Source of the DNA: a virus
Length of the DNA stretch: 64,000 bases
IMG/VR virus record: IMGVR_UViG_3300049491_000955
Span: 1 to 64,000 of that record
Direction: 5' to 3' (one strand)
The position numbers and the translations under genes were made by a program. The notes under the pieces are model-generated. The model had not been told where the DNA came from, did not search any database, and saw only the letters and a list, made by a program, of their open reading frames with translations. Each line of letters opens with the position of its first letter. Positions within the stretch are counted from its first letter, which is position 1. This document shows, in pieces, positions 1 to 64,000 of this stretch.

Positions 1-1020
1 ATTGGGAACTAGTTCATCACAGTATTGCCCAATACTGTAAAGGTCAAACACATCAACTAAAGAAGAGGTTATGTATTTACCCGAACCATATCTATTGTTA
101 GTTGCTAAGTCATAAAAGACCCAAGCCGGATTATTGCAATAAGCTCTATATAAATTCCCGTCAAAGTTTCCAATATAATTCCTATTTACTGGGTCGTAAT
201 TTGTGGGAATTAGTATTTTTAGCAGTTTTAGTTTCACTGCAATCTTTGGTATGTTACTGAATTGCTCCGCTGATACTCTTACACCAAAAATTACACTATT
301 GGGATAGTTTAGCTTGACATCAGTTATCTCTGTCAGTGATTGCCAAAATAAACTGTTTTGAATTGTAGTTTTGTCGCTGTCTGGAGAGAGTCTAGTTAGT
401 CTAATGTCCCAAGGACTGTTGCCAATTAACGGCAGTCGATATGATTCTTCATAAGAGCCAGAAGTTTTTCCCTGGATCGTTTTATCCATCTGTTGGATGT
501 AAGGGCTGCCCTCAGAAGATAATTCTATTTTAAATCTTACTGAAGATTCTTTAATATTTCCTTTATCATCTTGCTCTAATAAACTTGGCAATGACACTCT
601 AACTCTGTAGGCGTTGGCATCAGAGTTGGTAATGGTTCGGACGATCGCGCCGGAACTAATTCTTAGTTCTACACTTACGGCTGTTTCGTTTTCAATATCC
701 GACCCCATGCCAGTAATATACGTTTGGTATTGAGTCCCAAATCTGTAATCAATCGTTACGTTTTGGAAATTTAGACTGCCATCTAAATTTTTGATAGGAG
801 TATCGTCTAAGTAAATGCTTTGAAGAGGATCTGTCGTTGAGAATCCCTCTATTTCTCCTTCGCAAGCCAGCAAAAGTAGAATTGCATCAGAGCGTGATCG
901 CAGTGTATTTTTTGCTTCTGTCGGGGAAGCTCCGGTACTATTTCCAGCAGAAGAGCCAGATTTACTACTTCCCCCAGATCCTCTGATAATTACTCTGTTC
1001 TCTTGGTAAATTTCTGTCAT
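1..1020 (-). CDS. Tail tip / central fibre protein (lambda gpJ-like), N-terminal part; runs off the left edge
   Basis: Absent from the ORF track; translated by hand from ATG at 1020: MTEIYQENRVIIRGSGG...LLACEGEIEG...IYLDDTPI...YPNSVIFGVRVSAEQF...AYCNNPAWVFYDL...RYG. These are typical gpJ motifs, and the gene follows the gpL-like gene. Confidence 0.92.
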   Translation of the reverse strand, partial: MTEIYQENRVIIRGSGGSSKSGSSAGNSTGASPTEAKNTLRSRSDAILLLLACEGEIEGFSTTDPLQSIYLDDTPIKNLDGSLNFQNVTIDYRFGTQYQTYITGMGSDIENETAVSVELRISSGAIVRTITNSDANAYRVRVSLPSLLEQDDKGNIKESSVRFKIELSSEGSPYIQQMDKTIQGKTSGSYEESYRLPLIGNSPWDIRLTRLSPDSDKTTIQNSLFWQSLTEITDVKLNYPNSVIFGVRVSAEQFSNIPKIAVKLKLLKILIPTNYDPVNRNYIGNFDGNLYRAYCNNPAWVFYDLATNNRYGSGKYITSSLVDVFDLYSIGQYCDELVPN

Positions 1021-1021
1021 G

Positions 1022-1702
1022 TTAAACTACATCAACTCCTGGAAAAGCTCCAAAAGGGAGTTGATTAAATGCTCCAAATCTGAGTTTGCAGCTACTTAAT
1101 CGCTTCCCGCACCTATCTAAGTTTAAATTTGTGGTTGGCGTATCGTTTTCATCTGCCACAGCCCCGCCAGTAAAACCGCACTCTGATCCTCTGTATTGCC
1201 ATACACAGTTATACTTTCTAATTACTCTTTGAGGTATCTTACTCTTAAATCCTAAATCTGAAAATTGTCTTAGTTCAAAACCAATCGTTAGCTCGTTTTC
1301 TTGCGATTTACGCCAAATAGTATAGGTGTCCGGAGTGAATTCCATCGCTGGATTTGCAGTTGGCTTGTCATCTAAGTACTTTGCTAATGTTCTTTTTCGC
1401 GTTATGGTTGCGCCAATTAAATCATCGTTTGATACTGTGAAAGATGTTATGAGTCCGAAGACATTAGATAGAGTTATTGATGGCTGAGGATTTTGACCTC
1501 TGGAGTTTATTTCAAAGCCTGATATTTCTACTGGTAAGGCTGGGTAAGCGGCTGCTTGAAAAACTACTTGATTCCCTGCTGTTTGCGCCCAATTGCAAAA
1601 TCTATAGACTAAGCTTACTCCCAAAGGATTAAGATCAAGCACAAATAAGCTTATTATTGCATCCGGAGATAAAGTCAGTAAGTCTGATTGTGGAATTGGC
1701 AT
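1022..1702 (-). CDS. Tail tip protein L (lambda gpL-like, Fe-S cysteines)
   Basis: YPALPVEISGFE, RKRTLAKYLD, C-W-YRGSECGFTG...DRCGKRLSSCKLRFG...LPFGAFPG. Confidence 0.93.
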   Translation of the reverse strand: MPIPQSDLLTLSPDAIISLFVLDLNPLGVSLVYRFCNWAQTAGNQVVFQAAAYPALPVEISGFEINSRGQNPQPSITLSNVFGLITSFTVSNDDLIGATITRKRTLAKYLDDKPTANPAMEFTPDTYTIWRKSQENELTIGFELRQFSDLGFKSKIPQRVIRKYNCVWQYRGSECGFTGGAVADENDTPTTNLNLDRCGKRLSSCKLRFGAFNQLPFGAFPGVDVV

Positions 1703-1703
1703 A

Positions 1704-2051
1704 TCAGTATTGAGTTAGTTCCGTTAAAGTACAGCTAATCTCCCAGTCCACTCCGTTGTAGTAAAGAACTGAAACATTTGACGCTATCCACTTCTTAAGC
1801 GCGCTTTGATCTGGTGAAATCCATTCAATTGAGTCTACACCTGCTGCATTGTTTAGCAGCACTTCTAAACTGTTTTTGGCGGTAGTAGACAAACTTGTAA
1901 AGGTAATCTCCCAACTTTCTCTGATGTGATTTATACCAGATATTGCTCTTTGTTCGTACCCGTCTCCAAAAGATACTACATTTCTTCTATAGTTAATTTT
2001 TTTAGCTAACGACCCAACTTTTACTTTATACTCAGTTCCCAGGGTTACCAT
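1704..2051 (-). CDS. Minor tail / distal tail protein (lambda gpM-like)
   Basis: VSFGDGYEQR...GIN...W motif; adjacent to gpL. Confidence 0.9.
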   Translation of the reverse strand: MVTLGTEYKVKVGSLAKKINYRRNVVSFGDGYEQRAISGINHIRESWEITFTSLSTTAKNSLEVLLNNAAGVDSIEWISPDQSALKKWIASNVSVLYYNGVDWEISCTLTELTQY

Positions 2052-2056
2052 ACATG

Positions 2057-2090
2057 AAAAAACCCTGTATCTAGACAGGGTTGTTTTTTG
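2057..2090. terminator. Bidirectional intrinsic terminator-like hairpin
   Basis: aaaaaaCCCTGTatctagACAGGGttgtttttt. Confidence 0.6.
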
Positions 2091-2117
2091 ATTGCTTTAT
2101 TATACCTTGTTCATTCT

Positions 2118-3170
2118 TTATCCGTAGCTCCCTCCTTTTAGTCTTTTTCTTGGGCGAAACTCTGATGGTAGCTGCGACAGAACTAATCCAAATTCTGAGT
2201 TTTTCCCTATGTGCCATAAAATAATTCTTGCAAATTCAAACATTTTCTCATTTACATTGTTTTTTGTTACATAAACTCTTTCGCCTGAATATATTTCGAC
2301 TAATCGAGTTAAAGTTTTTGCAATAATTTCTACAGTTTGATCAAAACTTAGCAAGTTCAATCCTTCAGCTTCTGCTAAATTTTTTATGTTTAATATCTTT
2401 GACAGCCATTTACTTAATGTTGGCTTGTCTTTTGCACCCGTTAAACCAAGAAAAACACAAATATCTCTTACGTGTTCAATTACGTAATGATTTTGTTTTA
2501 ATTTCTCGAAATCTATTGTATCCGGATCCGCTGAGTAGAAAAATTCTCTAGGAATTCCTGCTTGTTTTAAGTAATATTTTTCATCAACATATTTGACTAT
2601 TCCTTGTTCTATCTTGTCTTTTCTAGCAAGCTTTTCACTAGGTCTGTAAGCTGGTGGTAAAGAAACCATTATGTTTGAGAACGTTCCTCGCGTAAAAACT
2701 TCCCACAACATATTTCTAGCCATTAGTGTTAAAACACCTTCGTAAGTGTCTGTTTCTATTCGACATATTCTAGACAAGCATTTAGCTAAAATGTCTGTTG
2801 CTTCCCCGGGACGAAGCAGCGACAATTGACCTTCTGGAATGCTTTCATGTGAAGAAGCTTTCTGTACCCAATTCCTGAAATTTTGGCGATTTTTTATTTG
2901 ATCTATTCCCATCTTTAAGCAAATATCACGCATCAAAGTTACTGGGATTAGCTTATTCTCGCAAGACTTCCAGTCGTGAAAATCACTATTATTAAAAAGC
3001 AAATCCGCTGGCACTCCTCTAGATATCAATAGAGAAGTAATACTTTCCCTTAAAATGTCTTTCTGCTTTAGTTTAAAGTCGTTTTCCAGTTTATTCGTGT
3101 CTAAAATGTTACTTATCATCTCTCTTTTTAGTTTTCCTACTGTTTCTTGCTGTCTGTTTGCTGCTTGCAA
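2118..3170 (-). CDS. Hypothetical protein with two tandem ~110-aa homologous domains, possibly HTH-like
   Basis: RDICLKMG...NWVQK...LSLL...LAKCLSRI...ARNMLW...LPPAYRP is repeated as RDICVFLG...KWLSK...LNLL...IAKTLTRL...ARIILW...LPSEFRP. Confidence 0.75.
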   Translation of the reverse strand: MQAANRQQETVGKLKREMISNILDTNKLENDFKLKQKDILRESITSLLISRGVPADLLFNNSDFHDWKSCENKLIPVTLMRDICLKMGIDQIKNRQNFRNWVQKASSHESIPEGQLSLLRPGEATDILAKCLSRICRIETDTYEGVLTLMARNMLWEVFTRGTFSNIMVSLPPAYRPSEKLARKDKIEQGIVKYVDEKYYLKQAGIPREFFYSADPDTIDFEKLKQNHYVIEHVRDICVFLGLTGAKDKPTLSKWLSKILNIKNLAEAEGLNLLSFDQTVEIIAKTLTRLVEIYSGERVYVTKNNVNEKMFEFARIILWHIGKNSEFGLVLSQLPSEFRPRKRLKGGSYG

Positions 3171-3343
3171 ACTTTTTTGTTAGCTTTTCTCTCTTGATTT
3201 GTTAATCAAATATAAAAACTTTCTTGCCAACTGTCAACACATGACACAGAAAAGTTTTCCTTTAACTCTGCCAACTTATCTTTCATTCTACACTAGTTCG
3301 CGATTTAAATCCGTCTACTTGGTAAACAGTTTTGAAATGAAAA

Positions 3344-5017
3344 TCAGACTTTTAGTAGTTGTTTTTGGTAGATCTTTGTTAAAACTTTTACCAAATCTTC
3401 GTGCCAAGTTTTGACAATACTCACCCCAAATTCATTGGTTAGTTGCTTCCAAAACCAAGCGTCCGCTTTGCTTTTAAGATTTTGAATGCTTTTGAGATAA
3501 AAAGCATAGATCAAAAAATCTTCAAAACTAGGATCTTCTCCAAACACGGCATGGGTTGCCCAATCAGACAATGGCTTTTGTCCATCACAATTCTCTATTA
3601 CTTTGTAATAAGCCATTCCAGGCGAATGATTACCAAGAAAAGCTTTTTGAAGCCAATATCTATAGTATTCTCGTGGTTCTGAGCGCTTTGCTGATTTTAT
3701 CTCTACTAATTTTCTGTTATCTTCAATCTTTGAAATTCTGCCAGAAAGAAAACTCAGCATTCCTTCCTCGTCTAACGCCAGAAAATCTTCAGGCGATCGC
3801 CTAACTGGAATTACAAACTCATGTCCACATTCCCCACAGACTTTTGCTCCTTTTTGATTTACAAATCCGCAGATTTCACATTCTCTACCTTTTGGTGTAT
3901 CAATTTCTTGCCAATCAGTAATCTCCCCAGGTAAATACATTCCCGGTGTAGTGCTGTTCCCACAAAAGTCTAGGATGTAAGCCATGTCTTTCTTCCCTTG
4001 GATCCACTGCTCATCATCTCCCTGGACTATTCTTAGGATTCTGCCTAGCATTTGTATCCAGAGAGAGATTGACTTTGTAGGACGAAGCATTAAAGCACAG
4101 GTTGCCACCGGCTCGTCAAATCCAGTAGCTAAAACTGTGACAGAAAACAAAACTATTTTTCTTTCCCTGAAAGCTTTAAACTGCCTTATCCTCTCTTCCT
4201 CTGGAGTCTCGTCGGTGATTACAAAACATTCTTGCCCTTGACTTCTGAAGTAATCGGCGTACTGATTTCCCGTGATGTGACTGGGAACAAATCCTACAGT
4301 GTGTAAGTGCCTGTACTTTTGCCATTCTTCCCATACTTTCTCTGGGCTGGCCACTGTGGTTATTTGCTCGGCTTCTTTCACTGTATAGTCGCCTTGGCTT
4401 CTAGACTTAATGCTAAAGCGAGATAAAGCGCATACAGTGTAAGGAACTAGATACCCTTCATCTATTAGTTCCTGAGTATTTACCGGTTGATGCCAAAGCC
4501 ATCTGTCGTCAAAAACCTGCCCATCCATTCGCCAAGGCGTAGCAGTTAGAGCTAAGTGCCTTGTTTTTGGTACTAACTGATTAATTATTGTGTAAGCTTG
4601 ACGAAAACATCCTAAGTGCGCCTCATCCCAAATCGTGAGAGCAGGATACCAAGGTAGCTTTTTTCTCGCTTCAATAGTTTGCAGCATTGCAATGACTAAA
4701 TCACACTCTGCTAAGTGAGATGCTTTTGAGCTTTTGGAGCCAGCTAGTACTCCTGTTTTTAAGCACAAATCTACATCTCCAAACTTAATCACCGAATTTT
4801 GGAACTGTCTAACCAGTGGCGAAAGTGGAACTGTAATTAAAACTTTTGGCATAGGACGCCCCAACTCTCGCGCCTTTCTTCGCAATCTCATCACTGTTTG
4901 TATCGCAACGTTTGACTTTCCTGCCCCCGTTGGCATCACGCACAGTATTTTGTTATCTTTTAAATTCTCTCCTATATATTCCACCGCTTTCTTTTGGAAT
5001 TCATATCTCTCTCTCAT
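3344..5017 (-). CDS. Superfamily II (DEAH/ResIII-like) helicase with zinc ribbon
   Basis: MPTGAGKS, DEAH, LTATP, TGFDEP, QMLGRILR, CxxC..CxxC. Confidence 0.92.
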   Translation of the reverse strand: MRERYEFQKKAVEYIGENLKDNKILCVMPTGAGKSNVAIQTVMRLRRKARELGRPMPKVLITVPLSPLVRQFQNSVIKFGDVDLCLKTGVLAGSKSSKASHLAECDLVIAMLQTIEARKKLPWYPALTIWDEAHLGCFRQAYTIINQLVPKTRHLALTATPWRMDGQVFDDRWLWHQPVNTQELIDEGYLVPYTVCALSRFSIKSRSQGDYTVKEAEQITTVASPEKVWEEWQKYRHLHTVGFVPSHITGNQYADYFRSQGQECFVITDETPEEERIRQFKAFRERKIVLFSVTVLATGFDEPVATCALMLRPTKSISLWIQMLGRILRIVQGDDEQWIQGKKDMAYILDFCGNSTTPGMYLPGEITDWQEIDTPKGRECEICGFVNQKGAKVCGECGHEFVIPVRRSPEDFLALDEEGMLSFLSGRISKIEDNRKLVEIKSAKRSEPREYYRYWLQKAFLGNHSPGMAYYKVIENCDGQKPLSDWATHAVFGEDPSFEDFLIYAFYLKSIQNLKSKADAWFWKQLTNEFGVSIVKTWHEDLVKVLTKIYQKQLLKV

Positions 5018-5323
5018 CTTGCCATTTCCATCTCGTTAAGCTATTATACAGTGTATAAGTGTTTCGGCGAGAAGTAAAGAGAAAAGTCCCAAAAGAATTG
5101 CAGTTATTAAATATGAATTCCGTAGCCTGAGTTAAAATCTCACAAAAACCTGCTACTATTAGCCCAGTAAAGCTTTTATTCTTTTTACAATGCAACCACC
5201 TAGTAGCAGCTTACTTGTGCACTTTTGCTTGTGCGTTCCTTTCTTTGTCTCACGTAAAGCAACTTTTAGCCCAGTATTGTAAGCAAAAAAAATCCCGGTA
5301 GCCACACCGGGGAGGTAGTAAAA

Positions 5324-8300
5324 ATGATTTTAGAACAATTATTGTTGAAACCTGTGGATGTCTATGGAGACGTTTCAAGGTTTCTCTCTACATTATATCC
5401 CCAAAACATAAATATTGACACATTTAATCACAAAATATTTTTAAGGAAAGAATTAAAGAGTTTTTCTTATTCTGCAACAGGGAAGACAGAGAAAAAGACC
5501 TCATTTCACAATCTCGCAGGTAACGGAAGAATTTCTTCTCTTGCTGAAACATTAGCGAAAAGCCGGAATGAAATTTGGCACGTATGCATCAATGGTTATG
5601 GACAGGGAACCACAAAGGATAAGATTCAATTTGGCACTGTTCTACAATTTGAATCTGACGATAGCCGTAGTCTCGATGACAAGTTAGACGATTGGAAAGT
5701 TTTGGGCTTGCCTGTCCCTACACTTCAAATGTGGACAGGAAATAAATCTATACATAGTTATTGGGTCTTGAAGACGCCATTACCTATACAAAAATTACAC
5801 GAACTTCAAATCCAGCTATTCAGACAAGGTAAAGAATTAGAAGCCGATGGATGGGCGCAAAGCGATACTTCTTGGGGAAGTACAGCATCAAAAACAATGC
5901 GTGTCCCCGGATTTGCTCACCCTAAGTCTGGGAATAAATCGCAAATTATTAATGTTTCTTCACAGTATTATGATGCTCAAGACATTTGGCAATCTATTTA
6001 TCTCTCTGGAAGACCTTTAAGAGGTCAATGGGATGAGAAAAGTCTTGCTTTTCTTCCTTGGATTTCTTTAGAGGATAGAATTGAGCGCGATCGCATCGAC
6101 AAAGAAAGAAAACGACTCGAAGCTCAGGTCAAATCCCAAAGAAACGATTTATACCCAATTCCTTTTAGTTTAATTTCTGATTCAAAGAAAGAAACTGAGA
6201 ACGAAATATCTATTCTTTCGTTAATCTCTCAAGCCAATTTAATTGTTTTTAAAAATGGCTCCGTACACGGAGAGAAGAATAAGGACAGTTCTAGACTTGC
6301 CAATGATTTAATCGGCTGTGAAGCTTGGGCATTAGAACGCAATTATAAGTTATCAGAGACTGCTTGTGATTTGTTTTTTGACTATTCTCGCCGATCTAAT
6401 ATTCCGGATAGTGAAACATCTAATAGATATAATTGTCTAAAAAACTCTAATCCTACTCCGGCGAACTTTTATCTCGAAGACAAAGTATTAAGACTTTTCT
6501 CTTCTTTTTCAAATAGAAAACCAATTCTTGTCAAAAAGATTGAAGTCAAATCTAAATCTGCTGACTTAGGATGGGATTTTATCGGACTCGTAAATCAGCT
6601 TTTTGCTATCAATAAGCATAAGGATGCTGGATTAAAAGAGTTATTGTTAAAGAAGTGGATAGAAGAAGAAACAAGTAAGAATACTCTCGGTGGTTGGTTT
6701 GCTTTTGGCGATTTGAAAGAAGTCAAAAAGCAAATGGTTTCTGGAGAAATAAATTTGGTTTCTTCTGAAAGCAAGTTACAGTCAGCCTCTGGCATCTACC
6801 CAACTGATGTCTTGTATTGTCAATCTCCAGATTTTAAAAATATTGCAAAACATTTTTCTTGGTATTTGGAACCTGTTGATGTCTCAAGAGAACTAATTAA
6901 ATATCTTTATTTGGCAGGCGCAGGAAATAAAGTTTATGTTGTTGACGAAAGTAAAATTAAGTGGGGTGCTGGACATTATTTTTACTATACAGATGAATCA
7001 ATAAAGCCAGATATATCTTTAAATCAAAGGTACTTACTTGATTCAGCTAATCCTTTCTTTATTCCAGAAGGCACTCGTATTCTTGGAATGAAATCTGAAA
7101 TGGGAACAGGCAAGACAACATGGCTTGCTGATTATATCAAGCAAACAAAGCTTAGACCTTTAGCTATCTATTCTCGCGTTACCCTTACTCAAGACGTTGC
7201 AGATAAATTTGGAATTGTTTTTTACAAAGAAACAACTGGAGATAGTCAAGCCTATAATCAATACCTTAAGAATGGAACGGCACTCTGTTGTAACTCCTTA
7301 AAACAAAACGGATATATCAACTTCAATCCTGACGATTGGGGAAACTTTAACAATAAAGATATTTTGCTTCTTGATGAAGTTGAAGCAACTTTAGAAACAA
7401 TTTGCAATTCTTCAACAATAAAAAAGAACAGAGGGGAGATTCAAAACAATTTCATAAAGCTAATCAAAAATATTCTTTCTCCAAATAGTACAAGTATTCT
7501 TGTTTTGAGCGACGCCAATCTAAAGCAGTCAACTATAGATTTAATTCAATCTTTGTCTGGCTGGAATCCACCGAAATGCATCATTGAAAATTCTTGGAAG
7601 TTTGAGGGCGGAGAGAGGAATGCATACATCTACGAAAACCCTGCTGATTTTTTAGGACAACTAACTATTCGTTCAAAAACAGAAGATCGACTTTACATTA
7701 CCTCTGACACTCGCGAATGCAAAAGCGAAAACAGCTACCTGACGACGGAAGCGATCGCCTTAGGACTTCAAGAACTAAAAGAAAAATCTCTAAGGATTGA
7801 TCAATGGACGCAACATACTATTGATGATCCTAGTTATGGACTTGGTTCAAACGCCAGAGTAATTATGAGCGAGCTTAAACACGAAAGAGCACACCTCATC
7901 ACTTCCCCTACATTAAGTGCTGGCGTTAGCTTTGATGATAAAAATGGTAGTGATTTCTCCTCTGTCTGGGGAGCCTTCAAAGGCGTTGTTCCCCTTGAAG
8001 GCTTACAACAACAATTGGAAAGAGAAAGGCGCAACGTAGACAGACACATCTATCTAACTGATGTTGGGAAGCCTAACGGCTGCAACCCCCTTACTTCTGA
8101 GCAGTCCTTGCTTGATGAAGAAACTCTTTCTCAACTCCTTAATGTCAAGGGTATCGCTAGTGGATTAAGTGTCTTAAATCCAGATTATGGTTTCATTCAA
8201 GCAGAGCAAATTTCTGAGAAAATGTTAGTCGAAGAAGATTCTTCCTTAGCTTTTTGGCGAAGAAAGAATAGAATTGGTTCTTCTTTCGCTTCTCGTAACT

Positions 8301-9274
8301 TAAAAATTAATTTGATTGCTCAACTTAAAAAACGTGGCTACAACGTGATAACAGTTAAGTCCTTATCTGATACAGAAGACAAGAAAAAAGGCAAAGAAGA
8401 GATTGATTTTTCTGTAGTTGCGGCTAATTCCAAACTTGAAATTGAAAAACTTCACAAGCTAATCACTTCTCAGCAAGAAACACACTTCAAAGAATTGGGT
8501 ATTCAATCTTTAAAACTATTTCAAGCTTGTGCAGCTAAGCAAAGAGAAACTAAATTAAATGCAATCATTAGATCAGATGCTGACATTGTGACAGAAGAAC
8601 TTTTAAGAAAAAGCGATCGCACTGCCGAAGAACATTACGCAGTTCTTAAATTTCAGTATCTACAATGGTCTAGAGGCATTGATTGCACTGTAGATAACTA
8701 TGAATGTTGGGAGAAGAAAAAGAAAGAAATTGAGACAGGCTTTATCAACTACTGTGAATTAACTCAAAATGAAAATGCTAAATTAGACGCTTTAAAGAAG
8801 GATAGCTTTCAACCTTCAACTGGAAATAGAAGTAAAAAAGATGTTGAATCTAACTACGCGAAATATAAGTTACTAGCTGATAACTTAGGACTCGCTGCTT
8901 TTGTTGTTTGGGCAGAGAATTCCGAAAACTATTCCATTCAAATGCCAGAAGTTAAAGATTTTAACAAAAAGTTACTTGAATATTGCAGCGAGATAAAAGC
9001 TTTAATGGGTATTCAAATTTCTTTTAATGACGAGAAGGCAATCTCTAATATTGGCAACATCTTAAGAGCTTGTGGAAGAACTCAAGAGAAAGTTAAACAA
9101 TCTAGGGCAGATGGAAACGGAAAAAGAATTAGAGCTTACTCTATCAAAACTCAGCCTAATCTTTATTTACAGTTCTGGGAGACTTGGGCGACAGACAAGA
9201 ATAAGGAATCTTTAATTAACGAAACAAAGACAGCCACTCTAATTCTTAAAAAGAATTTGGAAAATAAAAAGTAA
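5324..9274 (+). CDS. Replication protein: RepB/AEP-type primase plus origin-binding SF2-like helicase (cyanobacterial plasmid CyRepA1-like)
   Basis: N-terminus has FESDD, TGNKSIHSYW and MRVPGFAHP (primase motifs); the centre has KSEMGTGKTT, LLDEVE, SDANL, SPTLSAGVSFD and QQLERER. Confidence 0.8.
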   Translation: MILEQLLLKPVDVYGDVSRFLSTLYPQNINIDTFNHKIFLRKELKSFSYSATGKTEKKTSFHNLAGNGRISSLAETLAKSRNEIWHVCINGYGQGTTKDKIQFGTVLQFESDDSRSLDDKLDDWKVLGLPVPTLQMWTGNKSIHSYWVLKTPLPIQKLHELQIQLFRQGKELEADGWAQSDTSWGSTASKTMRVPGFAHPKSGNKSQIINVSSQYYDAQDIWQSIYLSGRPLRGQWDEKSLAFLPWISLEDRIERDRIDKERKRLEAQVKSQRNDLYPIPFSLISDSKKETENEISILSLISQANLIVFKNGSVHGEKNKDSSRLANDLIGCEAWALERNYKLSETACDLFFDYSRRSNIPDSETSNRYNCLKNSNPTPANFYLEDKVLRLFSSFSNRKPILVKKIEVKSKSADLGWDFIGLVNQLFAINKHKDAGLKELLLKKWIEEETSKNTLGGWFAFGDLKEVKKQMVSGEINLVSSESKLQSASGIYPTDVLYCQSPDFKNIAKHFSWYLEPVDVSRELIKYLYLAGAGNKVYVVDESKIKWGAGHYFYYTDESIKPDISLNQRYLLDSANPFFIPEGTRILGMKSEMGTGKTTWLADYIKQTKLRPLAIYSRVTLTQDVADKFGIVFYKETTGDSQAYNQYLKNGTALCCNSLKQNGYINFNPDDWGNFNNKDILLLDEVEATLETICNSSTIKKNRGEIQNNFIKLIKNILSPNSTSILVLSDANLKQSTIDLIQSLSGWNPPKCIIENSWKFEGGERNAYIYENPADFLGQLTIRSKTEDRLYITSDTRECKSENSYLTTEAIALGLQELKEKSLRIDQWTQHTIDDPSYGLGSNARVIMSELKHERAHLITSPTLSAGVSFDDKNGSDFSSVWGAFKGVVPLEGLQQQLERERRNVDRHIYLTDVGKPNGCNPLTSEQSLLDEETLSQLLNVKGIASGLSVLNPDYGFIQAEQISEKMLVEEDSSLAFWRRKNRIGSSFASRNLKINLIAQLKKRGYNVITVKSLSDTEDKKKGKEEIDFSVVAANSKLEIEKLHKLITSQQETHFKELGIQSLKLFQACAAKQRETKLNAIIRSDADIVTEELLRKSDRTAEEHYAVLKFQYLQWSRGIDCTVDNYECWEKKKKEIETGFINYCELTQNENAKLDALKKDSFQPSTGNRSKKDVESNYAKYKLLADNLGLAAFVVWAENSENYSIQMPEVKDFNKKLLEYCSEIKALMGIQISFNDEKAISNIGNILRACGRTQEKVKQSRADGNGKRIRAYSIKTQPNLYLQFWETWATDKNKESLINETKTATLILKKNLENKK

Positions 9275-9280
9275 TCAAAA

Positions 9281-9315
9281 GAAAAAACTGTAAGTGTCAA
9301 AACTTACAGTTTTTC
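9281..9315. terminator. Intrinsic terminator-like hairpin after rep
   Basis: gaaaaaACTGTAAGTgtcaaaACTTACAGTttttc. Confidence 0.6.
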
Positions 9316-9368
9316 GATGACTAGACGAGAATTCATAGTAGAATTTTAACAGTTATTTTTTCAAATAA

Positions 9369-10697
9369 ATGGTTTCAACTAAACTTTTAAGTCCCAAGGT
9401 TCAAGCCCTTGTCAGTACTTGGCTAGGTTCTGTACCTATCCCTGACAAAAATCCTATTCAACTTTATTTGGATATGGTCACGGCTCATCCGGTTGCTTCC
9501 GCTGCTAATGATTTAAGAATTCTTCTTGGCATCTCTATGATGAGAGAATTTTCTCATTCAGATGAAAAGATTCAAGCAGAAGTCAGAAAGTCTATCTCAA
9601 ATATGTCCGGCTCTTGGCGCAATACAGTCGCAGGCATGATGACTTATCTCGCTTTTGGAAGATCTTTTAGCGAAGTTGCTCACGATATTATTAAAAAGCA
9701 AGCCACTCTTAAGATTATTCAAACCGTCGATCCTAGATATTATTATTTTGAAGGCAGCTTAGGCGAAATTACTCAGGTTCATTACTTAGGTATGACTGAT
9801 ATTTATATTCCCTATGAAAACGGCATCCATCTGATAAATAAACCCTACTTAGCACTTGGCGGCGATCCTTACGGTATTGCAATCTGCAAAGCAGCTTACC
9901 CCTTTGTTGAATTATCACGGCTAATAATGGCAAGCGTAACCGTCGCTGGAGAACGACAAGCCACTAAGCTGTTAGTCGGTCAAACTGATACTTCTAATAA
10001 TGATGTTGTAATGCCTGACCCCGAAACAGGACAGGCTATTCTTGACCCCCTAACAGGAGAAGAAAAATTATTTAATCAAGGGTATGTTCTCGCCAAACAG
10101 TTAGAGCAAGTTCAGAACAACTCTTACCTGGTAACAGACATCGCTAATCAGATTACTGCGATCGCCCACGAAACAGACGGCTCTTTCTTTATCAATATAT
10201 TGTCGTTTTTGGAAAGCATGATTCTACTCTCCTGGTTAATTCCCCGCACCGTTACCGGAACCGGATCAAGTTCTAGTGGGGATAGCAATCTAAATGAAGG
10301 ACACAGGGAAACCTTGCGCTTAGTTAACAGATCTGAAATGGAAATGATTAGCGAAGCCTTGATTGAACAAGCCATCAAACCAATGCTTATTTTCAATCAT
10401 GGTGAGATGGAAGATTACGGAACTTTCCCCGTAGCTCAAGAAGACTCAGCAGATACTGTTCAACTCTTGGCTGTACTTACCGCAGCAGTTGAACGGGGAA
10501 GCTTTAGCGCGTCTGATCTGAAAGTCATCAACAGAATGCGCGAGTTAGCTGGCATTGAACAGATAGAACCTTCTGAATTTGTCCCTCCAGAACTAAAAAA
10601 CCAACCGCAGATATCTAAAAACAATAACGAAAACTTGGACAGCAATGGTCTAGACGAACAAGGCAAGCCAGGTTCTAAAAGTTTTTTTTTAAAGTAA
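9369..10697 (+). CDS. Portal protein (DUF935 / Mu gp29-like)
   Basis: 442 aa; FGRSFSEV, GDPYG...AYP, GDSNLNEGH, LIEQAIKPMLIFNHG...GTF, INRMRELAGI. Confidence 0.8.
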   Translation: MVSTKLLSPKVQALVSTWLGSVPIPDKNPIQLYLDMVTAHPVASAANDLRILLGISMMREFSHSDEKIQAEVRKSISNMSGSWRNTVAGMMTYLAFGRSFSEVAHDIIKKQATLKIIQTVDPRYYYFEGSLGEITQVHYLGMTDIYIPYENGIHLINKPYLALGGDPYGIAICKAAYPFVELSRLIMASVTVAGERQATKLLVGQTDTSNNDVVMPDPETGQAILDPLTGEEKLFNQGYVLAKQLEQVQNNSYLVTDIANQITAIAHETDGSFFINILSFLESMILLSWLIPRTVTGTGSSSSGDSNLNEGHRETLRLVNRSEMEMISEALIEQAIKPMLIFNHGEMEDYGTFPVAQEDSADTVQLLAVLTAAVERGSFSASDLKVINRMRELAGIEQIEPSEFVPPELKNQPQISKNNNENLDSNGLDEQGKPGSKSFFLK

Positions 10698-11335
10698 AAG
10701 ACGTATCCACAGCATTCAACTGGAATAAATCCAGCCAACGTTACCACTACGCTAACGGCGCAAGCAAAGGACAATTTGTTGGAGACAAAAAAGTTAAGGA
10801 ATTAGTCGTTGCCGCGATCGCCCAACAAGCTGACTTAGGCAAAACGCTAACCAATCGAATGCTAAAAAAAGAAATTTCCGTTGCTGACTGGGAGTCTGGT
10901 ACAGCCCAAATATTAAGAAATCTATCTGTCTATCAATATGCTGTTGGAGTTGGCGGCGCAAAACAAATGGATTGGAAAGACCAATCACTAATTTCTGGAC
11001 AGCTTAACTTTCAACTTCAAAAGCTACGCGGCTTTTCCAACGAAATCTTGCGCGGCGAACTTACTGAAAAACAGATCCGAGCCAGAATTCAACTTTATTA
11101 CAACAAGACTCGTGGACTTTATGAGCTTGGCCGCCAACAAGGACATCGACGCAATGGTTACTTGTGGGAACGTCGTGTACTTAGCAATGTAGAAAATTGC
11201 GCTGAGTGCATCACTTACGCTAATACTGGCTGGGTTACTATTGGAACTCTTCCCAATATAGGCGATCGCTGTTCCTGCAAAGCTAACTGCAAATGTAGCT
11301 TTTATTACTCAAATAGTTTAAACAGACCTAAGTAA
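10691..11335 (+). CDS. Head morphogenesis / minor capsid (gpF-like) protein; open frame from 10679, first ATG at 10859, probably entered by -1 frameshift from the portal
   Basis: WERRVL...ENCAEC...GW...LP.IGDRCSCKANCKC motif; an upstream in-frame segment FNWNKSSQRYHY...KGQFV has no start codon. Confidence 0.75.
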   Translation, partial: KVKDVSTAFNWNKSSQRYHYANGASKGQFVGDKKVKELVVAAIAQQADLGKTLTNRMLKKEISVADWESGTAQILRNLSVYQYAVGVGGAKQMDWKDQSLISGQLNFQLQKLRGFSNEILRGELTEKQIRARIQLYYNKTRGLYELGRQQGHRRNGYLWERRVLSNVENCAECITYANTGWVTIGTLPNIGDRCSCKANCKCSFYYSNSLNRPK

Positions 11336-11620
11336 CAAAAATAGCAGCTATCTTTTTAGACGGCTGCTATTAGCAAAAACTCTATTGATAGGACACCACG
11401 ACGGGTGTACTTTTTTAGCTTATCACATTTGAAACTACGGCGATCGCACAATCTTCACACTGAAATTCTGTTTTTCTTAGTGACAGAGTATATTGGCGTG
11501 CTATCATCTATCAATGCAGCAAGCGGCTCTGGACAAGCCGCTGGTATCAACTGCACATTGCTGTTTATCAGACAGCAACTAGCCCACAACTCAAACATTA
11601 CTTGAATCGGAGCTATTGTC

Positions 11621-12520
11621 ATGTTAACACAAGGCTATATTTTTAGTGCGTTTCAGGCTGAAAGCGCTGGTAATCAGTTTCCTTTGAGCTTTGATGAAGC
11701 TTGGGAAAAAGCAGGATATGCGAGAAAAGATAACGCTAAAAAAGTTCTAGTTATTGAGCTTGTTGAGAATGAAGACTACACGATTTTAACAGATTCCGCA
11801 CTTTTAAGGGATCTGACAACCACAGGGTTCTTTGAAAGTTTTTCAAGCGTTCCAGCTTATTTGTCAAAAAATCAAATTTTAGCGCTTATTGAGAATGAAA
11901 CTTTTCTAGATCTACTTTCTCCTCAAGAAAAAGCTGTTATTGCTAGGACAGAAATAATCAAGCTTTCTACTGATGGTTTTGATCATTTTTGCATGATGGC
12001 TCGGACGGAGAAGGGTCGGGAAACTAGAAAGCAATTTATTGCTTTCAAAAAACAATATATTGCTAATCTTGATCGTTCGTTGCTTTTGGAAGCCGATCCA
12101 AGGCTTGCAGAGTCTGAACAACTAATAGCCAAGCTCAATCAGCAAATCCAACAACTAGAATCCCAACTTACCAAAGCAACCTCCAACCACCTAGAGTTCA
12201 CCTACTCTGTTGCTCATCTTCACAGTGTCTCCGGCATATCCAACAAATCTCAAGTCAAAAAGGCAGTTATCAGCGAGTTTGAAGAAGGAAAGCACTACGT
12301 TTTTGTGGACAAAGAAGTTTTCGTAAATCAATCGACATTTGATATTTTGGTCATGTCCTTTAGATCCATTAAAGGAACTGACCTCAGTCGCTTGCCTGAA
12401 TTCATTCGCATTAATACCAAAGAATACTTTTTGTATCAAGAAAAGAAGCGGAAGAACAGTCGATTAGGACAGCGAAAATATCAAGCTCCAGAAGGACAGC
12501 AAAGTTTGTTTGAAATGTAA
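11621..12520 (+). CDS. Antirepressor-like DNA-binding protein (AntA/KilA-like family) with coiled coil
   Basis: FPLSFDEAWEKAGYARKDNAK...ENEDY...LSTDGFDHFCMMARTEKGRETRKQFI. Confidence 0.7.
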   Translation: MLTQGYIFSAFQAESAGNQFPLSFDEAWEKAGYARKDNAKKVLVIELVENEDYTILTDSALLRDLTTTGFFESFSSVPAYLSKNQILALIENETFLDLLSPQEKAVIARTEIIKLSTDGFDHFCMMARTEKGRETRKQFIAFKKQYIANLDRSLLLEADPRLAESEQLIAKLNQQIQQLESQLTKATSNHLEFTYSVAHLHSVSGISNKSQVKKAVISEFEEGKHYVFVDKEVFVNQSTFDILVMSFRSIKGTDLSRLPEFIRINTKEYFLYQEKKRKNSRLGQRKYQAPEGQQSLFEM

Positions 12521-12525
12521 ATATA

Positions 12526-12554
12526 AGAAAGCCCGGCTAATCGCCGGGTTTTTG
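12526..12554 (+). terminator. Intrinsic terminator
   Basis: CCCGGCtaatcGCCGGG followed by a T-run. Confidence 0.7.
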
Positions 12555-12575
12555 TTAGTCCTTGCACCTAAATAT

Positions 12576-12833
12576 ATGCCAAGAAAAAAGAAAGTTCAAT
12601 CTGTAGAAAATGCGCCAGTGTACGGGGTTGGAACTCAATACACTGGCGCAGTTCATATAAATTTGAGTTGGGAAGAGGCGATCGCACTTGTTGATGCACT
12701 AATGGATTCAGAAGACTGGGAGATGTCTCAGCACAAGGACGATCTTCTTTTGGTTTGCGAAATGTTTCAAAACTCTAACTCTTGGCGCGGAATTCCCTTG
12801 CTCTGTCGCAAGCTAGTAATTAGTAATAATTAG
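12576..12833 (+). CDS. Hypothetical protein
   Basis: ORF from ATG at 12576 (MPRKKK...). Confidence 0.55.
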   Translation: MPRKKKVQSVENAPVYGVGTQYTGAVHINLSWEEAIALVDALMDSEDWEMSQHKDDLLLVCEMFQNSNSWRGIPLLCRKLVISNN

Positions 12834-13622
12834 TTCTTTTACTGGATCTCTTCCATCTGCTTTGCAGTTAATACTTCTAGGGGCTGATATTCTTCTGATG
12901 TTTAGCCCCACGTATAAGCTATTTATTAAAGGAGTGTTGGCGTTAGACATCATAAATTTTGCACCAAGCCTATCTAATCTTTGGCAATACTTGGACAATC
13001 GCTTTTGTTGTTCCGTATTAAATCCTTCACTCGTGTATCCGGTATACACGTTATCATAAGGAGGATCCAGATAAATGAAGCTGTCTTTGCTCATCCAGCC
13101 ATATGTAGTCTCGAAATCAGCCTCTAAAGCAACTGCGTTTTTCAATACCTTAGATACTGACCTTAAATTCTCCGCATCACAAATTATAGGATTTTCATAC
13201 TTTCCCATTGGTACGTTGAATTCTCCCGCTCTGTTGACTCGATACAACCCGTTAAAACACGTTTTATTTAGATAAATAAAAGCGGCTGTCGTGGGATACT
13301 CATTGTACTTTCTTCTTGTTTCCAAATACCAATCCAACGAATGATATTTTTCGTATTCTTTCAACTCATCTATTAGATTCTCCACATCCGTCTTTATCCT
13401 TCTGTAAGCATTCGTCAGTACTCCGTTAGCATCCGATAAAACTGCTCGCTTTATTCTTTCTTGAAGCCCGAAATATACCCCACCTCCTCCTAAAAATGGC
13501 TCATAATAATACTCTATTTTTTCTGGTATATACTCCAAATAATGTTTCAGTAATTTTCCCTTTCCTCCCGCCCACTTGATAAATGGTTTTGCCTTGATTC
13601 TTTCTTTTTTTATTGCTATCAT
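12813..13622 (-). CDS. dam: Dam-family (D12 class) DNA adenine methyltransferase
   Basis: KPFIKWAGGK, YEPFLGGG, YLNKTCFNGLYRVN..GEFNVPMG, YLDPPY, ELIITNY. Confidence 0.93.
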   Translation of the reverse strand: MIAIKKERIKAKPFIKWAGGKGKLLKHYLEYIPEKIEYYYEPFLGGGGVYFGLQERIKRAVLSDANGVLTNAYRRIKTDVENLIDELKEYEKYHSLDWYLETRRKYNEYPTTAAFIYLNKTCFNGLYRVNRAGEFNVPMGKYENPIICDAENLRSVSKVLKNAVALEADFETTYGWMSKDSFIYLDPPYDNVYTGYTSEGFNTEQQKRLSKYCQRLDRLGAKFMMSNANTPLINSLYVGLNIRRISAPRSINCKADGRDPVKELIITNY

Positions 13623-13931
13623 TCTCTTGTCTGTATTGGATTTTTACAGTGTACCACAATCGTCTTGCCAATAGCAATCCCATTAATCACTCTACTAGTG
13701 ATGCAAATAGCATATCCAATAGCAACTCAACTAGTAACTCAAAAAGAAACTCTAATAGAGTGTCCATTAACTCTACCAATAGTAACATGCTTGCCATACT
13801 TGATCTATACGACTCCTATGGTTCTTTGGTTTGCGACTGGCCTCTTTGGGAAGAACTAGACAACTTGATACAAGAGCATTGGATAGCCTATGCTAACTTA
13901 TTAATAAATACCAAGGTAAAGTAAAAAGTTA

Positions 13932-14537
13932 ATGACTGGTAGAAGTAGACTTCATGATTGGGGATTGAACGACAAACAGCGATTGTTTGCCGAGGAATAT
14001 AATGTAGATCAAATGGGATATGCAGCCGCAAAAAGAGCAGGCTATTCAGGCACTCAAGCAAGCCTAGAAACAACTTCCTCTAAGCTCTTAAGGAATCCCA
14101 AAGTAGCTGCATATCTCAAATATCTACAAGATAATCGAAGCGTAGAAACGGGCATTACAGCAGAAAGAGTCTTGACTGAATTTGCTCGGCTAGGCTTTTC
14201 AAACATCACAAATGTACTGTCTTTCAACGAAGAAGGAGTTGCAGTCAAAGACAGCGACACTTTGACGCCTGACATCACTGCAAGTATCTCTAGCTTTACT
14301 TGCAATACTACTGTCAAACCTGATGGCAGTACCTTCACCACCATGAAGCTTTCTCTTTACGATAAGACCAAAGCTCTCAATGATTTAGGTAAGCACTTAG
14401 GCTTGTTCAGCGACTTCAATATGGCGATCGCTGCTTTGGAAAAGTATGGGCTGACAGTCTTTACTGATGACAATGGAGACTGGAAAGTTGTTGACCAAAA
14501 TGATCCGAAGACTAGAAACAAAATAAAGGAAGGTTAG
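13932..14537 (+). CDS. terS: Terminase small subunit
   Basis: LNDKQRLFAEEY..D...AAKRAGYS...LLRNPKV...ITAERVL.E..LGFS...KL.DK.KAL..LGKHLGLF. Confidence 0.93.
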   Translation: MTGRSRLHDWGLNDKQRLFAEEYNVDQMGYAAAKRAGYSGTQASLETTSSKLLRNPKVAAYLKYLQDNRSVETGITAERVLTEFARLGFSNITNVLSFNEEGVAVKDSDTLTPDITASISSFTCNTTVKPDGSTFTTMKLSLYDKTKALNDLGKHLGLFSDFNMAIAALEKYGLTVFTDDNGDWKVVDQNDPKTRNKIKEG

Positions 14538-14550
14538 TCTGGTCTTACCT

Positions 14551-16032
14551 TTGCCTAAAAGATTAACTAAATCTAATCACAAGATTAGACAGGAAGCAAT
14601 TTCAGTCGTAACTGAAATTGTAGAAGATTACAAACTTCCAGACCCACAACCTGGTGCTCAAACTCTTTTTTATAATCATACCGCAAGTATAATTTTATAC
14701 GGAGGAAGCGCAGGTAGCGGGAAATCGGCTTGCGTGTTACTTAAAGCTGCAAAACATATTGATGTTCCTGGCTACGGCGCGGTAATCTTTCGCCGAACTT
14801 CTCCCGAAATAACTAACGAAGGTGGCTTATGGGATGAGTCGAGGAAATTTTACAAAGGAATTAAAGGAGCCGAATCACGAGAGTATAAATTAGATTGGCT
14901 TTTTTCTGCTGGCAGTGCAATTAGTTTTGGTCATGCTCAGTATGAGAAAGATGTAGAGAATAAATACCCCGGCGCACAAATTTGCTTTCTCGCATTTGAT
15001 GAGCTTGTAAAATTCACCGAAAGACAATTCTGGTTCCTCTTTAGCAGAAACAGAACGACTTGCGGCGTCACTCCCCAAATTGTTGCCACGTGCAATCCTG
15101 ATGCTGATTCCTGGGTGGCAGAACTAATTGCTTGGTGGATTGATCAGGATACTGGCTATCCAATTCCAGAAAGGTCTGGAGTAGTTCGATATTTCTATAG
15201 AATTCAAAGCGTCATGCATTGGGCTGATACTGCCGAGGAATTAGAATTAGCTTTCCCTGAAATGAGTGCGATCGCTCCTCCCAAAAGTTTTACTTTTATC
15301 GCTGCAACTATTGAAGATAACCAAATACTTTTACAAACTAATCCTCAATACAAAAGCAATCTTCTTTCTCTTCATCCTGTTGAAATGGAAAGACTATTAA
15401 AAGGTAATTGGAAAATTAAGTTTCAAGCTGGCACTATATTTAATAGAAATTGGTTTGAAATTGTTTGGGGACTACCCGAAAAGAAACATGGAACTACTGT
15501 TGCCTTTTGGGACTTCGCCGCTACCAGTAAGGAATATGCTACAAGTCAATCCTTTTACAGTGCAAGAGTTAAGATAACTTTAATAGATGATGTTTTTTAT
15601 ATTATTGATTGTCATTGGGAACAAGTCGGAGCCGATGATGGAGATGATTCGGTTCTCATGTTCGCTCATCAAGATGGGAAATATTGCAAGGTGAGGTGGG
15701 AATTGGAAGGAGGTAGCGCAGGTAAAAAATATGAATCTCAATTGAAGAAAGTTCTTTCAGGTTTTAACGCTTCTGGTGTCAAGCCATTAGGCGATAAAGT
15801 TACTCGTGCCTTACCTTTAGCTAGAAGTGCAAAACAAGGAAAAGTTAAACTTTTGAGAGCCAGTTGGAATGATCAGTTCTTAGCAGCAGTTAATCAATTT
15901 GATGGCACTAAAAAACCATTAATTAATGATATTGTAGATGCAGCCGATGGAGCTTACGCCGAACTTGCTCAGAATAATAGAACAAGAACTGCGATCGCCC
16001 CAGGCGGTAAAATCCAAAATCCTTTCAAATAA
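14551..16032 (+). CDS. terL: Terminase large subunit
   Basis: YGGSAGSGKS (Walker A), AFDEL (Walker B), TCNP, WDFAAT, DIVDA nuclease motif. Confidence 0.95.
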   Translation: MPKRLTKSNHKIRQEAISVVTEIVEDYKLPDPQPGAQTLFYNHTASIILYGGSAGSGKSACVLLKAAKHIDVPGYGAVIFRRTSPEITNEGGLWDESRKFYKGIKGAESREYKLDWLFSAGSAISFGHAQYEKDVENKYPGAQICFLAFDELVKFTERQFWFLFSRNRTTCGVTPQIVATCNPDADSWVAELIAWWIDQDTGYPIPERSGVVRYFYRIQSVMHWADTAEELELAFPEMSAIAPPKSFTFIAATIEDNQILLQTNPQYKSNLLSLHPVEMERLLKGNWKIKFQAGTIFNRNWFEIVWGLPEKKHGTTVAFWDFAATSKEYATSQSFYSARVKITLIDDVFYIIDCHWEQVGADDGDDSVLMFAHQDGKYCKVRWELEGGSAGKKYESQLKKVLSGFNASGVKPLGDKVTRALPLARSAKQGKVKLLRASWNDQFLAAVNQFDGTKKPLINDIVDAADGAYAELAQNNRTRTAIAPGGKIQNPFK

Positions 16033-16044
16033 ATCATCATTTTT

Positions 16045-16470
16045 ATGGCACTAGATTTACATTCCGTCAGTTCCTCCCTTCAAGCCCAAAGAGATCAGCT
16101 TAGTATTATTTCCGAAGGTCTTATCAGACTTCGCCAAAAACTAGCCGCCTCTACTATTATCACTATTGAAGATCTAGAGTCCATTGATAGCACTCGCGCT
16201 ACTATTACTGGCGTTAGTGGATATCTTGAAAGCACTGCTGCCGCTTTTGAAGAAGAACACAACAAAAAAGCCCTCGCTGATTTTGTTGCTTCCACTCCTA
16301 CTGAAGAAGAACCAGCAGAAACTTCTGAAGAAGTAGTTGTGACTGAAGAACCCACAGAAGAACCAGTTGAACAAGAACCAGTTGAAGAAGTAACTGAAGA
16401 AGTAACTGAAGAAGTAACTGAAGAAGAATCTGAAGTTATTGAGCCTGAAGAACCTGTTCAACCTGAATAG
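16045..16470 (+). CDS. Hypothetical protein: coiled-coil N-terminus and very acidic E/P/V/T low-complexity tail
   Basis: ORF directly after terL. Confidence 0.75.
   Translation: MALDLHSVSSSLQAQRDQLSIISEGLIRLRQKLAASTIITIEDLESIDSTRATITGVSGYLESTAAAFEEEHNKKALADFVASTPTEEEPAETSEEVVVTEEPTEEPVEQEPVEEVTEEVTEEVTEEESEVIEPEEPVQPE
16384..16426 (+). repeat. 12-bp tandem repeat GAAGAAGTAACT x3.5 (EEVT)
   Basis: Seen directly in the sequence. Confidence 0.9.
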
Positions 16471-16520
16471 ATACTCTGTTGTATAATGAGACAGTTCTCC
16501 CTCTAATCTTTCAGGAATTA

Positions 16521-16552
16521 ACTCGCCTAATCTACTAGGCGAGTTTTATTTT
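16521..16552 (+). terminator. Intrinsic terminator
   Basis: ACTCGCCTAatctacTAGGCGAGT followed by tttattt. Confidence 0.7.
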
Positions 16553-16687
16553 GTTGTCAAAAAGAAATTCACTCTGCTATACTAGTTCACGGTGTTCCGT
16601 TCTGCACGACGGACTTTTCTGCCTAGTCAGTGATAATATAAAAGGAAATTCACTGGAAGAGATTTCCTTTTATTCTGACTAACCTTA

Positions 16688-16888
16688 ATGCAAGATTCTA
16701 ACAATCAAAAAATTACCGAAGTTTCTTTTGAAGTTACAGGCGATCGCTTGCCCGAATTAATCCTCGTCATTCGCAGAGGCTTAGCCGTTTCTGATCGACA
16801 AGGTGGTATCTCCGTTCAATTTTCCAAGAAACTCAAAAAATGGTGCTCTGAGCAAGAAGATATACAGGAAAACTATCCCGACTGGTAA
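16688..16888 (+). CDS. Hypothetical protein
   Basis: ORF track; contains an in-frame HIP1 site (GDR). Confidence 0.55.
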   Translation: MQDSNNQKITEVSFEVTGDRLPELILVIRRGLAVSDRQGGISVQFSKKLKKWCSEQEDIQENYPDW

Positions 16889-16948
16889 CCATAATCTCAT
16901 CTCTATACTATTTTCTATTTATCCTTTTAAAATTTATTACCTAAAGTA

Positions 16949-16977
16949 TTGCTTTTGGAGGTACGATAGGGTATATT
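16949..16977 (+). promoter_or_regulatory. Sigma70-type promoter
   Basis: TTGCTT-17 nt-TATATT upstream of a GAGGGG RBS and ORF 17008. Confidence 0.55.
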
Positions 16978-17007
16978 AAAGAAGTAGAGAAACAAGAGGG
17001 ATTTCAA

Positions 17008-17541
17008 ATGACACGAAAAGAATTGGTTGCTCAAATAAAAGAACTGCGAATTGAATTGGAAGCTAAAAACATAGACTTTCCTTCTATTCATTTGGGTAGA
17101 GCGACAAATATTGAAATTGAAAAATGGATTACTCAAGCTTCTTTTACTTTTGAAAATTTTCAAGCAGACGCTCCTCACATTGAATTTCAGCACGAAGTTG
17201 ATAGTCGATCGATAGAAGTAACTATGAAAAACGAAGTTAAAGAATACAACATTACTCCTCAAGAGCTTCAAGAGTACTGGAAAGAAACTTTGAAAGCTCC
17301 TTTTAAACTTAAGCAAAAAGTTAAAGTCAACTTGTTGCCAAAGTCTTACGAAAAATCTGTCTGTCGTATTGCCGCTGACTGGGGAATGCTAATTCGTCCA
17401 GCATTATCACAACAATTTATGTGTTTTGATTTGTATGCAGGCGATCGCATCTTCTGCCACGGCACTCTCTCTACTATTCGCTATTACATCAACTATCACT
17501 CTGGCTCTACCTGTATGGTTGATTTCTCTACACACAAATAA
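17008..17541 (+). CDS. Hypothetical protein
   Basis: ORF with promoter and RBS. Confidence 0.7.
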   Translation: MTRKELVAQIKELRIELEAKNIDFPSIHLGRATNIEIEKWITQASFTFENFQADAPHIEFQHEVDSRSIEVTMKNEVKEYNITPQELQEYWKETLKAPFKLKQKVKVNLLPKSYEKSVCRIAADWGMLIRPALSQQFMCFDLYAGDRIFCHGTLSTIRYYINYHSGSTCMVDFSTHK

Positions 17542-17586
17542 TCTTTTTGGCGGAGAAATCCGCCACCCAAGCTGTAAACATGTAAA

Positions 17587-17931
17587 ATGCGTAAAGATCT
17601 TAAAACCCTTAACGAACAAAGAATAAGATTTAAAGCCACCGTTGAACGGTTCGGCAAAAAGACTAATTATCACGGGTTCCCCGAATCGACCATACTATTT
17701 ACTTGTGTCTCTCGTGTAGATACAGGCAAGCAAGTTACAGATCATATCTGGTTTACTGTTGGCAAAACGATTCAAGCCTTAAACTTAAAACCTGGGGATG
17801 TCGTAGAATTTGATGCTCGTGTAGGTGACTACGTAAAAGGATATGTTAATTACCGTGAATACATAGATGAGCGAATAATAGACTACAAACTTAATCGTCC
17901 TACTCGTTTTGTAAAAATTGCAGTAGTTTAA
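17587..17931 (+). CDS. Conserved phage hypothetical protein (OB-fold-like)
   Basis: F.ATVERFG.K...TDHIWF...LKPGDVVEFDARV..Y.KGY...DYKL.RPT. Confidence 0.75.
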   Translation: MRKDLKTLNEQRIRFKATVERFGKKTNYHGFPESTILFTCVSRVDTGKQVTDHIWFTVGKTIQALNLKPGDVVEFDARVGDYVKGYVNYREYIDERIIDYKLNRPTRFVKIAVV

Positions 17932-17962
17932 TTGTGTTGCTACCTCTGCGTACATACTTTAA

Positions 17963-18160
17963 ATGGTAAACACAAAAAATAAAATGAACAACAAACCTTT
18001 GCGACTTAAAAGTATCATTTGGCTCGAAAGAATTATCACAATTCTTGCAATCATTAACGGACTTCTTGTCTTTAATCTTGTTAATCAACTACTTGGATTC
18101 GCAATGATCTCTGTAGCTATCTCTGCATACCTACTTTGGATGTCTGCACATAAAAAATGA
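17963..18160 (+). CDS. Small two-TM membrane protein
   Basis: Two hydrophobic segments. Confidence 0.6.
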   Translation: MVNTKNKMNNKPLRLKSIIWLERIITILAIINGLLVFNLVNQLLGFAMISVAISAYLLWMSAHKK

Positions 18161-18303
18161 AAAAGTTCAATCTAACCTACAAAGAGTGGCGCTTTATTAT
18201 TCTTTTAGCTGCCACCCTTTTTCTTATCTTCTTTGTTAATGACGTACTTGCTTTTATTTTTTCTCTAGGATGTATGGTAATTAATCTCACGGTTGACCAA
18301 TAA
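18157..18303 (+). CDS. Small two-TM membrane protein (48 aa, absent from the ORF track)
   Basis: ATGA overlap with the previous stop; MKKFNLTYKEWRFIILLAATLFLIFFVNDVLAFIFSLGCMVINLTVDQ. Confidence 0.55.
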   Translation: MKKFNLTYKEWRFIILLAATLFLIFFVNDVLAFIFSLGCMVINLTVDQ

Positions 18304-18304
18304 G

Positions 18305-18338
18305 CCAAAAAGCCTCTGAGTTATTCAGAGGCTTTTTC
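18305..18338. terminator. Bidirectional terminator
   Basis: aaaaAGCCTCTGAgttatTCAGAGGCTtttt between convergent genes. Confidence 0.8.
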
Positions 18339-18353
18339 TGTCAATCTGTTAGT

Positions 18354-18899
18354 CTAACAACCGACTTGAACGCCAGAAGTCAGTCGATTATTTTGGCGCA
18401 TCCGCTTCTCCCAACCTGAACTTCCATATTTGAATCGCGCGATCGTCGCTCTAGCTTCATCTAGTTTGAGGCTAGTAACGTTTAAATCGCCTACTAGCTG
18501 GACATTCTCTTGCTCTAAATGTTGTATATAAGCGCTTGCACTAGCCAGAGTTGCTTTATCGGTTTTTGCAAAAGCGTAACCCTGGCTTTTCAGCTTTGGG
18601 AGCAAATCGCGTTTTAACCAACGTTTAAATTTTTGTGCTGACTCTGACTTTGAAGCAAGAATTAATCCCCATACACCATACTCAGACACAAACCAAACTG
18701 GACTTTTTAGTCCAATGTCAACCAAAGCTCTCTCATCCTCTTCTGTATTGGCAGGAATCGTCAAAGAAGGATTAGAAAATTCTAAAACCTTACAAAGGTG
18801 AGAGCCTTGATGCCAGGTCAGTCCTTGTTCATCAACAAAAGATTTTATTTTTGTTTCTGAAAACTGACTCAATACAATTTCTATTTCATTTGAAGTCAT
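18354..18899 (-). CDS. Bro-N domain antirepressor-like protein
   Basis: LCKVLEFSN...FVSEYGVWGLILASK..AQKFKRWL..DLLPKL. Confidence 0.88.
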   Translation of the reverse strand: MTSNEIEIVLSQFSETKIKSFVDEQGLTWHQGSHLCKVLEFSNPSLTIPANTEEDERALVDIGLKSPVWFVSEYGVWGLILASKSESAQKFKRWLKRDLLPKLKSQGYAFAKTDKATLASASAYIQHLEQENVQLVGDLNVTSLKLDEARATIARFKYGSSGWEKRMRQNNRLTSGVQVGC

Positions 18900-19001
18900 T
18901 TTTCCCTACTCCGTAGTCCTATGTTTACATAGTATACCATAGGATGTCCTATGTAAACATAGTACTGAGATTTTTTTTAATTCGTGACAGACTTGTTTGG
19001 A

Positions 19002-19556
19002 TTAACAGCCAACTTGAACGCCAGAAGTCAGTCGATTATTTTGGCGCATCGTGCGATCGCCCCTATCCTGCGGTTCGTAACGCCGTAATCTGGATCTGAG
19101 TCTGTTGCATTCCAACTGCAATCCATTGAAGTCCGATTCCAAGTACATTTTGTCTTCCACCAGATCCTCGCGTTGCTTGCACAGCCTCACAACTTCTGCC
19201 TGCAACTGTTCAACCGTGGCGTTCGGCATCACGTATACACCACGGCTTCTCAACTTTGGGAGGACTTCCTCTGTCAACCAGTCTTGAAAATCTACCGCTA
19301 TTGGAGCTTTAGAACGCAAAAGCAAACGATAAACGCCAGATTCTGACACATAGTTAGACGGTCTTCCTTTACCTAGCTGAAATTCTCTGTACTGATGCTG
19401 CTTGCAATGTTGCGTTATTGCTTCAAAAGCATTAGAAAATTTCAATACCTTGCAAACTTCTGACGCTCTAAACCAGTACCTCAAATGATCTGGCTCATTT
19501 GGGAGTTCAATAAAAACTATTTTTTTGTTTTCAAACAATTCGGCTAACTGATGCAT
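19002..19556 (-). CDS. Bro-N domain antirepressor-like protein
   Basis: WFRASEVCKVL...YVSESGVYRLLLRSKAP.A..FQDWLTEEVLPKLR. Confidence 0.9.
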   Translation of the reverse strand: MHQLAELFENKKIVFIELPNEPDHLRYWFRASEVCKVLKFSNAFEAITQHCKQHQYREFQLGKGRPSNYVSESGVYRLLLRSKAPIAVDFQDWLTEEVLPKLRSRGVYVMPNATVEQLQAEVVRLCKQREDLVEDKMYLESDFNGLQLECNRLRSRLRRYEPQDRGDRTMRQNNRLTSGVQVGC

Positions 19557-19859
19557 GATTCTTTTACTAGAAAATCCTATTTAATAGATACTATAGATTT
19601 TTCTATTAAATGTCAAACAGCCAAAGTTTACCGATTTAATGGGTTTAACTCGTTTAGCGATATTTTTCGGTAAAGTCAATACTTTGCGCCACAAGTCGCA
19701 GAAATGCACTCGCTATCTTTCTAGGCTTCAAAAGCATCGAACTACCTTTTAGCCAACAGACCCACCTTCCTGCCCTTCCTAGCCATCGACTGGCAGAAGT
19801 TTGCCGCTTTCCTGTAAAAGACAATGCCAACTATGCGATCGCCTTTATCCTAATTTCTC

Positions 19860-20242
19860 CTTTGTCACAGTTCTTTTTCAGGTGTCACAGTACTTTTCTT
19901 TTTAAACCTGATTGCCTGTACTTCTTACACAGTAAGTAGTTGAGCGTTAAACATATTGGAAATGTTTGAAGAAGCTTCCGTTCTGTTGACTTAACTTTGA
20001 GCTTTTTAATCAGCTTCTAATCACTTTTTATTTATTTTTCTCTCTACCATCTCTTGTGCATTTTGTCTAGCTTTTTCAAGGAATTAGCGAGTGTCACAGT
20101 GCTTTCCTATAACTTTTATGATTCCAAACGGGCTGGGATGTATGTATAGCAAGGGAGGAACAGTACTTTGGAAAATAAAGTTTGGGTTCTGTCACACTAG
20201 TCCCGTATATAGAATTAACTGCTATACGGGATTACTGTGACA
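19860..20242. repeat. TGTCACA motif cluster plus 53-bp imperfect palindrome; putative replication origin A
   Basis: TGTCACAG at ~19863, ~19883 and ~20092; TGTCACACTAGTCCCGTATA-13 nt-TATACGGGATTACTGTGACA at 20190-20242, inside a ~950-bp non-coding gap. Confidence 0.5.
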
Positions 20243-20460
20243 CCTACAGTTTATTACAGGAATGCGACATTGCTTGGATTTATACCAGGAAGGCGTTTCA
20301 GGCTTTAACTTTTTTACTGGTTATTTGCTTGATGGACACCGAGAAATACTGTCTAGTCACTGAAAACTCACTGAAAGCGACTGAAGTGTACTAGTTTTCT
20401 GTACTAGCGTATTACATCCATCTTTCGTAAAATACTACAAAAACTTTTAAATGTCTTTCC

Positions 20461-20489
20461 TTGACTTTTCATTTATTCTCGGTTACTAT
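20461..20489 (+). promoter_or_regulatory. Sigma70-type promoter
   Basis: TTGACT-17 nt-TACTAT followed by a GAGG RBS. Confidence 0.65.
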
Positions 20490-20511
20490 AAAAACAAGGC
20501 AAAGAGGTTAG

Positions 20512-20847
20512 ATGATGTACAAAGAGGACAACGAGAGAAATGAAGGTTATTTACCAGGGAACAAGCGAGTTACGGTGCAATTACCTCCCCAATTAATAGA
20601 TGTAGCTAAAAGCTACGCGGGAAACTCTTTAAGCTCTGTTGCAGCAGTGCAAAAAGTTTTAGATGATTTGGCGCAAGCTCGTTTAATACCTGCTGAAGAC
20701 TCTAGGGAATCAATTTCACTAGATGTTACAACTCAACGTGAAATTTCAAAAGCTTGTGACAGACATCCTTCTCAATGGCGACGTGCAGCTTACGAAGCTA
20801 TTTGGAAGATAATCGACGCTTCTCAAGTCAAACAAAAATTAAATTAA
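20512..20847 (+). CDS. Hypothetical protein, RHH-like N-terminus
   Basis: KRVTVQLP..L strand-helix pattern. Confidence 0.6.
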   Translation: MMYKEDNERNEGYLPGNKRVTVQLPPQLIDVAKSYAGNSLSSVAAVQKVLDDLAQARLIPAEDSRESISLDVTTQREISKACDRHPSQWRRAAYEAIWKIIDASQVKQKLN

Positions 20848-20860
20848 TAAAGGCTGACAA

Positions 20861-21517
20861 ATGTATACTTTCAATCGTTCACACAATCAAAATCCTAATT
20901 ACGGAAAAAATGGTTTTATTTACCCAGGACAGCTTGTTTTGAAACAGCAGTTTTCTGGATCTTTACTAGATAAAAGCGGAAACCGTTATTTAACTGGTTT
21001 TAATCTTTACATAAAAGTTGAAACAGTTGAGAATTGTACAGGAATTGCTGTTAAACCATTTAAAGAAATGGAACCAATTAGTTTGTTAACTTTAGTTTTC
21101 AGTAAACATGAGAACCAATTTTCGGAAAAAGTTATTGTTGTTCCTGACGATTTAGGGTTTGTTGTTGCTTTAAATACTTGTCGTATGTTTGAAGAACTAT
21201 TAACAAAAAGTTCTCAGACCAAACAAGACCTATCTCTTGTGTATGATTACATGGAGCTAAATACTATAGATATCAAAGAGGTTCTTTGTCAAACAGCTAA
21301 AGAGAAAAGAGTCTTTCAAACAAAACTTGCCAAGATAAAACAGCACAGGAAAGGCTGCGAGAGTGAAACAGAACCAGGTGTTTCAATTAGTTCATTGTTG
21401 AGTTCAAAAGGATTCAAAAAAGATTTTAATTCTAATGCAAAAACAAAGGAATCAAATAAAGAGACTAGCGGAACAGTTTCTCTGTCGCAAAGAATAAACC
21501 CTGACTACGATTTTTAA
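20861..21517 (+). CDS. Hypothetical protein, possibly ssDNA-binding
   Basis: Beta-rich N-terminus, disordered tail ending PDYDF. Confidence 0.6.
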   Translation: MYTFNRSHNQNPNYGKNGFIYPGQLVLKQQFSGSLLDKSGNRYLTGFNLYIKVETVENCTGIAVKPFKEMEPISLLTLVFSKHENQFSEKVIVVPDDLGFVVALNTCRMFEELLTKSSQTKQDLSLVYDYMELNTIDIKEVLCQTAKEKRVFQTKLAKIKQHRKGCESETEPGVSISSLLSSKGFKKDFNSNAKTKESNKETSGTVSLSQRINPDYDF

Positions 21518-21622
21518 CGTTACAATTGCGGCAACACCCTAATGTTATGAGATCAAATCCCAGAAGTACTATTACTTTTGGGATTTTTCTTGTAAACTGT
21601 TTAGGACTTATTCAGAGCGACT

Positions 21623-22237
21623 ATGTTACTAAACGATTTACAGATTGCAGACTTCGCAGAGAAGAAGGGAATGATTACCCCTTACTATCCCAGTTTGGTA
21701 TCAGAGGTGGAAGTGCGATCGCACCCAGATATTCCTCCAGCCATCCGAAAAGTTATCAGCTATGGACAGGGGAGCTTTGGATATGACTTGCGGTTGTCTT
21801 CGTCAGAATTTAAAATATTCCGGCATATCCCAGGGCAGATTGTAAATCCTAAAGAATTTAATCCGGAGATGCTGATGAATGTGGCTCTCTACTCTGATAG
21901 ATGGGGAGACTTTTTTATTTTACCAAGCCATACTTATGGACTGGGACTGGCTATAGAAAAGTTTGATATTCCAAGAAATATTACCTGTATTTTTCTAACA
22001 AAAAGTACATATGCAAGGGCTGGTATAATCTGGAATATTACGCCAGGAGAGGCTGGGTGGCGGGGACATCTGACATTAGAAGTATCCAACAGCAGTCATT
22101 CTGACGTGAGGATATACGCTAACGAGGGAGTAGTGCAGACGTTATTTTTAAAAGGGGAGCCTTGCGCTGTTAGCTATGACGATCGCAAGGGTAAGTATCA
22201 AGATCAACCGAGTGAGATTGTAACTTCTCGAGTATGA
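21623..22237 (+). CDS. dcd: dCTP deaminase
   Basis: ISYG..SFGYDLRL, KSTYARAGI..N.TP.EAGWRG.LTLE.SN, YANEG..Q..F, SY.DRKGKYQDQ. Confidence 0.95.
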   Translation: MLLNDLQIADFAEKKGMITPYYPSLVSEVEVRSHPDIPPAIRKVISYGQGSFGYDLRLSSSEFKIFRHIPGQIVNPKEFNPEMLMNVALYSDRWGDFFILPSHTYGLGLAIEKFDIPRNITCIFLTKSTYARAGIIWNITPGEAGWRGHLTLEVSNSSHSDVRIYANEGVVQTLFLKGEPCAVSYDDRKGKYQDQPSEIVTSRV

Positions 22238-22542
22238 ATTTAAAATCTCTTTGGGATAACTATTGGAAATTTTGTGATTATATTTGGGGATGGGAAGAAG
22301 AAATGGAAACTACTGAGCAAGAATCAAATAACAATGTTGAGCATCCTTCTCATTATAATCAAGGCGACATCGAGTGCATTGATGCGATTAAAGCAGCGTT
22401 AACGCCCGAAGAATTCGAGGGATTTATCAAAGGAACTGTTATTAAGTATATGTGGCGGGCTAAACATAAAGGACAGATGGAAGACATGAAGAAAGGATGG
22501 TTTTATCTAAACTGGATGTTGAGCTTTTCGGAAAAGAAATAA
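22234..22542 (+). CDS. DUF3310 (SaV-like) protein
   Basis: VEHPSHYNQGDIECIDAI...GFIKG.VIKY.WR..HKG..EDMKK..FYL. Confidence 0.88.
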   Translation: MNLKSLWDNYWKFCDYIWGWEEEMETTEQESNNNVEHPSHYNQGDIECIDAIKAALTPEEFEGFIKGTVIKYMWRAKHKGQMEDMKKGWFYLNWMLSFSEKK

Positions 22543-22592
22543 AACCATCTTCGATATGTTAAAATGATAGACAGAGACAATTAGGGTAGACA

Positions 22593-23321
22593 ATGGATAA
22601 GTTATTCCAAGTTAATGTATTAGCTCAGACGCCAAATCCTCAACAAACAATTTACGCTGCTTTGCATCAAGACTATAACTCAAATTATGTTTGGGATGAA
22701 TGGCAGAAAGAAGGTTTCCCATCTGAAGAGAAGTGCGGAGAGATTGCAGTAAAAAGATTGCTTGAGGGCGATGCCGGACACTGGGGAGCTATAGAACATC
22801 CACAAATAATCTTTAGCACTGGTTATTTTCCTCACTCTGCTATGCAGCAGTTACGTACACACAGGAATATCTCCTTCGATGTTCAATCTTTTCGTTACAC
22901 TTCTGATAAAGTAATAGCTGTTGCTGAAGATAAACTTGACGTAGAGAAAGTGTTTTATTTGCGACCTGTTGGCGACTATACAGACAGACAAGGAGCTAAA
23001 TATCACTATTCTAGTCAATGGCGAGAAAATGATTTACTCGCTAGGCGGATGGCAGCAAAGGAATACAAATACAATATAAGCCAAGGGATGAGCGAAGAAC
23101 ATGCTAGAGGTGGCTTGTCTTTCGATTATCGCCAGCATTTTGTCGTCAGTTGTAATGCTCGTGCTTTTCTTCACTTGGCTGACTTAAGAGCCAAAAAGAA
23201 TGCTCAATTAGAATGTCAACAATTTATTGAGCTATGTTGGCCACATTTTGAGAAATGGTGTCCAGCGATCGCAGACTACTACAAAAAACATCGTTACGGC
23301 AAAGCGAGGTTGGCTCCTTGA
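22593..23321 (+). CDS. thyX: Flavin-dependent thymidylate synthase
   Basis: GHWGAIEH, QQLRTHR..SFDVQSFRY, EHARG, NARA..H..DLR....AQLE. Confidence 0.95.
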   Translation: MDKLFQVNVLAQTPNPQQTIYAALHQDYNSNYVWDEWQKEGFPSEEKCGEIAVKRLLEGDAGHWGAIEHPQIIFSTGYFPHSAMQQLRTHRNISFDVQSFRYTSDKVIAVAEDKLDVEKVFYLRPVGDYTDRQGAKYHYSSQWRENDLLARRMAAKEYKYNISQGMSEEHARGGLSFDYRQHFVVSCNARAFLHLADLRAKKNAQLECQQFIELCWPHFEKWCPAIADYYKKHRYGKARLAP

Positions 23322-23326
23322 TCAAT

Positions 23327-23608
23327 ATGCAAATTTCTTCTGACTTCTCTCAACTTCTGTCTCAACTTCTTTTAGCTTTAAGCGTTTTTCTTTTAGCTCT
23401 TTTAGCTCACAATATGCGTAGTAGAATTAAAGCTTTAGAAATAGAGCAGAAGAAGCTCAAGAAAAGAGTTTCTAACTTGATTCTTGCTACTACTGAAGAA
23501 GCTTTAAACTCGTTTAGTGACATTGAAAAAGATTTTGATGACTGGGTAGAATTGCTAAGTCCTCCAAATCAATCTAAAGATTCGGCAAAGTCTAGTAAAG
23601 AAAGCTAG
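23327..23608 (+). CDS. Small membrane-anchored coiled-coil protein
   Basis: One TM segment followed by a coiled coil. Confidence 0.55.
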   Translation: MQISSDFSQLLSQLLLALSVFLLALLAHNMRSRIKALEIEQKKLKKRVSNLILATTEEALNSFSDIEKDFDDWVELLSPPNQSKDSAKSSKES

Positions 23609-23742
23609 TTTTGAAGCTTTTGATACTATCAATAAAATTTAAACTTGAGTAGTCTTAAGGTAATTTATTTTATACTTTAGTGACTACTCAAATTATTGTT
23701 TTGTGGGCAATCTGGTTAGGTTGTCTTATTCTGTTTGTATTT

Positions 23743-23925
23743 TTACTTTTCGTTTAAATCTTCTTCGTCTTCTGCCTCTGCTAGTAGAGCAAATTCTTCA
23801 ATAGGAGGATTTTCTTTAAACATTTCTAATGCATTATCTTGGGTAGTTTGATCGACTTTGGCAAATTGCAGAAGTTCTCCAACCGGTTCTAATGCCTCTG
23901 AGTCTGGTTTGAAGGTTTTATTCAT
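23743..23925 (-). CDS. Small acidic hypothetical protein
   Basis: MNKTFKPDSE...EAEDEEDLNEK. Confidence 0.5.
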   Translation of the reverse strand: MNKTFKPDSEALEPVGELLQFAKVDQTTQDNALEMFKENPPIEEFALLAEAEDEEDLNEK

Positions 23926-24057
23926 AATGCCAGTGTATAGCGAAAAAGTAAAAACCAAAACTATGATAAACGATCGAGTCTTGGCGATCATCAAATCTTC
24001 CTAGGTAGCGATCACGGAAAAGAATAGTAATGCCATCCCATTTAAACTTTTTTCTTT

Positions 24058-24423
24058 TCATTCTTTTTTTACTGTTACAGGTCTAGTGACTTTTGCGTTT
24101 ACAAAATCATCAATTACTTTGACTAATATTTTTTGATCAAATTCAAACCATTCGTTTCTTACTTTCCATCTTTCGTATTTCTTTTTTAGTTGAGCTTCAA
24201 ACTTTGTTATGTCTTTGCTGTAAACGAAAGTTACTATTTCTATTTCGTAGGCATTCTGACCGCTATTTAGTTGAGCTTGTCGAAGTCTTGGATGTTTTCT
24301 TGTAATTCCAATTTTAAATCTTTTTGTTCCCTTGGCTTGCATAAAGTATACATAACCTTCTTTGGAAAGAATAGTTTTTTTCTTTTTCACTTCCATACTA
24401 TTTAGTCTCTGTTTATTTATCAT
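24058..24423 (-). CDS. GIY-YIG / T5orf172 domain protein
   Basis: GYVYFM..G..RFKIGIT...R..QL.SG...E...R.EWF. Confidence 0.85.
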   Translation of the reverse strand: MINKQRLNSMEVKKKKTILSKEGYVYFMQAKGTKRFKIGITRKHPRLRQAQLNSGQNAYEIEIVTFVYSKDITKFEAQLKKKYERWKVRNEWFEFDQKILVKVIDDFVNAKVTRPVTVKKE

Positions 24424-24462
24424 TCAGAGATATAATGAGAGTATAGTTACTAGCATGTATTT

Positions 24463-25035
24463 ATGTTAACAAGTGGGCATTTATTTTGTGGTGGAGGTGG
24501 GGATACGGAAGGTGCGTTGATAGCAGGATATAAACCATTATGGGGGATAGAAAAGGATAAGTATGCAGCTAGCGTTTACAGGTATAGATTTGCAAGAGAA
24601 AATACAAGAATTATTGAAGAAGATATCAGTAAGTTGTCAGAAAAATTTATTCAATCTTTGCCAGTACCAGACATCATTATTGGGGGAAGTCCTTGCCAAA
24701 ACTTTAGCTTGGGAGGGCGTAGAGAAGGACTTAAGGGCAGTCAGTCAAGCCTTTTCTTTGAGTATCTCAGATTCTTACGTATCATCCAGCCCAAAATGTT
24801 TCTTTTTGAAAACGTTAGCCATCTCATCACTATCAATGATGGCAGCGACTTCAAGCAGATCATCGAATCGTTTGCTTCCGTGGGGTATGTGGGGAATTGG
24901 CAACTTAGAGACGCCGTTAGGCATGTTCCCCAAAACAGAGAAAGATTGTTTTGTGTGGGTATTCACAGCAAATATACAAATTACGGAAATGAAATGTTCC
25001 AAGCGATCGCTGGAAAAAGTGTTAGTGACGAGTGA
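24463..25035 (+). CDS. DNA cytosine-5 methyltransferase, catalytic polypeptide (motifs I-VIII)
   Basis: LFCGGGG, GGSPCQ.FS..G.R.G, FENV, PQNRERLF. Confidence 0.9.
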   Translation: MLTSGHLFCGGGGDTEGALIAGYKPLWGIEKDKYAASVYRYRFARENTRIIEEDISKLSEKFIQSLPVPDIIIGGSPCQNFSLGGRREGLKGSQSSLFFEYLRFLRIIQPKMFLFENVSHLITINDGSDFKQIIESFASVGYVGNWQLRDAVRHVPQNRERLFCVGIHSKYTNYGNEMFQAIAGKSVSDE

Positions 25036-25411
25036 CAAAGTATTGAAAGCTGGAGTCGTTCGCATACATGGAAAGAATGATGTGAGAACTTACTTCTTCA
25101 ATGCTCCAACACTGCGAACACTTTCAAATACTGGAGGGCATCAAGCAGGAAGCGGGGCGACAAAAATTAGGGAGTATTTTTCAGAGACTGAGTACAAAGA
25201 CAGACCGATGTTGCCTGTTGAATGCGAAGGAATGATGGGTTGGAAAATAAATTCTACAGCAAAGGGCTTGACAGAATGCGGTAAAGAGACAGATATTAGT
25301 AACACTCAAAGACATAAAATGCTAGGAAATGGAATAGTTCCTCAGGAGGTAACAGAAATTCTTTTGAGTTTAAAACCAATTTTAGAAACTTTGCGGTGGT
25401 TCGATGACTAA
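24563..25411 (+). CDS. DNA cytosine-5 methyltransferase, second polypeptide (TRD and motifs IX-X) in an overlapping frame
   Basis: PTL...R.MLPVECEGMMGW...SNTQRHKMLGNGIVPQ. Confidence 0.8.
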   Translation: MQLAFTGIDLQEKIQELLKKISVSCQKNLFNLCQYQTSLLGEVLAKTLAWEGVEKDLRAVSQAFSLSISDSYVSSSPKCFFLKTLAISSLSMMAATSSRSSNRLLPWGMWGIGNLETPLGMFPKTEKDCFVWVFTANIQITEMKCSKRSLEKVLVTSDKVLKAGVVRIHGKNDVRTYFFNAPTLRTLSNTGGHQAGSGATKIREYFSETEYKDRPMLPVECEGMMGWKINSTAKGLTECGKETDISNTQRHKMLGNGIVPQEVTEILLSLKPILETLRWFDD

Positions 25412-25550
25412 CAAAAAGTGGGCAGTAAAGCGGATTACAATTAATCTAGCAGCAGTTGAATCAAAACTTCTTGAAGATTATTGTGTTAAAACAGGTAGAC
25501 CTGCATCAGATGTGATACGAGAATTGATTAGAGATTTACCAAAACTTTAA
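25404..25550 (+). CDS. CopG/RHH transcriptional regulator (48 aa, absent from the ORF track)
   Basis: MTNKKWAVKRITINL...LEDYC.KTGRPASDVIRELIR.L, a typical cyanobacterial CopG pattern. Confidence 0.8.
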   Translation: MTNKKWAVKRITINLAAVESKLLEDYCVKTGRPASDVIRELIRDLPKL

Positions 25551-25556
25551 GAGAGC

Positions 25557-25579
25557 AAAGCCGCTAAATGGCGGCTTTT
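25557..25579. terminator. Bidirectional terminator
   Basis: aaAGCCGCtaaatgGCGGCTttt. Confidence 0.7.
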
Positions 25580-25838
25580 ATTTTGGAAGTAAATAGTTCA
25601 TGTTGCATCCTAAAGCTTCGGCGATCGCTTCAATCTCGCTATACTTTATGGAATTGCGTCGTGTTTTGTCATACCAAAGAATTTCAATACTTCTTAATAC
25701 TGCGGCACTTACATTAAGTTTTTTTGCTAAATCTTCCCTAGAAATTCCTGCTTGTTCTCTGGCAACAAAAACATGCAATCCAATCTTCTCTTCTTCGGTT
25801 AGATTTTCGTAAGCATTGGGATTAAATAAAGGTGTCAT
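25578..25838 (-). CDS. XRE-family HTH regulator
   Basis: IG....AREQAGISREDLAKKL.VS...IE...IAEALG. Confidence 0.85.
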   Translation of the reverse strand: MTPLFNPNAYENLTEEEKIGLHVFVAREQAGISREDLAKKLNVSAAVLRSIEILWYDKTRRNSIKYSEIEAIAEALGCNMNYLLPK

Positions 25839-25979
25839 TCTTCTTTAATTTCATTTTTACGATTTTCGCATTATTTTAGAGTTTTCGCAATATATTACGT
25901 TGAGCGCAAAACAAATAATTCAAATTAAGACTTAAAAACATCGACATGTTAACGTGTGAATGTATTAAGTGTTTGTGCT

Positions 25980-27155
25980 ATGTCTAAGCTTTTGTCCTCC
26001 AGCCAAAAAGACAATGATCAGCTAAGTTTTTTAACTCGTTTTTTGCCAGCAAATGAATTACTGGTGAATAAAGAGAAGAGAGAAGTTAGTTTTTCTTTTT
26101 CGTCTAGACGCCCTGTTGAACGGTGGATGTGGTCAGATGAATTGCCAGAAGGAGCGAGCAGTATCTTTGACGAAATTCTTTCTCATGACTCTAAATCTTG
26201 GGATGTAGAAAGAGTCAAAAACGGTGTCTGTCCTTTTCTCAAAAACCACAATCGGAATGACAAATTAGGACAGGTAAAAACTGTCTCTTTTGATGGGGAG
26301 AAAGGGGTCGCAACCGTGAAGCTTCGTCAGACTAAAGAGGCTGACCAACTTCTATTGGACATAGAGGATGGAATTGCTGGTGGAATTAGCTTTGGATATA
26401 TAGCGAAAGAATACAAGGTATTGTCTCCAGCGGAATACCAAGAAGATAAATACGGTTATCCTATTTTAAAGAAGAAAGCCGTTCTAGAAGCGATGCAAAT
26501 CACCTTGCTAGAAGTATCTGCTGAGGAAATTCCCGCAGATCCTAGCGTAGGATTTGGCAAAGTAGAAAACTCAAAAGTACTTCTAAGATCAATTGAGCTT
26601 AACGGTGATCCAAATTTTATTGTAAAAGGGAACGAGATAAAGGTGAATGAACTAGAAAAAGCTTTAGCTGATTTGGCGCACTCTAATCAAAAAATTGATA
26701 GTTTAACTATTGAACATACTCGCGCAACTAATCAGGTAAATGAATTGACTCGCCAGCTCGGAGAGAAAGATGCAAAACTTTCTGAGCAAGCTGCACAGCT
26801 AGCAACTTATCAAAAAAGAGATTTGATAACAACTAAGTATTATAGTTTGCGCTCTAAGGCAGAAGAGTTAAATTCTTCCGCCAAGCTGTCTAAGGCTGAA
26901 TTCGATGAATTGTTTACGGAGTCTCCATCCGCAGACATAGAGATTCACTTGAAGTCTGAAGAAGACAAGCTGGGATACATTTCGTTTCACTTAGGATTGC
27001 TTGAAAAAAGAACTCCTTTATTAAATACTCAAGCTTCTTTGGCAAAAGAGCCAATAAAAACAGAGAGACAAAACATGCCAGAGAGGGCGACAGAAGATGA
27101 TGACGAGAAAGCACAAAGGCTTTTTAACTTAGCTCGTTCTCAACCCATAAGCTAA
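25980..27155 (+). CDS. Prohead protease with coiled-coil scaffolding extension
   Basis: FSFSS..PVER...EILSH...PFLKNH...LGQV...IEDGI..GISFGY...LLEVS...IPADPSVGFG. Confidence 0.85.
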   Translation: MSKLLSSSQKDNDQLSFLTRFLPANELLVNKEKREVSFSFSSRRPVERWMWSDELPEGASSIFDEILSHDSKSWDVERVKNGVCPFLKNHNRNDKLGQVKTVSFDGEKGVATVKLRQTKEADQLLLDIEDGIAGGISFGYIAKEYKVLSPAEYQEDKYGYPILKKKAVLEAMQITLLEVSAEEIPADPSVGFGKVENSKVLLRSIELNGDPNFIVKGNEIKVNELEKALADLAHSNQKIDSLTIEHTRATNQVNELTRQLGEKDAKLSEQAAQLATYQKRDLITTKYYSLRSKAEELNSSAKLSKAEFDELFTESPSADIEIHLKSEEDKLGYISFHLGLLEKRTPLLNTQASLAKEPIKTERQNMPERATEDDDEKAQRLFNLARSQPIS

Positions 27156-27191
27156 GTAACTAAAAACATTTTTAAGGAGAGTATTTGGAAA

Positions 27192-28130
27192 ATGACAATG
27201 AGACGTGAAGTTTATACTTACGACGATGAATTGATGGGATTTTTCCCAGTAATGGCTCGTCGGACGGCTGAAGCTACTAGATATCTTCAGCTAGATCAAG
27301 CTTTCACTACTTCTAGCGCCGGAGCAATTAGAGGTGTTGTTAAAGTTTTTGCGCCGGGCTTTTTTGCTGGTTCTATTCCCGGATCCACAAGATTTCGTTT
27401 ACTGCCAAGAACTTTTGCAGCGGCTGCTTTAGCTGCTGCCGCAACTAGCTTGACCGTAAAGTTCAACACCGCAGGTATATTTATTCCCGGTGATATACTT
27501 TCAATCATTCCTCCCTCAGGACGAGTAAATATTCAATCTGCCACGACTGGCTGGGCGATCGCAGATACAGTCACAGTTACCATAAACGCAATTCCCGTAG
27601 TTTATACTTTAGTTCCTGCTGACATTGGTGGTTCTCTTGCAGCTACTAACCAACTTGTTGCGGATAAAGTATTAGCTGCTATTAAGAGTAATCCATACGT
27701 TGGGCGACGTGTTGATGGACGAACTGTAGTAGGTGCGGCCGGTTCTGTTGACATTGTTTTTTGGTCACTTGATTTCGCAACAAACTACTCTGTTGCTGCC
27801 GCAGATACAGGCGCAAATGGTACGGCTACTGCGCCTGCTGCAAGCTTCGTTCCCTTAACAACTATTGGAACTATTTCAGCCGTTAACACTACTACTAATG
27901 TTCTGACTATTAGCGCTGCCGCTGTTTCGGTTCCCAATGGTTTTCCAATCGGTGTCGCCACAAGTTTTCCTGCTGATTTGGGGTTACTTTCGCCCGGTCA
28001 ACCGATTGATTTACTATTTCGTGAGTCTCAAAACTATGCAGCGTATACAGAGATCATAGCTTACAGAAATAGACTACCTTACTTTGATGGTGAACTAGCT
28101 TTATTGTTCCCAGAAATTACTTTGGTTTAA
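27192..28130 (+). CDS. Head decoration protein (with inserted beta-rich domain)
   Basis: Lies between protease and major capsid; A/T/G/V-rich; C-terminal RLPYFD..L...FPEI. Confidence 0.65.
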   Translation: MTMRREVYTYDDELMGFFPVMARRTAEATRYLQLDQAFTTSSAGAIRGVVKVFAPGFFAGSIPGSTRFRLLPRTFAAAALAAAATSLTVKFNTAGIFIPGDILSIIPPSGRVNIQSATTGWAIADTVTVTINAIPVVYTLVPADIGGSLAATNQLVADKVLAAIKSNPYVGRRVDGRTVVGAAGSVDIVFWSLDFATNYSVAAADTGANGTATAPAASFVPLTTIGTISAVNTTTNVLTISAAAVSVPNGFPIGVATSFPADLGLLSPGQPIDLLFRESQNYAAYTEIIAYRNRLPYFDGELALLFPEITLV

Positions 28131-28160
28131 TTCAAATTTAATTAGTATCTTTATTGTGCC

Positions 28161-29330
28161 ATGCCTAGTGTAGTTGAACTGATTAATGCAAGTATGCCGA
28201 CTATTAAAAAGTCGGTGGATCTTACACTTTCTTCTTTAAGTAGTACCGGAGAATTGATCGTTGACGGTAATCCGGATCCAGCGTTAAATAGATTTTTCCC
28301 TTTTGTCAATTACGATGACGATGTTTTAGCAATGCTAAAATTTCGGACATACAAACCGACACTAGGTTATGTTGTCGCGACAGATGGCGAAGTTCCTGTT
28401 GATCGGGAAAGAGTAACTATCAGCCAAGAACTCTTTGGTAATTTCAAGCTAGCAAAGTCTAGAATGATTACTGAAGAAGATATGAACGTTGCTAGACGTG
28501 CTGAAATGTTGGCTCTTTCCGGTTCTTTGCAAGCAGCCGAAAAGATTCGGGATACTTTCTTAGCGATTCCCTCTCAGTTAACTCAGGGAGTTTTAAACCT
28601 TCATACTGTTTTGACGATTCAAACAGCATGTGTAGGATTCTGTAATTACCTTGATCCAACGTCAGGTATTACCGCAAACCTTTCTTACACTCAACAAATT
28701 CCTGCTGGTAATTTTGCGCCAACACTAACAGGAAATGCTCGTTGGTCACAATGGACTACTGCTACAGGGATTGATGATATTGTCAATCACATGAATGCTA
28801 TCTACACCAATATAAGGCGATTTCTGCCTTATATTGTAATGTCCAGAACTGAAGCTAATAATTTAAGAAATCAGACTTCCACTAAAGACATTGTTTACAG
28901 AGCAAAAGGAATGATTACTGAGGTCGGTACTCAATCCATCCCAGCAATGACTAATCTAGAGCCTCCAACATTAAGCGAAATTGGAGACGTTATAGGCAAG
29001 CGATTATTAGCAGGTGGCGGACAGCAAGGAACTGTAGAAATCATCGTTACCGATGCTGTTTACTTTGTTCGTGGCGCGGGTATTCTTGGTACTCAAACTC
29101 TTTCTTATGTTCCTCCTGGATATTATTTTTTTGCAAGTGATGCTTATATTGAGCGCGCTATTGTTCCAACTGCATCTAATAACTATGCAGGCGGACTGGT
29201 AACTAGCACAGAAGTACTAAAGAAAGAACCTCCTCAAGAATCAGTAACGGTTGCTGGTAGAGGCTTTCCTTTAGTTCCCGATCCTCGTCTAATAGCTTCT
29301 AGAAACGTTGAGAATACTGCTCTAGTTTAA
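28161..29330 (+). CDS. Major capsid protein (lambda gpE-like)
   Basis: 389 aa; L.RFFP, VVATDGEVP, KLAK...ITEED, LTG.ARWS, C-terminal EPP.E......GFP.V.DP; gene position. Confidence 0.82.
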   Translation: MPSVVELINASMPTIKKSVDLTLSSLSSTGELIVDGNPDPALNRFFPFVNYDDDVLAMLKFRTYKPTLGYVVATDGEVPVDRERVTISQELFGNFKLAKSRMITEEDMNVARRAEMLALSGSLQAAEKIRDTFLAIPSQLTQGVLNLHTVLTIQTACVGFCNYLDPTSGITANLSYTQQIPAGNFAPTLTGNARWSQWTTATGIDDIVNHMNAIYTNIRRFLPYIVMSRTEANNLRNQTSTKDIVYRAKGMITEVGTQSIPAMTNLEPPTLSEIGDVIGKRLLAGGGQQGTVEIIVTDAVYFVRGAGILGTQTLSYVPPGYYFFASDAYIERAIVPTASNNYAGGLVTSTEVLKKEPPQESVTVAGRGFPLVPDPRLIASRNVENTALV

Positions 29331-29768
29331 CTACCAAGGTAAAGTATTTTCACCTCTTCTTCCTACATAAGAAGTGCCATTGTAGTAGTTATTGACTGGC
29401 GGCTTCTCTTCTGCTGTTCCTGTAATCATTTTTAAAAGTCTCAAGTATTCTGCCCCGTATCGAGTCGAAGCATAATCGCTAGAACTATTTGATGATTTAA
29501 ATTGTTCCTGATATTCAACTTCGTAGCGATCGTCTTGAACTTCTATTCTTTTTACTGACCCTGAAGAGAAGCTTGAACCGTCAGAAGAAACATAAGGGGA
29601 AGACAAGCAAATTTTGTGAGCAACTAACAATTCTGTTGCTATTTCCACTAAAGTTCCCCATTGATATCGAGCTACTTCAATTGTTGCATCTGGTAAGAAA
29701 GCTTCAAACCTAACGGCTTCATTTTTTAATTCTGGATATTTAATTGCAAAACTTTGAAAGGTAATCAT
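29331..29768 (-). CDS. Head-tail adaptor (DUF4054-like), antisense inside the late cluster
   Basis: MITFQSF..KYPE...L.DA...WG......ELLVAH.I...G.VK...V.Y...YASTRYG.EYLRLLK. Confidence 0.75.
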   Translation of the reverse strand: MITFQSFAIKYPELKNEAVRFEAFLPDATIEVARYQWGTLVEIATELLVAHKICLSSPYVSSDGSSFSSGSVKRIEVQDDRYEVEYQEQFKSSNSSSDYASTRYGAEYLRLLKMITGTAEEKPPVNNYYNGTSYVGRRGENTLPW

Positions 29769-30207
29769 GATTGAAGATTTAATAAACTCTACTATCAAGA
29801 ATATACCTGATCCTTATTTCAGTGATCCAAATTTATCCTTGACTTTTAAAGTTGGCAACGGAATTTTTTTAGAAGACGAATCAGGCAATCAAGTTGAGCA
29901 AACTTTCTCTTATGTTGTTCTTGCAAGTGTTACTACAGATGCAAGCAACAAAGAATATGAAATGCCTGGACAAATTGGGCTAGATTCTCTAGTTCTTTGC
30001 GGCAGATGCGTTAACCCCAAGCTACTTCCACCTGGACTTGTTAACAAAGAAAAATTTGCCATTGCTACGCTGACAGATTTAGCTTCTGGACAAGTTCAAA
30101 CAGGAGTTTTTACTTTTATTCCTGTTGTTCAACAAAGATTTGAAGCTTTTACCAACCACATGGGAACAGCAATAAAAGGATACTTTAGTACCACGGCAAG
30201 AGTGTAA
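29767..30207 (+). CDS. Head closure / stopper-like protein
   Basis: Position and size; DESGNQV motif. Confidence 0.6.
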   Translation: MIEDLINSTIKNIPDPYFSDPNLSLTFKVGNGIFLEDESGNQVEQTFSYVVLASVTTDASNKEYEMPGQIGLDSLVLCGRCVNPKLLPPGLVNKEKFAIATLTDLASGQVQTGVFTFIPVVQQRFEAFTNHMGTAIKGYFSTTARV

Positions 30208-30209
30208 GT

Positions 30210-30602
30210 ATGGTCAAAGTTCGATGGAATAACATACAGGTTCCTTCTAAAATTACTGCTATTCTTTCCTGGAATGTTCTTTACGCTGCCGCTGTTCATG
30301 AAGGAGCTACATTTAAATCTGGAACTGAATTACCTTCTCGCCCTTGGATTATCTATTCTGCTCAAGAATACAATTTTTTGGCTCAGTATAAATATAATTT
30401 TATTTACAATAGTTACAATTTCCGCCAAGCTTTTATTAATGTTGCTAACGAATTTGGAGAAGCCTGTCAAGAGTCAATACGATCGCCTATTTGGCAATGG
30501 AATCGCTTAACTGTAAGACGCAGCGGCGAAGTCGTGACTAGCCCAAGAAATATCGTAGATCTGGGGAATCTATTGGCATCTTATTCTTTGGAGATTAACT
30601 AA
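30210..30602 (+). CDS. Neck / tail completion protein (HK97 gp10-like)
   Basis: YAAAVHEG...LPSRPW; SPRNIVDLG.L..S. Confidence 0.7.
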   Translation: MVKVRWNNIQVPSKITAILSWNVLYAAAVHEGATFKSGTELPSRPWIIYSAQEYNFLAQYKYNFIYNSYNFRQAFINVANEFGEACQESIRSPIWQWNRLTVRRSGEVVTSPRNIVDLGNLLASYSLEIN

Positions 30603-30970
30603 TGAATTCCAAAGAGTTGCGTACTTTACTGCTAGGAGTTTTGTCTAATGAATTAGGAGTTTATACAAACAATCAGATATCTATTTGGGTGTATGGCGCA
30701 GACTCTAATCCTCCTTCTTCTAGTAATGGACTTGAATGTTTGATTATGAAGCAGCCTTTAAGCCCTTCAGAATCAATGAGTGGAGGAATAAAATACAAGC
30801 CTCAAATGTGGCAAATTGTTTTGAAAAATTATGTTCCTTCAAATAAACTTGTTACTGCTATATCTAAAATAGAAACTAGATTAGTTGTGAAAAATTATCG
30901 CTATATGCCAGCATCTAACGATATTATTGAACAAGCGAACCTTTCTGTTTTTAATCCTATAGTTTATTAG
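30602..30970 (+). CDS. Tail terminator-like protein
   Basis: Position before the tail tube gene; size. Confidence 0.55.
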   Translation: MNSKELRTLLLGVLSNELGVYTNNQISIWVYGADSNPPSSSNGLECLIMKQPLSPSESMSGGIKYKPQMWQIVLKNYVPSNKLVTAISKIETRLVVKNYRYMPASNDIIEQANLSVFNPIVY

Positions 30971-30974
30971 CAAA

Positions 30975-31586
30975 ATGCCTACCGTTGCTTTAGAAAGAAA
31001 TAAAAGTGTTACTACTAATGCATTGAGTGTTGTTGCAAACGCTCAAACTCCAGTAGAAATAGACACTGCTCAAGAAGACGCAACTTTAATTAGATGGAAA
31101 CTTGCTTCGATTGATCCAGCCGCCTTCACCGTAGTCTCTAGCGCTGCAAGTGGCAGTACTACTTTGACCACTGCGATCGCTAATGGATTTGTAAATATTC
31201 GCGTAGGTGATCCGGTTTCAGGTACTGGCATTGCTGGCGGCACAACGGTTACCGCAAAAGCAGTTGGTGATCAAAGCTTAACTTTAAGTGCTGCAACAAC
31301 TGCTTTAATTTCCGCTGGGACAATTACTTTTGATCCGCCAGCGATTACGCCAACTCTGATTTTACTCAAAGTAAATTTTTACAGAGATCCTGTCAATCCT
31401 TCTTTAATGACCGCAGGTGTTACTTTTTATGCCTATGATGGCAGTCTGTTAAATGCTGACGGAACTGATTTAAACGCCACTAGAACGTTTCCTATGATTA
31501 CTAGTGTTCCTACTGGATCTCTTTCTGTCATTCCTCTTGACATGGAGGCTTATTATACGGCTATTCGTGTTGCCAAAGCTCCTTAA
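30975..31586 (+). CDS. Virion structural protein (beta-rich insertion GDPVSGTGIAGGTTV)
   Basis: A/T/G-rich protein in the tail module. Confidence 0.6.
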   Translation: MPTVALERNKSVTTNALSVVANAQTPVEIDTAQEDATLIRWKLASIDPAAFTVVSSAASGSTTLTTAIANGFVNIRVGDPVSGTGIAGGTTVTAKAVGDQSLTLSAATTALISAGTITFDPPAITPTLILLKVNFYRDPVNPSLMTAGVTFYAYDGSLLNADGTDLNATRTFPMITSVPTGSLSVIPLDMEAYYTAIRVAKAP

Positions 31587-31623
31587 TCTTTTTTCAATTC
31601 TTTTCTTTTTTTAGGTAAAAACA

Positions 31624-32319
31624 ATGCCAAGACCTGTAGGTGAAATTACTCTTTTAAACTTTGGTTTAGACTTACTGCTATTACCTAGGGGTAGCCGAAC
31701 AGTCACCAGAAAAACTATTACAATGGCAGTTGCGGCAGCGGCTGGCGCAACATCAGTTACTCTGACTGCAAACGTTTCTACTGTTATAAAATCTGGATCT
31801 TCTCTTTCTTTTGTTGCTCCTTCTGCTGCTATTGATAGGCAGCAAATATTGTTTACAGAAGATGTTACGGTTCTTACTACTAACACTGTCGCCCTTGTTG
31901 CGTCTGTTCAGCGTCCCGTTGCTCTAAATAGTACAGCTTCATTTGTTGATGGCTCTAGAGCCTTATTTGGTGTCCAAGGATTTGAACTACAGCAACAAGA
32001 TACGACTGTAGACACTACTAACACTCAATCTGGCTCTGGCACGGAAATGGCAATGATTCGGGCAGCCCGAACATTTCAGATGAGTGGCATTGAAATTCCT
32101 TACGATTTACAATTGCAGGAAGTTAAGAAAATTTGTCGCGACCCTGGTTTTTTTGGTAGAGAATTTTTTGCTACGTTAGTTTATCCTGACGGAGAAACTT
32201 TTGAAGGTGCTGTAAAAACTACAAACTTCTCTCAGCCAGGTAACCAGAATGAAGTAAAACGTTATTCTTTCCAGATGGCACTTCAGGGTGATCCAATCTG
32301 GCGTCCTTCCTACTTCTAA
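31624..32319 (+). CDS. Major tail tube protein
   Basis: VDTTN..SG...R.FQMSG...YPDGETFEG....NFSQPG..NEV..YSF.M..QG. Confidence 0.8.
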   Translation: MPRPVGEITLLNFGLDLLLLPRGSRTVTRKTITMAVAAAAGATSVTLTANVSTVIKSGSSLSFVAPSAAIDRQQILFTEDVTVLTTNTVALVASVQRPVALNSTASFVDGSRALFGVQGFELQQQDTTVDTTNTQSGSGTEMAMIRAARTFQMSGIEIPYDLQLQEVKKICRDPGFFGREFFATLVYPDGETFEGAVKTTNFSQPGNQNEVKRYSFQMALQGDPIWRPSYF

Positions 32320-32321
32320 TA

Positions 32322-32558
32322 ATGTTTGATTATTTAGTAGACTCGACAGGCTTGTTAGTCTGTCTTGTTAATTGTCGCATCGCAGGAAACACAATTTTTT
32401 GCGGTGCGACTGTTTTTAAAGGTGGCATTTCCGGCACAATTAAAGTGTACAATGGCACTACAGAGTTTAAAATAGAATTGCCAGATAGTCTTTTATCTGT
32501 TGCCAATTATCAAGCTCGATCCAGTATCAATGATGATTTAGAAGTGAAAATATGCTGA
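32322..32558 (+). CDS. Small tail-module hypothetical protein
   Basis: ORF tightly packed between tail tube and chaperone genes. Confidence 0.6.
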   Translation: MFDYLVDSTGLLVCLVNCRIAGNTIFCGATVFKGGISGTIKVYNGTTEFKIELPDSLLSVANYQARSSINDDLEVKIC

Positions 32559-33490
32559 AACCTGCCAACAGAAAGAAATTTCAAAGATTAGAAATAGTTT
32601 CCGTAGGAAATGAAGATTTAGGTTATTTTTATTTTGCAAAGTTAGGCTACATAAAAGCTGGCGAAAGAGATCAATTAGCTGAATTTGAAGCCGCTAGACA
32701 AGAATCAACTTTTGCTTTAGATTCTTTAGTCAGTGCAATCTGCAAAGATAAAGGTATCTCTCGCCAAGAAGCTTCAGATCTAGTCTTTGGTAAGAAGTTA
32801 GAAGACGGATCAGAAATAGCTCCTCTTCCTATTTCAGATCTATATGCTCAATACCCCGCTCAAACTGGTAAATTCTTAAAGCAAGCTAGCAGTCAAAAGC
32901 AAAAAAGCATAGTAGCTACTTTGTTTATCAAAGGCTATTACTCCGACACTGCCGATGGGGTCAAGTTTATCAAAGGTCGGTCAGCCAAGCCTGTAACTTT
33001 GGCAAAACCCGCCAAAATGAACGACAAAAAGATTTTAATTGAGCCAAATTTCTTTTACATTCACGATGGTCAAGAAATTAAATTTGGCGATGTATTAGTA
33101 ACTGTTAACGGTAACTACCGAATTGCTGAAGAAGATACGCCGCTTCCTATTGACGTAAGTGCAATCGCACAAGATCTTCCCGCAGGCGAAGTTGGCTTTC
33201 TTTATTCATCTTTGTCTCAATCCTATATTCTTGGTGAAGAAAATTGGAGCGATTCAGACACTTGTGAACAAGATCCACAAATGATTGATTTGATTTTTGA
33301 ATTTTATCAGAATGAGCAATCAGGCTGGATTAAAAATTTGGGGGAGACTCCCGACAAGACGACATCAGAGACACCTCCGACGGAGATTCAACCTCAGCTA
33401 TCACCAGTATTGATTGGCGAAAAATCTACTGGCGAATCCAAGGATATCGAATTGCCGATCCTCGTTTCTACTGCTGGGAAAAATTCTTAG
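32552..33490 (+). CDS. Tail assembly chaperone (gpG-like)
   Basis: Follows the tail tube gene; overlapped by a -1 frame ORF. Confidence 0.7.
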   Translation: MLKPANRKKFQRLEIVSVGNEDLGYFYFAKLGYIKAGERDQLAEFEAARQESTFALDSLVSAICKDKGISRQEASDLVFGKKLEDGSEIAPLPISDLYAQYPAQTGKFLKQASSQKQKSIVATLFIKGYYSDTADGVKFIKGRSAKPVTLAKPAKMNDKKILIEPNFFYIHDGQEIKFGDVLVTVNGNYRIAEEDTPLPIDVSAIAQDLPAGEVGFLYSSLSQSYILGEENWSDSDTCEQDPQMIDLIFEFYQNEQSGWIKNLGETPDKTTSETPPTEIQPQLSPVLIGEKSTGESKDIELPILVSTAGKNS

Positions 33491-33783
33491 AGCAACCAGA
33501 CTGGCTTATCATTGAGTGTCTTGAAGAGCTAGAGAAACAGAAGCAAGAAGATGCCAACCTTGCTTCTTACACTCATGCAATTGGTTGGACACGATTATTC
33601 AATGGTTTTGGCGACAAAGATAAACCTTCTGACCCTGTAGACTTACTTCCTTTTCGAGAGGCTGCTAAGAAAGCTAAAGAAGAAAAACCTGTTACATCTC
33701 GTACCAAACAAATCATTCTAGAATTGATGAATAGCCCTAAGATCTCGCCTCACATCACCGCCTCTTTAGCTATGCTACTCTGA
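33334..33783 (+). CDS. Tail assembly chaperone frameshift extension (gpT-like, -1 frame)
   Basis: The -1 frame opens after TAA at 33331 at A-AAT-TTG-GGG-GAG; encodes ...IDWRKIYWRIQGYR...DPVDLLPF...AMLL*; no upstream ATG. Confidence 0.75.
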   Translation, partial: KFGGDSRQDDIRDTSDGDSTSAITSIDWRKIYWRIQGYRIADPRFYCWEKFLEQPDWLIIECLEELEKQKQEDANLASYTHAIGWTRLFNGFGDKDKPSDPVDLLPFREAAKKAKEEKPVTSRTKQIILELMNSPKISPHITASLAMLL

Positions 33784-33995
33784 TGCACCAAGAGATTGCA
33801 GAATTGCTTCACGATCTAATCAGGAGTCCTTACCAAAAGAATTTTCCTGACATCAATAGATTACAGGATTTTTTCGATTACATTCACTGCCATATTGCTT
33901 GCAAAAGACTTTGGGATGACATCAAAAAGACTTACGACGTGACTGAAAAAGACATCTTTGCTATCAAACAAGCTTTAATCGATACTTACAGTTAA
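33783..33995 (+). CDS. Hypothetical protein
   Basis: TGATG coupling to the gpT-like stop. Confidence 0.6.
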   Translation: MHQEIAELLHDLIRSPYQKNFPDINRLQDFFDYIHCHIACKRLWDDIKKTYDVTEKDIFAIKQALIDTYS

Positions 33996-34039
33996 TCTGT
34001 TTAACTACTTGACAGATTCTCTTTGATGCCATACTAGCT

Positions 34040-34093
34040 AAATACCAACAAGCGATCGCCTAATTCGACTTAGTGCGATCGCTTGTTGGTATT
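34040..34093. terminator. Long perfect hairpin carrying two HIP1 sites
   Basis: AAATACCAACAAGCGATCGC-N14-GCGATCGCTTGTTGGTATTT between convergent genes. Confidence 0.7.
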
Positions 34094-34099
34094 TGGTTT

Positions 34100-34381
34100 T
34101 TACAAGTATTGACTAACAGCAAAGTGTCCGACGTTGGCTGCTTGGATATTACCTGTGGCAAGTATTCTAAAGAAGTGTAGTCCTATTAAGCTTTGAGTGG
34201 TGTCGAGAGTATATTTGTAAGTTCCTAAAGCAGTTCGGGTCATAGGATAGCTGAATTCTTCTTCTGTTGGAAGTTTAAAATGAATGATAACGCTGTCAGC
34301 ATCTAACGCAGTATCATTTTCTTTAACTTCTGCTATAAAATCAATTAATTCACCTTTCCAAAAAGCATTTATATTTGTCAT
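34100..34381 (-). CDS. Small Ig-like virion / tail accessory protein
   Basis: G.Y.Y..DT...G.HFFR..ATG..QAA..G.F.V pattern; start MTNINAF at 34381. Confidence 0.6.
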   Translation of the reverse strand: MTNINAFWKGELIDFIAEVKENDTALDADSVIIHFKLPTEEEFSYPMTRTALGTYKYTLDTTQSLIGLHFFRILATGNIQAANVGHFAVSQYL

Positions 34382-35678
34382 GGCTATACAAAACTTTTTT
34401 AGTAACATTATACCACCCAACGAAGGAACTGATAATGTTAGCTACAACATGGGGTTTCGTTTTACACTGACTGCCCTTTGTAAAATTGTAGGCGTTCGAT
34501 TTTATAAACCATCTTTGGAGCCAAATATTGATCACTTGGGAACTTTATGGGATGCTGACACGAGTACTCTTATTGATTCTATTATTTTTGCAGATACTTC
34601 TTCTTCTGCTGGATGGAAAGAAGTTTATTTCTTGCAGCCAATTGATGCTGTGGTAGGAAAACGATATATAGTAGCCGTCAATTGTGGGAATGGTAGCAAT
34701 GCTGGATACTATCCCTATCAAAGCGCTTATCATTCTTCTGAAATTCAGCAAGGACTTATTACGGCTACTGTAAGCGCAGGTCTTTTTAATGGTTCTCACA
34801 CTGGAATTCCGAATGCTGCTTTTAACAATGCAACTTACTTTAGGGATGTAATAATTAGCACGGGAGAAGATATAAGACTTCAATCATCTTCTTTAATCTT
34901 GCTTAGCACAATAAATCGGCTTAGATTAGACGCACGGTTGATCAATACTTCTTTAATTCAATCTACTCAAAGCCTTGTATTAAGAACAGACAAAAAACTA
35001 AAAGGAAATCTACCAACTAACTTAACAAATTTATTAAATGTTAAAACAGACAAAAGATTAATTCTTAATGCGCCACTTAATTCTTCGTTAGGTCTTGCAT
35101 TAAGAACAGATAAAAAGCTAAAAGGAAATCTACCAACTAATCTAACAAATATATTAAATCTTAGAATAGACAAAAGATTAATTCTTGCCGCTCCAGTCAT
35201 TTCTTCTTTAGGCTTTAAACTAAAAACAGATTTAAAGTTAAAGCTGTCTTCTACTTTTAGTAGCACGTTAAACTTAAAACTCAAATCAGATCTAAGGTTA
35301 AAATTTCCTTTTACTTCTGTTAGTATATTAGATTTAAAACTAAAATCTGATATTAAAATTAAATCTATATCGTTGTTTTCTTCTTCAAGCTTTGTAGTCT
35401 TAAGGCAAGCGGCATCATTAAAAAATCAGTCAAGTTTTCTTATTAATGATTCGCTAAAAGTTAAAACGGAAAAAAAGATTTCTACTTCTTTGGTTTTCCC
35501 TAGTCAAATAAATTTAAACATTAAGACTAATTCGGGAAGCTTAAGATCTAATTCAGTCTTAAGTTCTTCCTTTAATCTTAGACTACAGGTTACACCTTCT
35601 TTAGTTGTTCCTAAAAAAGGAAACTTGCAAATATCAATACAAAGGAAATATAATTTGATAGTTACTATAGAAAAATAA
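34380..35678 (+). CDS. DUF4082-domain tail fibre-like protein with 20/40-aa repeats
   Basis: MGFRF...IVGVRFYK...H.G.LW...GW.EV.F..PI....G.RYIV...P...FN.ATYF.DV, followed by repeats. Confidence 0.75.
   Translation: MAIQNFFSNIIPPNEGTDNVSYNMGFRFTLTALCKIVGVRFYKPSLEPNIDHLGTLWDADTSTLIDSIIFADTSSSAGWKEVYFLQPIDAVVGKRYIVAVNCGNGSNAGYYPYQSAYHSSEIQQGLITATVSAGLFNGSHTGIPNAAFNNATYFRDVIISTGEDIRLQSSSLILLSTINRLRLDARLINTSLIQSTQSLVLRTDKKLKGNLPTNLTNLLNVKTDKRLILNAPLNSSLGLALRTDKKLKGNLPTNLTNILNLRIDKRLILAAPVISSLGFKLKTDLKLKLSSTFSSTLNLKLKSDLRLKFPFTSVSILDLKLKSDIKIKSISLFSSSSFVVLRQAASLKNQSSFLINDSLKVKTEKKISTSLVFPSQINLNIKTNSGSLRSNSVLSSSFNLRLQVTPSLVVPKKGNLQISIQRKYNLIVTIEK
34974..35215 (+). repeat. 120-bp (40-aa) tandem duplication
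   Basis: LRTDKKLKGNLPTNLTN.LN...DKRLIL.AP twice. Confidence 0.85.
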
Positions 35679-35682
35679 TAAA

Positions 35683-36078
35683 ATGCCCATTGGAACTACT
35701 TTCGCCAACACTGTTTGGAATCATTTCTTAGGTGCAACAGTTGCAACCCCTTCCGCTAACGTAAGAATAGCTTTGTTTACTGCTTCACCAAACTTTACAA
35801 CTGGAGTTGGAGGCACGGAAGTTGCTGATGCAACTTATGCCCGAGTGCAAATAACAAACAACACAACAAATTTTCCTGCTGCTGCCAACAGGATAAAATC
35901 TAATGGCGTAAAGATTAGCTTTGCTGCTTTTACGGCTGCCTCTACGGTTGTCGCTTGGGGAATGTACGATGCTTCTAGTGTTTGGATGCTTGGAAATACT
36001 TTAACTGCTCCTAAAAATATCAATGCAGGTGATCCAATTTATTTTGATATAGGAGACTTAACTTTGCAGCTTGATTAA
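35683..36078 (+). CDS. Small tail fibre-associated structural protein
   Basis: ALFTA.P...GGTEV....YAR......F..A...N...I.F......WG.YDA...L..PK.I..GD...F..G.L. Confidence 0.8.
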   Translation: MPIGTTFANTVWNHFLGATVATPSANVRIALFTASPNFTTGVGGTEVADATYARVQITNNTTNFPAAANRIKSNGVKISFAAFTAASTVVAWGMYDASSVWMLGNTLTAPKNINAGDPIYFDIGDLTLQLD

Positions 36079-36079
36079 T

Positions 36080-36116
36080 AACAAAAACCTCGGCAGTTAA
36101 CCGAGGTTTTTTGTTT
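36080..36116. terminator. Bidirectional terminator
   Basis: aaaaACCTCGGcagttaaCCGAGGTtttt. Confidence 0.75.
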
Positions 36117-36471
36117 ACATACTTGGAAAACTTCTTACTTCTCTAACGTATCTTAACTCTAACTCAATTTCAATTTCATTTATTTCAGGCTCCTCTCCTA
36201 GCTCTGCTAAAGCAACATCAGTTCTTTCTAATTCTACTAAAGCAACAAAGTTAAATTTAGTTTTTCCGGTCACATTGCTGTACTTTACGAGATAACATCC
36301 AATTAAAACTCCTTTCTTTAATATATCGGGGCAATTAAAGTGCCATTCTTGAATTATTGTTTGATCTTTATCAAAAACTTCTTTTTCAACGTATCCTGTT
36401 ATTAAAACCCGCAACAACGACTCTTCCTCAATCCATTCTTTGTTGAGTGCAAGACTGAATTCTAAAATCAC
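36115..36471 (-). CDS. Hypothetical protein
   Basis: ORF with its own TTGCTA-17-TATATT promoter (~36502-36530, minus strand). Confidence 0.6.
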   Translation of the reverse strand: MILEFSLALNKEWIEEESLLRVLITGYVEKEVFDKDQTIIQEWHFNCPDILKKGVLIGCYLVKYSNVTGKTKFNFVALVELERTDVALAELGEEPEINEIEIELELRYVREVRSFPSM

Positions 36472-36564
36472 AAAACCGACCCTTTTCTCTTTCTTTTTTT
36501 CAATATATACTATCGTTAGACTACTAGCAACACTTTTATGAAAATAAATTAAATCAAAAACTAC

Positions 36565-36593
36565 TTGACAGCCGTAGGACTACTGGATATACT
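36565..36593 (+). promoter_or_regulatory. Near-consensus sigma70 promoter
   Basis: TTGACA-17 nt-TATACT. Confidence 0.8.
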
Positions 36594-36623
36594 ACAGAGG
36601 TAATTAAGAAAGCAAAAAAAAAG

Positions 36624-36794
36624 ATGAAGACTAAAAGTATTAAGTTTTTAGCTTGCACTACTGTAACCATCGAAATTCCTGATGATTATCCAGAAGATGA
36701 AGAAGAATGGACATACGAACAAGTTGATGAAATCACTGATCTAGCATATGATAAACTTGAAGGATGTATTCCAGACTGGGAGATAGATTTTTAA
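36624..36794 (+). CDS. Small very acidic protein (56 aa, absent from the ORF track)
   Basis: MKTKSIKFLACTTVTIEIPDDYPEDEEEWTYEQVDEITDLAYDKLEGCIPDWEIDF; own promoter and a terminator at 36829-36860. Confidence 0.7.
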   Translation: MKTKSIKFLACTTVTIEIPDDYPEDEEEWTYEQVDEITDLAYDKLEGCIPDWEIDF

Positions 36795-36887
36795 TTTAAT
36801 TTAACAAAAAAACAATGAACTTTAAATCAAAATCCTTGTGCAAATGCACAAGGATTTTTTAGCATTAATACAATTTTGCAAAATAAA

Positions 36888-37055
36888 TTAAAGAATAGCG
36901 ATCGCAGTAGCCAGTTTGCTGATAATCAGAGCTAATTCTGGCTTTAAACTTTGAATTTCTGATGGTGTAGCGCGAGTTAGCTTGTTCAGCGCTTGATGAA
37001 TATCTGTATGAGATGTTTTGAGAATGTTCAACACAATTATTCTTGATTGTTCCAT
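36888..37055 (-). CDS. Small hypothetical protein
   Basis: MEQSRIIV...LATAIAIL; an alternative in-frame ATG lies at 37130. Confidence 0.45.
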   Translation of the reverse strand: MEQSRIIVLNILKTSHTDIHQALNKLTRATPSEIQSLKPELALIISKLATAIAIL

Positions 37056-37128
37056 GTTCCGATAGGTGTGTTGCGAGTAGTAATATTGTAACAAAGATGA
37101 TACTATAAAGAGAGTTTTAAATAAAAAC

Positions 37129-37920
37129 ATGTTGACACTGATTGAATTCTTGCCATTAAAAAGAACATTATTAGATATTTGTTTAAACAATCAGCCTTAC
37201 GAAGCGTGTGGATTTCTTATTTGGCAATCTTCAAAGTTGACTATTTTCCCTTGTCAAAATGTGCACCCGGATCCTCTAAATCATTTTGAAATATCTGTAA
37301 ACTCTTATGCTGCGGCTGCTAAGAAAGGTCAGATAGCTGCTATTTATCATAGTCATACTTACTCCTCAATTCAGAACGGTAAATTAGACTTTAGCCAAGT
37401 TGACCGCGCTGTTTGCGAAGCTTCTGGATTACCTTGGATTCTTCTGTCCTTACCTCAAGAAGAAGTTAAGATACTTTATCCTATTGGCTATATTCCTCCC
37501 TACATTGACCGTCCTTTCTCTTATGGCTTGTTGGACTGCTATGCTTTGGTCAGGGATGTCTATAAGCAAGATTTGAATATTCTGCTTAATGATTACCCTA
37601 GGGGAAAGGAAGGGGAGTGGAATGACAATCCTAGCTGGAATTTCTTTGTAGAGAATTTTGCTAAAGAAGGATTTGTTGAGTGCGATCGCCGTGCTCCTTT
37701 GCAAAAATATGATATTCTACTCATGCAAATTGGATCGGCGAAATTGAATCACGCGGCAATTGTTTGGGAGCCAGAACGCAATATAGTTTTACATCATTTA
37801 GCTGGAAGATTTAGCGGTTATACAGTATTCGGTGGTAGCAGCTATCGCACAGGTAAACTGTTACGCCACAAAAGCAAATTCACCAAAATTGTTAGCAGTC
37901 GTTTGGAGTACGCAAAATAA
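37129..37920 (+). CDS. Tail tip assembly protein K (JAB/MPN + NlpC/P60)
   Basis: PYEACG, YHSH....S..D, RPF.YG..DCYALVRD.Y, NHAAI, LHH. Confidence 0.92.
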   Translation: MLTLIEFLPLKRTLLDICLNNQPYEACGFLIWQSSKLTIFPCQNVHPDPLNHFEISVNSYAAAAKKGQIAAIYHSHTYSSIQNGKLDFSQVDRAVCEASGLPWILLSLPQEEVKILYPIGYIPPYIDRPFSYGLLDCYALVRDVYKQDLNILLNDYPRGKEGEWNDNPSWNFFVENFAKEGFVECDRRAPLQKYDILLMQIGSAKLNHAAIVWEPERNIVLHHLAGRFSGYTVFGGSSYRTGKLLRHKSKFTKIVSSRLEYAK

Positions 37921-37989
37921 TTTTTCACAACGGTGACATCTCCTACACTCCGCTTAAGTGATAAAAGTGATCGCCTGTAATAGTTAAGA

Positions 37990-38019
37990 AAAAGCCAGCC
38001 AGTGAACTGGCTGGCTTTT
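37990..38019. terminator. Bidirectional terminator
   Basis: aaaAGCCAGCCAGtgaaCTGGCTGGCTttt. Confidence 0.8.
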
Positions 38020-38022
38020 ATT

Positions 38023-38739
38023 TTATCTATAAAATTCTATAGCTTCTGCAATTGCCAATTTTGGCTCCAAACCTCTATCAGTCAGTCGCATAGCGTAATC
38101 CTCAATTCTATCTATCAACCTCAGGTTGGCTTCGTCGTGAGTGTCGCGCAACGTTTCTTTGGTACATCCTCGTTCTTCGCAAAGTTGTTTAGCTTTCTTG
38201 CCAAATAACGCCAGATTCAAGGTATCAGAAACATTGATGTAGATCCATTGGCGGTAGTTATCAGATACTTCGTGAGTATTTACGTAGTCAGCGATCGCTT
38301 GCGTCCACGTCCTTCTAGATACTTTTCCGGCTATCCTGGACTTAAACCTTTCGTTTCTTTCTGCTTCAGTCCTAACCTTGCCAAACACAATATCAGCACG
38401 GCGCTCAATGGCTTCTGTGGCTGATGCAACTAACAAAGCAATTGCTTTTAGATTTCCTTTGGCAGCCAAAGCTCCCCAAATGGCAGATGCCTGCTCAATA
38501 GTTAAAGGTTTAATTTTACTTATACCCTTAAAATGAATCGGCGGCTTAAGACTTTCCATGCACGGTAAGCTGTCTAGCTTTTCTGACCGAAGAAAGCGCG
38601 GATAGTTTTTATTTATGACATCAACAGCTTCAAAGACTTGATCTTGCGAAAGAATATAACTTCCATCCTCTAGCTGGAAGACATCTAAGGGGATGTTACC
38701 AAGATGAATCGTGACACGAATAACGCTACCATTAGACAT
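38023..38739 (-). CDS. Phage DNA-binding antirepressor-like protein (P63C / KilA-C-like)
   Basis: LDVFQLEDGSY.LSQ.Q...A.ALL.A...EAIERRAD..FG...R..GK..RR....I..Y...ALFG..A..L. Confidence 0.65.
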   Translation of the reverse strand: MSNGSVIRVTIHLGNIPLDVFQLEDGSYILSQDQVFEAVDVINKNYPRFLRSEKLDSLPCMESLKPPIHFKGISKIKPLTIEQASAIWGALAAKGNLKAIALLVASATEAIERRADIVFGKVRTEAERNERFKSRIAGKVSRRTWTQAIADYVNTHEVSDNYRQWIYINVSDTLNLALFGKKAKQLCEERGCTKETLRDTHDEANLRLIDRIEDYAMRLTDRGLEPKLAIAEAIEFYR

Positions 38740-38849
38740 AGCTTGCCTCTTGATCAGGTAAGTCCCAGTGGAATCTTAAGACTAGGAAGTATTAGTAGTA
38801 CTTCTTAGTCTGCTGGGTATCAGATAATATTAACACAAAATATACAGAG

Positions 38850-39440
38850 ATGAAAACCATCAAATTGCTAGGGAAACTTGGGCAGATATTCGGGAGAGAA
38901 TGGCGCGCAGACATTCGTAATGCTTCTCAAGCAATAAAAGCGATCGCGTGTAACTGCCCCAAATTCACAGAGTATCTTTACGCCAGCGAAGAGCAGGGTG
39001 TCAGCTACCGAGTTATCATCGATAAATCTCATCCAGAAGGGATAGACGCAACTCAGTTCGACTATCCAGTAGAAGAAGTAATCATTATTGCGCCAGTAAT
39101 TCAAGGGGCAGGAGGATTTGGTAAAATTCTTTTAGGTGGCGCGCTGATTGCGGCTGCCTTCTTTATGCCTGCTTCCCTTAGCTTCATAGGTCTGTCACTT
39201 AGTTCAACTACCGTGGGATTGCTTGGGGCAGCTTTGGTATTCTCTGGAATCTCTCAGTTAATCTCCCCGCCAAGCAAAACTCCTGCTACTTCGGCGGAGA
39301 AACAAGACTCATATTTATTCGATAGATCTGCTGGGTCTAGTGCTCAAGGGCTACCTATTCCTGTTGGATATGGGGAGAGACTGCTGACGGACTTGATTGT
39401 GATTAGCCAGAACAACGTGGTCGAGCAAATTCCTACTTGA
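38850..39440 (+). CDS. Tail tip assembly protein I (lambda gpI-like)
   Basis: IKL.G.LG..FGR...AI.A...IAPVIQGAG...GISQLISP...SYLF......QG.PIPVGYGE. Confidence 0.92.
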   Translation: MKTIKLLGKLGQIFGREWRADIRNASQAIKAIACNCPKFTEYLYASEEQGVSYRVIIDKSHPEGIDATQFDYPVEEVIIIAPVIQGAGGFGKILLGGALIAAAFFMPASLSFIGLSLSSTTVGLLGAALVFSGISQLISPPSKTPATSAEKQDSYLFDRSAGSSAQGLPIPVGYGERLLTDLIVISQNNVVEQIPT

Positions 39441-39501
39441 TTTTATTGTATTTTGGTTTAAACCTGCTATACTAAATATAATTAAGTAGGTTTAAACCAA
39501 A

Positions 39502-39864
39502 ATGAGTAAGGCAAAAATTGCTTTATCGCTTCGCATTGATGAACACTTGCACAATTCGTTGTCAATGTACTGTGAGCATACAGATACAACAATGACAGAA
39601 ACTATTGCTCAAGCAATTGCAGATTTTCTCAAAAAACAAGAGCAAATAGCTTTCTTAGAAGTGGATGGATTAAATGAAAACTATTGGATTAGAATAGCTT
39701 TTAATCCTTATACTTCAGACTGCATAAATGAAGCGGTTTTGGGGTCTTCCTATGCTGGAACAGAACACCTTTTTGTTAAAAACTTTTCAAGAGAAAAGTT
39801 ATCGGAAGTTTGCGAATCTTTTAAAAACTCAGTAGATCTTGTCGAGAGATTGATAGATATTTAA
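39502..39864 (+). CDS. RHH-domain protein
   Basis: IALSLRIDE.L...L..YC.....M...I..AI..FL. Confidence 0.7.
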   Translation: MSKAKIALSLRIDEHLHNSLSMYCEHTDTTMTETIAQAIADFLKKQEQIAFLEVDGLNENYWIRIAFNPYTSDCINEAVLGSSYAGTEHLFVKNFSREKLSEVCESFKNSVDLVERLIDI

Positions 39865-39897
39865 TAAAATAGCCCGTGTTTTACGGGCTATTTTATT
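39863..39897. terminator. Intrinsic terminator
   Basis: aataaaatAGCCCGTgttttACGGGCTattttatt. Confidence 0.75.
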
Positions 39898-39937
39898 CTT
39901 CGATGACTGTATTGTTGTTAGACAGAGAAAAACAAAA

Positions 39938-40246
39938 ATGTCTCAAAATTATTGGACGGAAATTGAATCAGGCTATGGTTATGGTCACGAAGAATATAAA
40001 GGTTTCTATTTCACTGTTAATGATTTCAATGGCAAATATTATTTTGATCTTTGGGGCAACAAAGAAGACAGTTTGTTTATTAGCAAAGTAATTTTCTTGT
40101 CTAAAGCAGAAGCTCTTGAAGCAGCGCACAAAAAGATAGAAGAAAAAATAAAAGAAGAAGCGGAAGAAGAGCAAGAAAAGTTGCTTTTTAGTAATCAAAT
40201 TTCTAAGATAGCTTCTTTAATAGATAAAATAAAGTTTGAATTGTAA
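39938..40246 (+). CDS. Hypothetical protein
   Basis: ORF track. Confidence 0.6.
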   Translation: MSQNYWTEIESGYGYGHEEYKGFYFTVNDFNGKYYFDLWGNKEDSLFISKVIFLSKAEALEAAHKKIEEKIKEEAEEEQEKLLFSNQISKIASLIDKIKFEL

Positions 40247-40341
40247 TCAAGTGAATTTTATATTAATAATTATACAAAAATTCTTAAAAATATTTTCAAG
40301 AATTTTTGTGTTATAATACTGCCAAATTATTATGAGTTTTT

Positions 40342-43300
40342 ATGGATTTAGGTACGTTAGAAATTAATTTTATTGGCAGCTTTCAACAATTAGATCGGGA
40401 CATTGCAAGAGCAAAGACGATCGCAACTCAAGCTGCCAAAGAAATAGAGTCCAGCTTTAAGAATACAAACTTCAAAATAACGGTTAACGATTCCGCATTA
40501 TCTTCTTTAAATAAACACTTAGACTTCAAAAAAATACATTTTCAGCAAGTACAACAGTACTTCAATCAGAATCCTTTAACTGTTAAAGTTGACGATACCT
40601 CTTTAACAAAATTAAACAAAGAACTAGACATTATTACTAAACAGAGAGACGTAGTAGTAAATGTAAAAGCTAACATTAGGCAAGAAGCAGAACTAGTAGG
40701 AACAGAAGTAGGACAACAAGTAAAAAAATCTTTATCTAATTCTTTCAAAGGACTTGGAAAGGAAGTAAAAGACGCAGTTAGTTTAAACTCTGGCATTACT
40801 CTAGGTATTGGTCAGCTATTTGGATCAATGCTTGGAAGTCAAATGATTTCTGGATTGAAAAGAAATTTAGGAGTAGATGTAAAAGCTGCGATAGGAAGTA
40901 TTTTTGATACTGCCGCAAAACCTTTAAAAGTCTTTGTTGTGGACAACCAAGACTTGAAAGCATCTATAAATAAAGCTGGAGTCTTATTAGAAGAACGCTT
41001 TGAGTCCGCAGGGTATAAAGTAGGGGAAGCAATTATAGCCTCTCTAGAGTCAAAAGCTAGCACGATTGAAGGCAAGTTTAATGCCTTTACCAAAGAATTA
41101 ATTGATCCAAATAAATTTCAGTCACAACTTTCAACGCTTAAAAAAGATATTGTTGACATATCTTCCGACGTAAAAGGATCTCTTTTTAACAAGCAAGCTT
41201 CTCAAGAATTCTTTGGTGGATTAGGCGAAAAGATTTCAAGCAGACGAGAGAAAGGATTACAGACTCGTGCTGTTCCACTTGTTAGAGAAAGAGCTTTACA
41301 AATTTTAGAAGAAAATAAAGCAAGAAATAGTGCCAATGCTGTTACTTCTGAGACAGAGCAAATTTATATTGCTACTGGCGGCTATGCGGGAGCAAGAGGA
41401 CTAAGTGGAAAGAGACTAGCTGGAGACTTGAAGAAACAAATCAGTGCAAATGATTTAGCAATTTGGGTAAAAAATGACGATACAGATTTACCTAAAGAAG
41501 CTATGTCAAAAGCAAAAGAGAAGGCGATCGCTTTAATGACATCTATGGCAAAGCCACATTTGCGTGGTTATTCAAAAGATGCTATAGAAATGGCTGCTCA
41601 AGCGATGGCTGCATTGGAGAAAAACCCCAATGTTAAAGTAAAATTTTTAGGAGAAAGTGGAGGAGGCTTTGCAGCAGAAGAAGCCGAAAAGATTGTAAGT
41701 TTGATGGGATATGGACAGAAAGCTGATTATCTTGGTGTAGGAACTCCTCAATTTATTGGTGGACTGGATTCAAGAAATAGAAAGATTATTTCTCCCGATG
41801 AAACACTTGGCGCAGAAACTCATAAAATGTATGCCAAGCTAGGATTAGCTAATGTCTCTAGTTCTCAACAAAACATACTCGGCGTTTTTGGACATCCTTA
41901 CGAAAATTACAAAGAAGCTGGAATAGCTGAGTTACAAAACTTCATTCAAGGAATGCCAAAGCGCTTTACAAGCGAAGATATTTCTGGAGCCAAAGGAGCG
42001 GCACAAGCTTTTAAAGCGCATGATTTGAAGAAGCTTGACTCTAAGCAATTAGAGAAGTTCTCAGAACAAGCTTTTGCTAATTTACAAATGATTCGTAGAC
42101 AAATTCTTGTTGCAACAACAGAGACGAGACAAGAACTTGAAGAAATAGCAAAAGATTTTGAGGATGTTTACGTTGCTTCTGCGCCTGAAAGCAGGGAATT
42201 TACACAAGCAAGAGAAACGATCGCTAAAGCTCAAAATATTTATAAGCATTTAGTACCTCAAGCTGGACTCGCCGCAGCTAAGGTAGGACAAGAACTTGCA
42301 AAAGAATTAGAATCTCATCAAAAAGAATTTGCTAAAGTTGGTGGACAATACAGCGGTACTTATGGAAGAAAATATCAAAGCATTAACTCTGAGATGAGTG
42401 ACTTGATTGCAAAGCTTCAAGCTACTGAATTGGGAGTTAAAAAAGCAGAAGTAAAAATTCCTTTAACTATTCCGAATGTTCCTGAGAAAGCTTTTGTTGA
42501 ACAATCAGCAAAGCAAGTTAGTCAAGCCGTTGCAGAAACAGCAAAGCAAGTTATAGAGAATACTAAAAAAGAGATAGTAAAAGCTCAGCAGACTTCACCA
42601 AACACAGACAAAATAAAAACTCAAATAGCTGCTATTCAAGAAGCAATTAAAAAATCTCAAGGTTATTTGGCAGGAACTCCTGAACTTTCTTCTGCTTATA
42701 TTGACACAATCTTAAAAGTAGTTCCTGAGATTCAGAAACAATTAAATGAAGCAATTCAAAGCTTGCCAACAGAAGAAAGAATGTCTTCTGAGCTAGGAGT
42801 GCAATTAGCCAACCTAAAATCTCAGATTCCTTCTATGCAGAAGCGAGTTGCAGAGATAGTTAAAAACCTAAACAAAGATATTACTCGTGTTGCTAGTGGA
42901 GAACCTAAAGATTCAATTAAGTCTTTAGGAAATGTTTTCACCGAACAATTAAGAACAGCAAAACAGTTTGGACAAGGATCTACTCAGGGCGATGCTTTAG
43001 CTAAGGATGTTCTTGCTGCAACAGAAAAAGCTCGTCAGTCTATAAGTGATCTACTCGTCTCTTTTGGGCAAGATGTTCCTGAAGTTATCAAAAAAGCAGC
43101 CAAAATTGCTAGACAGCAAATAACAACATCAGAAAAAGGCGCAAAAACTTTTCTTGGTGAAGCTAAAACAGCCGGACTCGATACAGGTGCTGGTTTTAAT
43201 GAAGGATTAAAGCAATCCATTGCTAATGTTCAGAAATCTGCTCAAGCTATGGCACAAATTGCTATAGATGTGACAGAAGAAACCTTAGAAATTCAATCGC

Positions 43301-46300
43301 CTTCAAAAGTGTTTGAAAGAATAGGTCGTTTTGTCGGACAAGGTTTTAAGCAAGGTTTAGATACAATAGGACAAATCAATTTTAAGCAACTCTTTCAAGA
43401 TTTAATCGATTCTCCTGCTGATTCAATAGATAAATTACTTGGAAATTTCTCTAAACTTTCTGGCGCGGCGAAAGCAATCGCTGTTGCTTTTGCAGGATTT
43501 ACTGTTTTTCAGCTTTTTGGATCTCAATTAATAGATTTTGGTAGATCAACTAGTCAGGTTGCAAGTAATCTAGAAAATCTAGAACGACGCATTAAATTTG
43601 TTTCTAACAGCAGCGCAGACGCCAATAAAAACTTAGAATTCTTCCGTGGTAATGCCAAACGCTTAGGCTCTGATATCTCTACATCCTTGACTCAAGGTGG
43701 AGCCTTTGCCGCAGTAACCCGTGGAAGCTCTTTAGAGGGCGATCCAACCAGAAGAATAGTAGGAGCCGTTCAACAAGCTTCTACTGTCTTGGGAGCAACC
43801 CCAGAGCAACAAGAACGCGGTTTGTTAGCACTTCAACAAATGGCAGGAAAAACAATCGTATCTCAAGAAGAGTTACGACAGCAATTAAGTGAGGCTATTC
43901 CTGGTGCAGCGCAAGTGGCGGCAAGGGCTTACGGGTTGACTACCCAAGAAATGAATCAACTGATAGAGAAGGGTCAGATTCTTGCAGAAGATTTTCTGCC
44001 AAGACTAGCACAACAATTATCAATCGAGACTTCTGCTGGCTTGCCCGGCGCGCTCAAAACTTCCGTTTATGCAATGGGTCGCTTTAAGAATGCAACATTA
44101 GAAGCTCAAGAATCAATTGGCAAATTAGCTTTACCATTGCAAACATTCTCTTTAAATGTTTTGAGTGGCGGAATTGAAAAACTTACGGGTATGCTACCTC
44201 TACTGATAAACGGTTTTCAGTTCTTTATTCTGCTCATTACAAAACCTTTTTGGTTCCCAATTATTCAAGGCTTATTCTCAATACAAGCAAATACATTACT
44301 TACAGGAATATCTTTCAAAACATTGGGAGCAAGTATTGCAACTTTCTCTGCTACCGCTCTTACTGCATTGGCTCCTTTGTTACTTCAGTTCTTAGCTTTT
44401 GAAGCAGTTATCTTGATATTTTCTGCGCTAAAAGAACAGTATCAAGACTTCGCTTCAAGCATTAGAGATAATACTAAGCAGATTAATCAATCTATTGATG
44501 AGCTAAACAAATCTTTAAACAAAGTTGGGACAGGAGCCGCTAAGCCTCTTGCTGGGAATACTGAAGAACTTAGGCAGCGATTAGCTTACGAGTATAACGA
44601 TAAAATCCAGAAAAATCCTTTCTCGGTTTTCTCAACTACTCGTGTACCTGTTCAGATAAAAGAACTTGAAGATTATTTGTCAGCTTCCAAAGAACTGTTA
44701 GCAACCTCTCAAAGATTAAAGAAAGAATCAGAGTCATCTACGTCAACAAAAGCTATCAGTGATCTAAAACTTTTGGATGCAGAATATCAACGTGTCCAAA
44801 ATAGACGCAGAGGATTAGAGGTCAACAATCCTGGTGATGCCAAAGGGCGGGAAGCTTTAATAGCGCAAGAACAAGACTTGCTTAGAAAACGCGAAGAAGC
44901 AAACAGGACTCCAACAACTTATCAAACGGCTTATGCTACTCAGGCAAAAACAATCAAAGATTTGATTGAGCTTATGGAGGAGCAGAAGAAAAAAGGTGTT
45001 GTTACCGCAGAGAGCGAAATTCAATTACAGAAACTTAAGAAAGGCTTGGTTGAAGTAACAGAAAAACAAGAGTATTTTGCAAAATCTACCCGTTCATCTC
45101 AAAGCAGTCTGCTTGAATTTGAGCGCAGTTTTGCAAGACTAGATGCTTCCTTGGAGGGAACAAAGTCTAGGCTTGAATCTCTATCCAATATATCAAAAGT
45201 TACTTTGCAGTCTCAGGAAGCTTCTGGGGCAATCACGCCTGGGCAAAATGCGTTCACTGACTCGCTAAAACAACAAGAGCAGATATCTAAACAAGTTGCT
45301 GCAAACATCTCTGTTATCCGTCAGAAATACGCAGAGTTGAACAACCAAAATGCGTTGCAAGTATTAAATGACTTAGGTATTGACAAAAACTCAACTTCTG
45401 CCGAACTTAAAGGAAGAGCGGAAGAAAATCAAGCCAATCCCCAAGTCAAATCAGTCCTCGAAAAACTTGCACAAGTTAGGGATTTAGAAGCCGAAACATA
45501 TAGGCTAAATGCTCAACAAGCAGAACAACAAAACAATCTTGTTAAGCAAATATACGATTCAAATAAAGCCGTCTTAGAATACTATCAATCAATTCAAAGG
45601 CAGACTCAAGAGTTAAGTATTGCAGCCCAAGAAGCAGCCCAGACAATTAAATTAACTAATGTTAAGTCTAAATTAAAAGCAGCAATTTCGGGCACTCAAG
45701 ATAATTTTGTTAACCAATTTGTTGACTCTATCGTTCAGATAACTGAATCTTTGGGACAGATTGCTAATGAAGAAATCCAAGCTAAACGCCAAATCTTACA
45801 AAATGAAAACGCTTACAAAGACATCATTAAACAAGGCGTTGACCTAAATCGAAATCTTCCAGGACTAGCGCCGGGTGCAACAGTTGGTAGCTACACTGGA
45901 GGCTACAATCAATCTCTAGTCTTTCCAATAGGAGGAAGAAATAATTCTACTATTAGTAGCGGTTATGGCGATCGCGTTCATCCGATAAGCGGCAAACACA
46001 AGTTTCATGATGGTGTAGATTATCCCGCGCCAATTGGCACGTCTGTTGTTAGTCCAATGGCAGGTGTTGTTGTTGGGGTCAAATATGAAGCTCGTGGCGG
46101 AGGTAAATATGTAGTTATTGAATCGCTGGATTCCAAAGGGCAGAAAGTAGAGCATACTTTTATGCACTTAGATCAGCAGATGGTGAAAGAAGGACAACAA
46201 GTAGCCGCTGGGCAACAAGTAGGAACTGTCGGCAATACTGGCGGTTCAACTGGTCCACACTTGCATTACAGAACTAGAATCAATGGGCGATCTGTAAATC

Positions 46301-48627
46301 CTATTGATTTCCTGAAATCTGGTACTCTTGGAGCCGGTGGCGGAGGCGGACAAATTCAAACTTCTTCTCCTAGTCCTTATACTGGCAGCACCAAAGCTTC
46401 TTTCTATGGCGCAGGAGATGGATTTGATGGGAAGCCTACAGCTAGCGGGGAAACATTTGATCAAAATAAAATGACTGCTGCTATCAACGAAACCCTTCGT
46501 AAGCAGCTTGGACTAAATTTTGGCACTCAAGTTCAAATCACAAACCCAGCTACCGGACAATCCGTCGTTGTCCGAGTGAACGATCATGGCCCATATGAAA
46601 AAAAAGGAGGAAAGTTTGTTCCCCACAGTACTCGCGGCTTTGATTTAAGCACGTCTGCCGCGCGGGCGATCGGTTTAGACAAGGTTGGCGTAGGCAATGT
46701 AAACTTCCGTGTACTTGGGCAAGGCGGCGCAACCGGTTCTCCTAACTTGAATAACTCTAGAGCTTATTCTTCTGCCAGTGGTTTGGCACAAGGGCAATCG
46801 AATCCTGGTGGTGTAATGATTGGCGCAGGAGGGAAAGTTGCTTTGGATAACTTGAATCAACAGAATGCCCAAGTTATTGCCAAATTTGAAGGAAGTCGGA
46901 AGCTTGCCCAACTTGATGCCGAAAGAAACGCTCGCCGTGCTCAGTCTCAATTAGAAACTAATCGAATTGAAAATCTTCGTAGTACAAAAGCTACACAAAG
47001 AAATTTGGAAGATTCCAGCTTGGGACTGGGCTATCAAACTTATGGAGTCGAAGCGACTCGACAAGCGATCGCAGTTGAACGCAAGTATGAAGATCAGGTA
47101 CAGCAACTTCAAGAGCAACGCGTCAAACAGCAAGAAGCAATAGATACTGCTGAAAGTACTTTGGCTGTGCTGAGATCTAGTACAGACGCAGAGATACCTT
47201 ACAGAAAAGAATACATTCAGAAATTAGAAAAACTTCTTCCTTCTGTTAAAGCAGTTTTGGGACAGATTAACAAACAAATTCTTGATAGCGCAGAAGCAGA
47301 AAGCAAAGAGATTGGAGATATAGAAAAGAAAAGCTATGAAGCTGAAATGATTCGCTTGGGCGAAGCAAAGGACAACTACAGTCAAGGTAGATCTGAAATA
47401 CTAAAACGTAATGCCGCCAATCGACGCACTTTAGCAGAAAGAAGTAGATTAAGTATTCCTGATTTGTTTGCTACTTTGGATGCAGAGAAAGAAGCAGCAT
47501 CCCTTGATGCTAGTGTCGCTTACAACTCAACCATTAGGGCTATTGATGAGCAAATAAAAAAAGAAATCAACAAAGATATTCTTAAGTTATTAAACAGCAG
47601 AAAAGCTCAAGCCTTTGCTTCTTTATTAAAAGCTCCAAGGGAAGCTCAGCAACGCTTTGATCGAGAACTCCTTGATAGACAACTTACAGAAAGAGGAGAG
47701 CACGAAGGACGATTAGATAAAATTTCTGAGTCTAGAAAATCTCTTTTATCGGCTGGCTCTCAATACTTAGGTCGATTCAATCTTGGCACAATTGCAAATC
47801 CTCTGAACAAGAAAATTGCTCAGATGGGTGCTGAGGATGAATATAGAAGAGGCTCACTAGAAATAGAGCAATTAGCAGCCTCTGGTAAATATTCTAATGA
47901 GCAATTATCCGAGCTACGCAAGAATCTAGAAAGCTTGAATACTATCAAGCTGGAAAATATTCGGGCTGAATTTGATGTATGGACTGGGGTAATGGAATCG
48001 ACTAAAGGGCAATTTGAAGGCTTCTTTGGCAGTATGATTCGAGGAACTGCAAGCATTGGAGAAGCTTTTTCAAATCTTATTGGCGGTATCGCTGATAATC
48101 TTGCCAATCTTGCAGCCCAATACCTAACCAATGAAATCTTTGCTTCTATATTTGGGATTTCTAATAAGCCAGCTATTCAAGAATCCGGAGGAGGTGGATT
48201 ACTTGGCGGAGGAATTGGTGGCATACTTGGCGGATTACTCGGCTTTGCTAATGGCGGTGAAATTGGCAATTATGCTAATGGTGGGATTATTGGGGCGATG
48301 CAGCGTGAACGGGCAATGACAGGGCGACGCGCTCACTTAATTGTAGCTTCCGAAGGAGAGCGTATTCTAAATCACAAAGAAGCGCAGATTTGGAATAAAA
48401 TTACCGGGAGGCTTAATTTTGCTTCTGGTGGCATGATCGGAGCAGACGCGGGCACTCTTTCTGCTAGCGCTGGCGTTGGTGGGGGACTTACAATCAATGT
48501 TCCAATAAATGTTGGCAGTGAATCCAAAGGTGCTTTTGATAAGGGCAAAGAAGCCGCCCTTAAACAAGCAATTATCGCTACAGTCGTAAACGAAAGGCGT
48601 CCAGGTGGCAGTTTATACCAAGTTTAA
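40342..48627 (+). CDS. Tape measure protein (2761 aa) with alpha/beta-hydrolase-like, M23 peptidase and RlpA-like domains
   Basis: N-terminal LGTLEI; IQSPSKVF; tape domain ALQQMAGK..VSQEELRQQL.E..PGA; HDGVD...HLH (M23); ASFYG..F.G.PTASGE.FD...VRVND.GP (RlpA); FANGG repeats. Confidence 0.93.
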   Translation: MDLGTLEINFIGSFQQLDRDIARAKTIATQAAKEIESSFKNTNFKITVNDSALSSLNKHLDFKKIHFQQVQQYFNQNPLTVKVDDTSLTKLNKELDIITKQRDVVVNVKANIRQEAELVGTEVGQQVKKSLSNSFKGLGKEVKDAVSLNSGITLGIGQLFGSMLGSQMISGLKRNLGVDVKAAIGSIFDTAAKPLKVFVVDNQDLKASINKAGVLLEERFESAGYKVGEAIIASLESKASTIEGKFNAFTKELIDPNKFQSQLSTLKKDIVDISSDVKGSLFNKQASQEFFGGLGEKISSRREKGLQTRAVPLVRERALQILEENKARNSANAVTSETEQIYIATGGYAGARGLSGKRLAGDLKKQISANDLAIWVKNDDTDLPKEAMSKAKEKAIALMTSMAKPHLRGYSKDAIEMAAQAMAALEKNPNVKVKFLGESGGGFAAEEAEKIVSLMGYGQKADYLGVGTPQFIGGLDSRNRKIISPDETLGAETHKMYAKLGLANVSSSQQNILGVFGHPYENYKEAGIAELQNFIQGMPKRFTSEDISGAKGAAQAFKAHDLKKLDSKQLEKFSEQAFANLQMIRRQILVATTETRQELEEIAKDFEDVYVASAPESREFTQARETIAKAQNIYKHLVPQAGLAAAKVGQELAKELESHQKEFAKVGGQYSGTYGRKYQSINSEMSDLIAKLQATELGVKKAEVKIPLTIPNVPEKAFVEQSAKQVSQAVAETAKQVIENTKKEIVKAQQTSPNTDKIKTQIAAIQEAIKKSQGYLAGTPELSSAYIDTILKVVPEIQKQLNEAIQSLPTEERMSSELGVQLANLKSQIPSMQKRVAEIVKNLNKDITRVASGEPKDSIKSLGNVFTEQLRTAKQFGQGSTQGDALAKDVLAATEKARQSISDLLVSFGQDVPEVIKKAAKIARQQITTSEKGAKTFLGEAKTAGLDTGAGFNEGLKQSIANVQKSAQAMAQIAIDVTEETLEIQSPSKVFERIGRFVGQGFKQGLDTIGQINFKQLFQDLIDSPADSIDKLLGNFSKLSGAAKAIAVAFAGFTVFQLFGSQLIDFGRSTSQVASNLENLERRIKFVSNSSADANKNLEFFRGNAKRLGSDISTSLTQGGAFAAVTRGSSLEGDPTRRIVGAVQQASTVLGATPEQQERGLLALQQMAGKTIVSQEELRQQLSEAIPGAAQVAARAYGLTTQEMNQLIEKGQILAEDFLPRLAQQLSIETSAGLPGALKTSVYAMGRFKNATLEAQESIGKLALPLQTFSLNVLSGGIEKLTGMLPLLINGFQFFILLITKPFWFPIIQGLFSIQANTLLTGISFKTLGASIATFSATALTALAPLLLQFLAFEAVILIFSALKEQYQDFASSIRDNTKQINQSIDELNKSLNKVGTGAAKPLAGNTEELRQRLAYEYNDKIQKNPFSVFSTTRVPVQIKELEDYLSASKELLATSQRLKKESESSTSTKAISDLKLLDAEYQRVQNRRRGLEVNNPGDAKGREALIAQEQDLLRKREEANRTPTTYQTAYATQAKTIKDLIELMEEQKKKGVVTAESEIQLQKLKKGLVEVTEKQEYFAKSTRSSQSSLLEFERSFARLDASLEGTKSRLESLSNISKVTLQSQEASGAITPGQNAFTDSLKQQEQISKQVAANISVIRQKYAELNNQNALQVLNDLGIDKNSTSAELKGRAEENQANPQVKSVLEKLAQVRDLEAETYRLNAQQAEQQNNLVKQIYDSNKAVLEYYQSIQRQTQELSIAAQEAAQTIKLTNVKSKLKAAISGTQDNFVNQFVDSIVQITESLGQIANEEIQAKRQILQNENAYKDIIKQGVDLNRNLPGLAPGATVGSYTGGYNQSLVFPIGGRNNSTISSGYGDRVHPISGKHKFHDGVDYPAPIGTSVVSPMAGVVVGVKYEARGGGKYVVIESLDSKGQKVEHTFMHLDQQMVKEGQQVAAGQQVGTVGNTGGSTGPHLHYRTRINGRSVNPIDFLKSGTLGAGGGGGQIQTSSPSPYTGSTKASFYGAGDGFDGKPTASGETFDQNKMTAAINETLRKQLGLNFGTQVQITNPATGQSVVVRVNDHGPYEKKGGKFVPHSTRGFDLSTSAARAIGLDKVGVGNVNFRVLGQGGATGSPNLNNSRAYSSASGLAQGQSNPGGVMIGAGGKVALDNLNQQNAQVIAKFEGSRKLAQLDAERNARRAQSQLETNRIENLRSTKATQRNLEDSSLGLGYQTYGVEATRQAIAVERKYEDQVQQLQEQRVKQQEAIDTAESTLAVLRSSTDAEIPYRKEYIQKLEKLLPSVKAVLGQINKQILDSAEAESKEIGDIEKKSYEAEMIRLGEAKDNYSQGRSEILKRNAANRRTLAERSRLSIPDLFATLDAEKEAASLDASVAYNSTIRAIDEQIKKEINKDILKLLNSRKAQAFASLLKAPREAQQRFDRELLDRQLTERGEHEGRLDKISESRKSLLSAGSQYLGRFNLGTIANPLNKKIAQMGAEDEYRRGSLEIEQLAASGKYSNEQLSELRKNLESLNTIKLENIRAEFDVWTGVMESTKGQFEGFFGSMIRGTASIGEAFSNLIGGIADNLANLAAQYLTNEIFASIFGISNKPAIQESGGGGLLGGGIGGILGGLLGFANGGEIGNYANGGIIGAMQRERAMTGRRAHLIVASEGERILNHKEAQIWNKITGRLNFASGGMIGADAGTLSASAGVGGGLTINVPINVGSESKGAFDKGKEAALKQAIIATVVNERRPGGSLYQV

Positions 48628-48839
48628 TCTTCTTCTTCTTCTTCTTCTTCTTTGCAGTCTTTAAGAATTATTTCAAATTCTTCAATAGCAATAATTGCCA
48701 TTTTTACGCAAGCAACTTCTTGAGGATGCGTAGCAGTTTGCATTTTGTAATTATCAGAAACGTGATAGCCTTGCACAGCATAAAATTTCTTCGCAAGTCT
48801 TTCAATCAACAAATCTCTGTAAAAAACTCCTAATTCCAT
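48624..48839 (-). CDS. Small protein, paralog of 49141-49371
   Basis: LIERLAKKFYAVQGY...MQ.A......CV.MAIIA. Confidence 0.7.
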   Translation of the reverse strand: MELGVFYRDLLIERLAKKFYAVQGYHVSDNYKMQTATHPQEVACVKMAIIAIEEFEIILKDCKEEEEEEED

Positions 48840-48974
48840 CGCCCCCCCTCTTTTTCTTTTCTTTTTACTACTATAACTCATAATATCTCTTTTAGTAATA
48901 CCTTAGTCAATATTCCTTTGTGTAGCGAAGTAAGTCAACCTCTACAGGGTTTTCGTCATTTTTGCCCTTCATTT

Positions 48975-49151
48975 TTAAGTTTTTTGCGTTAGTTGATCAA
49001 TCAAATTTTTAGCTGCTTCAAAAGCTTCTTTTTCTGAGTCAAATCCCGTAACATATTTATTTACTGCTTTTCCCGTGATATAGGAAGCGTACTTGTTATT
49101 TTTTTCTGTGATAACAATGCTGAAATTTTTGTGTGTTGTTTTAGCAAACAT
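48975..49151 (-). CDS. Small hypothetical protein
   Basis: MFAKTTHK...GFDSEKEAFEAAKNLID. Confidence 0.6.
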   Translation of the reverse strand: MFAKTTHKNFSIVITEKNNKYASYITGKAVNKYVTGFDSEKEAFEAAKNLIDQLTQKT

Positions 49152-49371
49152 TTTTAATTTCCTCTTTTTCCTCTTCTTTTTCTGTACAATTTTCAAGAAT
49201 TACTTCAATTTTGTTAACGGCAATAATTGCCATTGCTACGCATCTGCGCCTTTCTCGACTTTTAGCACTTTGCATTCTGCAAGTAGGGGGAGCATAATAA
49301 CCTTGCACTTTATAAAAGTCTTTAGCTAGCTCTTCAATTAATGCATCTCTTTCTGCGGATTCTATTTTCAC
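49141..49371 (-). CDS. Small protein, paralog of 48624-48839
   Basis: LIEELAKDFYKVQGY...MQSA......CVAMAIIA. Confidence 0.7.
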   Translation of the reverse strand: MKIESAERDALIEELAKDFYKVQGYYAPPTCRMQSAKSRERRRCVAMAIIAVNKIEVILENCTEKEEEKEEIKNVC

Positions 49372-49431
49372 AATTTTTCTTTTTTCTTTTTTCTACTATA
49401 ACCCATAATATCTCTTTTAGCAACACTTTAG

Positions 49432-50880
49432 TCAATATTCCTTTGTGGGTGGCTTATAGTGAAGCAGATCAACCTCTACAGGGTTTTCGTCGTTTTTGCC
49501 TTTCATTTTTAAAGTTCCTTTTCCGCTACCCACTGTTTCGCCCATCTTGTCAGTAGTTGAAATGCAATCGATGCGTGGGCAAGAATCGATTAACTTGGAG
49601 AAGCCAGCTAGCTTGGAAGAAATACTAGTTTGATTCATGGAATGAGCAGTGAGAACTCCTGTGTATCCCCACTTCCTAATGTTGGTAGTCATTTGTTTTA
49701 GGAAAGTAGCCCAGACTTTAGGATCAATATTGTGAACTTCGTACGTATTGGCCTCACAAAGTACGATCGCAACTCTACCTTTTAGTCCTGTTTTGTCTTT
49801 CAAGTAATCCAAGTAGTCATCTTCATCGATTTCTTTTTGGCGAGCTTCGTCTTGGCGATCGCGTATGCTCTTTGGAAAATTGCTCATAAATTCATTGATA
49901 GAATCGATGTCCGACAAAACTGTTACCCCTGCCATTGTTTCCGTAGCAGCCGCACCTTTTCTAATTGTTTCAGGATTGATAACTACAACATGGTGTCCCA
50001 TCTCCCGCAACAAGTCGATGGCCAATCTTTCTAATGTAGATTTACCGCTACCTTGTTCCCCAGAAAGAACTTTAAAGGGCATTTTGAGTAATTGGTATAT
50101 CCATTGATGCTTTTGAGCTAATTGAATTTTCCCCGAACTAGACTTGCTGTCTTTAATCACTTTCTCTTCTGCTTTCTCTAAATCCAGTCTTTTTTTGTCA
50201 GCTTTGCTTTTATCCCTAAAGTTTTCAGCAATTTTCTTATCAGCATCTGAATGGGCAACAGCACGATTTTTCAAATAATCTTCAAGTTGTAATCGTCCTT
50301 TAGCTTGTTCGTTTTCTGGATCAGTTAATCCAAGGTGTATGCGTTCTTCCGTATCTTGTGCTGTTAGTCCATCTTTTAATCTATCTGTGTACAACGCCCT
50401 CGAATGAGCTTTGGTCTCCCGATAATGCTTGTTATCTTCCCAAGTTCCATAGCCATAAGTTTTTTCTTGCTCATTAAGTTGGTAGTCTGTTTCATTTAAT
50501 CTCTGCAATCGAAAATACATTGTTAATGCGGCTCCCCATAGTCCAGCGACCGCAAAACTTCCGCCAAGTAACTGATTAGGATTGTCTGTTGGCAATGCCA
50601 TGACTTCTTGAATTGAATTGCCTTTGTAAGGAATTTTACTACCATACATGCCGTACTTCTTCCATTCTTCGGTGAGCACATAGCGAGGTTTTACGCAATA
50701 CTCTTTGTTGATAACTATCTGCCCTTTTTTACCACTGGCAGACTTAGGACAGAATTTAATTTGAGTTAGATCATAAGCTTGAGTTGTTTGAGTAGCTACA
50801 AAACCTGTCACTGAAACAACTCCGCAAGCTAGTATCACTCCAAATTCAAACAAATTAGTTTTAGTTTTCTTCTTTGTCAT
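49432..50880 (-). CDS. Membrane-anchored FtsK/HerA/VirD4-like P-loop ATPase
   Basis: Two N-terminal TM segments; GEQGSGKST; VVVINP; degenerate Walker B IVLCE; RKWG...VLTAHS. Confidence 0.7.
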   Translation of the reverse strand: MTKKKTKTNLFEFGVILACGVVSVTGFVATQTTQAYDLTQIKFCPKSASGKKGQIVINKEYCVKPRYVLTEEWKKYGMYGSKIPYKGNSIQEVMALPTDNPNQLLGGSFAVAGLWGAALTMYFRLQRLNETDYQLNEQEKTYGYGTWEDNKHYRETKAHSRALYTDRLKDGLTAQDTEERIHLGLTDPENEQAKGRLQLEDYLKNRAVAHSDADKKIAENFRDKSKADKKRLDLEKAEEKVIKDSKSSSGKIQLAQKHQWIYQLLKMPFKVLSGEQGSGKSTLERLAIDLLREMGHHVVVINPETIRKGAAATETMAGVTVLSDIDSINEFMSNFPKSIRDRQDEARQKEIDEDDYLDYLKDKTGLKGRVAIVLCEANTYEVHNIDPKVWATFLKQMTTNIRKWGYTGVLTAHSMNQTSISSKLAGFSKLIDSCPRIDCISTTDKMGETVGSGKGTLKMKGKNDENPVEVDLLHYKPPTKEY

Positions 50881-51187
50881 CTTTCAAATCCCAAAAATTA
50901 ATTAATACTTTTTCTGCAACAGTTTCTCCTACTTGATTCCAAAGAACATTTTGTTCTTGGATTTCTGGAAAGGCAGACATTGAATTTATAGTTTCAAAAC
51001 AATTGAAATCAATCCAAATTAATTCGCCAAGTTCAGCTAATTCTTGTTTTTCAAGAAAATGAGGATTTACTATATACTCTTGAATTCTTTCTTGAATTTG
51101 TTCTCTGCCACTTTGGTTGTACTTTAACTGATTCCAAAGATTTGAAAACCATAAAACAACTTTAGTTGTGTCGCTGTATTGATTCAT
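50861..51187 (-). CDS. Hypothetical protein
   Basis: Overlapping member of the operon. Confidence 0.65.
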   Translation of the reverse strand: MNQYSDTTKVVLWFSNLWNQLKYNQSGREQIQERIQEYIVNPHFLEKQELAELGELIWIDFNCFETINSMSAFPEIQEQNVLWNQVGETVAEKVLINFWDLKDDKEEN

Positions 51188-51420
51188 TTTTCTGCAACTT
51201 TAAACAAAAGAACAACCATAAAAACAGTCATCGAAAGACAAATGCCAACGCTTAGCCAAGGATAAAGAAAGGGATATTGACCATAAATAACTGCAAGATT
51301 AGAACTGAGTCTATATATAAGATCGTCAACAATTTGGCTAAAAAATACGTAATCTAATTTAAAAAAAATAATAGCTGTTGCTGTTGTCAAGATTATTTTT
51401 AAAAAATTATTGTTTCTCAC
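51184..51420 (-). CDS. Two-TM membrane protein
   Basis: Hydrophobic segments; 4-nt overlaps with neighbours. Confidence 0.65.
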   Translation of the reverse strand: MRNNNFLKIILTTATAIIFFKLDYVFFSQIVDDLIYRLSSNLAVIYGQYPFLYPWLSVGICLSMTVFMVVLLFKVAEK

Positions 51421-51953
51421 TTTCTAAAAACTCCTAATAGTAAAACAAGTGCGATCGCACCAAGTACAGCAAATCCCCAAGCACCAGCCCACGCATCAGA
51501 GCGAGGTTCTTGCTTTTCAAAGATTTGAATATCTTCAGCAATTTCATGAATAGTAGTGTTTGTGATATCTTGAAAATATCGGTAATCTTGTCCAGCTAAA
51601 TAAGTAGTGATTGCCGAGCTACCCAAACCAAACACAACTTTGACAGTACTTTGAGCATTATCAACTTCTAGTCCTTCTCCAGCCTTGTAGTTTACTCTAA
51701 AATTGGTCAATCCTGAAAGCGGAACTACGGCACAGCAAGTAAAACAAAGGCTAATTGCTAACCAATAGTTTACTCCTCCGCCCAAAAGCAATAAACCTTT
51801 AGCAAGGAAAAATCCGGTAGCATTCATCGACCACCCCACAAGATATCCAGTAAGCTTCCCTGTTGTTCCGATGACTTGTTTTCTGTGTAGCTTTCTCTCT
51901 TGTAAGTGCTCTGCTAAATCTTTTGGAAGAAGAGTGTCTGGAGCATATTCCAT
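51417..51953 (-). CDS. Multi-pass membrane protein
   Basis: About 4 TM segments; probable start MEYAP at 51953. Confidence 0.7.
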   Translation of the reverse strand: MEYAPDTLLPKDLAEHLQERKLHRKQVIGTTGKLTGYLVGWSMNATGFFLAKGLLLLGGGVNYWLAISLCFTCCAVVPLSGLTNFRVNYKAGEGLEVDNAQSTVKVVFGLGSSAITTYLAGQDYRYFQDITNTTIHEIAEDIQIFEKQEPRSDAWAGAWGFAVLGAIALVLLLGVFRK

Positions 51954-52062
51954 TATTTCTTCTTGCTCTGTCTGTTGCTCGTTTAATGTATACATGTAAT
52001 AATAATCCCAGTGTAAACATATTTTGTTTGGCAGCTTATGCATAAAGCTGCCAATTTTTTAA

Positions 52063-52737
52063 CTAAAAACCAAAAATAAAATCTTTGATTTTTCCAACTA
52101 CATTATTACTTGCGTAATTTTTTTTGGGCTTAAAAGCCTCTACAGCTTGATCGCCTTCTGCCAGATAATAATTACCCATCTCTTTGTTGTGCTGAAGATC
52201 TACTGTTTGTTGCTTAATTGGAATTCTCAATTCTTCTTTAAGCAATTGATAGTCTTCATCAATAGTAGTCATATGAGCATCAATCCAAGCTTTAAGTTCA
52301 AGTCTCTTTGCTGTTCTCTCATGTCTAAGCTCTTCCTTCCTTTGAGAATTCTCAAAGTCGGTTTGCATTTCATCCAGAGCATTGACGAGACTTGTATCTT
52401 CTAACGTGGCAGATTGAATTGCTCTTTCAACTGCTTTGCCGCTAACACCTGCTTTCTTGTAGATTTCGGAGAGAACAAGATTTAAATCTTCTTGTCCTTG
52501 GATAGCTGCAATCATTTGGTCTTTTACTTTGGGAGCAAATTCACTAATTCTTGCTCCGTCTATACCCATCTGCCCAATTATTTTTAGAGCTTTTTGATCA
52601 CCTGTAAGAGCACTAATGATTAGTCCTTGGGACACTCCTGTATTCAGTCTTAGTTGGGCTTGTAAATTGCGGGTTTTTCCTAAAGTTACCCTGTTTTTTA
52701 GCTTCCCAATATGTCCGGCACTTTTCTTTCCAAGCAT
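52063..52737 (-). CDS. Helical / coiled-coil hypothetical protein
   Basis: Operon member; amphipathic C-terminus KIKDFIFGF. Confidence 0.75.
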   Translation of the reverse strand: MLGKKSAGHIGKLKNRVTLGKTRNLQAQLRLNTGVSQGLIISALTGDQKALKIIGQMGIDGARISEFAPKVKDQMIAAIQGQEDLNLVLSEIYKKAGVSGKAVERAIQSATLEDTSLVNALDEMQTDFENSQRKEELRHERTAKRLELKAWIDAHMTTIDEDYQLLKEELRIPIKQQTVDLQHNKEMGNYYLAEGDQAVEAFKPKKNYASNNVVGKIKDFIFGF

Positions 52738-52903
52738 CTATATATACCTCGCTACATTCGTAATCCATTCGTCGCATATATGCATCAAGTTGAGTTTGAT
52801 GCTTTTCTTCTCTTTTAAAATTCTCGATACTCACTAGTGGCAAATATATAAAGTAATGAGTACCGAGAATCAAGCTTGTCAATCCTGTAAGCAAAACAGC
52901 CAC
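52613..52903 (-). CDS. Small single-TM protein
   Basis: Fills the operon gap; start uncertain. Confidence 0.45.
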   Translation of the reverse strand: MAVLLTGLTSLILGTHYFIYLPLVSIENFKREEKHQTQLDAYMRRMDYECSEVYIDAWKEKCRTYWEAKKQGNFRKNPQFTSPTKTEYRSVPRTNH

Positions 52904-52928
52904 CGGTCTTACAGGATTTTTTCTTCTG

Positions 52929-53624
52929 CTACTGCTTAAATCTTGCGGAGATTTCGGCGAAAGCTGTGGTAAGTTCTTCGCCGCAGCTTTTGTAATCGTT
53001 GGTCGATTCCTCCATTGCTGAAGAAAAATTATTCAGCAATCCAACTACGTTGCGATCGCTTTCGTCAATTGTTTGGTACAAAGATTGAAACTGTGATTGA
53101 ATGTATTTTTCTTCTTCTGCTAAATAAGTTTTGATTAAGCCAAGCACATGAGTAATCATCTCTCCTCTGCTTGTGCAATTAGCAGGAATGCTTTTTGCAA
53201 TTGTTTGAATCTCTTGCTTGTGTAGTTTCAATCCACCTTTTTGCAAAGTCGAACCTACAATTTCTAGCTTTTCAGATTCTGCTATTAATTGAATTTCTCC
53301 TTTAAGCTCAACTGGCTCAACTTGTTCGGGTTGGATTTCTTCTGGCTGAATCTCAAAACTTAAGTTTTCTTCAGGCTTGATTAAACTTTGGGAGACGGTG
53401 CTTAGTCCACTAGAAGGAGAAATATTTTCTTTTGATTCAAACTTAAGCTTTTCTACTATTTCTTGCATTTGTTCTTCTGTTGGCTTTTCTTCTGCACTGT
53501 TAATCACTGTGTAATATGCCTCTTTGATTTTTTGATAGCTTTTAATTATTTCGTAATTGCGCTTCAGTCTAGATTGAATTCTTTTAAAGTAAATTTTTTC
53601 GTTGTTGTGAAGCTTTTCAGACAT
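52929..53624 (-). CDS. Coiled-coil hypothetical protein
   Basis: ORF track; operon member. Confidence 0.75.
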   Translation of the reverse strand: MSEKLHNNEKIYFKRIQSRLKRNYEIIKSYQKIKEAYYTVINSAEEKPTEEQMQEIVEKLKFESKENISPSSGLSTVSQSLIKPEENLSFEIQPEEIQPEQVEPVELKGEIQLIAESEKLEIVGSTLQKGGLKLHKQEIQTIAKSIPANCTSRGEMITHVLGLIKTYLAEEEKYIQSQFQSLYQTIDESDRNVVGLLNNFSSAMEESTNDYKSCGEELTTAFAEISARFKQ

Positions 53625-53625
53625 T

Positions 53626-54048
53626 TTAGTTACCTCTTGTTTTTTCTTTGTACATTAAAGCTTTGATTGTGATTTCAAACAGATCTTTTCCTAAATAAAA
53701 GTTACTTGCTTTAAATCCACCAATCTGTTTGAACCACCTAGATAATGTTGATTGCGACGGTTGTAAGTCAGATAAAGACAAATAATTTAAAAATGCTTTA
53801 CCAGAGTAGTATTGCTCAAAAGATAAATTTGCTCGGTGCTTTAATATCTTTTCTTTTGCGTTTGCTAATCGTTTTATACGTCCATTAGAAATCTTGTTTA
53901 GTCTTAGATAAAGAATTAAATTTTTTTCGGTTAGTTCTAGCTCTAAACTTTCCAAAAAAGTTTTTACTCTCCACCATTCCGTATCACTTGATCTTGATTC
54001 AATTAATTTTTCATACCTTTCTCTCTCCTTAGAGATTGTTATCGTCAT
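53626..54048 (-). CDS. Basic DNA-binding protein (wHTH-like)
   Basis: YSGK.F...L....QPSQSTLSRWF...G; start MTITIS at 54048. Confidence 0.65.
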   Translation of the reverse strand: MTITISKERERYEKLIESRSSDTEWWRVKTFLESLELELTEKNLILYLRLNKISNGRIKRLANAKEKILKHRANLSFEQYYSGKAFLNYLSLSDLQPSQSTLSRWFKQIGGFKASNFYLGKDLFEITIKALMYKEKTRGN

Positions 54049-54509
54049 TTTTCTTCTCCTTTTCTTTCCTTTTCTCCTAATACAAACTTCTTTTTTTGCC
54101 GTATTACGTATTACGCATGTAATGCCCTGCATTTATGCTTTTTTTAGTATGCATGTACTGTTTTTGAGTATATATGCTTACTAAAAACCCTTAAAAAAGA
54201 CTGCATGTATTACGCACTGTCCATATTTAGGCTTAATATATGAGCGGTGTAATACAGTTTTTCCTGACTGCACTGCCTGAAACTCTTTAGGAGTAAGCTT
54301 ATTCACAATTCACAAGTGATGAATAAGCTTGTTTTTACCCCTAAAAATTTACCTTTTTTCTAAACCCTTCTTTTGACCGACAGAATCGCTGTAACGAGGT
54401 GGCAGTAACCATCGTGCATCTGCACGGGCAGGTTTTTGACGTTCTGACATCGATTCAAGCTGAAACAGGTCAATCATCAATCTTTTCCTTTATTTACTGT
54501 TAGCTGAAA

Positions 54510-54791
54510 TTAGTTGCCTAGAAGAACAGAATAAAGACTTTCCACTACTTTGCAGTTAACATGATTGCTTGGCGAGGTCTTGCAGTAATAATTTGCATTC
54601 ACCAAGTAACTGCCGAAAGTTAATAGTCCTACTCCAGTAAGCATGATTCCTAGTAGATGAGGAACAAACCCAAATCGTTTTTTGAAATTATCTCGTTCTT
54701 CTTCTTCTGGATCATAATTATTTCCCGCTTCTTGCCAAGTGATAAATTTGCCGTCGTAGTAGAATCCACCTTTCTCTTTTTTATTGCTCAT
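54510..54791 (-). CDS. Small single-TM protein
   Basis: One TM segment and a CxnC tail. Confidence 0.6.
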   Translation of the reverse strand: MSNKKEKGGFYYDGKFITWQEAGNNYDPEEEERDNFKKRFGFVPHLLGIMLTGVGLLTFGSYLVNANYYCKTSPSNHVNCKVVESLYSVLLGN

Positions 54792-55020
54792 GGCTTATTC
54801 TCGCTGCTAATCTTGCTTGTTTCTCTTCTTCTTTTTTCTCGTGCATCTGCTGGAGTTGCATTATCCCTCCTGTTGTCAACAATCCCAATCCGACGTAACC
54901 CGCTATTTTTCCTCCATACTTTTGAGAACCAAAATAACCCAATCCTACACACCCAATCAAAAACAAAAAGAATAATGCACTGTTTTTTGCTGTTCCTAAA
55001 CTTACTTTTTTCTTTGCCAT
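54781..55020 (-). CDS. Small two-TM protein
   Basis: MAKKKV... with two hydrophobic helices. Confidence 0.6.
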   Translation of the reverse strand: MAKKKVSLGTAKNSALFFLFLIGCVGLGYFGSQKYGGKIAGYVGLGLLTTGGIMQLQQMHEKKEEEKQARLAARISHEQ

Positions 55021-55192
55021 TTTATTCACTGCGTGTATTACCTGCTCTCTTTCTTTAATATAAATGCACGGGGGTGCAACTGTCAAGTAAGTGCACCTCT
55101 GTTTTTATTATTTCTTAATGATTAAGGGTGAAAGACTGATTCTGCTGTACATTAAGATTGAGGTGCAAGAACAAACAGAAGGATGCAAAAGG

Positions 55193-55531
55193 ATGCCAAG
55201 GCAGCCAAGAATTTACTATATATTGAGTGAAGAAAATTTAGGCAAGCTAAAAGCTTTGGCAGAGAGTGAAGGGCGATCGCTCTCCAACCTTACCGGGCGA
55301 TTTGTTGAGGCTGCTTTAATTCAATCCAGTATTCCAGCCGTTGAACCAGGGCAACTAGATCAGACAGAGGAAGTTATTAGATTTCTAAGAAAGTTGGCGC
55401 AAAGTGATCGCCCTTCAGATTCAGATTGCATTCTTGCCGCACACGACGCTGGAATCCAAGAGGAGGATCTAATTCAATTACGCGATCGCTTATTCACCAA
55501 GGAGAAAAACGGAAATGGCATTGCTCACTGA
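55193..55531 (+). CDS. RHH/Arc-like regulator
   Basis: PRIYYIL.EE...KLK.LAE.EGRSLSNL....VE.AL. Confidence 0.75.
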   Translation: MPRQPRIYYILSEENLGKLKALAESEGRSLSNLTGRFVEAALIQSSIPAVEPGQLDQTEEVIRFLRKLAQSDRPSDSDCILAAHDAGIQEEDLIQLRDRLFTKEKNGNGIAH

Positions 55532-56153
55532 TTTAAATTTCGGGCGTGCTCACATCAGTTTGCGGGCCAGTTCAAAAAATCAAGCCAAACAGTATGTCCG
55601 AGAAGCTACTGGATGGAGTCAACAATTTAAGCAAGATATTTATATTTTCTATCCGGGCAATCCGCGCCCTTATAGAATCCCAGTATTGAATTCAGAATTA
55701 AAAGAAAAACAGATGACTAATATTTTATTGCCTGGAATCCAGATTGCAGAAATGCAAATCTCTTTGCCTTTACTCCAAGTCTTTAGCGAGTTCTTAGAAT
55801 ATCCAGATCGCAAGTCTGGTTTAATTCGGTTGCGAGATGATCGCCAAATTGCTGTTTCAAATTCTAGTCGAGTTTTGATGAGAGATGGTGACTTGCTTCG
55901 CGCAGTCCAACGCCAACGCTCAGATTATTGGTACTTACCAGATTTGGAATTGATTACACAACGAACTCGGCAAGAACTTGAGCCAAACAACCCCAACAGT
56001 TTCTTTGAATTTAGTTGGCGTTCTCCTGGCAAATCAGAAAGTCCTGAGTGGCGAAGATATACCAATCAATACAGACTTGTCTCTGATGCCTTTGGCGAAC
56101 TCTACCAAGTCTCTAACAGCTTAGGTTTTGATGTAGTTGCACCCGTCGTTTAA
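55515..56153 (+). CDS. Hypothetical protein with PAS-like C-terminal domain
   Basis: GLIRL.DD.Q...S.S...SDYWY.PDL......L...FEF.WR...W..YT..YRLV. Confidence 0.6.
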   Translation: MALLTDLNFGRAHISLRASSKNQAKQYVREATGWSQQFKQDIYIFYPGNPRPYRIPVLNSELKEKQMTNILLPGIQIAEMQISLPLLQVFSEFLEYPDRKSGLIRLRDDRQIAVSNSSRVLMRDGDLLRAVQRQRSDYWYLPDLELITQRTRQELEPNNPNSFFEFSWRSPGKSESPEWRRYTNQYRLVSDAFGELYQVSNSLGFDVVAPVV

Positions 56154-56180
56154 GCAGATTTTAACCGCTGCTATTTTTTT

Positions 56181-56399
56181 TTGAAAAAAACAATTCTTAG
56201 TTGCGATCGCTGTAAGAAAGACATCAGCTTTTTTGATGAGCAGTTTAACGAATTTCTGGCTCAAGAATATCCGGGGTTAGACATCTGCGCTGATTGCGAC
56301 GGGCTTCTAGTTTTGGCGTCATCTTTGCAAACTCATGATTTGATTCGTGGAAACAAGCAGGGAACTGCTCTGAAGAAAATGTTGGAGCAATACAGTTAA
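56181..56399 (+). CDS. Small zinc-binding protein
   Basis: CDRC...CADC. Confidence 0.6.
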   Translation: MKKTILSCDRCKKDISFFDEQFNEFLAQEYPGLDICADCDGLLVLASSLQTHDLIRGNKQGTALKKMLEQYS

Positions 56400-56689
56400 G
56401 CCAGTGCTGAGAAATACCTTTTCGCAGTCGCATCCTCCACAACCTCTCCCAACACTACCTCTCAAAAAACCACACGATTCCATTTCTTACTTTTTGCTTA
56501 CTTTCCATACCAGTAAAAAAAACGCACCTACAAAACGTAAGTGCGTTTAAAATCAATCTTACCAATAGCAATACACAAGACAATAGTATTTCTTATTTTT
56601 TAAACGCTTCTCTATCAACAAAACTTATCTATACTTTTTTGAGAAAGTAGTATTACAATAGAGACACACTGTCTAAGTTGTGAACAGAG

Positions 56690-57025
56690 ATGATCGCAGA
56701 TATACGAATTCAGCACGAGCTAAAGACATGGAAGGAATCTTTTTACTATATTGTTAAGGGAAAAAAACTGGCAGAAGTCCGGAAAAATGATCGTGATTTT
56801 CAAGTTAATCAACGATTAATTCTTTGTGAAGTAGACGAAGAAAATGAGTATCTACCTACTGGAAACAGAATGTCTTTTCGCATCAATCACATTATTTATC
56901 TCAATGACTGGATTCCAATACTAAAAAGCAAAGAGGAATTATTGGAAGAATATGTAGTCTTGTCTTTATACTTTGTTGGAAGCCACCTTCCCAATCCACT
57001 ATTATTTAAACCAAACTTGTTGTAA
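56690..57025 (+). CDS. DUF3850 / ASCH-domain protein
   Basis: HELKTW...F..I..G.K..EVR.NDRDFQV...L.L.E......TG....I..I...YVVLS. Confidence 0.88.
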   Translation: MIADIRIQHELKTWKESFYYIVKGKKLAEVRKNDRDFQVNQRLILCEVDEENEYLPTGNRMSFRINHIIYLNDWIPILKSKEELLEEYVVLSLYFVGSHLPNPLLFKPNLL

Positions 57026-57085
57026 AATATCAGAGGGAAACGCGGGAGCTTGGTTCTGTCGCCTGCCGTGACTCGGAACGACTAC

Positions 57086-57136
57086 AAAAACAAAAGACGA
57101 TCGCATTCTACACTCGTGCGATCGTCTTTTGTTTTC
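57086..57136. terminator. Hairpin with HIP1-like arms between convergent genes
   Basis: AAAACAAAAGACGATCGCA-N11-TGCGATCGTCTTTTGTTTT. Confidence 0.65.
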
Positions 57137-57246
57137 AATTCAAATATTCTATTGCCGTCCAATCTTGGAATTCTACATTTACTGTGGGAGCGATCGCCCC
57201 AATTGGAAAGAAAAATTCTGCCAGCAATGCTCCAATCAAAAAGTAG

Positions 57247-58644
57247 CTAATTCCTTTGATCAAGATATATTTTTGGTCTTTCAAGCGTTCCAGAAAACTT
57301 TCCATCTTCCCATCCTTCAAAATATTCTCGATCCTCTACAATTTCTATTCTTTCCTCATCAGTCATCAGTAAAATCTCTGTTTTTGTATACACCACATCG
57401 CCACAACTGTCCTCAAAAGCAATATCTTCTTGATGTTCTATCTCTTTTTCTTTCCAAGATTCTAATTCCGTCTGTATCCTTTCCATAAAAATTTCTTTCT
57501 CTTCATCTGTTTCTACTCCACAGTAATAGCTAAAGAAATCTTTCTCATCTATAAACCCTCTCGTAGCATAGTTAATAGCCTCAAACGCCTGATTCAAAAC
57601 TTCAACTTTCTCTTTCTCTCCTCTCTGATAGTAAGGTTCATAATAATCTTCCAAGTTCATCCCTGACTCTTTCGCTTCTGTACTCAACTCAGGTAAAAGT
57701 TTTTCCCCTAAATGTGCCAAAGCTACCAGTCTTCTTATGTCTTTTGGAAAAGCTTCCATCATCATTGTTGAAGCAACAGGATTATTGTGATCAATGACAA
57801 TAAAATTTTCCCATTGCTCTGCTGTCATTCTTGTTATCACTTCCATCTCTTGAATTGTCTCTATCAACTTTTCGTGAAAAATCTTGTGCAACTTAATATC
57901 ACACATCAATTTCCTAATCATGTCTCCAAAGTAAATTTGTACCCAAGTCGAATCCATCTGTTCACACTCTTTCTCCGCATGATCTGTCAGCCTCAGCCGC
58001 TCTTCTCTCATCTGTTTGATCAATCTTCTGTATTCTGCATATATCACATCGTATTTCTCTCTCCATCCCTCTTTAAGCTCCAATTGTACGTCTACTTGAT
58101 TGGAATAGTACTGTGTCGCTTCCTTCTCTCTCATCAAGTGATGCTCATAAAGCTTTATATCTTCTTCCAATGCAGCTAATCTCTGTTCCGTCACTGCTCG
58201 ATGATCATCTAACTGGATAATTGCAGTGCGATCGCCCCTAAACTTTTGATAGCCTGTCATATCATAAATGTATGCATCTAACCCCAACTTGTTTGTCCTT
58301 CTAACCGTTTCAATTGCTTGCTCCGTGCATCTCTTCCCTGCTCCTCCTGGCTTGCTGTCAGTATAGTAAGAAAGAACTTCACTGGCTAAATCAGATGAAA
58401 TAATCATTGCTTGCCCCTGTCTCCATTGCTGATCAGAATCAAAATATATTTTTTCAGGGTTCTCAACAAACTCTTGAAAATATTTAGGCATTCTTGGTGT
58501 TTTAGCTACTATTTTTTCAATCCAACTGTTTAAAGCTGTATGACTTACTCCAGTAAGATTTGCAAGTTGTCTCAAGCTTAATCCTGCTTTCCCTGTTTCT
58601 TTTTCAGTAAAAAATCCTTTGCTTTTGTCAAACATTAAAGACAT
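57247..58644 (-). CDS. DNA-binding protein: N-terminal HTH, coiled coil, acidic C-terminus
   Basis: TGKAGLSLRQLANLTGVSH.AL..W...I.S.LAS.V..YY...GL..YI...TGY. Confidence 0.7.
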   Translation of the reverse strand: MSLMFDKSKGFFTEKETGKAGLSLRQLANLTGVSHTALNSWIEKIVAKTPRMPKYFQEFVENPEKIYFDSDQQWRQGQAMIISSDLASEVLSYYTDSKPGGAGKRCTEQAIETVRRTNKLGLDAYIYDMTGYQKFRGDRTAIIQLDDHRAVTEQRLAALEEDIKLYEHHLMREKEATQYYSNQVDVQLELKEGWREKYDVIYAEYRRLIKQMREERLRLTDHAEKECEQMDSTWVQIYFGDMIRKLMCDIKLHKIFHEKLIETIQEMEVITRMTAEQWENFIVIDHNNPVASTMMMEAFPKDIRRLVALAHLGEKLLPELSTEAKESGMNLEDYYEPYYQRGEKEKVEVLNQAFEAINYATRGFIDEKDFFSYYCGVETDEEKEIFMERIQTELESWKEKEIEHQEDIAFEDSCGDVVYTKTEILLMTDEERIEIVEDREYFEGWEDGKFSGTLERPKIYLDQRN

Positions 58645-58648
58645 AATT

Positions 58649-58861
58649 TTAGACTCCTGTTTTTACTTTGAATTTTGTTTCTGACGCTAACTGTAATCGA
58701 TGAGCTTCTAATCCTAGGCGGATTAAGTGCGACATCATTGCTTGATCTGAATCAAAGGAAACTCGTACCGACTGCAAATCTTCTACCAAATCTAATTCAC
58801 TTCGATAGGTCAATCTTGGTCGTTTGGCTTCGTAACGAGCTTGGGCTTCTGCTTTACTCAT
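58649..58861 (-). CDS. Small RHH-like regulator
   Basis: AQARYEAKRPRLTYR...L...SD..MM..LIRLGLE. Confidence 0.6.
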   Translation of the reverse strand: MSKAEAQARYEAKRPRLTYRSELDLVEDLQSVRVSFDSDQAMMSHLIRLGLEAHRLQLASETKFKVKTGV

Positions 58862-58912
58862 ACCAATACAATAAATTAATAAGCACAGACTTGTCAATAC
58901 TTTTCTAAAATA

Positions 58913-58996
58913 AATAAAGTTTCCAGTTGGTTTTTAAGATTTCCTTGTTTTCTAATGGTTTCAAGGATCAAATTTTCACCAACTGGAAACTTTATT
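58913..58996. repeat. Perfect 19-bp inverted repeat with 46-bp spacer
   Basis: AATAAAGTTTCCAGTTGGT ... ACCAACTGGAAACTTTATT. Confidence 0.85.
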
Positions 58997-59418
58997 GGTT
59001 TTTTTCTCAAAATTACACTTCAGTTTTTTGTTAAGATTTGTAACAAAAATAGTCAAAATCGCCGTAAGCTTTGCTGTATATAACTTGCGTAGAGTATTCA
59101 TGTATAATAAGTGTATTATAGGACATTGCACTCTCGTCACAGTGATCCTGTATATATAGTCCCTTACGTGACTACTGTTCGAGCTGATCTTAGTTCAAAT
59201 GTACTAATAAGAAAAGAGTCGATTTTCAAGATAGATCTTAGAATCCCAAAGATTGCACTCAAAGGCTTACAACTTGGTAGTCTTCTCCTCAGCAGGCAAG
59301 CGGCAAGCTTGGCACAACAGGAATGGCTCAATAGGACTTAGAAGCAACAGACAAGCCTTGCTGGGCAAAATAAACGCAGTAGAGACGCTGATTAATCGCA
59401 GACTGCTATCTGAAAGCT

Positions 59419-59796
59419 GACCAACTACTGTTCCACTGCCAGAATTCTGCTAGTTTACCCAAGAGATTTTGAGGATGTTTGAGGATGAACGCATTACCTG
59501 GCATACATTACAGGTAACTAACTTTAGAAAAATTTGACTAGTGTGACGGGCAAATAGCTCGTAATTGAGTTGGGGCGATCGCCTAACCGACTACTGTGAC
59601 ATCGCCAGAATTCTGCCAAGTTACCCAAGAGATTTTGAGGATGTTTGGAGATGAACGCATTAGCTGGCATACATTCCAGGCGACTAACTTTAGAAAAATT
59701 TGACTAGTGTGACAGGAGAAGACTGGGGAATTTGGTTGGAGCGATCGCTTGACCAACTACTGTTCCACTGCCAGAATTCTGCCCGTCACAGTAGTC
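59419..59796. repeat. 166-bp tandem repeat (~2.2 copies) with GTCACA(C/G)TAGTC motifs and HIP1 sites; putative origin B
   Basis: GCCAGAATTCTGC at 59438, 59604 and 59770; TTTAGAAAAATTTGACTAGTGTGAC at 59523 and 59689. Confidence 0.85.
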
Positions 59797-59878
59797 AGTT
59801 TGAAAAATTTTACAAAAGTATTGCCACAAGTAAGACAATAGTGATAAAGTAAAAAGATAAAGAGCAAAAAGAGCAGAG

Positions 59879-60763
59879 ATGACTATTTATTTTGTACAAA
59901 ACGAAAGAACAAAAAGCATAAAGATTGGATATACCAAAGGTAATTCTTCGGATCGATTAAGAACACTTCAAACAGCGTCTTGCGAAAAACTTTGTTTATT
60001 AAGTCAGATAGAAGGGGATATATTTTTAGAGAAACAATTGCATATTTTATGTATTGATTATCAAATTATGCTTGAGTGGTTTAAACCAGAATGTTTGTCT
60101 GCTTGTGAAAATTTTCTTAAAAAGCCAATAATCTTATGTTGTTATGAATTTGAAAAAGATTCTAGCTCAAATATTAGACCAAAAGAGAAATTCAGAAGAA
60201 CTAGAACAAGTAGAATAACTAGAGAAATGATGGACAAAAGTTTATTTAGTTTAGAGCAAGCTGGATTTGTCGAAGTTTTGGGTTACGAAGGTCTGTATTC
60301 TATAAATAAAAAAGGAAATCTTTTCTCTCATAAAACTCAGATATGGATGAAAGGATGTCAAAGATCTGATGGTTGCATGTGGGTTGGACTAACAAATTCT
60401 TCTGGTGTAACGAATAATCACAGAATCGCCAGACTGGTTTTATCAACTTTTGTTGAGCCTCGTCCTAAAGGCGATAGAATCATTCACCTTGATGGAAACA
60501 CACTTAACAACAACCTAGAAAACTTATCTTGGTGCTTTGGTGCTTTTATTCCTTGTTCTTTACCAGGTGGATCAAAAAGAAGGAATCACGATACAGATCG
60601 ACTAACAGATCAAGACGTTAGAGACGTTTTTTGGTTTGTCAGTACGAATGTACCTCGAAAAGAAATTGCAATTATGTATGGGATAACAGAACGGCACGTT
60701 TCCAATATTCAGGCTGGAAGAAGACGCTCCAAAGCTTTAGCAGGAATACATTCTTTTGGTTGA
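59879..60763 (+). CDS. Composite homing-endonuclease-like protein (T5orf172/GIY-YIG + NUMOD4 + HNH + HTH)
   Basis: IYFVQ...IKIGYT...RL..LQT; GYEGLYSIN..G; HRIARLV...F...IHLDGN.LNN.LENL.W; LT..DV...IA..YG. Confidence 0.8.
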   Translation: MTIYFVQNERTKSIKIGYTKGNSSDRLRTLQTASCEKLCLLSQIEGDIFLEKQLHILCIDYQIMLEWFKPECLSACENFLKKPIILCCYEFEKDSSSNIRPKEKFRRTRTSRITREMMDKSLFSLEQAGFVEVLGYEGLYSINKKGNLFSHKTQIWMKGCQRSDGCMWVGLTNSSGVTNNHRIARLVLSTFVEPRPKGDRIIHLDGNTLNNNLENLSWCFGAFIPCSLPGGSKRRNHDTDRLTDQDVRDVFWFVSTNVPRKEIAIMYGITERHVSNIQAGRRRSKALAGIHSFG

Positions 60764-60973
60764 GTTGGGGTGATCGCTTGACCAACTATTGTTTCACTGC
60801 CAAAATTCTGCTTGTCACAAAGCTTGGCAAGACAGTTAAGACATTAAAATATCTTATGCAGACATCTATTCACATAAGATATTTGTCTTGTATAATAAAA
60901 AGTGGTTTAAGCATTTCCACCGCAGATGTTAGCAATAGCATCTGTTTTTTTTGTAAAATTATAGAGAGAGGTT

Positions 60974-61678
60974 TTGTTTTTGAGCAAACAGATGAAAGAG
61001 CACTTAATAGAGAATTGGCTTATCTCTTCTAACGCAAGGCATTTTGATTTTGATCGGAATCAAATCAACCCCAAAAGTCTGCGAATGTTTTTAAATCTGT
61101 TATTGGCAACTGTGACAAAAAGACTTGACGTTTTAGAACAAGAAGTAGAAATTGCTGAAGCAATGCTTCTTGGAATAGATAAAGATTTAGCTCTTTTTGG
61201 AAATAGATTGCTTCAGCGATTTTTCAAAGATCTAAGGTTAGAAGAAGATTTGTATATAGGGTATTGCGATTTTCTGTTTTTTTCAGTAGAGAAAGCGATC
61301 AAATCTAAAACCTATAGTTATTTAGGGGAATTGATTTTAAGTACAGATGAGTGCAAGAAATGGCGAAAAGATATAAAAGAAAAGAGTACTGAAATTGATT
61401 TGATAATGGGCTGGCAACATCCGCTAAGTCGAGATAAAATCATTAATGGTAGTCAGTTCTTAAACAGTTGGGCTTACGCTTCTCTTTTTGCTGGATTGGC
61501 AGCGAAAAGATTGAAGACAGGTAATTCAGACAAAGCAGTTCACAGACTTATTCAAATGGGCGTGCTGAGAATAGAAGAGGCTTACACTCGACTGGCCTGC
61601 TGTAAATATTTGGATTCAGAATATTTGGAGCTACTGGAGGAGATTCAGCAAAAGCTTCAAGATCAAGTTTCTCGTTAA
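60974..61678 (+). CDS. Hypothetical protein
   Basis: ORF track. Confidence 0.65.
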   Translation: MFLSKQMKEHLIENWLISSNARHFDFDRNQINPKSLRMFLNLLLATVTKRLDVLEQEVEIAEAMLLGIDKDLALFGNRLLQRFFKDLRLEEDLYIGYCDFLFFSVEKAIKSKTYSYLGELILSTDECKKWRKDIKEKSTEIDLIMGWQHPLSRDKIINGSQFLNSWAYASLFAGLAAKRLKTGNSDKAVHRLIQMGVLRIEEAYTRLACCKYLDSEYLELLEEIQQKLQDQVSR

Positions 61679-61709
61679 TTATAAGCAAAGTGTTGCGAGT
61701 AGTCTTACA

Positions 61710-62216
61710 ATGGAGTATAGTAGAGATGAAGTAAAAAAGAAAAAAATGTTAGAACGAAAGATAGATACAAGACCGAGAGATTCTTTAGGTCGTTTAGTGC
61801 CAACAAATAACGCTAAAAAAGCAATTAATTTTAAGTTAAAACCAGATGTATTTGATTGGCTAAAAACAAAGCTTAGCTATACAACTTATGTAGAGAGCTT
61901 GGTTATTCAAGCAAAAACAGAAGAAGAAATGAATTCTTCTGTTAAAATTAATTATTTTGCTGAAAAACTAGCGAAAGTTTTTGAAGAATTTAAGGTAGTT
62001 GAAGAAAGCGAAGAATGGACTGATAATCTGCAAAAACTATTAGAAAAATTAAGAGATTACCGCGTAAAAGTTGCGATTAATAATTTCGATTCTTCTCAAG
62101 TGTTTTGCCCAGATTGTGGTAGCGACAAACTGACGAAAGATGGTACAACTCTTGTAAAAGATGAGCAGCATCAAAGATACAAATGTAAAGAGTGCCAAAC
62201 AAAATTTACTTTTTAA
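61710..62216 (+). CDS. DNA-binding protein with C-terminal IS1 InsA-like zinc ribbon
   Basis: CPDCGS..L.K.G.......QRYKCKEC...F; N-terminal RDSLGR and INFKL.PDV..WL. Confidence 0.7.
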   Translation: MEYSRDEVKKKKMLERKIDTRPRDSLGRLVPTNNAKKAINFKLKPDVFDWLKTKLSYTTYVESLVIQAKTEEEMNSSVKINYFAEKLAKVFEEFKVVEESEEWTDNLQKLLEKLRDYRVKVAINNFDSSQVFCPDCGSDKLTKDGTTLVKDEQHQRYKCKECQTKFTF

Positions 62217-62249
62217 AAAAAGCGGCTTCTTTTTGAAGCCGCTTTTTTT
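62214..62249. terminator. Bidirectional terminator
   Basis: aaaaaaAGCGGCTTCtttttGAAGCCGCTtttttt. Confidence 0.8.
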
Positions 62250-63144
62250 ATGCATTTATTCTGCCGATTGCTTGCTGAAAAGTATACATTATTTGGTAGT
62301 CTGCTAAAGCTTGCGCGGATGTCAAGCCTTGTCCTATACTATATCCGCCAGCGTTCCAATAAGAATATTGAACTATTCCGCTACTATCATTGTGAGCGAA
62401 CAGATATATGGACATATCAGTTAAAGCAGCAGAAGCAAAAGCAGTATCAACTCCTTGATTTATTCCGTTATAATAAATAGTTCCATTGTTGACAGCTATA
62501 TTGGAACCCATTAATTGTCCTTGCAAAAGAAAAGAATTTTCGTATAAACCTGCCGCAGATCCAGCGATACCAATATTATATTCCCATCTATTGGCAGCAG
62601 TATTGTGCCGCATAAAGAATCTATTGTTTGAGGCATTTGTACCTCCCAAAAGAGTTTTTACTGTTGTATTTCCTTGCATTACGCTAGTGTTCATGCCATA
62701 GACAGAAAGATGGCAATCAGTAATATTTCCACCTGGAATGTGTGATAAAGGAATAAATCCTGTTTGTAGATGTTTAAAAGCACTGCTGTTTGCTTTTAGT
62801 CCTCCAGTTTCACTGTAATCACCTTCAACGAAATTGACATTTGTTAGTTTACTTTGAACGCCTGCGGGGTATTTCAGTTTTATCAAAGATGCATTCAGAC
62901 TATTTCCGCAGAACAATCCTTTTTCTTGAATTCGATTCCATATTCCAGCTTGCTTGTAGGAAATTACTAATTTGTTGACAGCGTTTAAAGTCTTAACGCT
63001 TATTGTTCCTCCGTCAGCAATAATTCTATCTCTGTAATCAATAACTTCTGTGTCATAGACTATTGCTTGGGATGCATTACTTGCAATATGTTTTGTTCTA
63101 CTTCCTGGCATATTTTTAGGGTTTTCGTTTATCCAGTTTATCAA
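62248..63144 (-). CDS. Virion-associated lectin / LamG-like fibre protein
   Basis: GGTI....AV..LV...K..GIW....LF.G..L.A.L..LK; NFV.GDY.ETGGL.N....L.TG; YSIG.GLT..Q......FQ..IGR. Confidence 0.65.
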   Translation of the reverse strand: MINWINENPKNMPGSRTKHIASNASQAIVYDTEVIDYRDRIIADGGTISVKTLNAVNKLVISYKQAGIWNRIQEKGLFCGNSLNASLIKLKYPAGVQSKLTNVNFVEGDYSETGGLKANSSAFKHLQTGFIPLSHIPGGNITDCHLSVYGMNTSVMQGNTTVKTLLGGTNASNNRFFMRHNTAANRWEYNIGIAGSAAGLYENSFLLQGQLMGSNIAVNNGTIYYNGINQGVDTAFASAALTDMSIYLFAHNDSSGIVQYSYWNAGGYSIGQGLTSAQALADYQIMYTFQQAIGRINA

Positions 63145-63620
63145 ATAGATGCTTCTGTATAGATAGAAACACTAAAAGTTTGATCTGCATTTGGTGTAAA
63201 AGCAGATCTAGATTCAAGCAGTCCAAACAAAGCAGCTTGAGCATAGTTTGGACTGATTTGTAAAAATCTTCCAAAACTTCCTTCACAAGAAGCAAAATTT
63301 CCACTCTGTTTCCAGTCGGTAAAATCAATAACTCCAACAGGAGAAACATTCATTGTTAAGGGTAAATTGTCTACAGCTAAAAGAGTGCTAGCTGTTAGAG
63401 ACAGATGTAATCTTAACGCTTCAATATGTGAAGATTTATTGGTAACCAAATATACTCGTGACAAGTAAATACCAAGTGGATAGACTGACACAGGGAAATT
63501 TAAGCTTCTGGTAACAGTTGGAGAAATCACGTCTCCAATGGAGTAAGCCGTAGTATCTGATGGACGATTAAAGGTGTCAACAGAAGTACCAAGATCGTAA
63601 CAGCGTTTAATAGGAGTCAT
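63141..63620 (-). CDS. Putative virion protein
   Basis: RP.DTTAY..GDVI...LRLHL...DN.P...LFGLLE.R.AFTP. Confidence 0.65.
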   Translation of the reverse strand: MTPIKRCYDLGTSVDTFNRPSDTTAYSIGDVISPTVTRSLNFPVSVYPLGIYLSRVYLVTNKSSHIEALRLHLSLTASTLLAVDNLPLTMNVSPVGVIDFTDWKQSGNFASCEGSFGRFLQISPNYAQAALFGLLESRSAFTPNADQTFSVSIYTEASI

Positions 63621-63864
63621 AATAATCACTAAAAAGATCACAATATTATACTACATTTCGTCTTTGTTTTTATGCAAAACAAAGTAAATCAATTTAAATT
63701 TGTTTTGCATAAAAACAGGAACTTTCTTTTTATTTTCTCTTCAGTATTCTTTCTTTTTAATAATAATTTTTGTGGCATCATTTAGCTCTGTCTAGGTACT
63801 TGACTAAGAAGAACAGATTACATACTATGTAATCTCTACCCTTTGAAGTTAAGTGTTAGCAATC

Positions 63865-64000
63865 ATGTCAGCTAGTTTTTCACAAGTTTTAGATCAGGCA
63901 CAAAAGAACGTAGCCACTGCGACAAATCAGCAAAAAGAAATAAACATTTTGGCTGCTCATTTAAGTAGAGTTAAAGCGGATATATTGAGTGGATATAAAA
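63865..64000 (+). CDS. Hypothetical protein, truncated by the window edge
   Basis: MSASFSQVLDQAQKN... open to the end of the window; TTGACT..CATACT upstream. Confidence 0.5.
   Translation, partial: MSASFSQVLDQAQKNVATATNQQKEINILAAHLSRVKADILSGYK

Follow-up and report, generated by a model that had tools for sequence, protein, structure and literature searches.

The 64,000-nt window analysed here (IMG/VR record IMGVR_UViG_3300049491_000955, positions 1 to 64,000) derives from a cyanobacterial phage, and raises the question of how a head domain encoded immediately downstream of the portal gene, but lacking a start codon of its own, is expressed. The portal gene (9369–10697, rightwards transcribed) encodes a 442-residue protein matching Portal_Mu (PF06074; residues 31–380, E 4.3e-19, 69.5 bits against a gathering score of 23.9) as well as the portal family phrog_113. 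It ends AGT TTT TTT TTA AAG TAA, such that a run of nine T's (T9; 10682–10690) is followed closely by the TAA stop (10695–10697). The −1 frame is closed upstream by TAA at 10676–10678, is open from 10679 to 11335 (218 codons), and has its first ATG, GTG or TTG at 10859; it can thus only be entered at or after the T-run. Two overlapping X_XXY_YYZ heptamers, T_TTT_TTA (10685–10691) and T_TTA_AAG (10688–10694), are in the phase of the portal frame. The first-pass annotation described these features and proposed that a programmed −1 frameshift fuses a gpF-like extension to a fraction of the portal subunits; the features are confirmed and the interpretation is supported, although with qualifications as to the mechanism and the gpF-like label, and without protein or RNA evidence.

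The heptamers alone are not beyond chance. There are 36 in-frame matches to six slippery patterns among the 74 open reading frames of at least 100 codons in this 38% G+C window, and only three of them are at the end of the portal gene. The window has three runs of at least nine A's or T's, where about 1.2 of each base are expected; one of these, an A9 run at 36614–36622, is intergenic and is not a second coding slip site. However, the location of the T9 run exactly at a conserved domain junction, and its conservation in relatives, do go beyond chance.

The 56 start-less codons between the T-run and the first start codon encode real protein. The translation of the −1 frame from 10679 (P0002) matches phrog_24776 over residues 11–211 (E 4.6e-32) and has 2297 homologues, with stand-alone homologues starting with their methionine aligned to about residues 9–13, some 50 residues before the 10859 methionine (10859–10861; residue 61). 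An AlphaFold2 model (pLDDT 95.7) is folded from about residue 11, with a predicted hairpin at residues 13–24 and a predicted helix at residues 36–62 spanning Met61. Met61 is therefore an internal residue and not the true N-terminus.

The domain is Cys-rich and may resemble MuF/gp7 head proteins, although by predicted fold only. There is no Pfam hit for P0002 even at E values up to 10, and the homologue in Cr-LKS4 scores only E 0.76 against Phage_Mu_F (PF04233; 11 bits against a cut-off of 29.6). A Foldseek search of BFVD gives nine matches at E up to 0.001; named matches include 'Minor capsid component' (E 2.1e-4, TMq 0.57) and several entries annotated as 'Minor capsid protein' or 'Phage head morphogenesis domain' (E 9e-4 to 1e-2, TMq 0.3–0.55), although these names are annotations and not tests. 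No solved structure was matched: a profile search of PDB sequences had a best E of 0.063 to an unrelated chain, Foldseek against the PDB gave no match at E up to 0.001, and a VIA-align search gave only generic helical bundles (Z up to 8.9). The position directly after the portal gene is that expected of the MuF/gp7 family, and is shared with Cr-LKS4 and S-CBS4.

An alternative is that the domain is made on its own, either by initiation at a non-canonical codon near 10694 or as an N-truncated protein from Met-10859, with the T-run being incidental. In most of the wider family the homologue is a separate gene directly after the portal gene (e.g. Cr-LKS4 g09 and S-CBS4 gp013), and gene callers do predict reading frames of 158–182 codons here. 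However, there is no ATG, GTG or TTG for 60 codons in the window, or for 35 codons in its closest DNA relative, a metagenome contig designated L004, and the codons at the homologous start position are GTA and ATA. Initiation at Met61 would remove a hairpin and most of a helix from a confidently predicted fold, the start-less stretch is under purifying selection (pN 0.36 and pS 0.87 against L004), and close relatives are in-frame fusions. Independent expression is therefore unlikely.

L004 is 60% (portal) and 64% (domain) identical to the window with saturated synonymous sites (pS 0.81–0.87), yet has T9 in the same phase (L004 coordinates 3004–3012), TAA four bases later, and the same split. 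Of the two heptamers only T_TTT_TTR is shared (T_TTT_TTG in L004). Both halves show pN well below pS. This counts against the explanation that the true genome has T10 and a constitutive fusion, or that the frameshift is an inactivating mutation in a defective element, a possibility raised by the error-prone nature of homopolymers, by the constitutive fusions in most relatives, and by the record being an uncultured, 69%-complete linear contig. A second assembly (Logan) of the probable source sample also has T9, with no other letters, no gaps and a word depth of 61, although this run is available as contigs and may be the window's own source. Together with five further contig sets showing short portals plus separate domain reading frames, and the absence of a T-run at this position in the fused relatives (longest run 3–5), these observations make artefact or decay improbable.

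Three further short portals end in FFL plus one or two residues (...SASFFLK, ...SFFLEE and ...SFFLGE). For the first two, contigs of matching length also carry N-truncated domain reading frames (an 82591-bp length with P0158 and P0233, and a 17390-bp length with P0228 and P0245), but no domain reading frame was found for the third (P0230). These relatives are known only as proteins, and T9 is seen at the DNA level in just two genomes: two scans of a genome contig collection gave no relative, and searches of viral contigs gave nothing with P0002 alone or with the short portals P0158 and P0159, and only L004 again with P0228. The FFL-ending portals are not one clade in quick trees with SH-aLRT support (AU test p 0.00016, although applied after the tree had been seen), and the state therefore runs along the backbone of the tree.

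A further 28 related loci, comprising all of those with the junction present, encode portal and domain in one continuous frame, showing that the fusion is a natural protein. Each has a single conserved in-frame A_AAA_AAG at the junction with a −1 stop 1–6 codons later, and in 12 of 13 sequences examined by eye there is GAGG or GGAGG 9–12 nt upstream. This is the reverse, dnaX-like arrangement, in which the long form is the zero-frame product and the short form would come from the slip; a bare dnaX site is reported to give 14% frameshifting in vitro (10.1101/2025.10.02.679949). RNAalifold of 13 of these junctions gave only −0.73 kcal/mol and seven scattered pairs.

The T9 run is thus likely a programmed recoding site, although this rests on sequence without protein, RNA or raw-read data. 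Ordinary decoding ends at 10695–10697 to give the 442-residue portal, and in a fraction of events reading would move to the −1 frame (10691–11335; 214 codons plus stop) to give a 655-residue portal with the MuF/gp7-like domain at its C-terminus. The rate of slippage is inferred to set how many of the 12 portal subunits carry the domain into the capsid interior.

Two mechanisms fit about equally well and each is proposed only tentatively, as they cannot be separated from sequence alone. The first is a ribosomal −1 slip on U_UUU_UUA and/or U_UUA_AAG, perhaps helped by the adjacent stop codon. The heptamers are correctly phased, U_UUU_UUR is shared with L004, the zero-frame stop lies 1–2 codons after the site in every short portal seen, and sister lineages carry the classical A_AAA_AAG with a conserved G, which is a ribosomal signature. 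However, U_UUA_AAG is absent from L004 and no conserved stimulator was found: folds downstream of the site in the window and L004 are no better than shuffles (z −0.72 to +0.56), Rfam at E up to 1 gave nothing in 10400–11000, and by eye the SD-like words are weak (AGGT 9–12 nt upstream in the window) or badly spaced (AAGG abutting the run in L004). The second is slippage of RNA polymerase, adding one U to some mRNAs; T10 would read AGT TTT TTT TTT AAA GTA, in frame with the domain, and the same holds in L004. Consistent with this, the full nine-base run is kept in both genomes although a ribosomal heptamer needs only six T's plus one base, and runs of about nine A's or T's appear to be of the length at which bacterial RNA polymerases slip efficiently, as in Thermus dnaX (A9) and Shigella mxiE (T9), the latter a cellular regulator rather than a virion protein. 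However, only two sequences support it, and the three extra T's also encode Phe in both frames.

The arrangement is similar to the G/GT-type −1 frameshift of the tail assembly chaperones of long-tailed phages (Xu, Hendrix and Duda 2004, as cited in PMC7911831 and PMC3556154), in which a short zero-frame product and a rarer C-terminally extended product arise from an X_XXY_YYZ site near the end of the upstream gene, the downstream frame has no start of its own, and conservation is of position rather than sequence. Here the gene pair differs, and the site is a nine-base homopolymer that could equally act at transcription. Microbacterium phages of clusters EA3/EA5/EA8 and EB have portal and MuF-like functions in one polypeptide, but these are described as plain fusions without mention of recoding (PMC7302621). 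In SPP1, a MuF-type protein (gp7) encoded next to the portal gene (gp6) is targeted to the procapsid interior through the portal in a small number of copies, but by a non-covalent interaction between separately translated proteins (PMC6316719), whereas the link proposed here is covalent and set by the slip rate. No description of a frameshift at a portal gene was found in these reports or in PMC4378225 and PMC10885494 (the latter not mentioning portals), although subscription journals and supplementary tables could contain one.

It is about as likely as not that the portal/MuF junction is a second widely conserved recoding site of tailed phages, after the tail-chaperone frameshift. In this cyanophage clade the slip site appears ancestral and may have been rebuilt at least twice, as a T-run with a short zero frame, as a KKK-ending short portal (possibly with an A-run), and as an in-frame fusion with A_AAA_AAG and reversed polarity. 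Selection would then act on the ratio of bare to MuF-bearing portal rather than on any one gene layout, and the slip rate would determine how many internal, possibly ejected, proteins ride on the portal ring. If the slip is real, it offers a simple answer to how a phage loads a small, fixed number of MuF/gp7-type proteins onto a 12-subunit portal, with a bearing on what phages inject with their DNA.

Gene callers split this pair into a portal and an N-truncated 'hypothetical protein' of 158–182 residues, and the product and its start are therefore mis-annotated in every split-type relative seen.

The window is part of an 82,081-base linear IMG/VR virus record that is estimated to be 69% complete. 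A cyanobacterial host is suggested by 41 copies of GCGATCGC against 0.24 expected, including copies inside both of the genes discussed here (at positions 10158, 10814 and 11262); this word likely corresponds to the cyanobacterial HIP1 repeat, and relatives with fused genes are labelled by NCBI as Dolichospermum MAG proteins. The ORF at 9369..10697 encodes a 442-aa Mu-type portal (PF06074, 69.5 bits, E 4.3e-19) and ends AGT TTT TTT TTA AAG TAA, with a T9 run at 10682-10690. The -1 frame is closed by TAA at 10676-10678 and is then open to 11335, with its first ATG/GTG/TTG at 10859. The first-pass annotation had noted slippery heptamers at the portal end and a -1 frame that stays open without a start codon into the ORF at 10859, and every element of that observation is correct. 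However, slippery heptamers alone mean little in this sequence, as there are 36 in-frame matches to six such patterns in 74 ORFs, and three runs of at least 9 A or T in 64 kb is about the number expected by chance. The other two runs are an A9 (36614-36622) in intergenic DNA directly before the ATG at 36624, and a T9 at 56174-56182.

The start-less stretch is protein. The product of the 218-codon -1 frame (P0002) matches phrog_24776 over residues 11-211 (profile positions 6-204 of 218, E 4.6e-32), and a full scan of 1.84 billion representatives gives 2297 relatives at E up to 0.001. Many of these are 200-250 aa proteins whose first few residues align to query residues 10-13, and the domain therefore begins about 10 residues after the T-run. 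An AlphaFold2 model built on 79 sequences has a mean pLDDT of 95.7 and is ordered from about residue 11, with a predicted hairpin at residues 13-24 and a predicted helix at residues 36-62 that contains Met61, the codon at 10859. A protein started at 10859 would lack part of this fold.

Pfam searches give nothing for P0002 even at E 10, and sequence and fold searches of the PDB give nothing specific. Comparison with predicted viral structures gives nine matches at E up to 0.001, and the named rows are minor capsid proteins and 'phage head morphogenesis domain' proteins, with TMq of about 0.3-0.6. The gene sits directly after the portal gene, as in phages Cr-LKS4 and S-CBS4, where it is a separate gene; in Cylindrospermopsis phage Cr-LKS4, a distant relative, a 70-aa ORF with no Pfam hit (g08; L001 2789-3001) is situated between the portal and the standalone homologue of the domain and overlaps both. 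The domain is therefore referred to as MuF/gp7-like by fold and position, although it is not a demonstrated member of PF04233. It contains six Cys residues, of which C174, C177 and C200 are invariant and C206 is nearly so in 79 sequences, and a metal site is inferred. Some members of the domain family (P0015, P0016, P0021, P0038, P0080, P0095, P0102, P0124 and P0146) carry long extra regions (450-811 aa in total), reminiscent of the cargo domains fused to MuF-type proteins; eight of these nine have no Pfam hit at E up to 0.01, and P0015 has only a sub-threshold match.

A scan of viral contigs with a small alignment yields 22 loci and a scan of metagenome contigs yields eight. Of these, 21 of the 22 and seven of the eight have a single open frame running from the portal N-terminus to the end of the domain. 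The open frames are 634-649 codons, although locus L023 is cut by its contig end, and L028 starts inside the domain and has no junction; that leaves 26 distinct contigs. The portal-domain fusion is therefore the normal protein in the sister clade.

The exception among the 22 is L004 (IMGVR_UViG_3300045954_000073), in which the portal frame ends GGT TTT TTT TTG ACA TAA and the domain continues in the -1 frame. The run is again exactly T9 and in the same codon phase, with TAA four bases after it, and the first start codon in the -1 frame is 35 codons downstream; this frame is already open 120 nt upstream of the T9 (L004 2884-3003), overlapping the portal tail. Against the window the portal is 60% identical and the domain 64%, synonymous differences are saturated (pS 0.81-0.87) and pN is 0.24-0.36; the start-less stretch itself has pN 0.36 and pS 0.87. 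A dead gene or a chance run would not survive that divergence.

Additional support comes at the protein level only. Portal homologues of about 420-460 aa end ...SASFFLK (P0158, 88% identical), ...GFFLT (P0182, the L004 type), ...SFFLEE (P0228) and ...SFFLGE (P0230), although no domain ORF was found for P0230 (contig 3011). FFL plus a stop one or two codons later is what a T-run in this phase encodes, and a T-run in these relatives is thus inferred from protein sequence. Two other portals end ...DKKKLIF and ...AKKKALIQ (P0159 and P0160), and these together with P0240 (contigs 49460, 39046 and 3461) represent a sister lineage of short portals ending in KKK plus 3-4 residues instead of FFL. Contigs of matching length carry N-truncated domain ORF calls (P0235, P0234 and P0004), and KKK may mark an A-run version of the same slip site.

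Quick maximum-likelihood trees of the portal part place the groups in the order (P0228, P0230), then P0182, then [(window, P0158) with (P0159, P0160)] as sister to the fused clade, with SH-aLRT of 97-100 on these branches. Holding the five FFL-type portals together costs 74 log-likelihood units (AU p 0.00016), although this test was run after the tree had been seen, and the rooting relies on long outgroup branches. On any rooting, the T-run state occupies three separate lineages along the backbone and is most simply ancestral, with the fused and KKK forms derived.

The fused clade also has a putative slip site. All 28 fused loci with a junction contain exactly one in-frame A_AAA_AAG in about 640 codons (e.g. 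L005 2964-2970, L008 2955-2961, L011 2979-2985, L017 2961-2967 and L027 2491-2497), located at the portal/domain boundary (codon 411-424, or 180 in the truncated L023) and followed by a -1 stop 1-6 codons later. The clade falls into five groups with pairwise pS of 0.69-0.83, across which AAAAAAAGT is the third-longest fully conserved nucleotide run in 1935 alignment columns and lies in the most indel-rich linker; from the codon usage, the chance of writing [E/Q]KK in this way is estimated at about 0.15 per lineage. By eye, GAGG or GGAGG is situated 9-12 nt upstream in 12 of 13 aligned sequences, and is lacking in L019. This is the dnaX layout, in which the zero frame gives the long form and the slip would give a short portal ending where the window's portal ends; this is inferred from sequence and is considered more likely than not.

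The T9 run does not appear to be an assembly error. The independent Logan assembly of the one sequencing run that holds this stretch reproduces the region with no differences and no gaps at a word depth of 61, although that run may be the window's own source, such that this tests the assembler and not the sample. Fused relatives have no T-run at this place (longest run 3-5), and a 'true T10' would not be the family norm either.

Either a ribosomal slip or RNA-polymerase slippage could generate the fusion, and all routes give a 655-aa product (441 or 442 portal residues plus 214 or 213 codons, or 438 + 3 + 214 for an added U). A ribosomal slip is supported by the correct heptamer phase, the stop codon one or two codons downstream in every short portal, and the ribosomal-type site in the sister clade. 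RNA-polymerase slippage is supported by conservation of all nine T's and by the fact that no stimulator was found in the RNA folding and Rfam analyses, and the two mechanisms are not distinguished by the sequence data. The purpose is inferred from established knowledge: SPP1 gp7 is brought into the procapsid by the portal in a small number of copies (PMC6316719), and a slip rate would set such a number covalently.

Fusions of portal and MuF are known in Microbacterium phages (PMC7302621), whereas the frameshifts described in the phage papers consulted concern tail chaperones, and the PRFect paper does not mention 'portal'. No report of recoding at a portal gene was found in literature searches that did not cover supplements and subscription journals. 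The present case adds a cyanophage clade, a T9 site and, as inferred from sequence, both polarities among sister lineages.

Follow-up and report, generated by a model that had tools for sequence, protein, structure and literature searches.

What a tailed phage gains from a run of membrane-protein genes ending in an FtsK-like ATPase gene is the question raised by the DNA analysed here, a window of 64,000 nt (IMGVR_UViG_3300049491_000955, positions 1-64,000) within an 82-kb siphovirus record that carries virion genes and has an estimated completeness of 69%. Our preferred reading, to which we assign a probability of roughly 0.45, is that this region represents a DNA-translocation module of the plasmid type, acquired by a tailed phage of heterocyst-forming cyanobacteria. 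The module (Table 1) sits in the phage accessory region, with tail genes on one side and regulatory genes on the other, and its linkage to phage genes is real: a single contig from an independent assembler covers positions 44000-58620 with zero differences. We found no account of the module in the literature.

Table 1. Features of the operon and its flanks, in window positions
Feature	Positions	Strand	Description
g1	54781-55086	-	small TM protein, one clear hydrophobic segment; phage-specific
g2	54510-54791	-	93 aa, single TM; phage-specific, 0 matches in 30 loci
Intergenic gap	54133..54509	-	377 nt, ahead of conserved core; 17-nt inverted repeat 54141-54187
g3 (family c3)	53626-54132	-	basic, net charge +21
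g4 (family c4)	52929-53624	-	231 aa, acidic, helical, variable middle linker (alignment A7)
g5	52613-52903	-	96 aa, single TM, Cys pair in tail
g6 (family c2)	52063-52737	-	224 aa, helical, soluble; best conserved partner
g7 (family c1)	51417-52043	-	membrane protein; family ~190-208 aa, ~four hydrophobic segments (alignment A5)
g8	51184-51420	-	78 aa, two TM segments; insertion relative to plasmids
g9	50861-51187	-	108 aa, acidic, soluble; phage-specific, 0 matches in 30 loci
g10 (ATPase)	49432..50880	-	482 aa, membrane-anchored, FtsK-clade
Tandem duplication	48624..49512	-	just downstream of ATPase gene; start-to-start ~525-534 nt
Divergent pair	55091..56153	+	146-aa ORF and 212-aa protein; no homologue in 30 related loci

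The arrangement of nine partner genes and an ATPase gene in one direction on the minus strand, described in the earlier note, was recovered as ten ORFs (49432-55086) with the ATPase gene last and the reading frame open in all ten. Spacings along the gene order from g1 to the ATPase were -11, +377, +1, +25, -125, +19, -4, -4 and -20 nt, so that the description "tightly packed or overlapping" is right for most junctions (overlaps up to -125 nt) and fails at the gap between g2 and g3. This gap may be the seat of the core's own control region; a repeat comparable to its inverted repeat was present in few other loci only. The listed g1 start is a TTG that coincides with the -35 box of a promoter-like site (55086..55057; 11 of 12 matches, with sites in the region no more numerous than in shuffles), and because of this overlap the true start is probably, from the sequence, the internal ATG near 55020. 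Each unit of the tandem duplication beyond the ATPase gene consists of the last ATPase codons and one of two paralogous small acidic ORFs (48624-48881; 49141-49371), the second ATPase match (48916-48984) being 87% identical to residues 455-480 (repeat families: D1-D3). Within the divergent pair, the earlier labels "RHH" and "PAS-like" found little backing: the 146-aa ORF matched RHH_5 below the Pfam cut-off (22.6 bits versus 26; E 8.9e-5), and the 212-aa protein gave no match in the Pfam search.

The ATPase is laid out as a TM segment (residues 10-28), a loop of ~75 aa with Cys44 and Cys62, a second TM segment (104-122), a helical hairpin (103-241) and a RecA-like core (250-482). The two membrane segments previously ascribed to it differ in strength: the first is strong (score 2.08), and the second is weaker (score 1.37) and opens a long helix (103-182) in the structure model. 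All three motifs read from the translation (GEQGSGKST, IVLCE and RKWG..VLTAHS) were present; G274, G277-K280, E376 and R402 were invariant across 55 sequences, H413 was at least 90% conserved, and R402 is a candidate arginine finger. The RecA-like core was nearest in structure to FtsK, HerA and VirB4-type translocases, and it carries the Walker A, the catalytic Glu ending Walker B and the conserved Arg, which places the protein in the HerA-FtsK superfamily. The label "FtsK-like" thus holds, given the FtsK-clade translocase fold found by comparison of the model and the catalytic residues conserved in 55 relatives. At the level of family profiles, the ATPase clears no curated model and had no match to Pfam FtsK_SpoIIIE (PF01580) at E up to 1; among the 71 sequences scanned (the window ATPase and 70 distant relatives), 41 matched DUF87/HerA, 11 AAA_10 and 3 FtsK_SpoIIIE, with a best E of 2e-4 among these last three. 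By sequence comparison, the ATPase aligned to solved proteins solely over P-loop segments.

The best fold match for residues 251-482 was TcpA of Clostridium perfringens pCW3 (PDB: 6o1w-6o1z), in which, likewise, an FtsK-like domain comes after N-terminal membrane helices. Sequence identity between the two is 13-16%, with a profile E of 0.39 over the P-loop region alone, and the ATPase differs from TcpA in its helical hairpin of ~140 residues between membrane and ATPase core and in its host, a diderm cyanobacterium. The other Tcp proteins comprise VirB4-like TcpF, VirB6-like TcpH, VirB8-like TcpC and the hydrolase TcpG. No counterparts of these were found: the nine partners are without family match and the 82-kb record is without PF03135. 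Compared with FtsK/SpoIIIE (motor or beta domain, PDB: 2ius, 6t8b), the ATPase has neither an alpha nor a gamma domain, and its Walker B lacks the usual Asp preceding the Glu; no C-terminal DNA-reading domain of the FtsK gamma or TraB kind is present, the model stopping with the core at residue 482. With VirD4/TraG/TrwB it has in common an anchor of two TM segments ahead of a P-loop ATPase, and membership of VirD4/TraG (PF02534) was considered and rejected, neither a sequence match nor a TrwB-like fold with its all-alpha domain having been found.

The domain layout also bears on the idea of type VII-like protein export, in which the ATPase would act like EssC/EccC and push small proteins across the membrane with small membrane partners assisting. 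Several small membrane proteins do lie beside the ATPase, and small acidic ORFs adjoin its gene in the phage. We nevertheless consider this improbable: the matched EssC/EccC proteins are chains of three tandem FtsK-like ATPase domains with an FHA domain, whereas the 482-aa model has one domain and no FHA, and membership of this group was rejected accordingly. In addition, none of the ten operon proteins had a WXG100-type family match, conservation of the module extends neither to the small acidic ORFs nor to g9, and its setting is a small-plasmid backbone beside replication and mobilisation genes.

The partner proteins g1-g9 showed no recognisable fold or family in family searches and, for g3, in a fold search without a clear outcome. 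Hydropathy analysis bore out the two small TM proteins (g1 and g2) and the single-TM protein (g5) of the earlier note, with one clear segment each, as well as its two multi-TM proteins, with two strong and two weaker segments in g7 and two segments in g8. A weak phrog_2947 match was obtained for g2 (E 0.0014), weak helical-repeat matches only were obtained for g4 among PDB sequences, which leaves its earlier label of coiled-coil protein tentative, and family searches with g9 returned nothing. The true start of g3 is likely M29 (54048); its AF2 model (pLDDT 83.5) has two helical domains of ~65 aa, each with a W/F-centred motif. The g5 slot is filled in other loci by assorted small Cys-bearing single-TM proteins, and the overlap of g5 with the next gene is likewise annotated on a RefSeq plasmid. 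For g6, 12 columns were invariant (alignment A4) and tblastn matches were obtained in 17 of 30 loci; the weak tblastn matches of g8, in 5 of 30, all fell within the g7 homologue and reflect resemblance to its C-terminal TM. On plasmids, the g7 gene immediately precedes the ATPase gene with overlapping annotated stop and start, and complex prediction for g7 with ATPase residues 1-140 gave a score of 0.54, which weakly supports an association, against 0.01 for the best control.

Across related loci, g3, g4, the g5 slot, g6, g7 and the ATPase form a core in the order c3-c4-(small TM)-c2-c1-ATPase, with no member missing in 19 of the 26 rows (18 of the 25 distinct loci) or in the window. The claim of conservation as a unit therefore stands for these six genes and does not extend to g1, g2, g8 and g9, which lie outside the unit. 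The ATPase family was found on plasmids in 39 records, with Nostoc, Calothrix, Tolypothrix and Microchaete as the only source genera, and in 82 of the 201 genomes sampled from one cyanobacterial family, whose named members all belong to heterocyst-forming genera, compared with 8 of 201 in the order of that family; in a sample of 401 genomes from the phylum, all 18 strong matches (E 1e-20 or better) recurred in the list of the family sample. Up to seven diverged ATPase copies occur per genome on separate contigs, usually one per small replicon. The co-occurrence of the core with cyanobacterial plasmids and filamentous hosts, proposed earlier as a check, was thus seen on plasmids of heterocyst-forming filamentous cyanobacteria. 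No sign was found of an inactive ATPase, of clustering with non-translocase families or of a unit without conservation, the three outcomes that the note had named as contrary to its proposal.

The phage ATPase nests in a clade with 100/100 support together with Tolypothrix and Spirirestis contigs and one Nostoc plasmid. This position among plasmid and cellular copies would also fit a passenger gained from a plasmid by recombination with no benefit to the phage, as would the lack of relatives elsewhere in viruses: besides the window, no viral contig in the collection had a confirmed relative of the ATPase (595 pattern matches, 0 confirmed), and none was found among phage records. A mere passenger is nonetheless highly improbable in our view, given ten open frames with intact catalytic residues, 55-59% identity to the nearest plasmid copies with synteny kept, a contig of 82,591 nt that retains the ATPase (89% identity), g6 (94%) and the 212-aa protein (at least 90%), and the insertion of the phage-specific g8 and g9 in frame-coupled fashion with 4-nt overlaps.

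On the plasmids, the module keeps company with mobilisation genes, often a relaxase of the MOBP type. Twenty-nine of the 39 plasmids were typed as mobilizable and 10 as non-mobilizable, and one plasmid of 33.9 kb has genes for MobC and a relaxase at a distance of ~10 kb from the module. Across five genomes, a PF03432 relaxase was present on 14 of 22 ATPase contigs (8 without), the ATPase was present on 14 of the 15 relaxase-bearing contigs other than C1, the VirD4-type coupling protein family PF02534 was present on only 2 of the 22, and AAA_10 gave no match above cut-off. Relaxases were found in 62 of 82 ATPase-positive and 44 of 119 ATPase-negative genomes, a comparison confounded by plasmid load and relatedness. 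The co-occurrence with relaxases, with PF02534 mostly missing, suggests that the ATPase fills a VirD4-type coupling role. The link is common and not obligate, as 8 of the 22 contigs, 10 of the 39 plasmids and the phage itself are without relaxase; in agreement with the earlier statement that no relaxase or VirB set is visible, relaxase (PF03432), MobC and VirB4 (PF03135) were unmatched across the whole 82-kb record, and nothing else resembling a component of a transfer channel was seen.

These gene neighbourhoods bear most directly on a relaxase-independent machine like TraB/Spd, which would pass double-stranded phage or plasmid DNA between filament neighbours without virions. Streptomyces TraB, described in part in PMC4379921, is a membrane-associated FtsK-like ATPase that is encoded on plasmids of a multicellular filamentous bacterium and works with small membrane proteins (Spd) and without a VirB4. 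Compared by description, the module resembles this system in concept only (single motor, small membrane proteins, plasmids of a filamentous host, no VirB4). The analogy drawn in the earlier note holds for the single FtsK-like motor with small membrane partners, and it is further favoured by the FtsK-clade fold with membrane anchors, by the co-inheritance of the small membrane partners with the ATPase, by the concentration of the ATPase family in heterocyst-forming hosts, and by the phage and the non-mobilizable plasmids that do without a relaxase. It does not hold for DNA recognition: the C-terminal winged-helix domain with which TraB reads clt repeats near its gene has no counterpart here, and neither do the repeats. 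No repeat array was found 3' of the ATPase gene in core-type loci among the 23 loci examined, an 8-mer present at least three times downstream occurring in 3 of 23 (in two variant loci and, through its duplication, in the window itself). The frequent sharing of a replicon with a relaxase, unexpected for TraB systems, points to relaxase-coupled rather than TraB-type transfer, and we regard a TraB/Spd-like machine as unlikely.

The plasmid copies also bear on two functions other than transfer. In the first, the module would act against incoming DNA by blocking or expelling it (as in superinfection or entry exclusion), or would serve plasmid-phage competition, for which the phage accessory-region location and weak RecD-like PADLOC matches (E 2e-6 to 2e-5, confined to ATPase residues 215-319) could speak. 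There was, however, no meaningful defence family match, the module and relaxases have replicons in common, and a single genome can hold many diverged copies spread over different small contigs, which fits a replicon-specific function better than a shared defence; we give such a conflict role little chance. In the second, a pump of the FtsK kind would work at closing septa, clearing plasmid copies away or sharing them out for inheritance by daughter cells in the filament, a role compatible with the plasmid-backbone location, with the distribution of copies over several contigs within a genome and with exclusively filamentous hosts. Maintenance of this kind is a slim prospect, since module-bearing plasmids already encode ordinary ParA and ParB and share replicons with relaxases, and the phage lacks any further gene for plasmid maintenance. 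The term "phage-plasmid" used for the virus is without clear support: searches of the record (estimated to be 69% complete) for an integrase, ParA and ParB were negative, and its sole plasmid-like replication feature, one half of a 1316-aa protein that resembles CyRepA1, is common to plasmids and Nodularia phages.

Under the preferred reading of an acquired plasmid-type translocation module, the ATPase would be anchored in the cytoplasmic membrane by two helices, with the Cys-bearing loop outside and the hairpin and RecA-like ATPase inside. Ring formation and ATP-driven DNA pumping are established for FtsK, TcpA and TraB, and by analogy both would apply to the ATPase here. The five co-inherited partners (g3-g7) are proposed to recognise DNA and to build the membrane part. 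In the plasmid setting, the module would most likely supply the coupling motor for plasmid transfer; in the phage setting, which lacks a relaxase, the cargo could be phage DNA, DNA of a co-resident plasmid or incoming DNA. Movement of DNA from cell to cell by the module is an inference. A bolder version, which we hold to be doubtful, would make it the "uncharacterised" DNA transfer system long suspected for cyanobacterial plasmids, VirB4-less and confined to heterocyst-forming hosts, in which four or five novel partners would work with one FtsK-like motor to hand DNA on to filament neighbours and which the phage would have captured for virion-free spread of its genome. What the locus does present is a virus of filament-forming cyanobacteria that carries an unstudied plasmid gene set, one that may serve to carry DNA through the membrane of the cell.

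The ten ORFs of the operon (g1–g9 followed by g10, the ATPase gene) were separated by −11, +377, +1, +25, −125, +19, −4, −4 and −20 nt in gene order, and every gene and ATPase motif listed in an earlier note made from the sequence alone was present. Promoters and terminators were in no excess over shuffles (19 vs 19.2; 7 vs 5.9), and inverted repeats upstream of g3 homologues rose above shuffled controls only in the window and in two comparison loci (L015 and L008). The tandem duplication next to the ATPase gene comprised three repeat families (78–90% identical; start-to-start distance: 525–534 nt), and each of its units held what remains of the final ATPase codons, together with one of two paralogous small acidic ORFs. 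A basic ORF of 73 aa lay between the two units.

Coordinates of features in the window, or in the whole virus record (G000) and its later stretch (L045) where indicated
Feature	Position	Strand	Remark
gpJ-like gene	1-1020	minus	truncated by record start
Tail protein L	1022-1702		siphovirus-type gene
1316-aa protein	5324-9274		C-terminal half at residues ~555-1290
Mu-like portal	9369-10697		siphovirus-type gene
Small and large terminase	13932-16032		siphovirus-type genes
2761-aa ORF	40342-48627	opposite to module	directly upstream of module; presumably tape measure
Span of independently assembled contig	44000-58620		zero differences
Tandem duplication	48624-49512		just downstream of ATPase gene
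Small acidic ORFs of the duplication	48624-48881; 49141-49371		one per unit
Ten ORFs, g1 to g10	55086 down to 49432	minus	directly past 2761-aa ORF
Divergent pair (146-aa ORF, 212-aa protein)	55091-56153	plus
DUF3850/ASCH-domain protein	56690-57025		E 1.1e-15; just past divergent pair
294-aa protein	59879-60763		homing-endonuclease-type in appearance
5-hmdU DNA kinase match	L045 10439-11380 (G000 74439-75380)		helical domain, E 2e-43
gpJ-like gene, other end	G000 79155-82016 (L045)	minus

Scanned with the curated models of Pfam, PHROGs, PADLOC and NCBIfam, the 482-aa ATPase passed none; across all ten proteins these collections returned sub-threshold P-loop matches only (for example, Zeta_toxin, which scored 20 bits where 22.3 is the cut-off, and RecD-like models aligned to residues 210–319). 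Sequence or profile search of the ATPase against PDB chains recovered P-loop stretches only. The AlphaFold2 model, for which 55 relatives were used (mean pLDDT 78.6), consisted, in order, of a helix (residues 5–30), a small alpha/beta unit (38–96), a long helical hairpin (103–241) and a RecA-like domain (250–482), and the hydropathy profile marked a strong membrane segment at 10–28 and a weaker one at 104–122. Two cysteines in the loop between these segments were at least 90% conserved, consistent with this loop being extracytoplasmic. Walker A, E376 and R402 were invariant in 55 sequences, and the ATPase is probably active.

Fold comparison of the model gave two values each for TcpA (16.5, 16.4), FtsK (15.7, 15.3), EssC/EccC (15.3, 14.6), HerA (12.4, 11.9), VirB4 (12.2, 12.0) and the RAD51 type (11.6, 11.7), and the second value only for DndH (12.4), TrwB (11.6), Cag-beta (10.1) and DotL (9.8). 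On these values the ATPase belongs to the FtsK clade of the HerA-FtsK superfamily and is not of VirD4 type. The ATPase is intact, membrane-anchored and of FtsK-clade fold. Among 1.84 billion representatives searched by profile, 444 relatives were found (E-value ≤ 0.001); when the window's ATPase and 70 of the more distant relatives were scanned, 41 of the 71 sequences matched DUF87/HerA, 11 AAA_10 and 3 FtsK_SpoIIIE.

Neither a family nor a fold was recognised for the core partner proteins. The g3 product is basic (net charge +21) and was modelled as two small helical domains (pLDDT 83.5), for which a fold search returned matches within noise; g4 is acidic and helical, g6 helical, and g7 has about four hydrophobic segments. 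Proteins in the g5 slot resembled one another only in having a membrane segment and a pair of cysteines. Sequence and profile searches of g3, g4 and g6 against PDB chains gave nothing or helical-repeat noise, and ESM Atlas look-ups with g6 and g3 led only to cyanobacterial or Bacteroidota clusters (scores <0.9, TM <0.5). A fused, longer form of g6 was searched for and none was found, which is weak evidence. When g7 was modelled in complex with ATPase residues 1–140, the prediction scored 0.54 (best of three controls: 0.01), with contact agreement between runs of at least 93% and partner pLDDT of at least 68, and was graded as weak support. Of solved complexes, 58 of 80 reached the support mark, as did 2 of 110 mismatched pairs, and scores ≤ 0.60 were found in only 7 of the 80 solved complexes and in both passing mismatches; the prediction was not counted as evidence.

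To assess conservation of the operon, loci around relatives were taken from plasmid records and genome contigs, and all plus-strand ORFs were clustered; the synteny table excludes L023 and L029–L031, which are short or carry only a C-terminal fragment at the locus end. The order of g3 family, g4 family, small single-TM protein (g5 slot), g6 family, g7 family and ATPase was complete in 19 of 26 rows; since one plasmid occupies two of the rows (L001 duplicates L028), this amounts to 18 of 25 distinct loci. The remaining seven rows comprised one cut by the locus start, two partial sets and four variant ATPases with other neighbours. The gene order of the window was the same as the core order of its relatives. 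In tblastn searches of 30 loci, g6 was found in 17, g3 in 7, g7 in 6, g5 in 3 and g4 in 1, with no hit for g1, g2, g9 or the divergent pair. Together, the synteny and tblastn counts define a conserved unit of six genes, which is inherited together. Conservation as a unit held for this core and not for g1, g2, g8 and g9, all of which this phage has added: g1 and g2 are found on the upstream side of the 377-nt gap, and g8 and g9 as insertions separating g7 from the ATPase gene, two genes that on plasmids overlap directly. Longer variant ATPases (open frames of ~593–626 aa) were seen in loci L024, L025 and L026 and on contigs C5 and C7–C11 of genome G062; they have only the ATPase domain in common, their neighbours differ, and they number up to seven copies per genome. 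In two of these loci, an 8-mer occurred four times in the 500 nt that follow the gene.

The ATPase matched 39 plasmid records, mostly of 25–60 kb and all from Nostoc, Calothrix, Tolypothrix or Microchaete, which typing divided into 29 mobilizable, 10 non-mobilizable and 0 conjugative plasmids; phage records and other viral contigs gave no ATPase match. Groups for the genome counts were those of the host genome G001: homologues were found in 82 of 201 genomes of its family and 8 of 201 of its order (E-value limit 1e-20), and in 30 of 401 genomes of its phylum (E-value limit 1e-5). Of the phylum hits, 18 had E-values ≤ 1e-20, every one also in the hit list of the family sample, and named hits elsewhere were Nostocales genera only, besides MAGs. 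Diverged ATPase copies occurred on separate contigs, up to seven per genome. Homologues were carried by two genetically tractable strains, Tolypothrix sp. PCC 7601, on a plasmid of 37,441 bp, and Nostoc sp. ATCC 53789, also on plasmids. The co-occurrence with cyanobacterial plasmids and filamentous hosts that the earlier note proposed to look for was found, and the distribution has the pattern typical of a backbone function on plasmids of heterocyst-forming cyanobacteria.

In a tree of the ATPases (midpoint-rooted for drawing only; L001 and fragments <430 aa left out), the phage protein fell within cellular diversity, grouping with contigs of Tolypothrix and Spirirestis and with a Nostoc plasmid in a clade supported at 100/100. 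The virus record is 82,081 bp long, the window being its first 64 kb, and its gene set is siphovirus-type. Its completeness estimate was 69%; the gpJ frame was not continuous when the two record ends were joined, so that the join does not support circularity, and the record is probably a permuted genome without a short piece. The tail gene-module linkage is no assembly artefact: one contig from an independent assembler spanned it with zero differences, in a run that may be the source sample, and another contig of 82,591 nt encoded the ATPase (89%), g6 (94%) and the 212-aa divergent protein (at least 90%). The stretch was contained in only three metagenome runs from two studies, one of which may be the source sample, and no RNA sequencing run was listed. 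Across the whole record there was no match to integrase PF00589, ParA PF01656, ParB PF02195, relaxase PF03432, MobC PF05713 or VirB4 PF03135, which bears out the remark that no relaxase or VirB set is visible as far as PF03432 and PF03135 are concerned. The C-terminal half of the 1316-aa protein resembled CyRepA1 plasmid replication proteins (24–28% identity) and, equally well, helicases of Nodularia siphophages, so the term phage-plasmid is not established for this virus. Among other genes of the record, the 294-aa protein had four matches (T5orf172/MUG113, HNH_3, NUMOD4), three of them under the Pfam cut-off, and looks like a homing-endonuclease-type gene; the match to the 5-hmdU DNA kinase suggests that the phage DNA may be thymidine-hypermodified.

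The module shares replicons with relaxases, and VirD4-type proteins are usually absent there. One complete Nostoc plasmid of 33.9 kb carried the module with a large PriCT-2 replication protein, ParA, ParB, toxin-antitoxin pairs, a tyrosine recombinase, and MobC and a relaxase ~10 kb from the module, with neither a coupling protein nor a T4SS annotated. In a contig-level test of five genomes with many replicons, PF03432 relaxases were present on 14 of 22 ATPase-bearing contigs and, C1 aside, 14 of the 15 contigs with a relaxase also had the ATPase. PF02534 coupling proteins occurred on contigs C1–C5 of these genomes and on just 2 of the 22 contigs with the ATPase; of the 14 contigs where ATPase and relaxase coincided, 13 had none. 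AAA_10 had no match over the cut-off. Across the 201 family genomes, a relaxase was found in 62 of 82 ATPase-positive vs 44 of 119 ATPase-negative genomes (odds ratio 5.3, confounded by plasmid load and relatedness). At least 31 contigs carried both genes among the matches listed, with a further 31 ATPase and 58 relaxase matches beyond those listed. A survey of cyanobacterial plasmids reports, in its accessible part, 24 Nostocales plasmids with a relaxase and without VirB4 or VirD4, and that part makes no mention of FtsK (PMC8600333). The accessible part of a review records the proposal that cyanobacteria conjugate via an as-yet-uncharacterised system (PMC4379921).

We regard the module as a candidate member of the known FtsK-like DNA-transfer motors; its motor has the same fold as TcpA, an FtsK-like coupling protein. 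The ATPase would form a ring and pump DNA, the partners would provide the membrane part and recognise DNA, and on plasmids the module may link relaxase-bound DNA to export. Spread of DNA along filaments in the manner of TraB and Spd proteins, as the earlier note envisaged, is possible, but both TraB hallmarks tested were absent: the phage ATPase lacks the DNA-reading C-terminal domain, and no clt-like repeat array was found after the ATPase gene in core-type loci. Type VII-like protein export by the module would be compatible with the ATPase fold; the single-domain architecture and plasmid context fit it less well.

We found no description of the module in the literature, although the supplementary tables of the plasmid survey, beyond its accessible part, may list such plasmids (PMC8600333). 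In heterocyst-forming cyanobacteria, small plasmids often have a relaxase gene and none for a known coupling protein or T4SS, and the TcpA-like fold, the co-location with relaxases and the presence in 82 family genomes make the module a concrete candidate for the missing transfer machinery of these relaxase-only plasmids. Its intact occurrence in a tailed phage raises the question of whether a virus can use plasmid-type DNA transport. If the function proves different, five protein families of hitherto unassigned function would gain a first phenotype.
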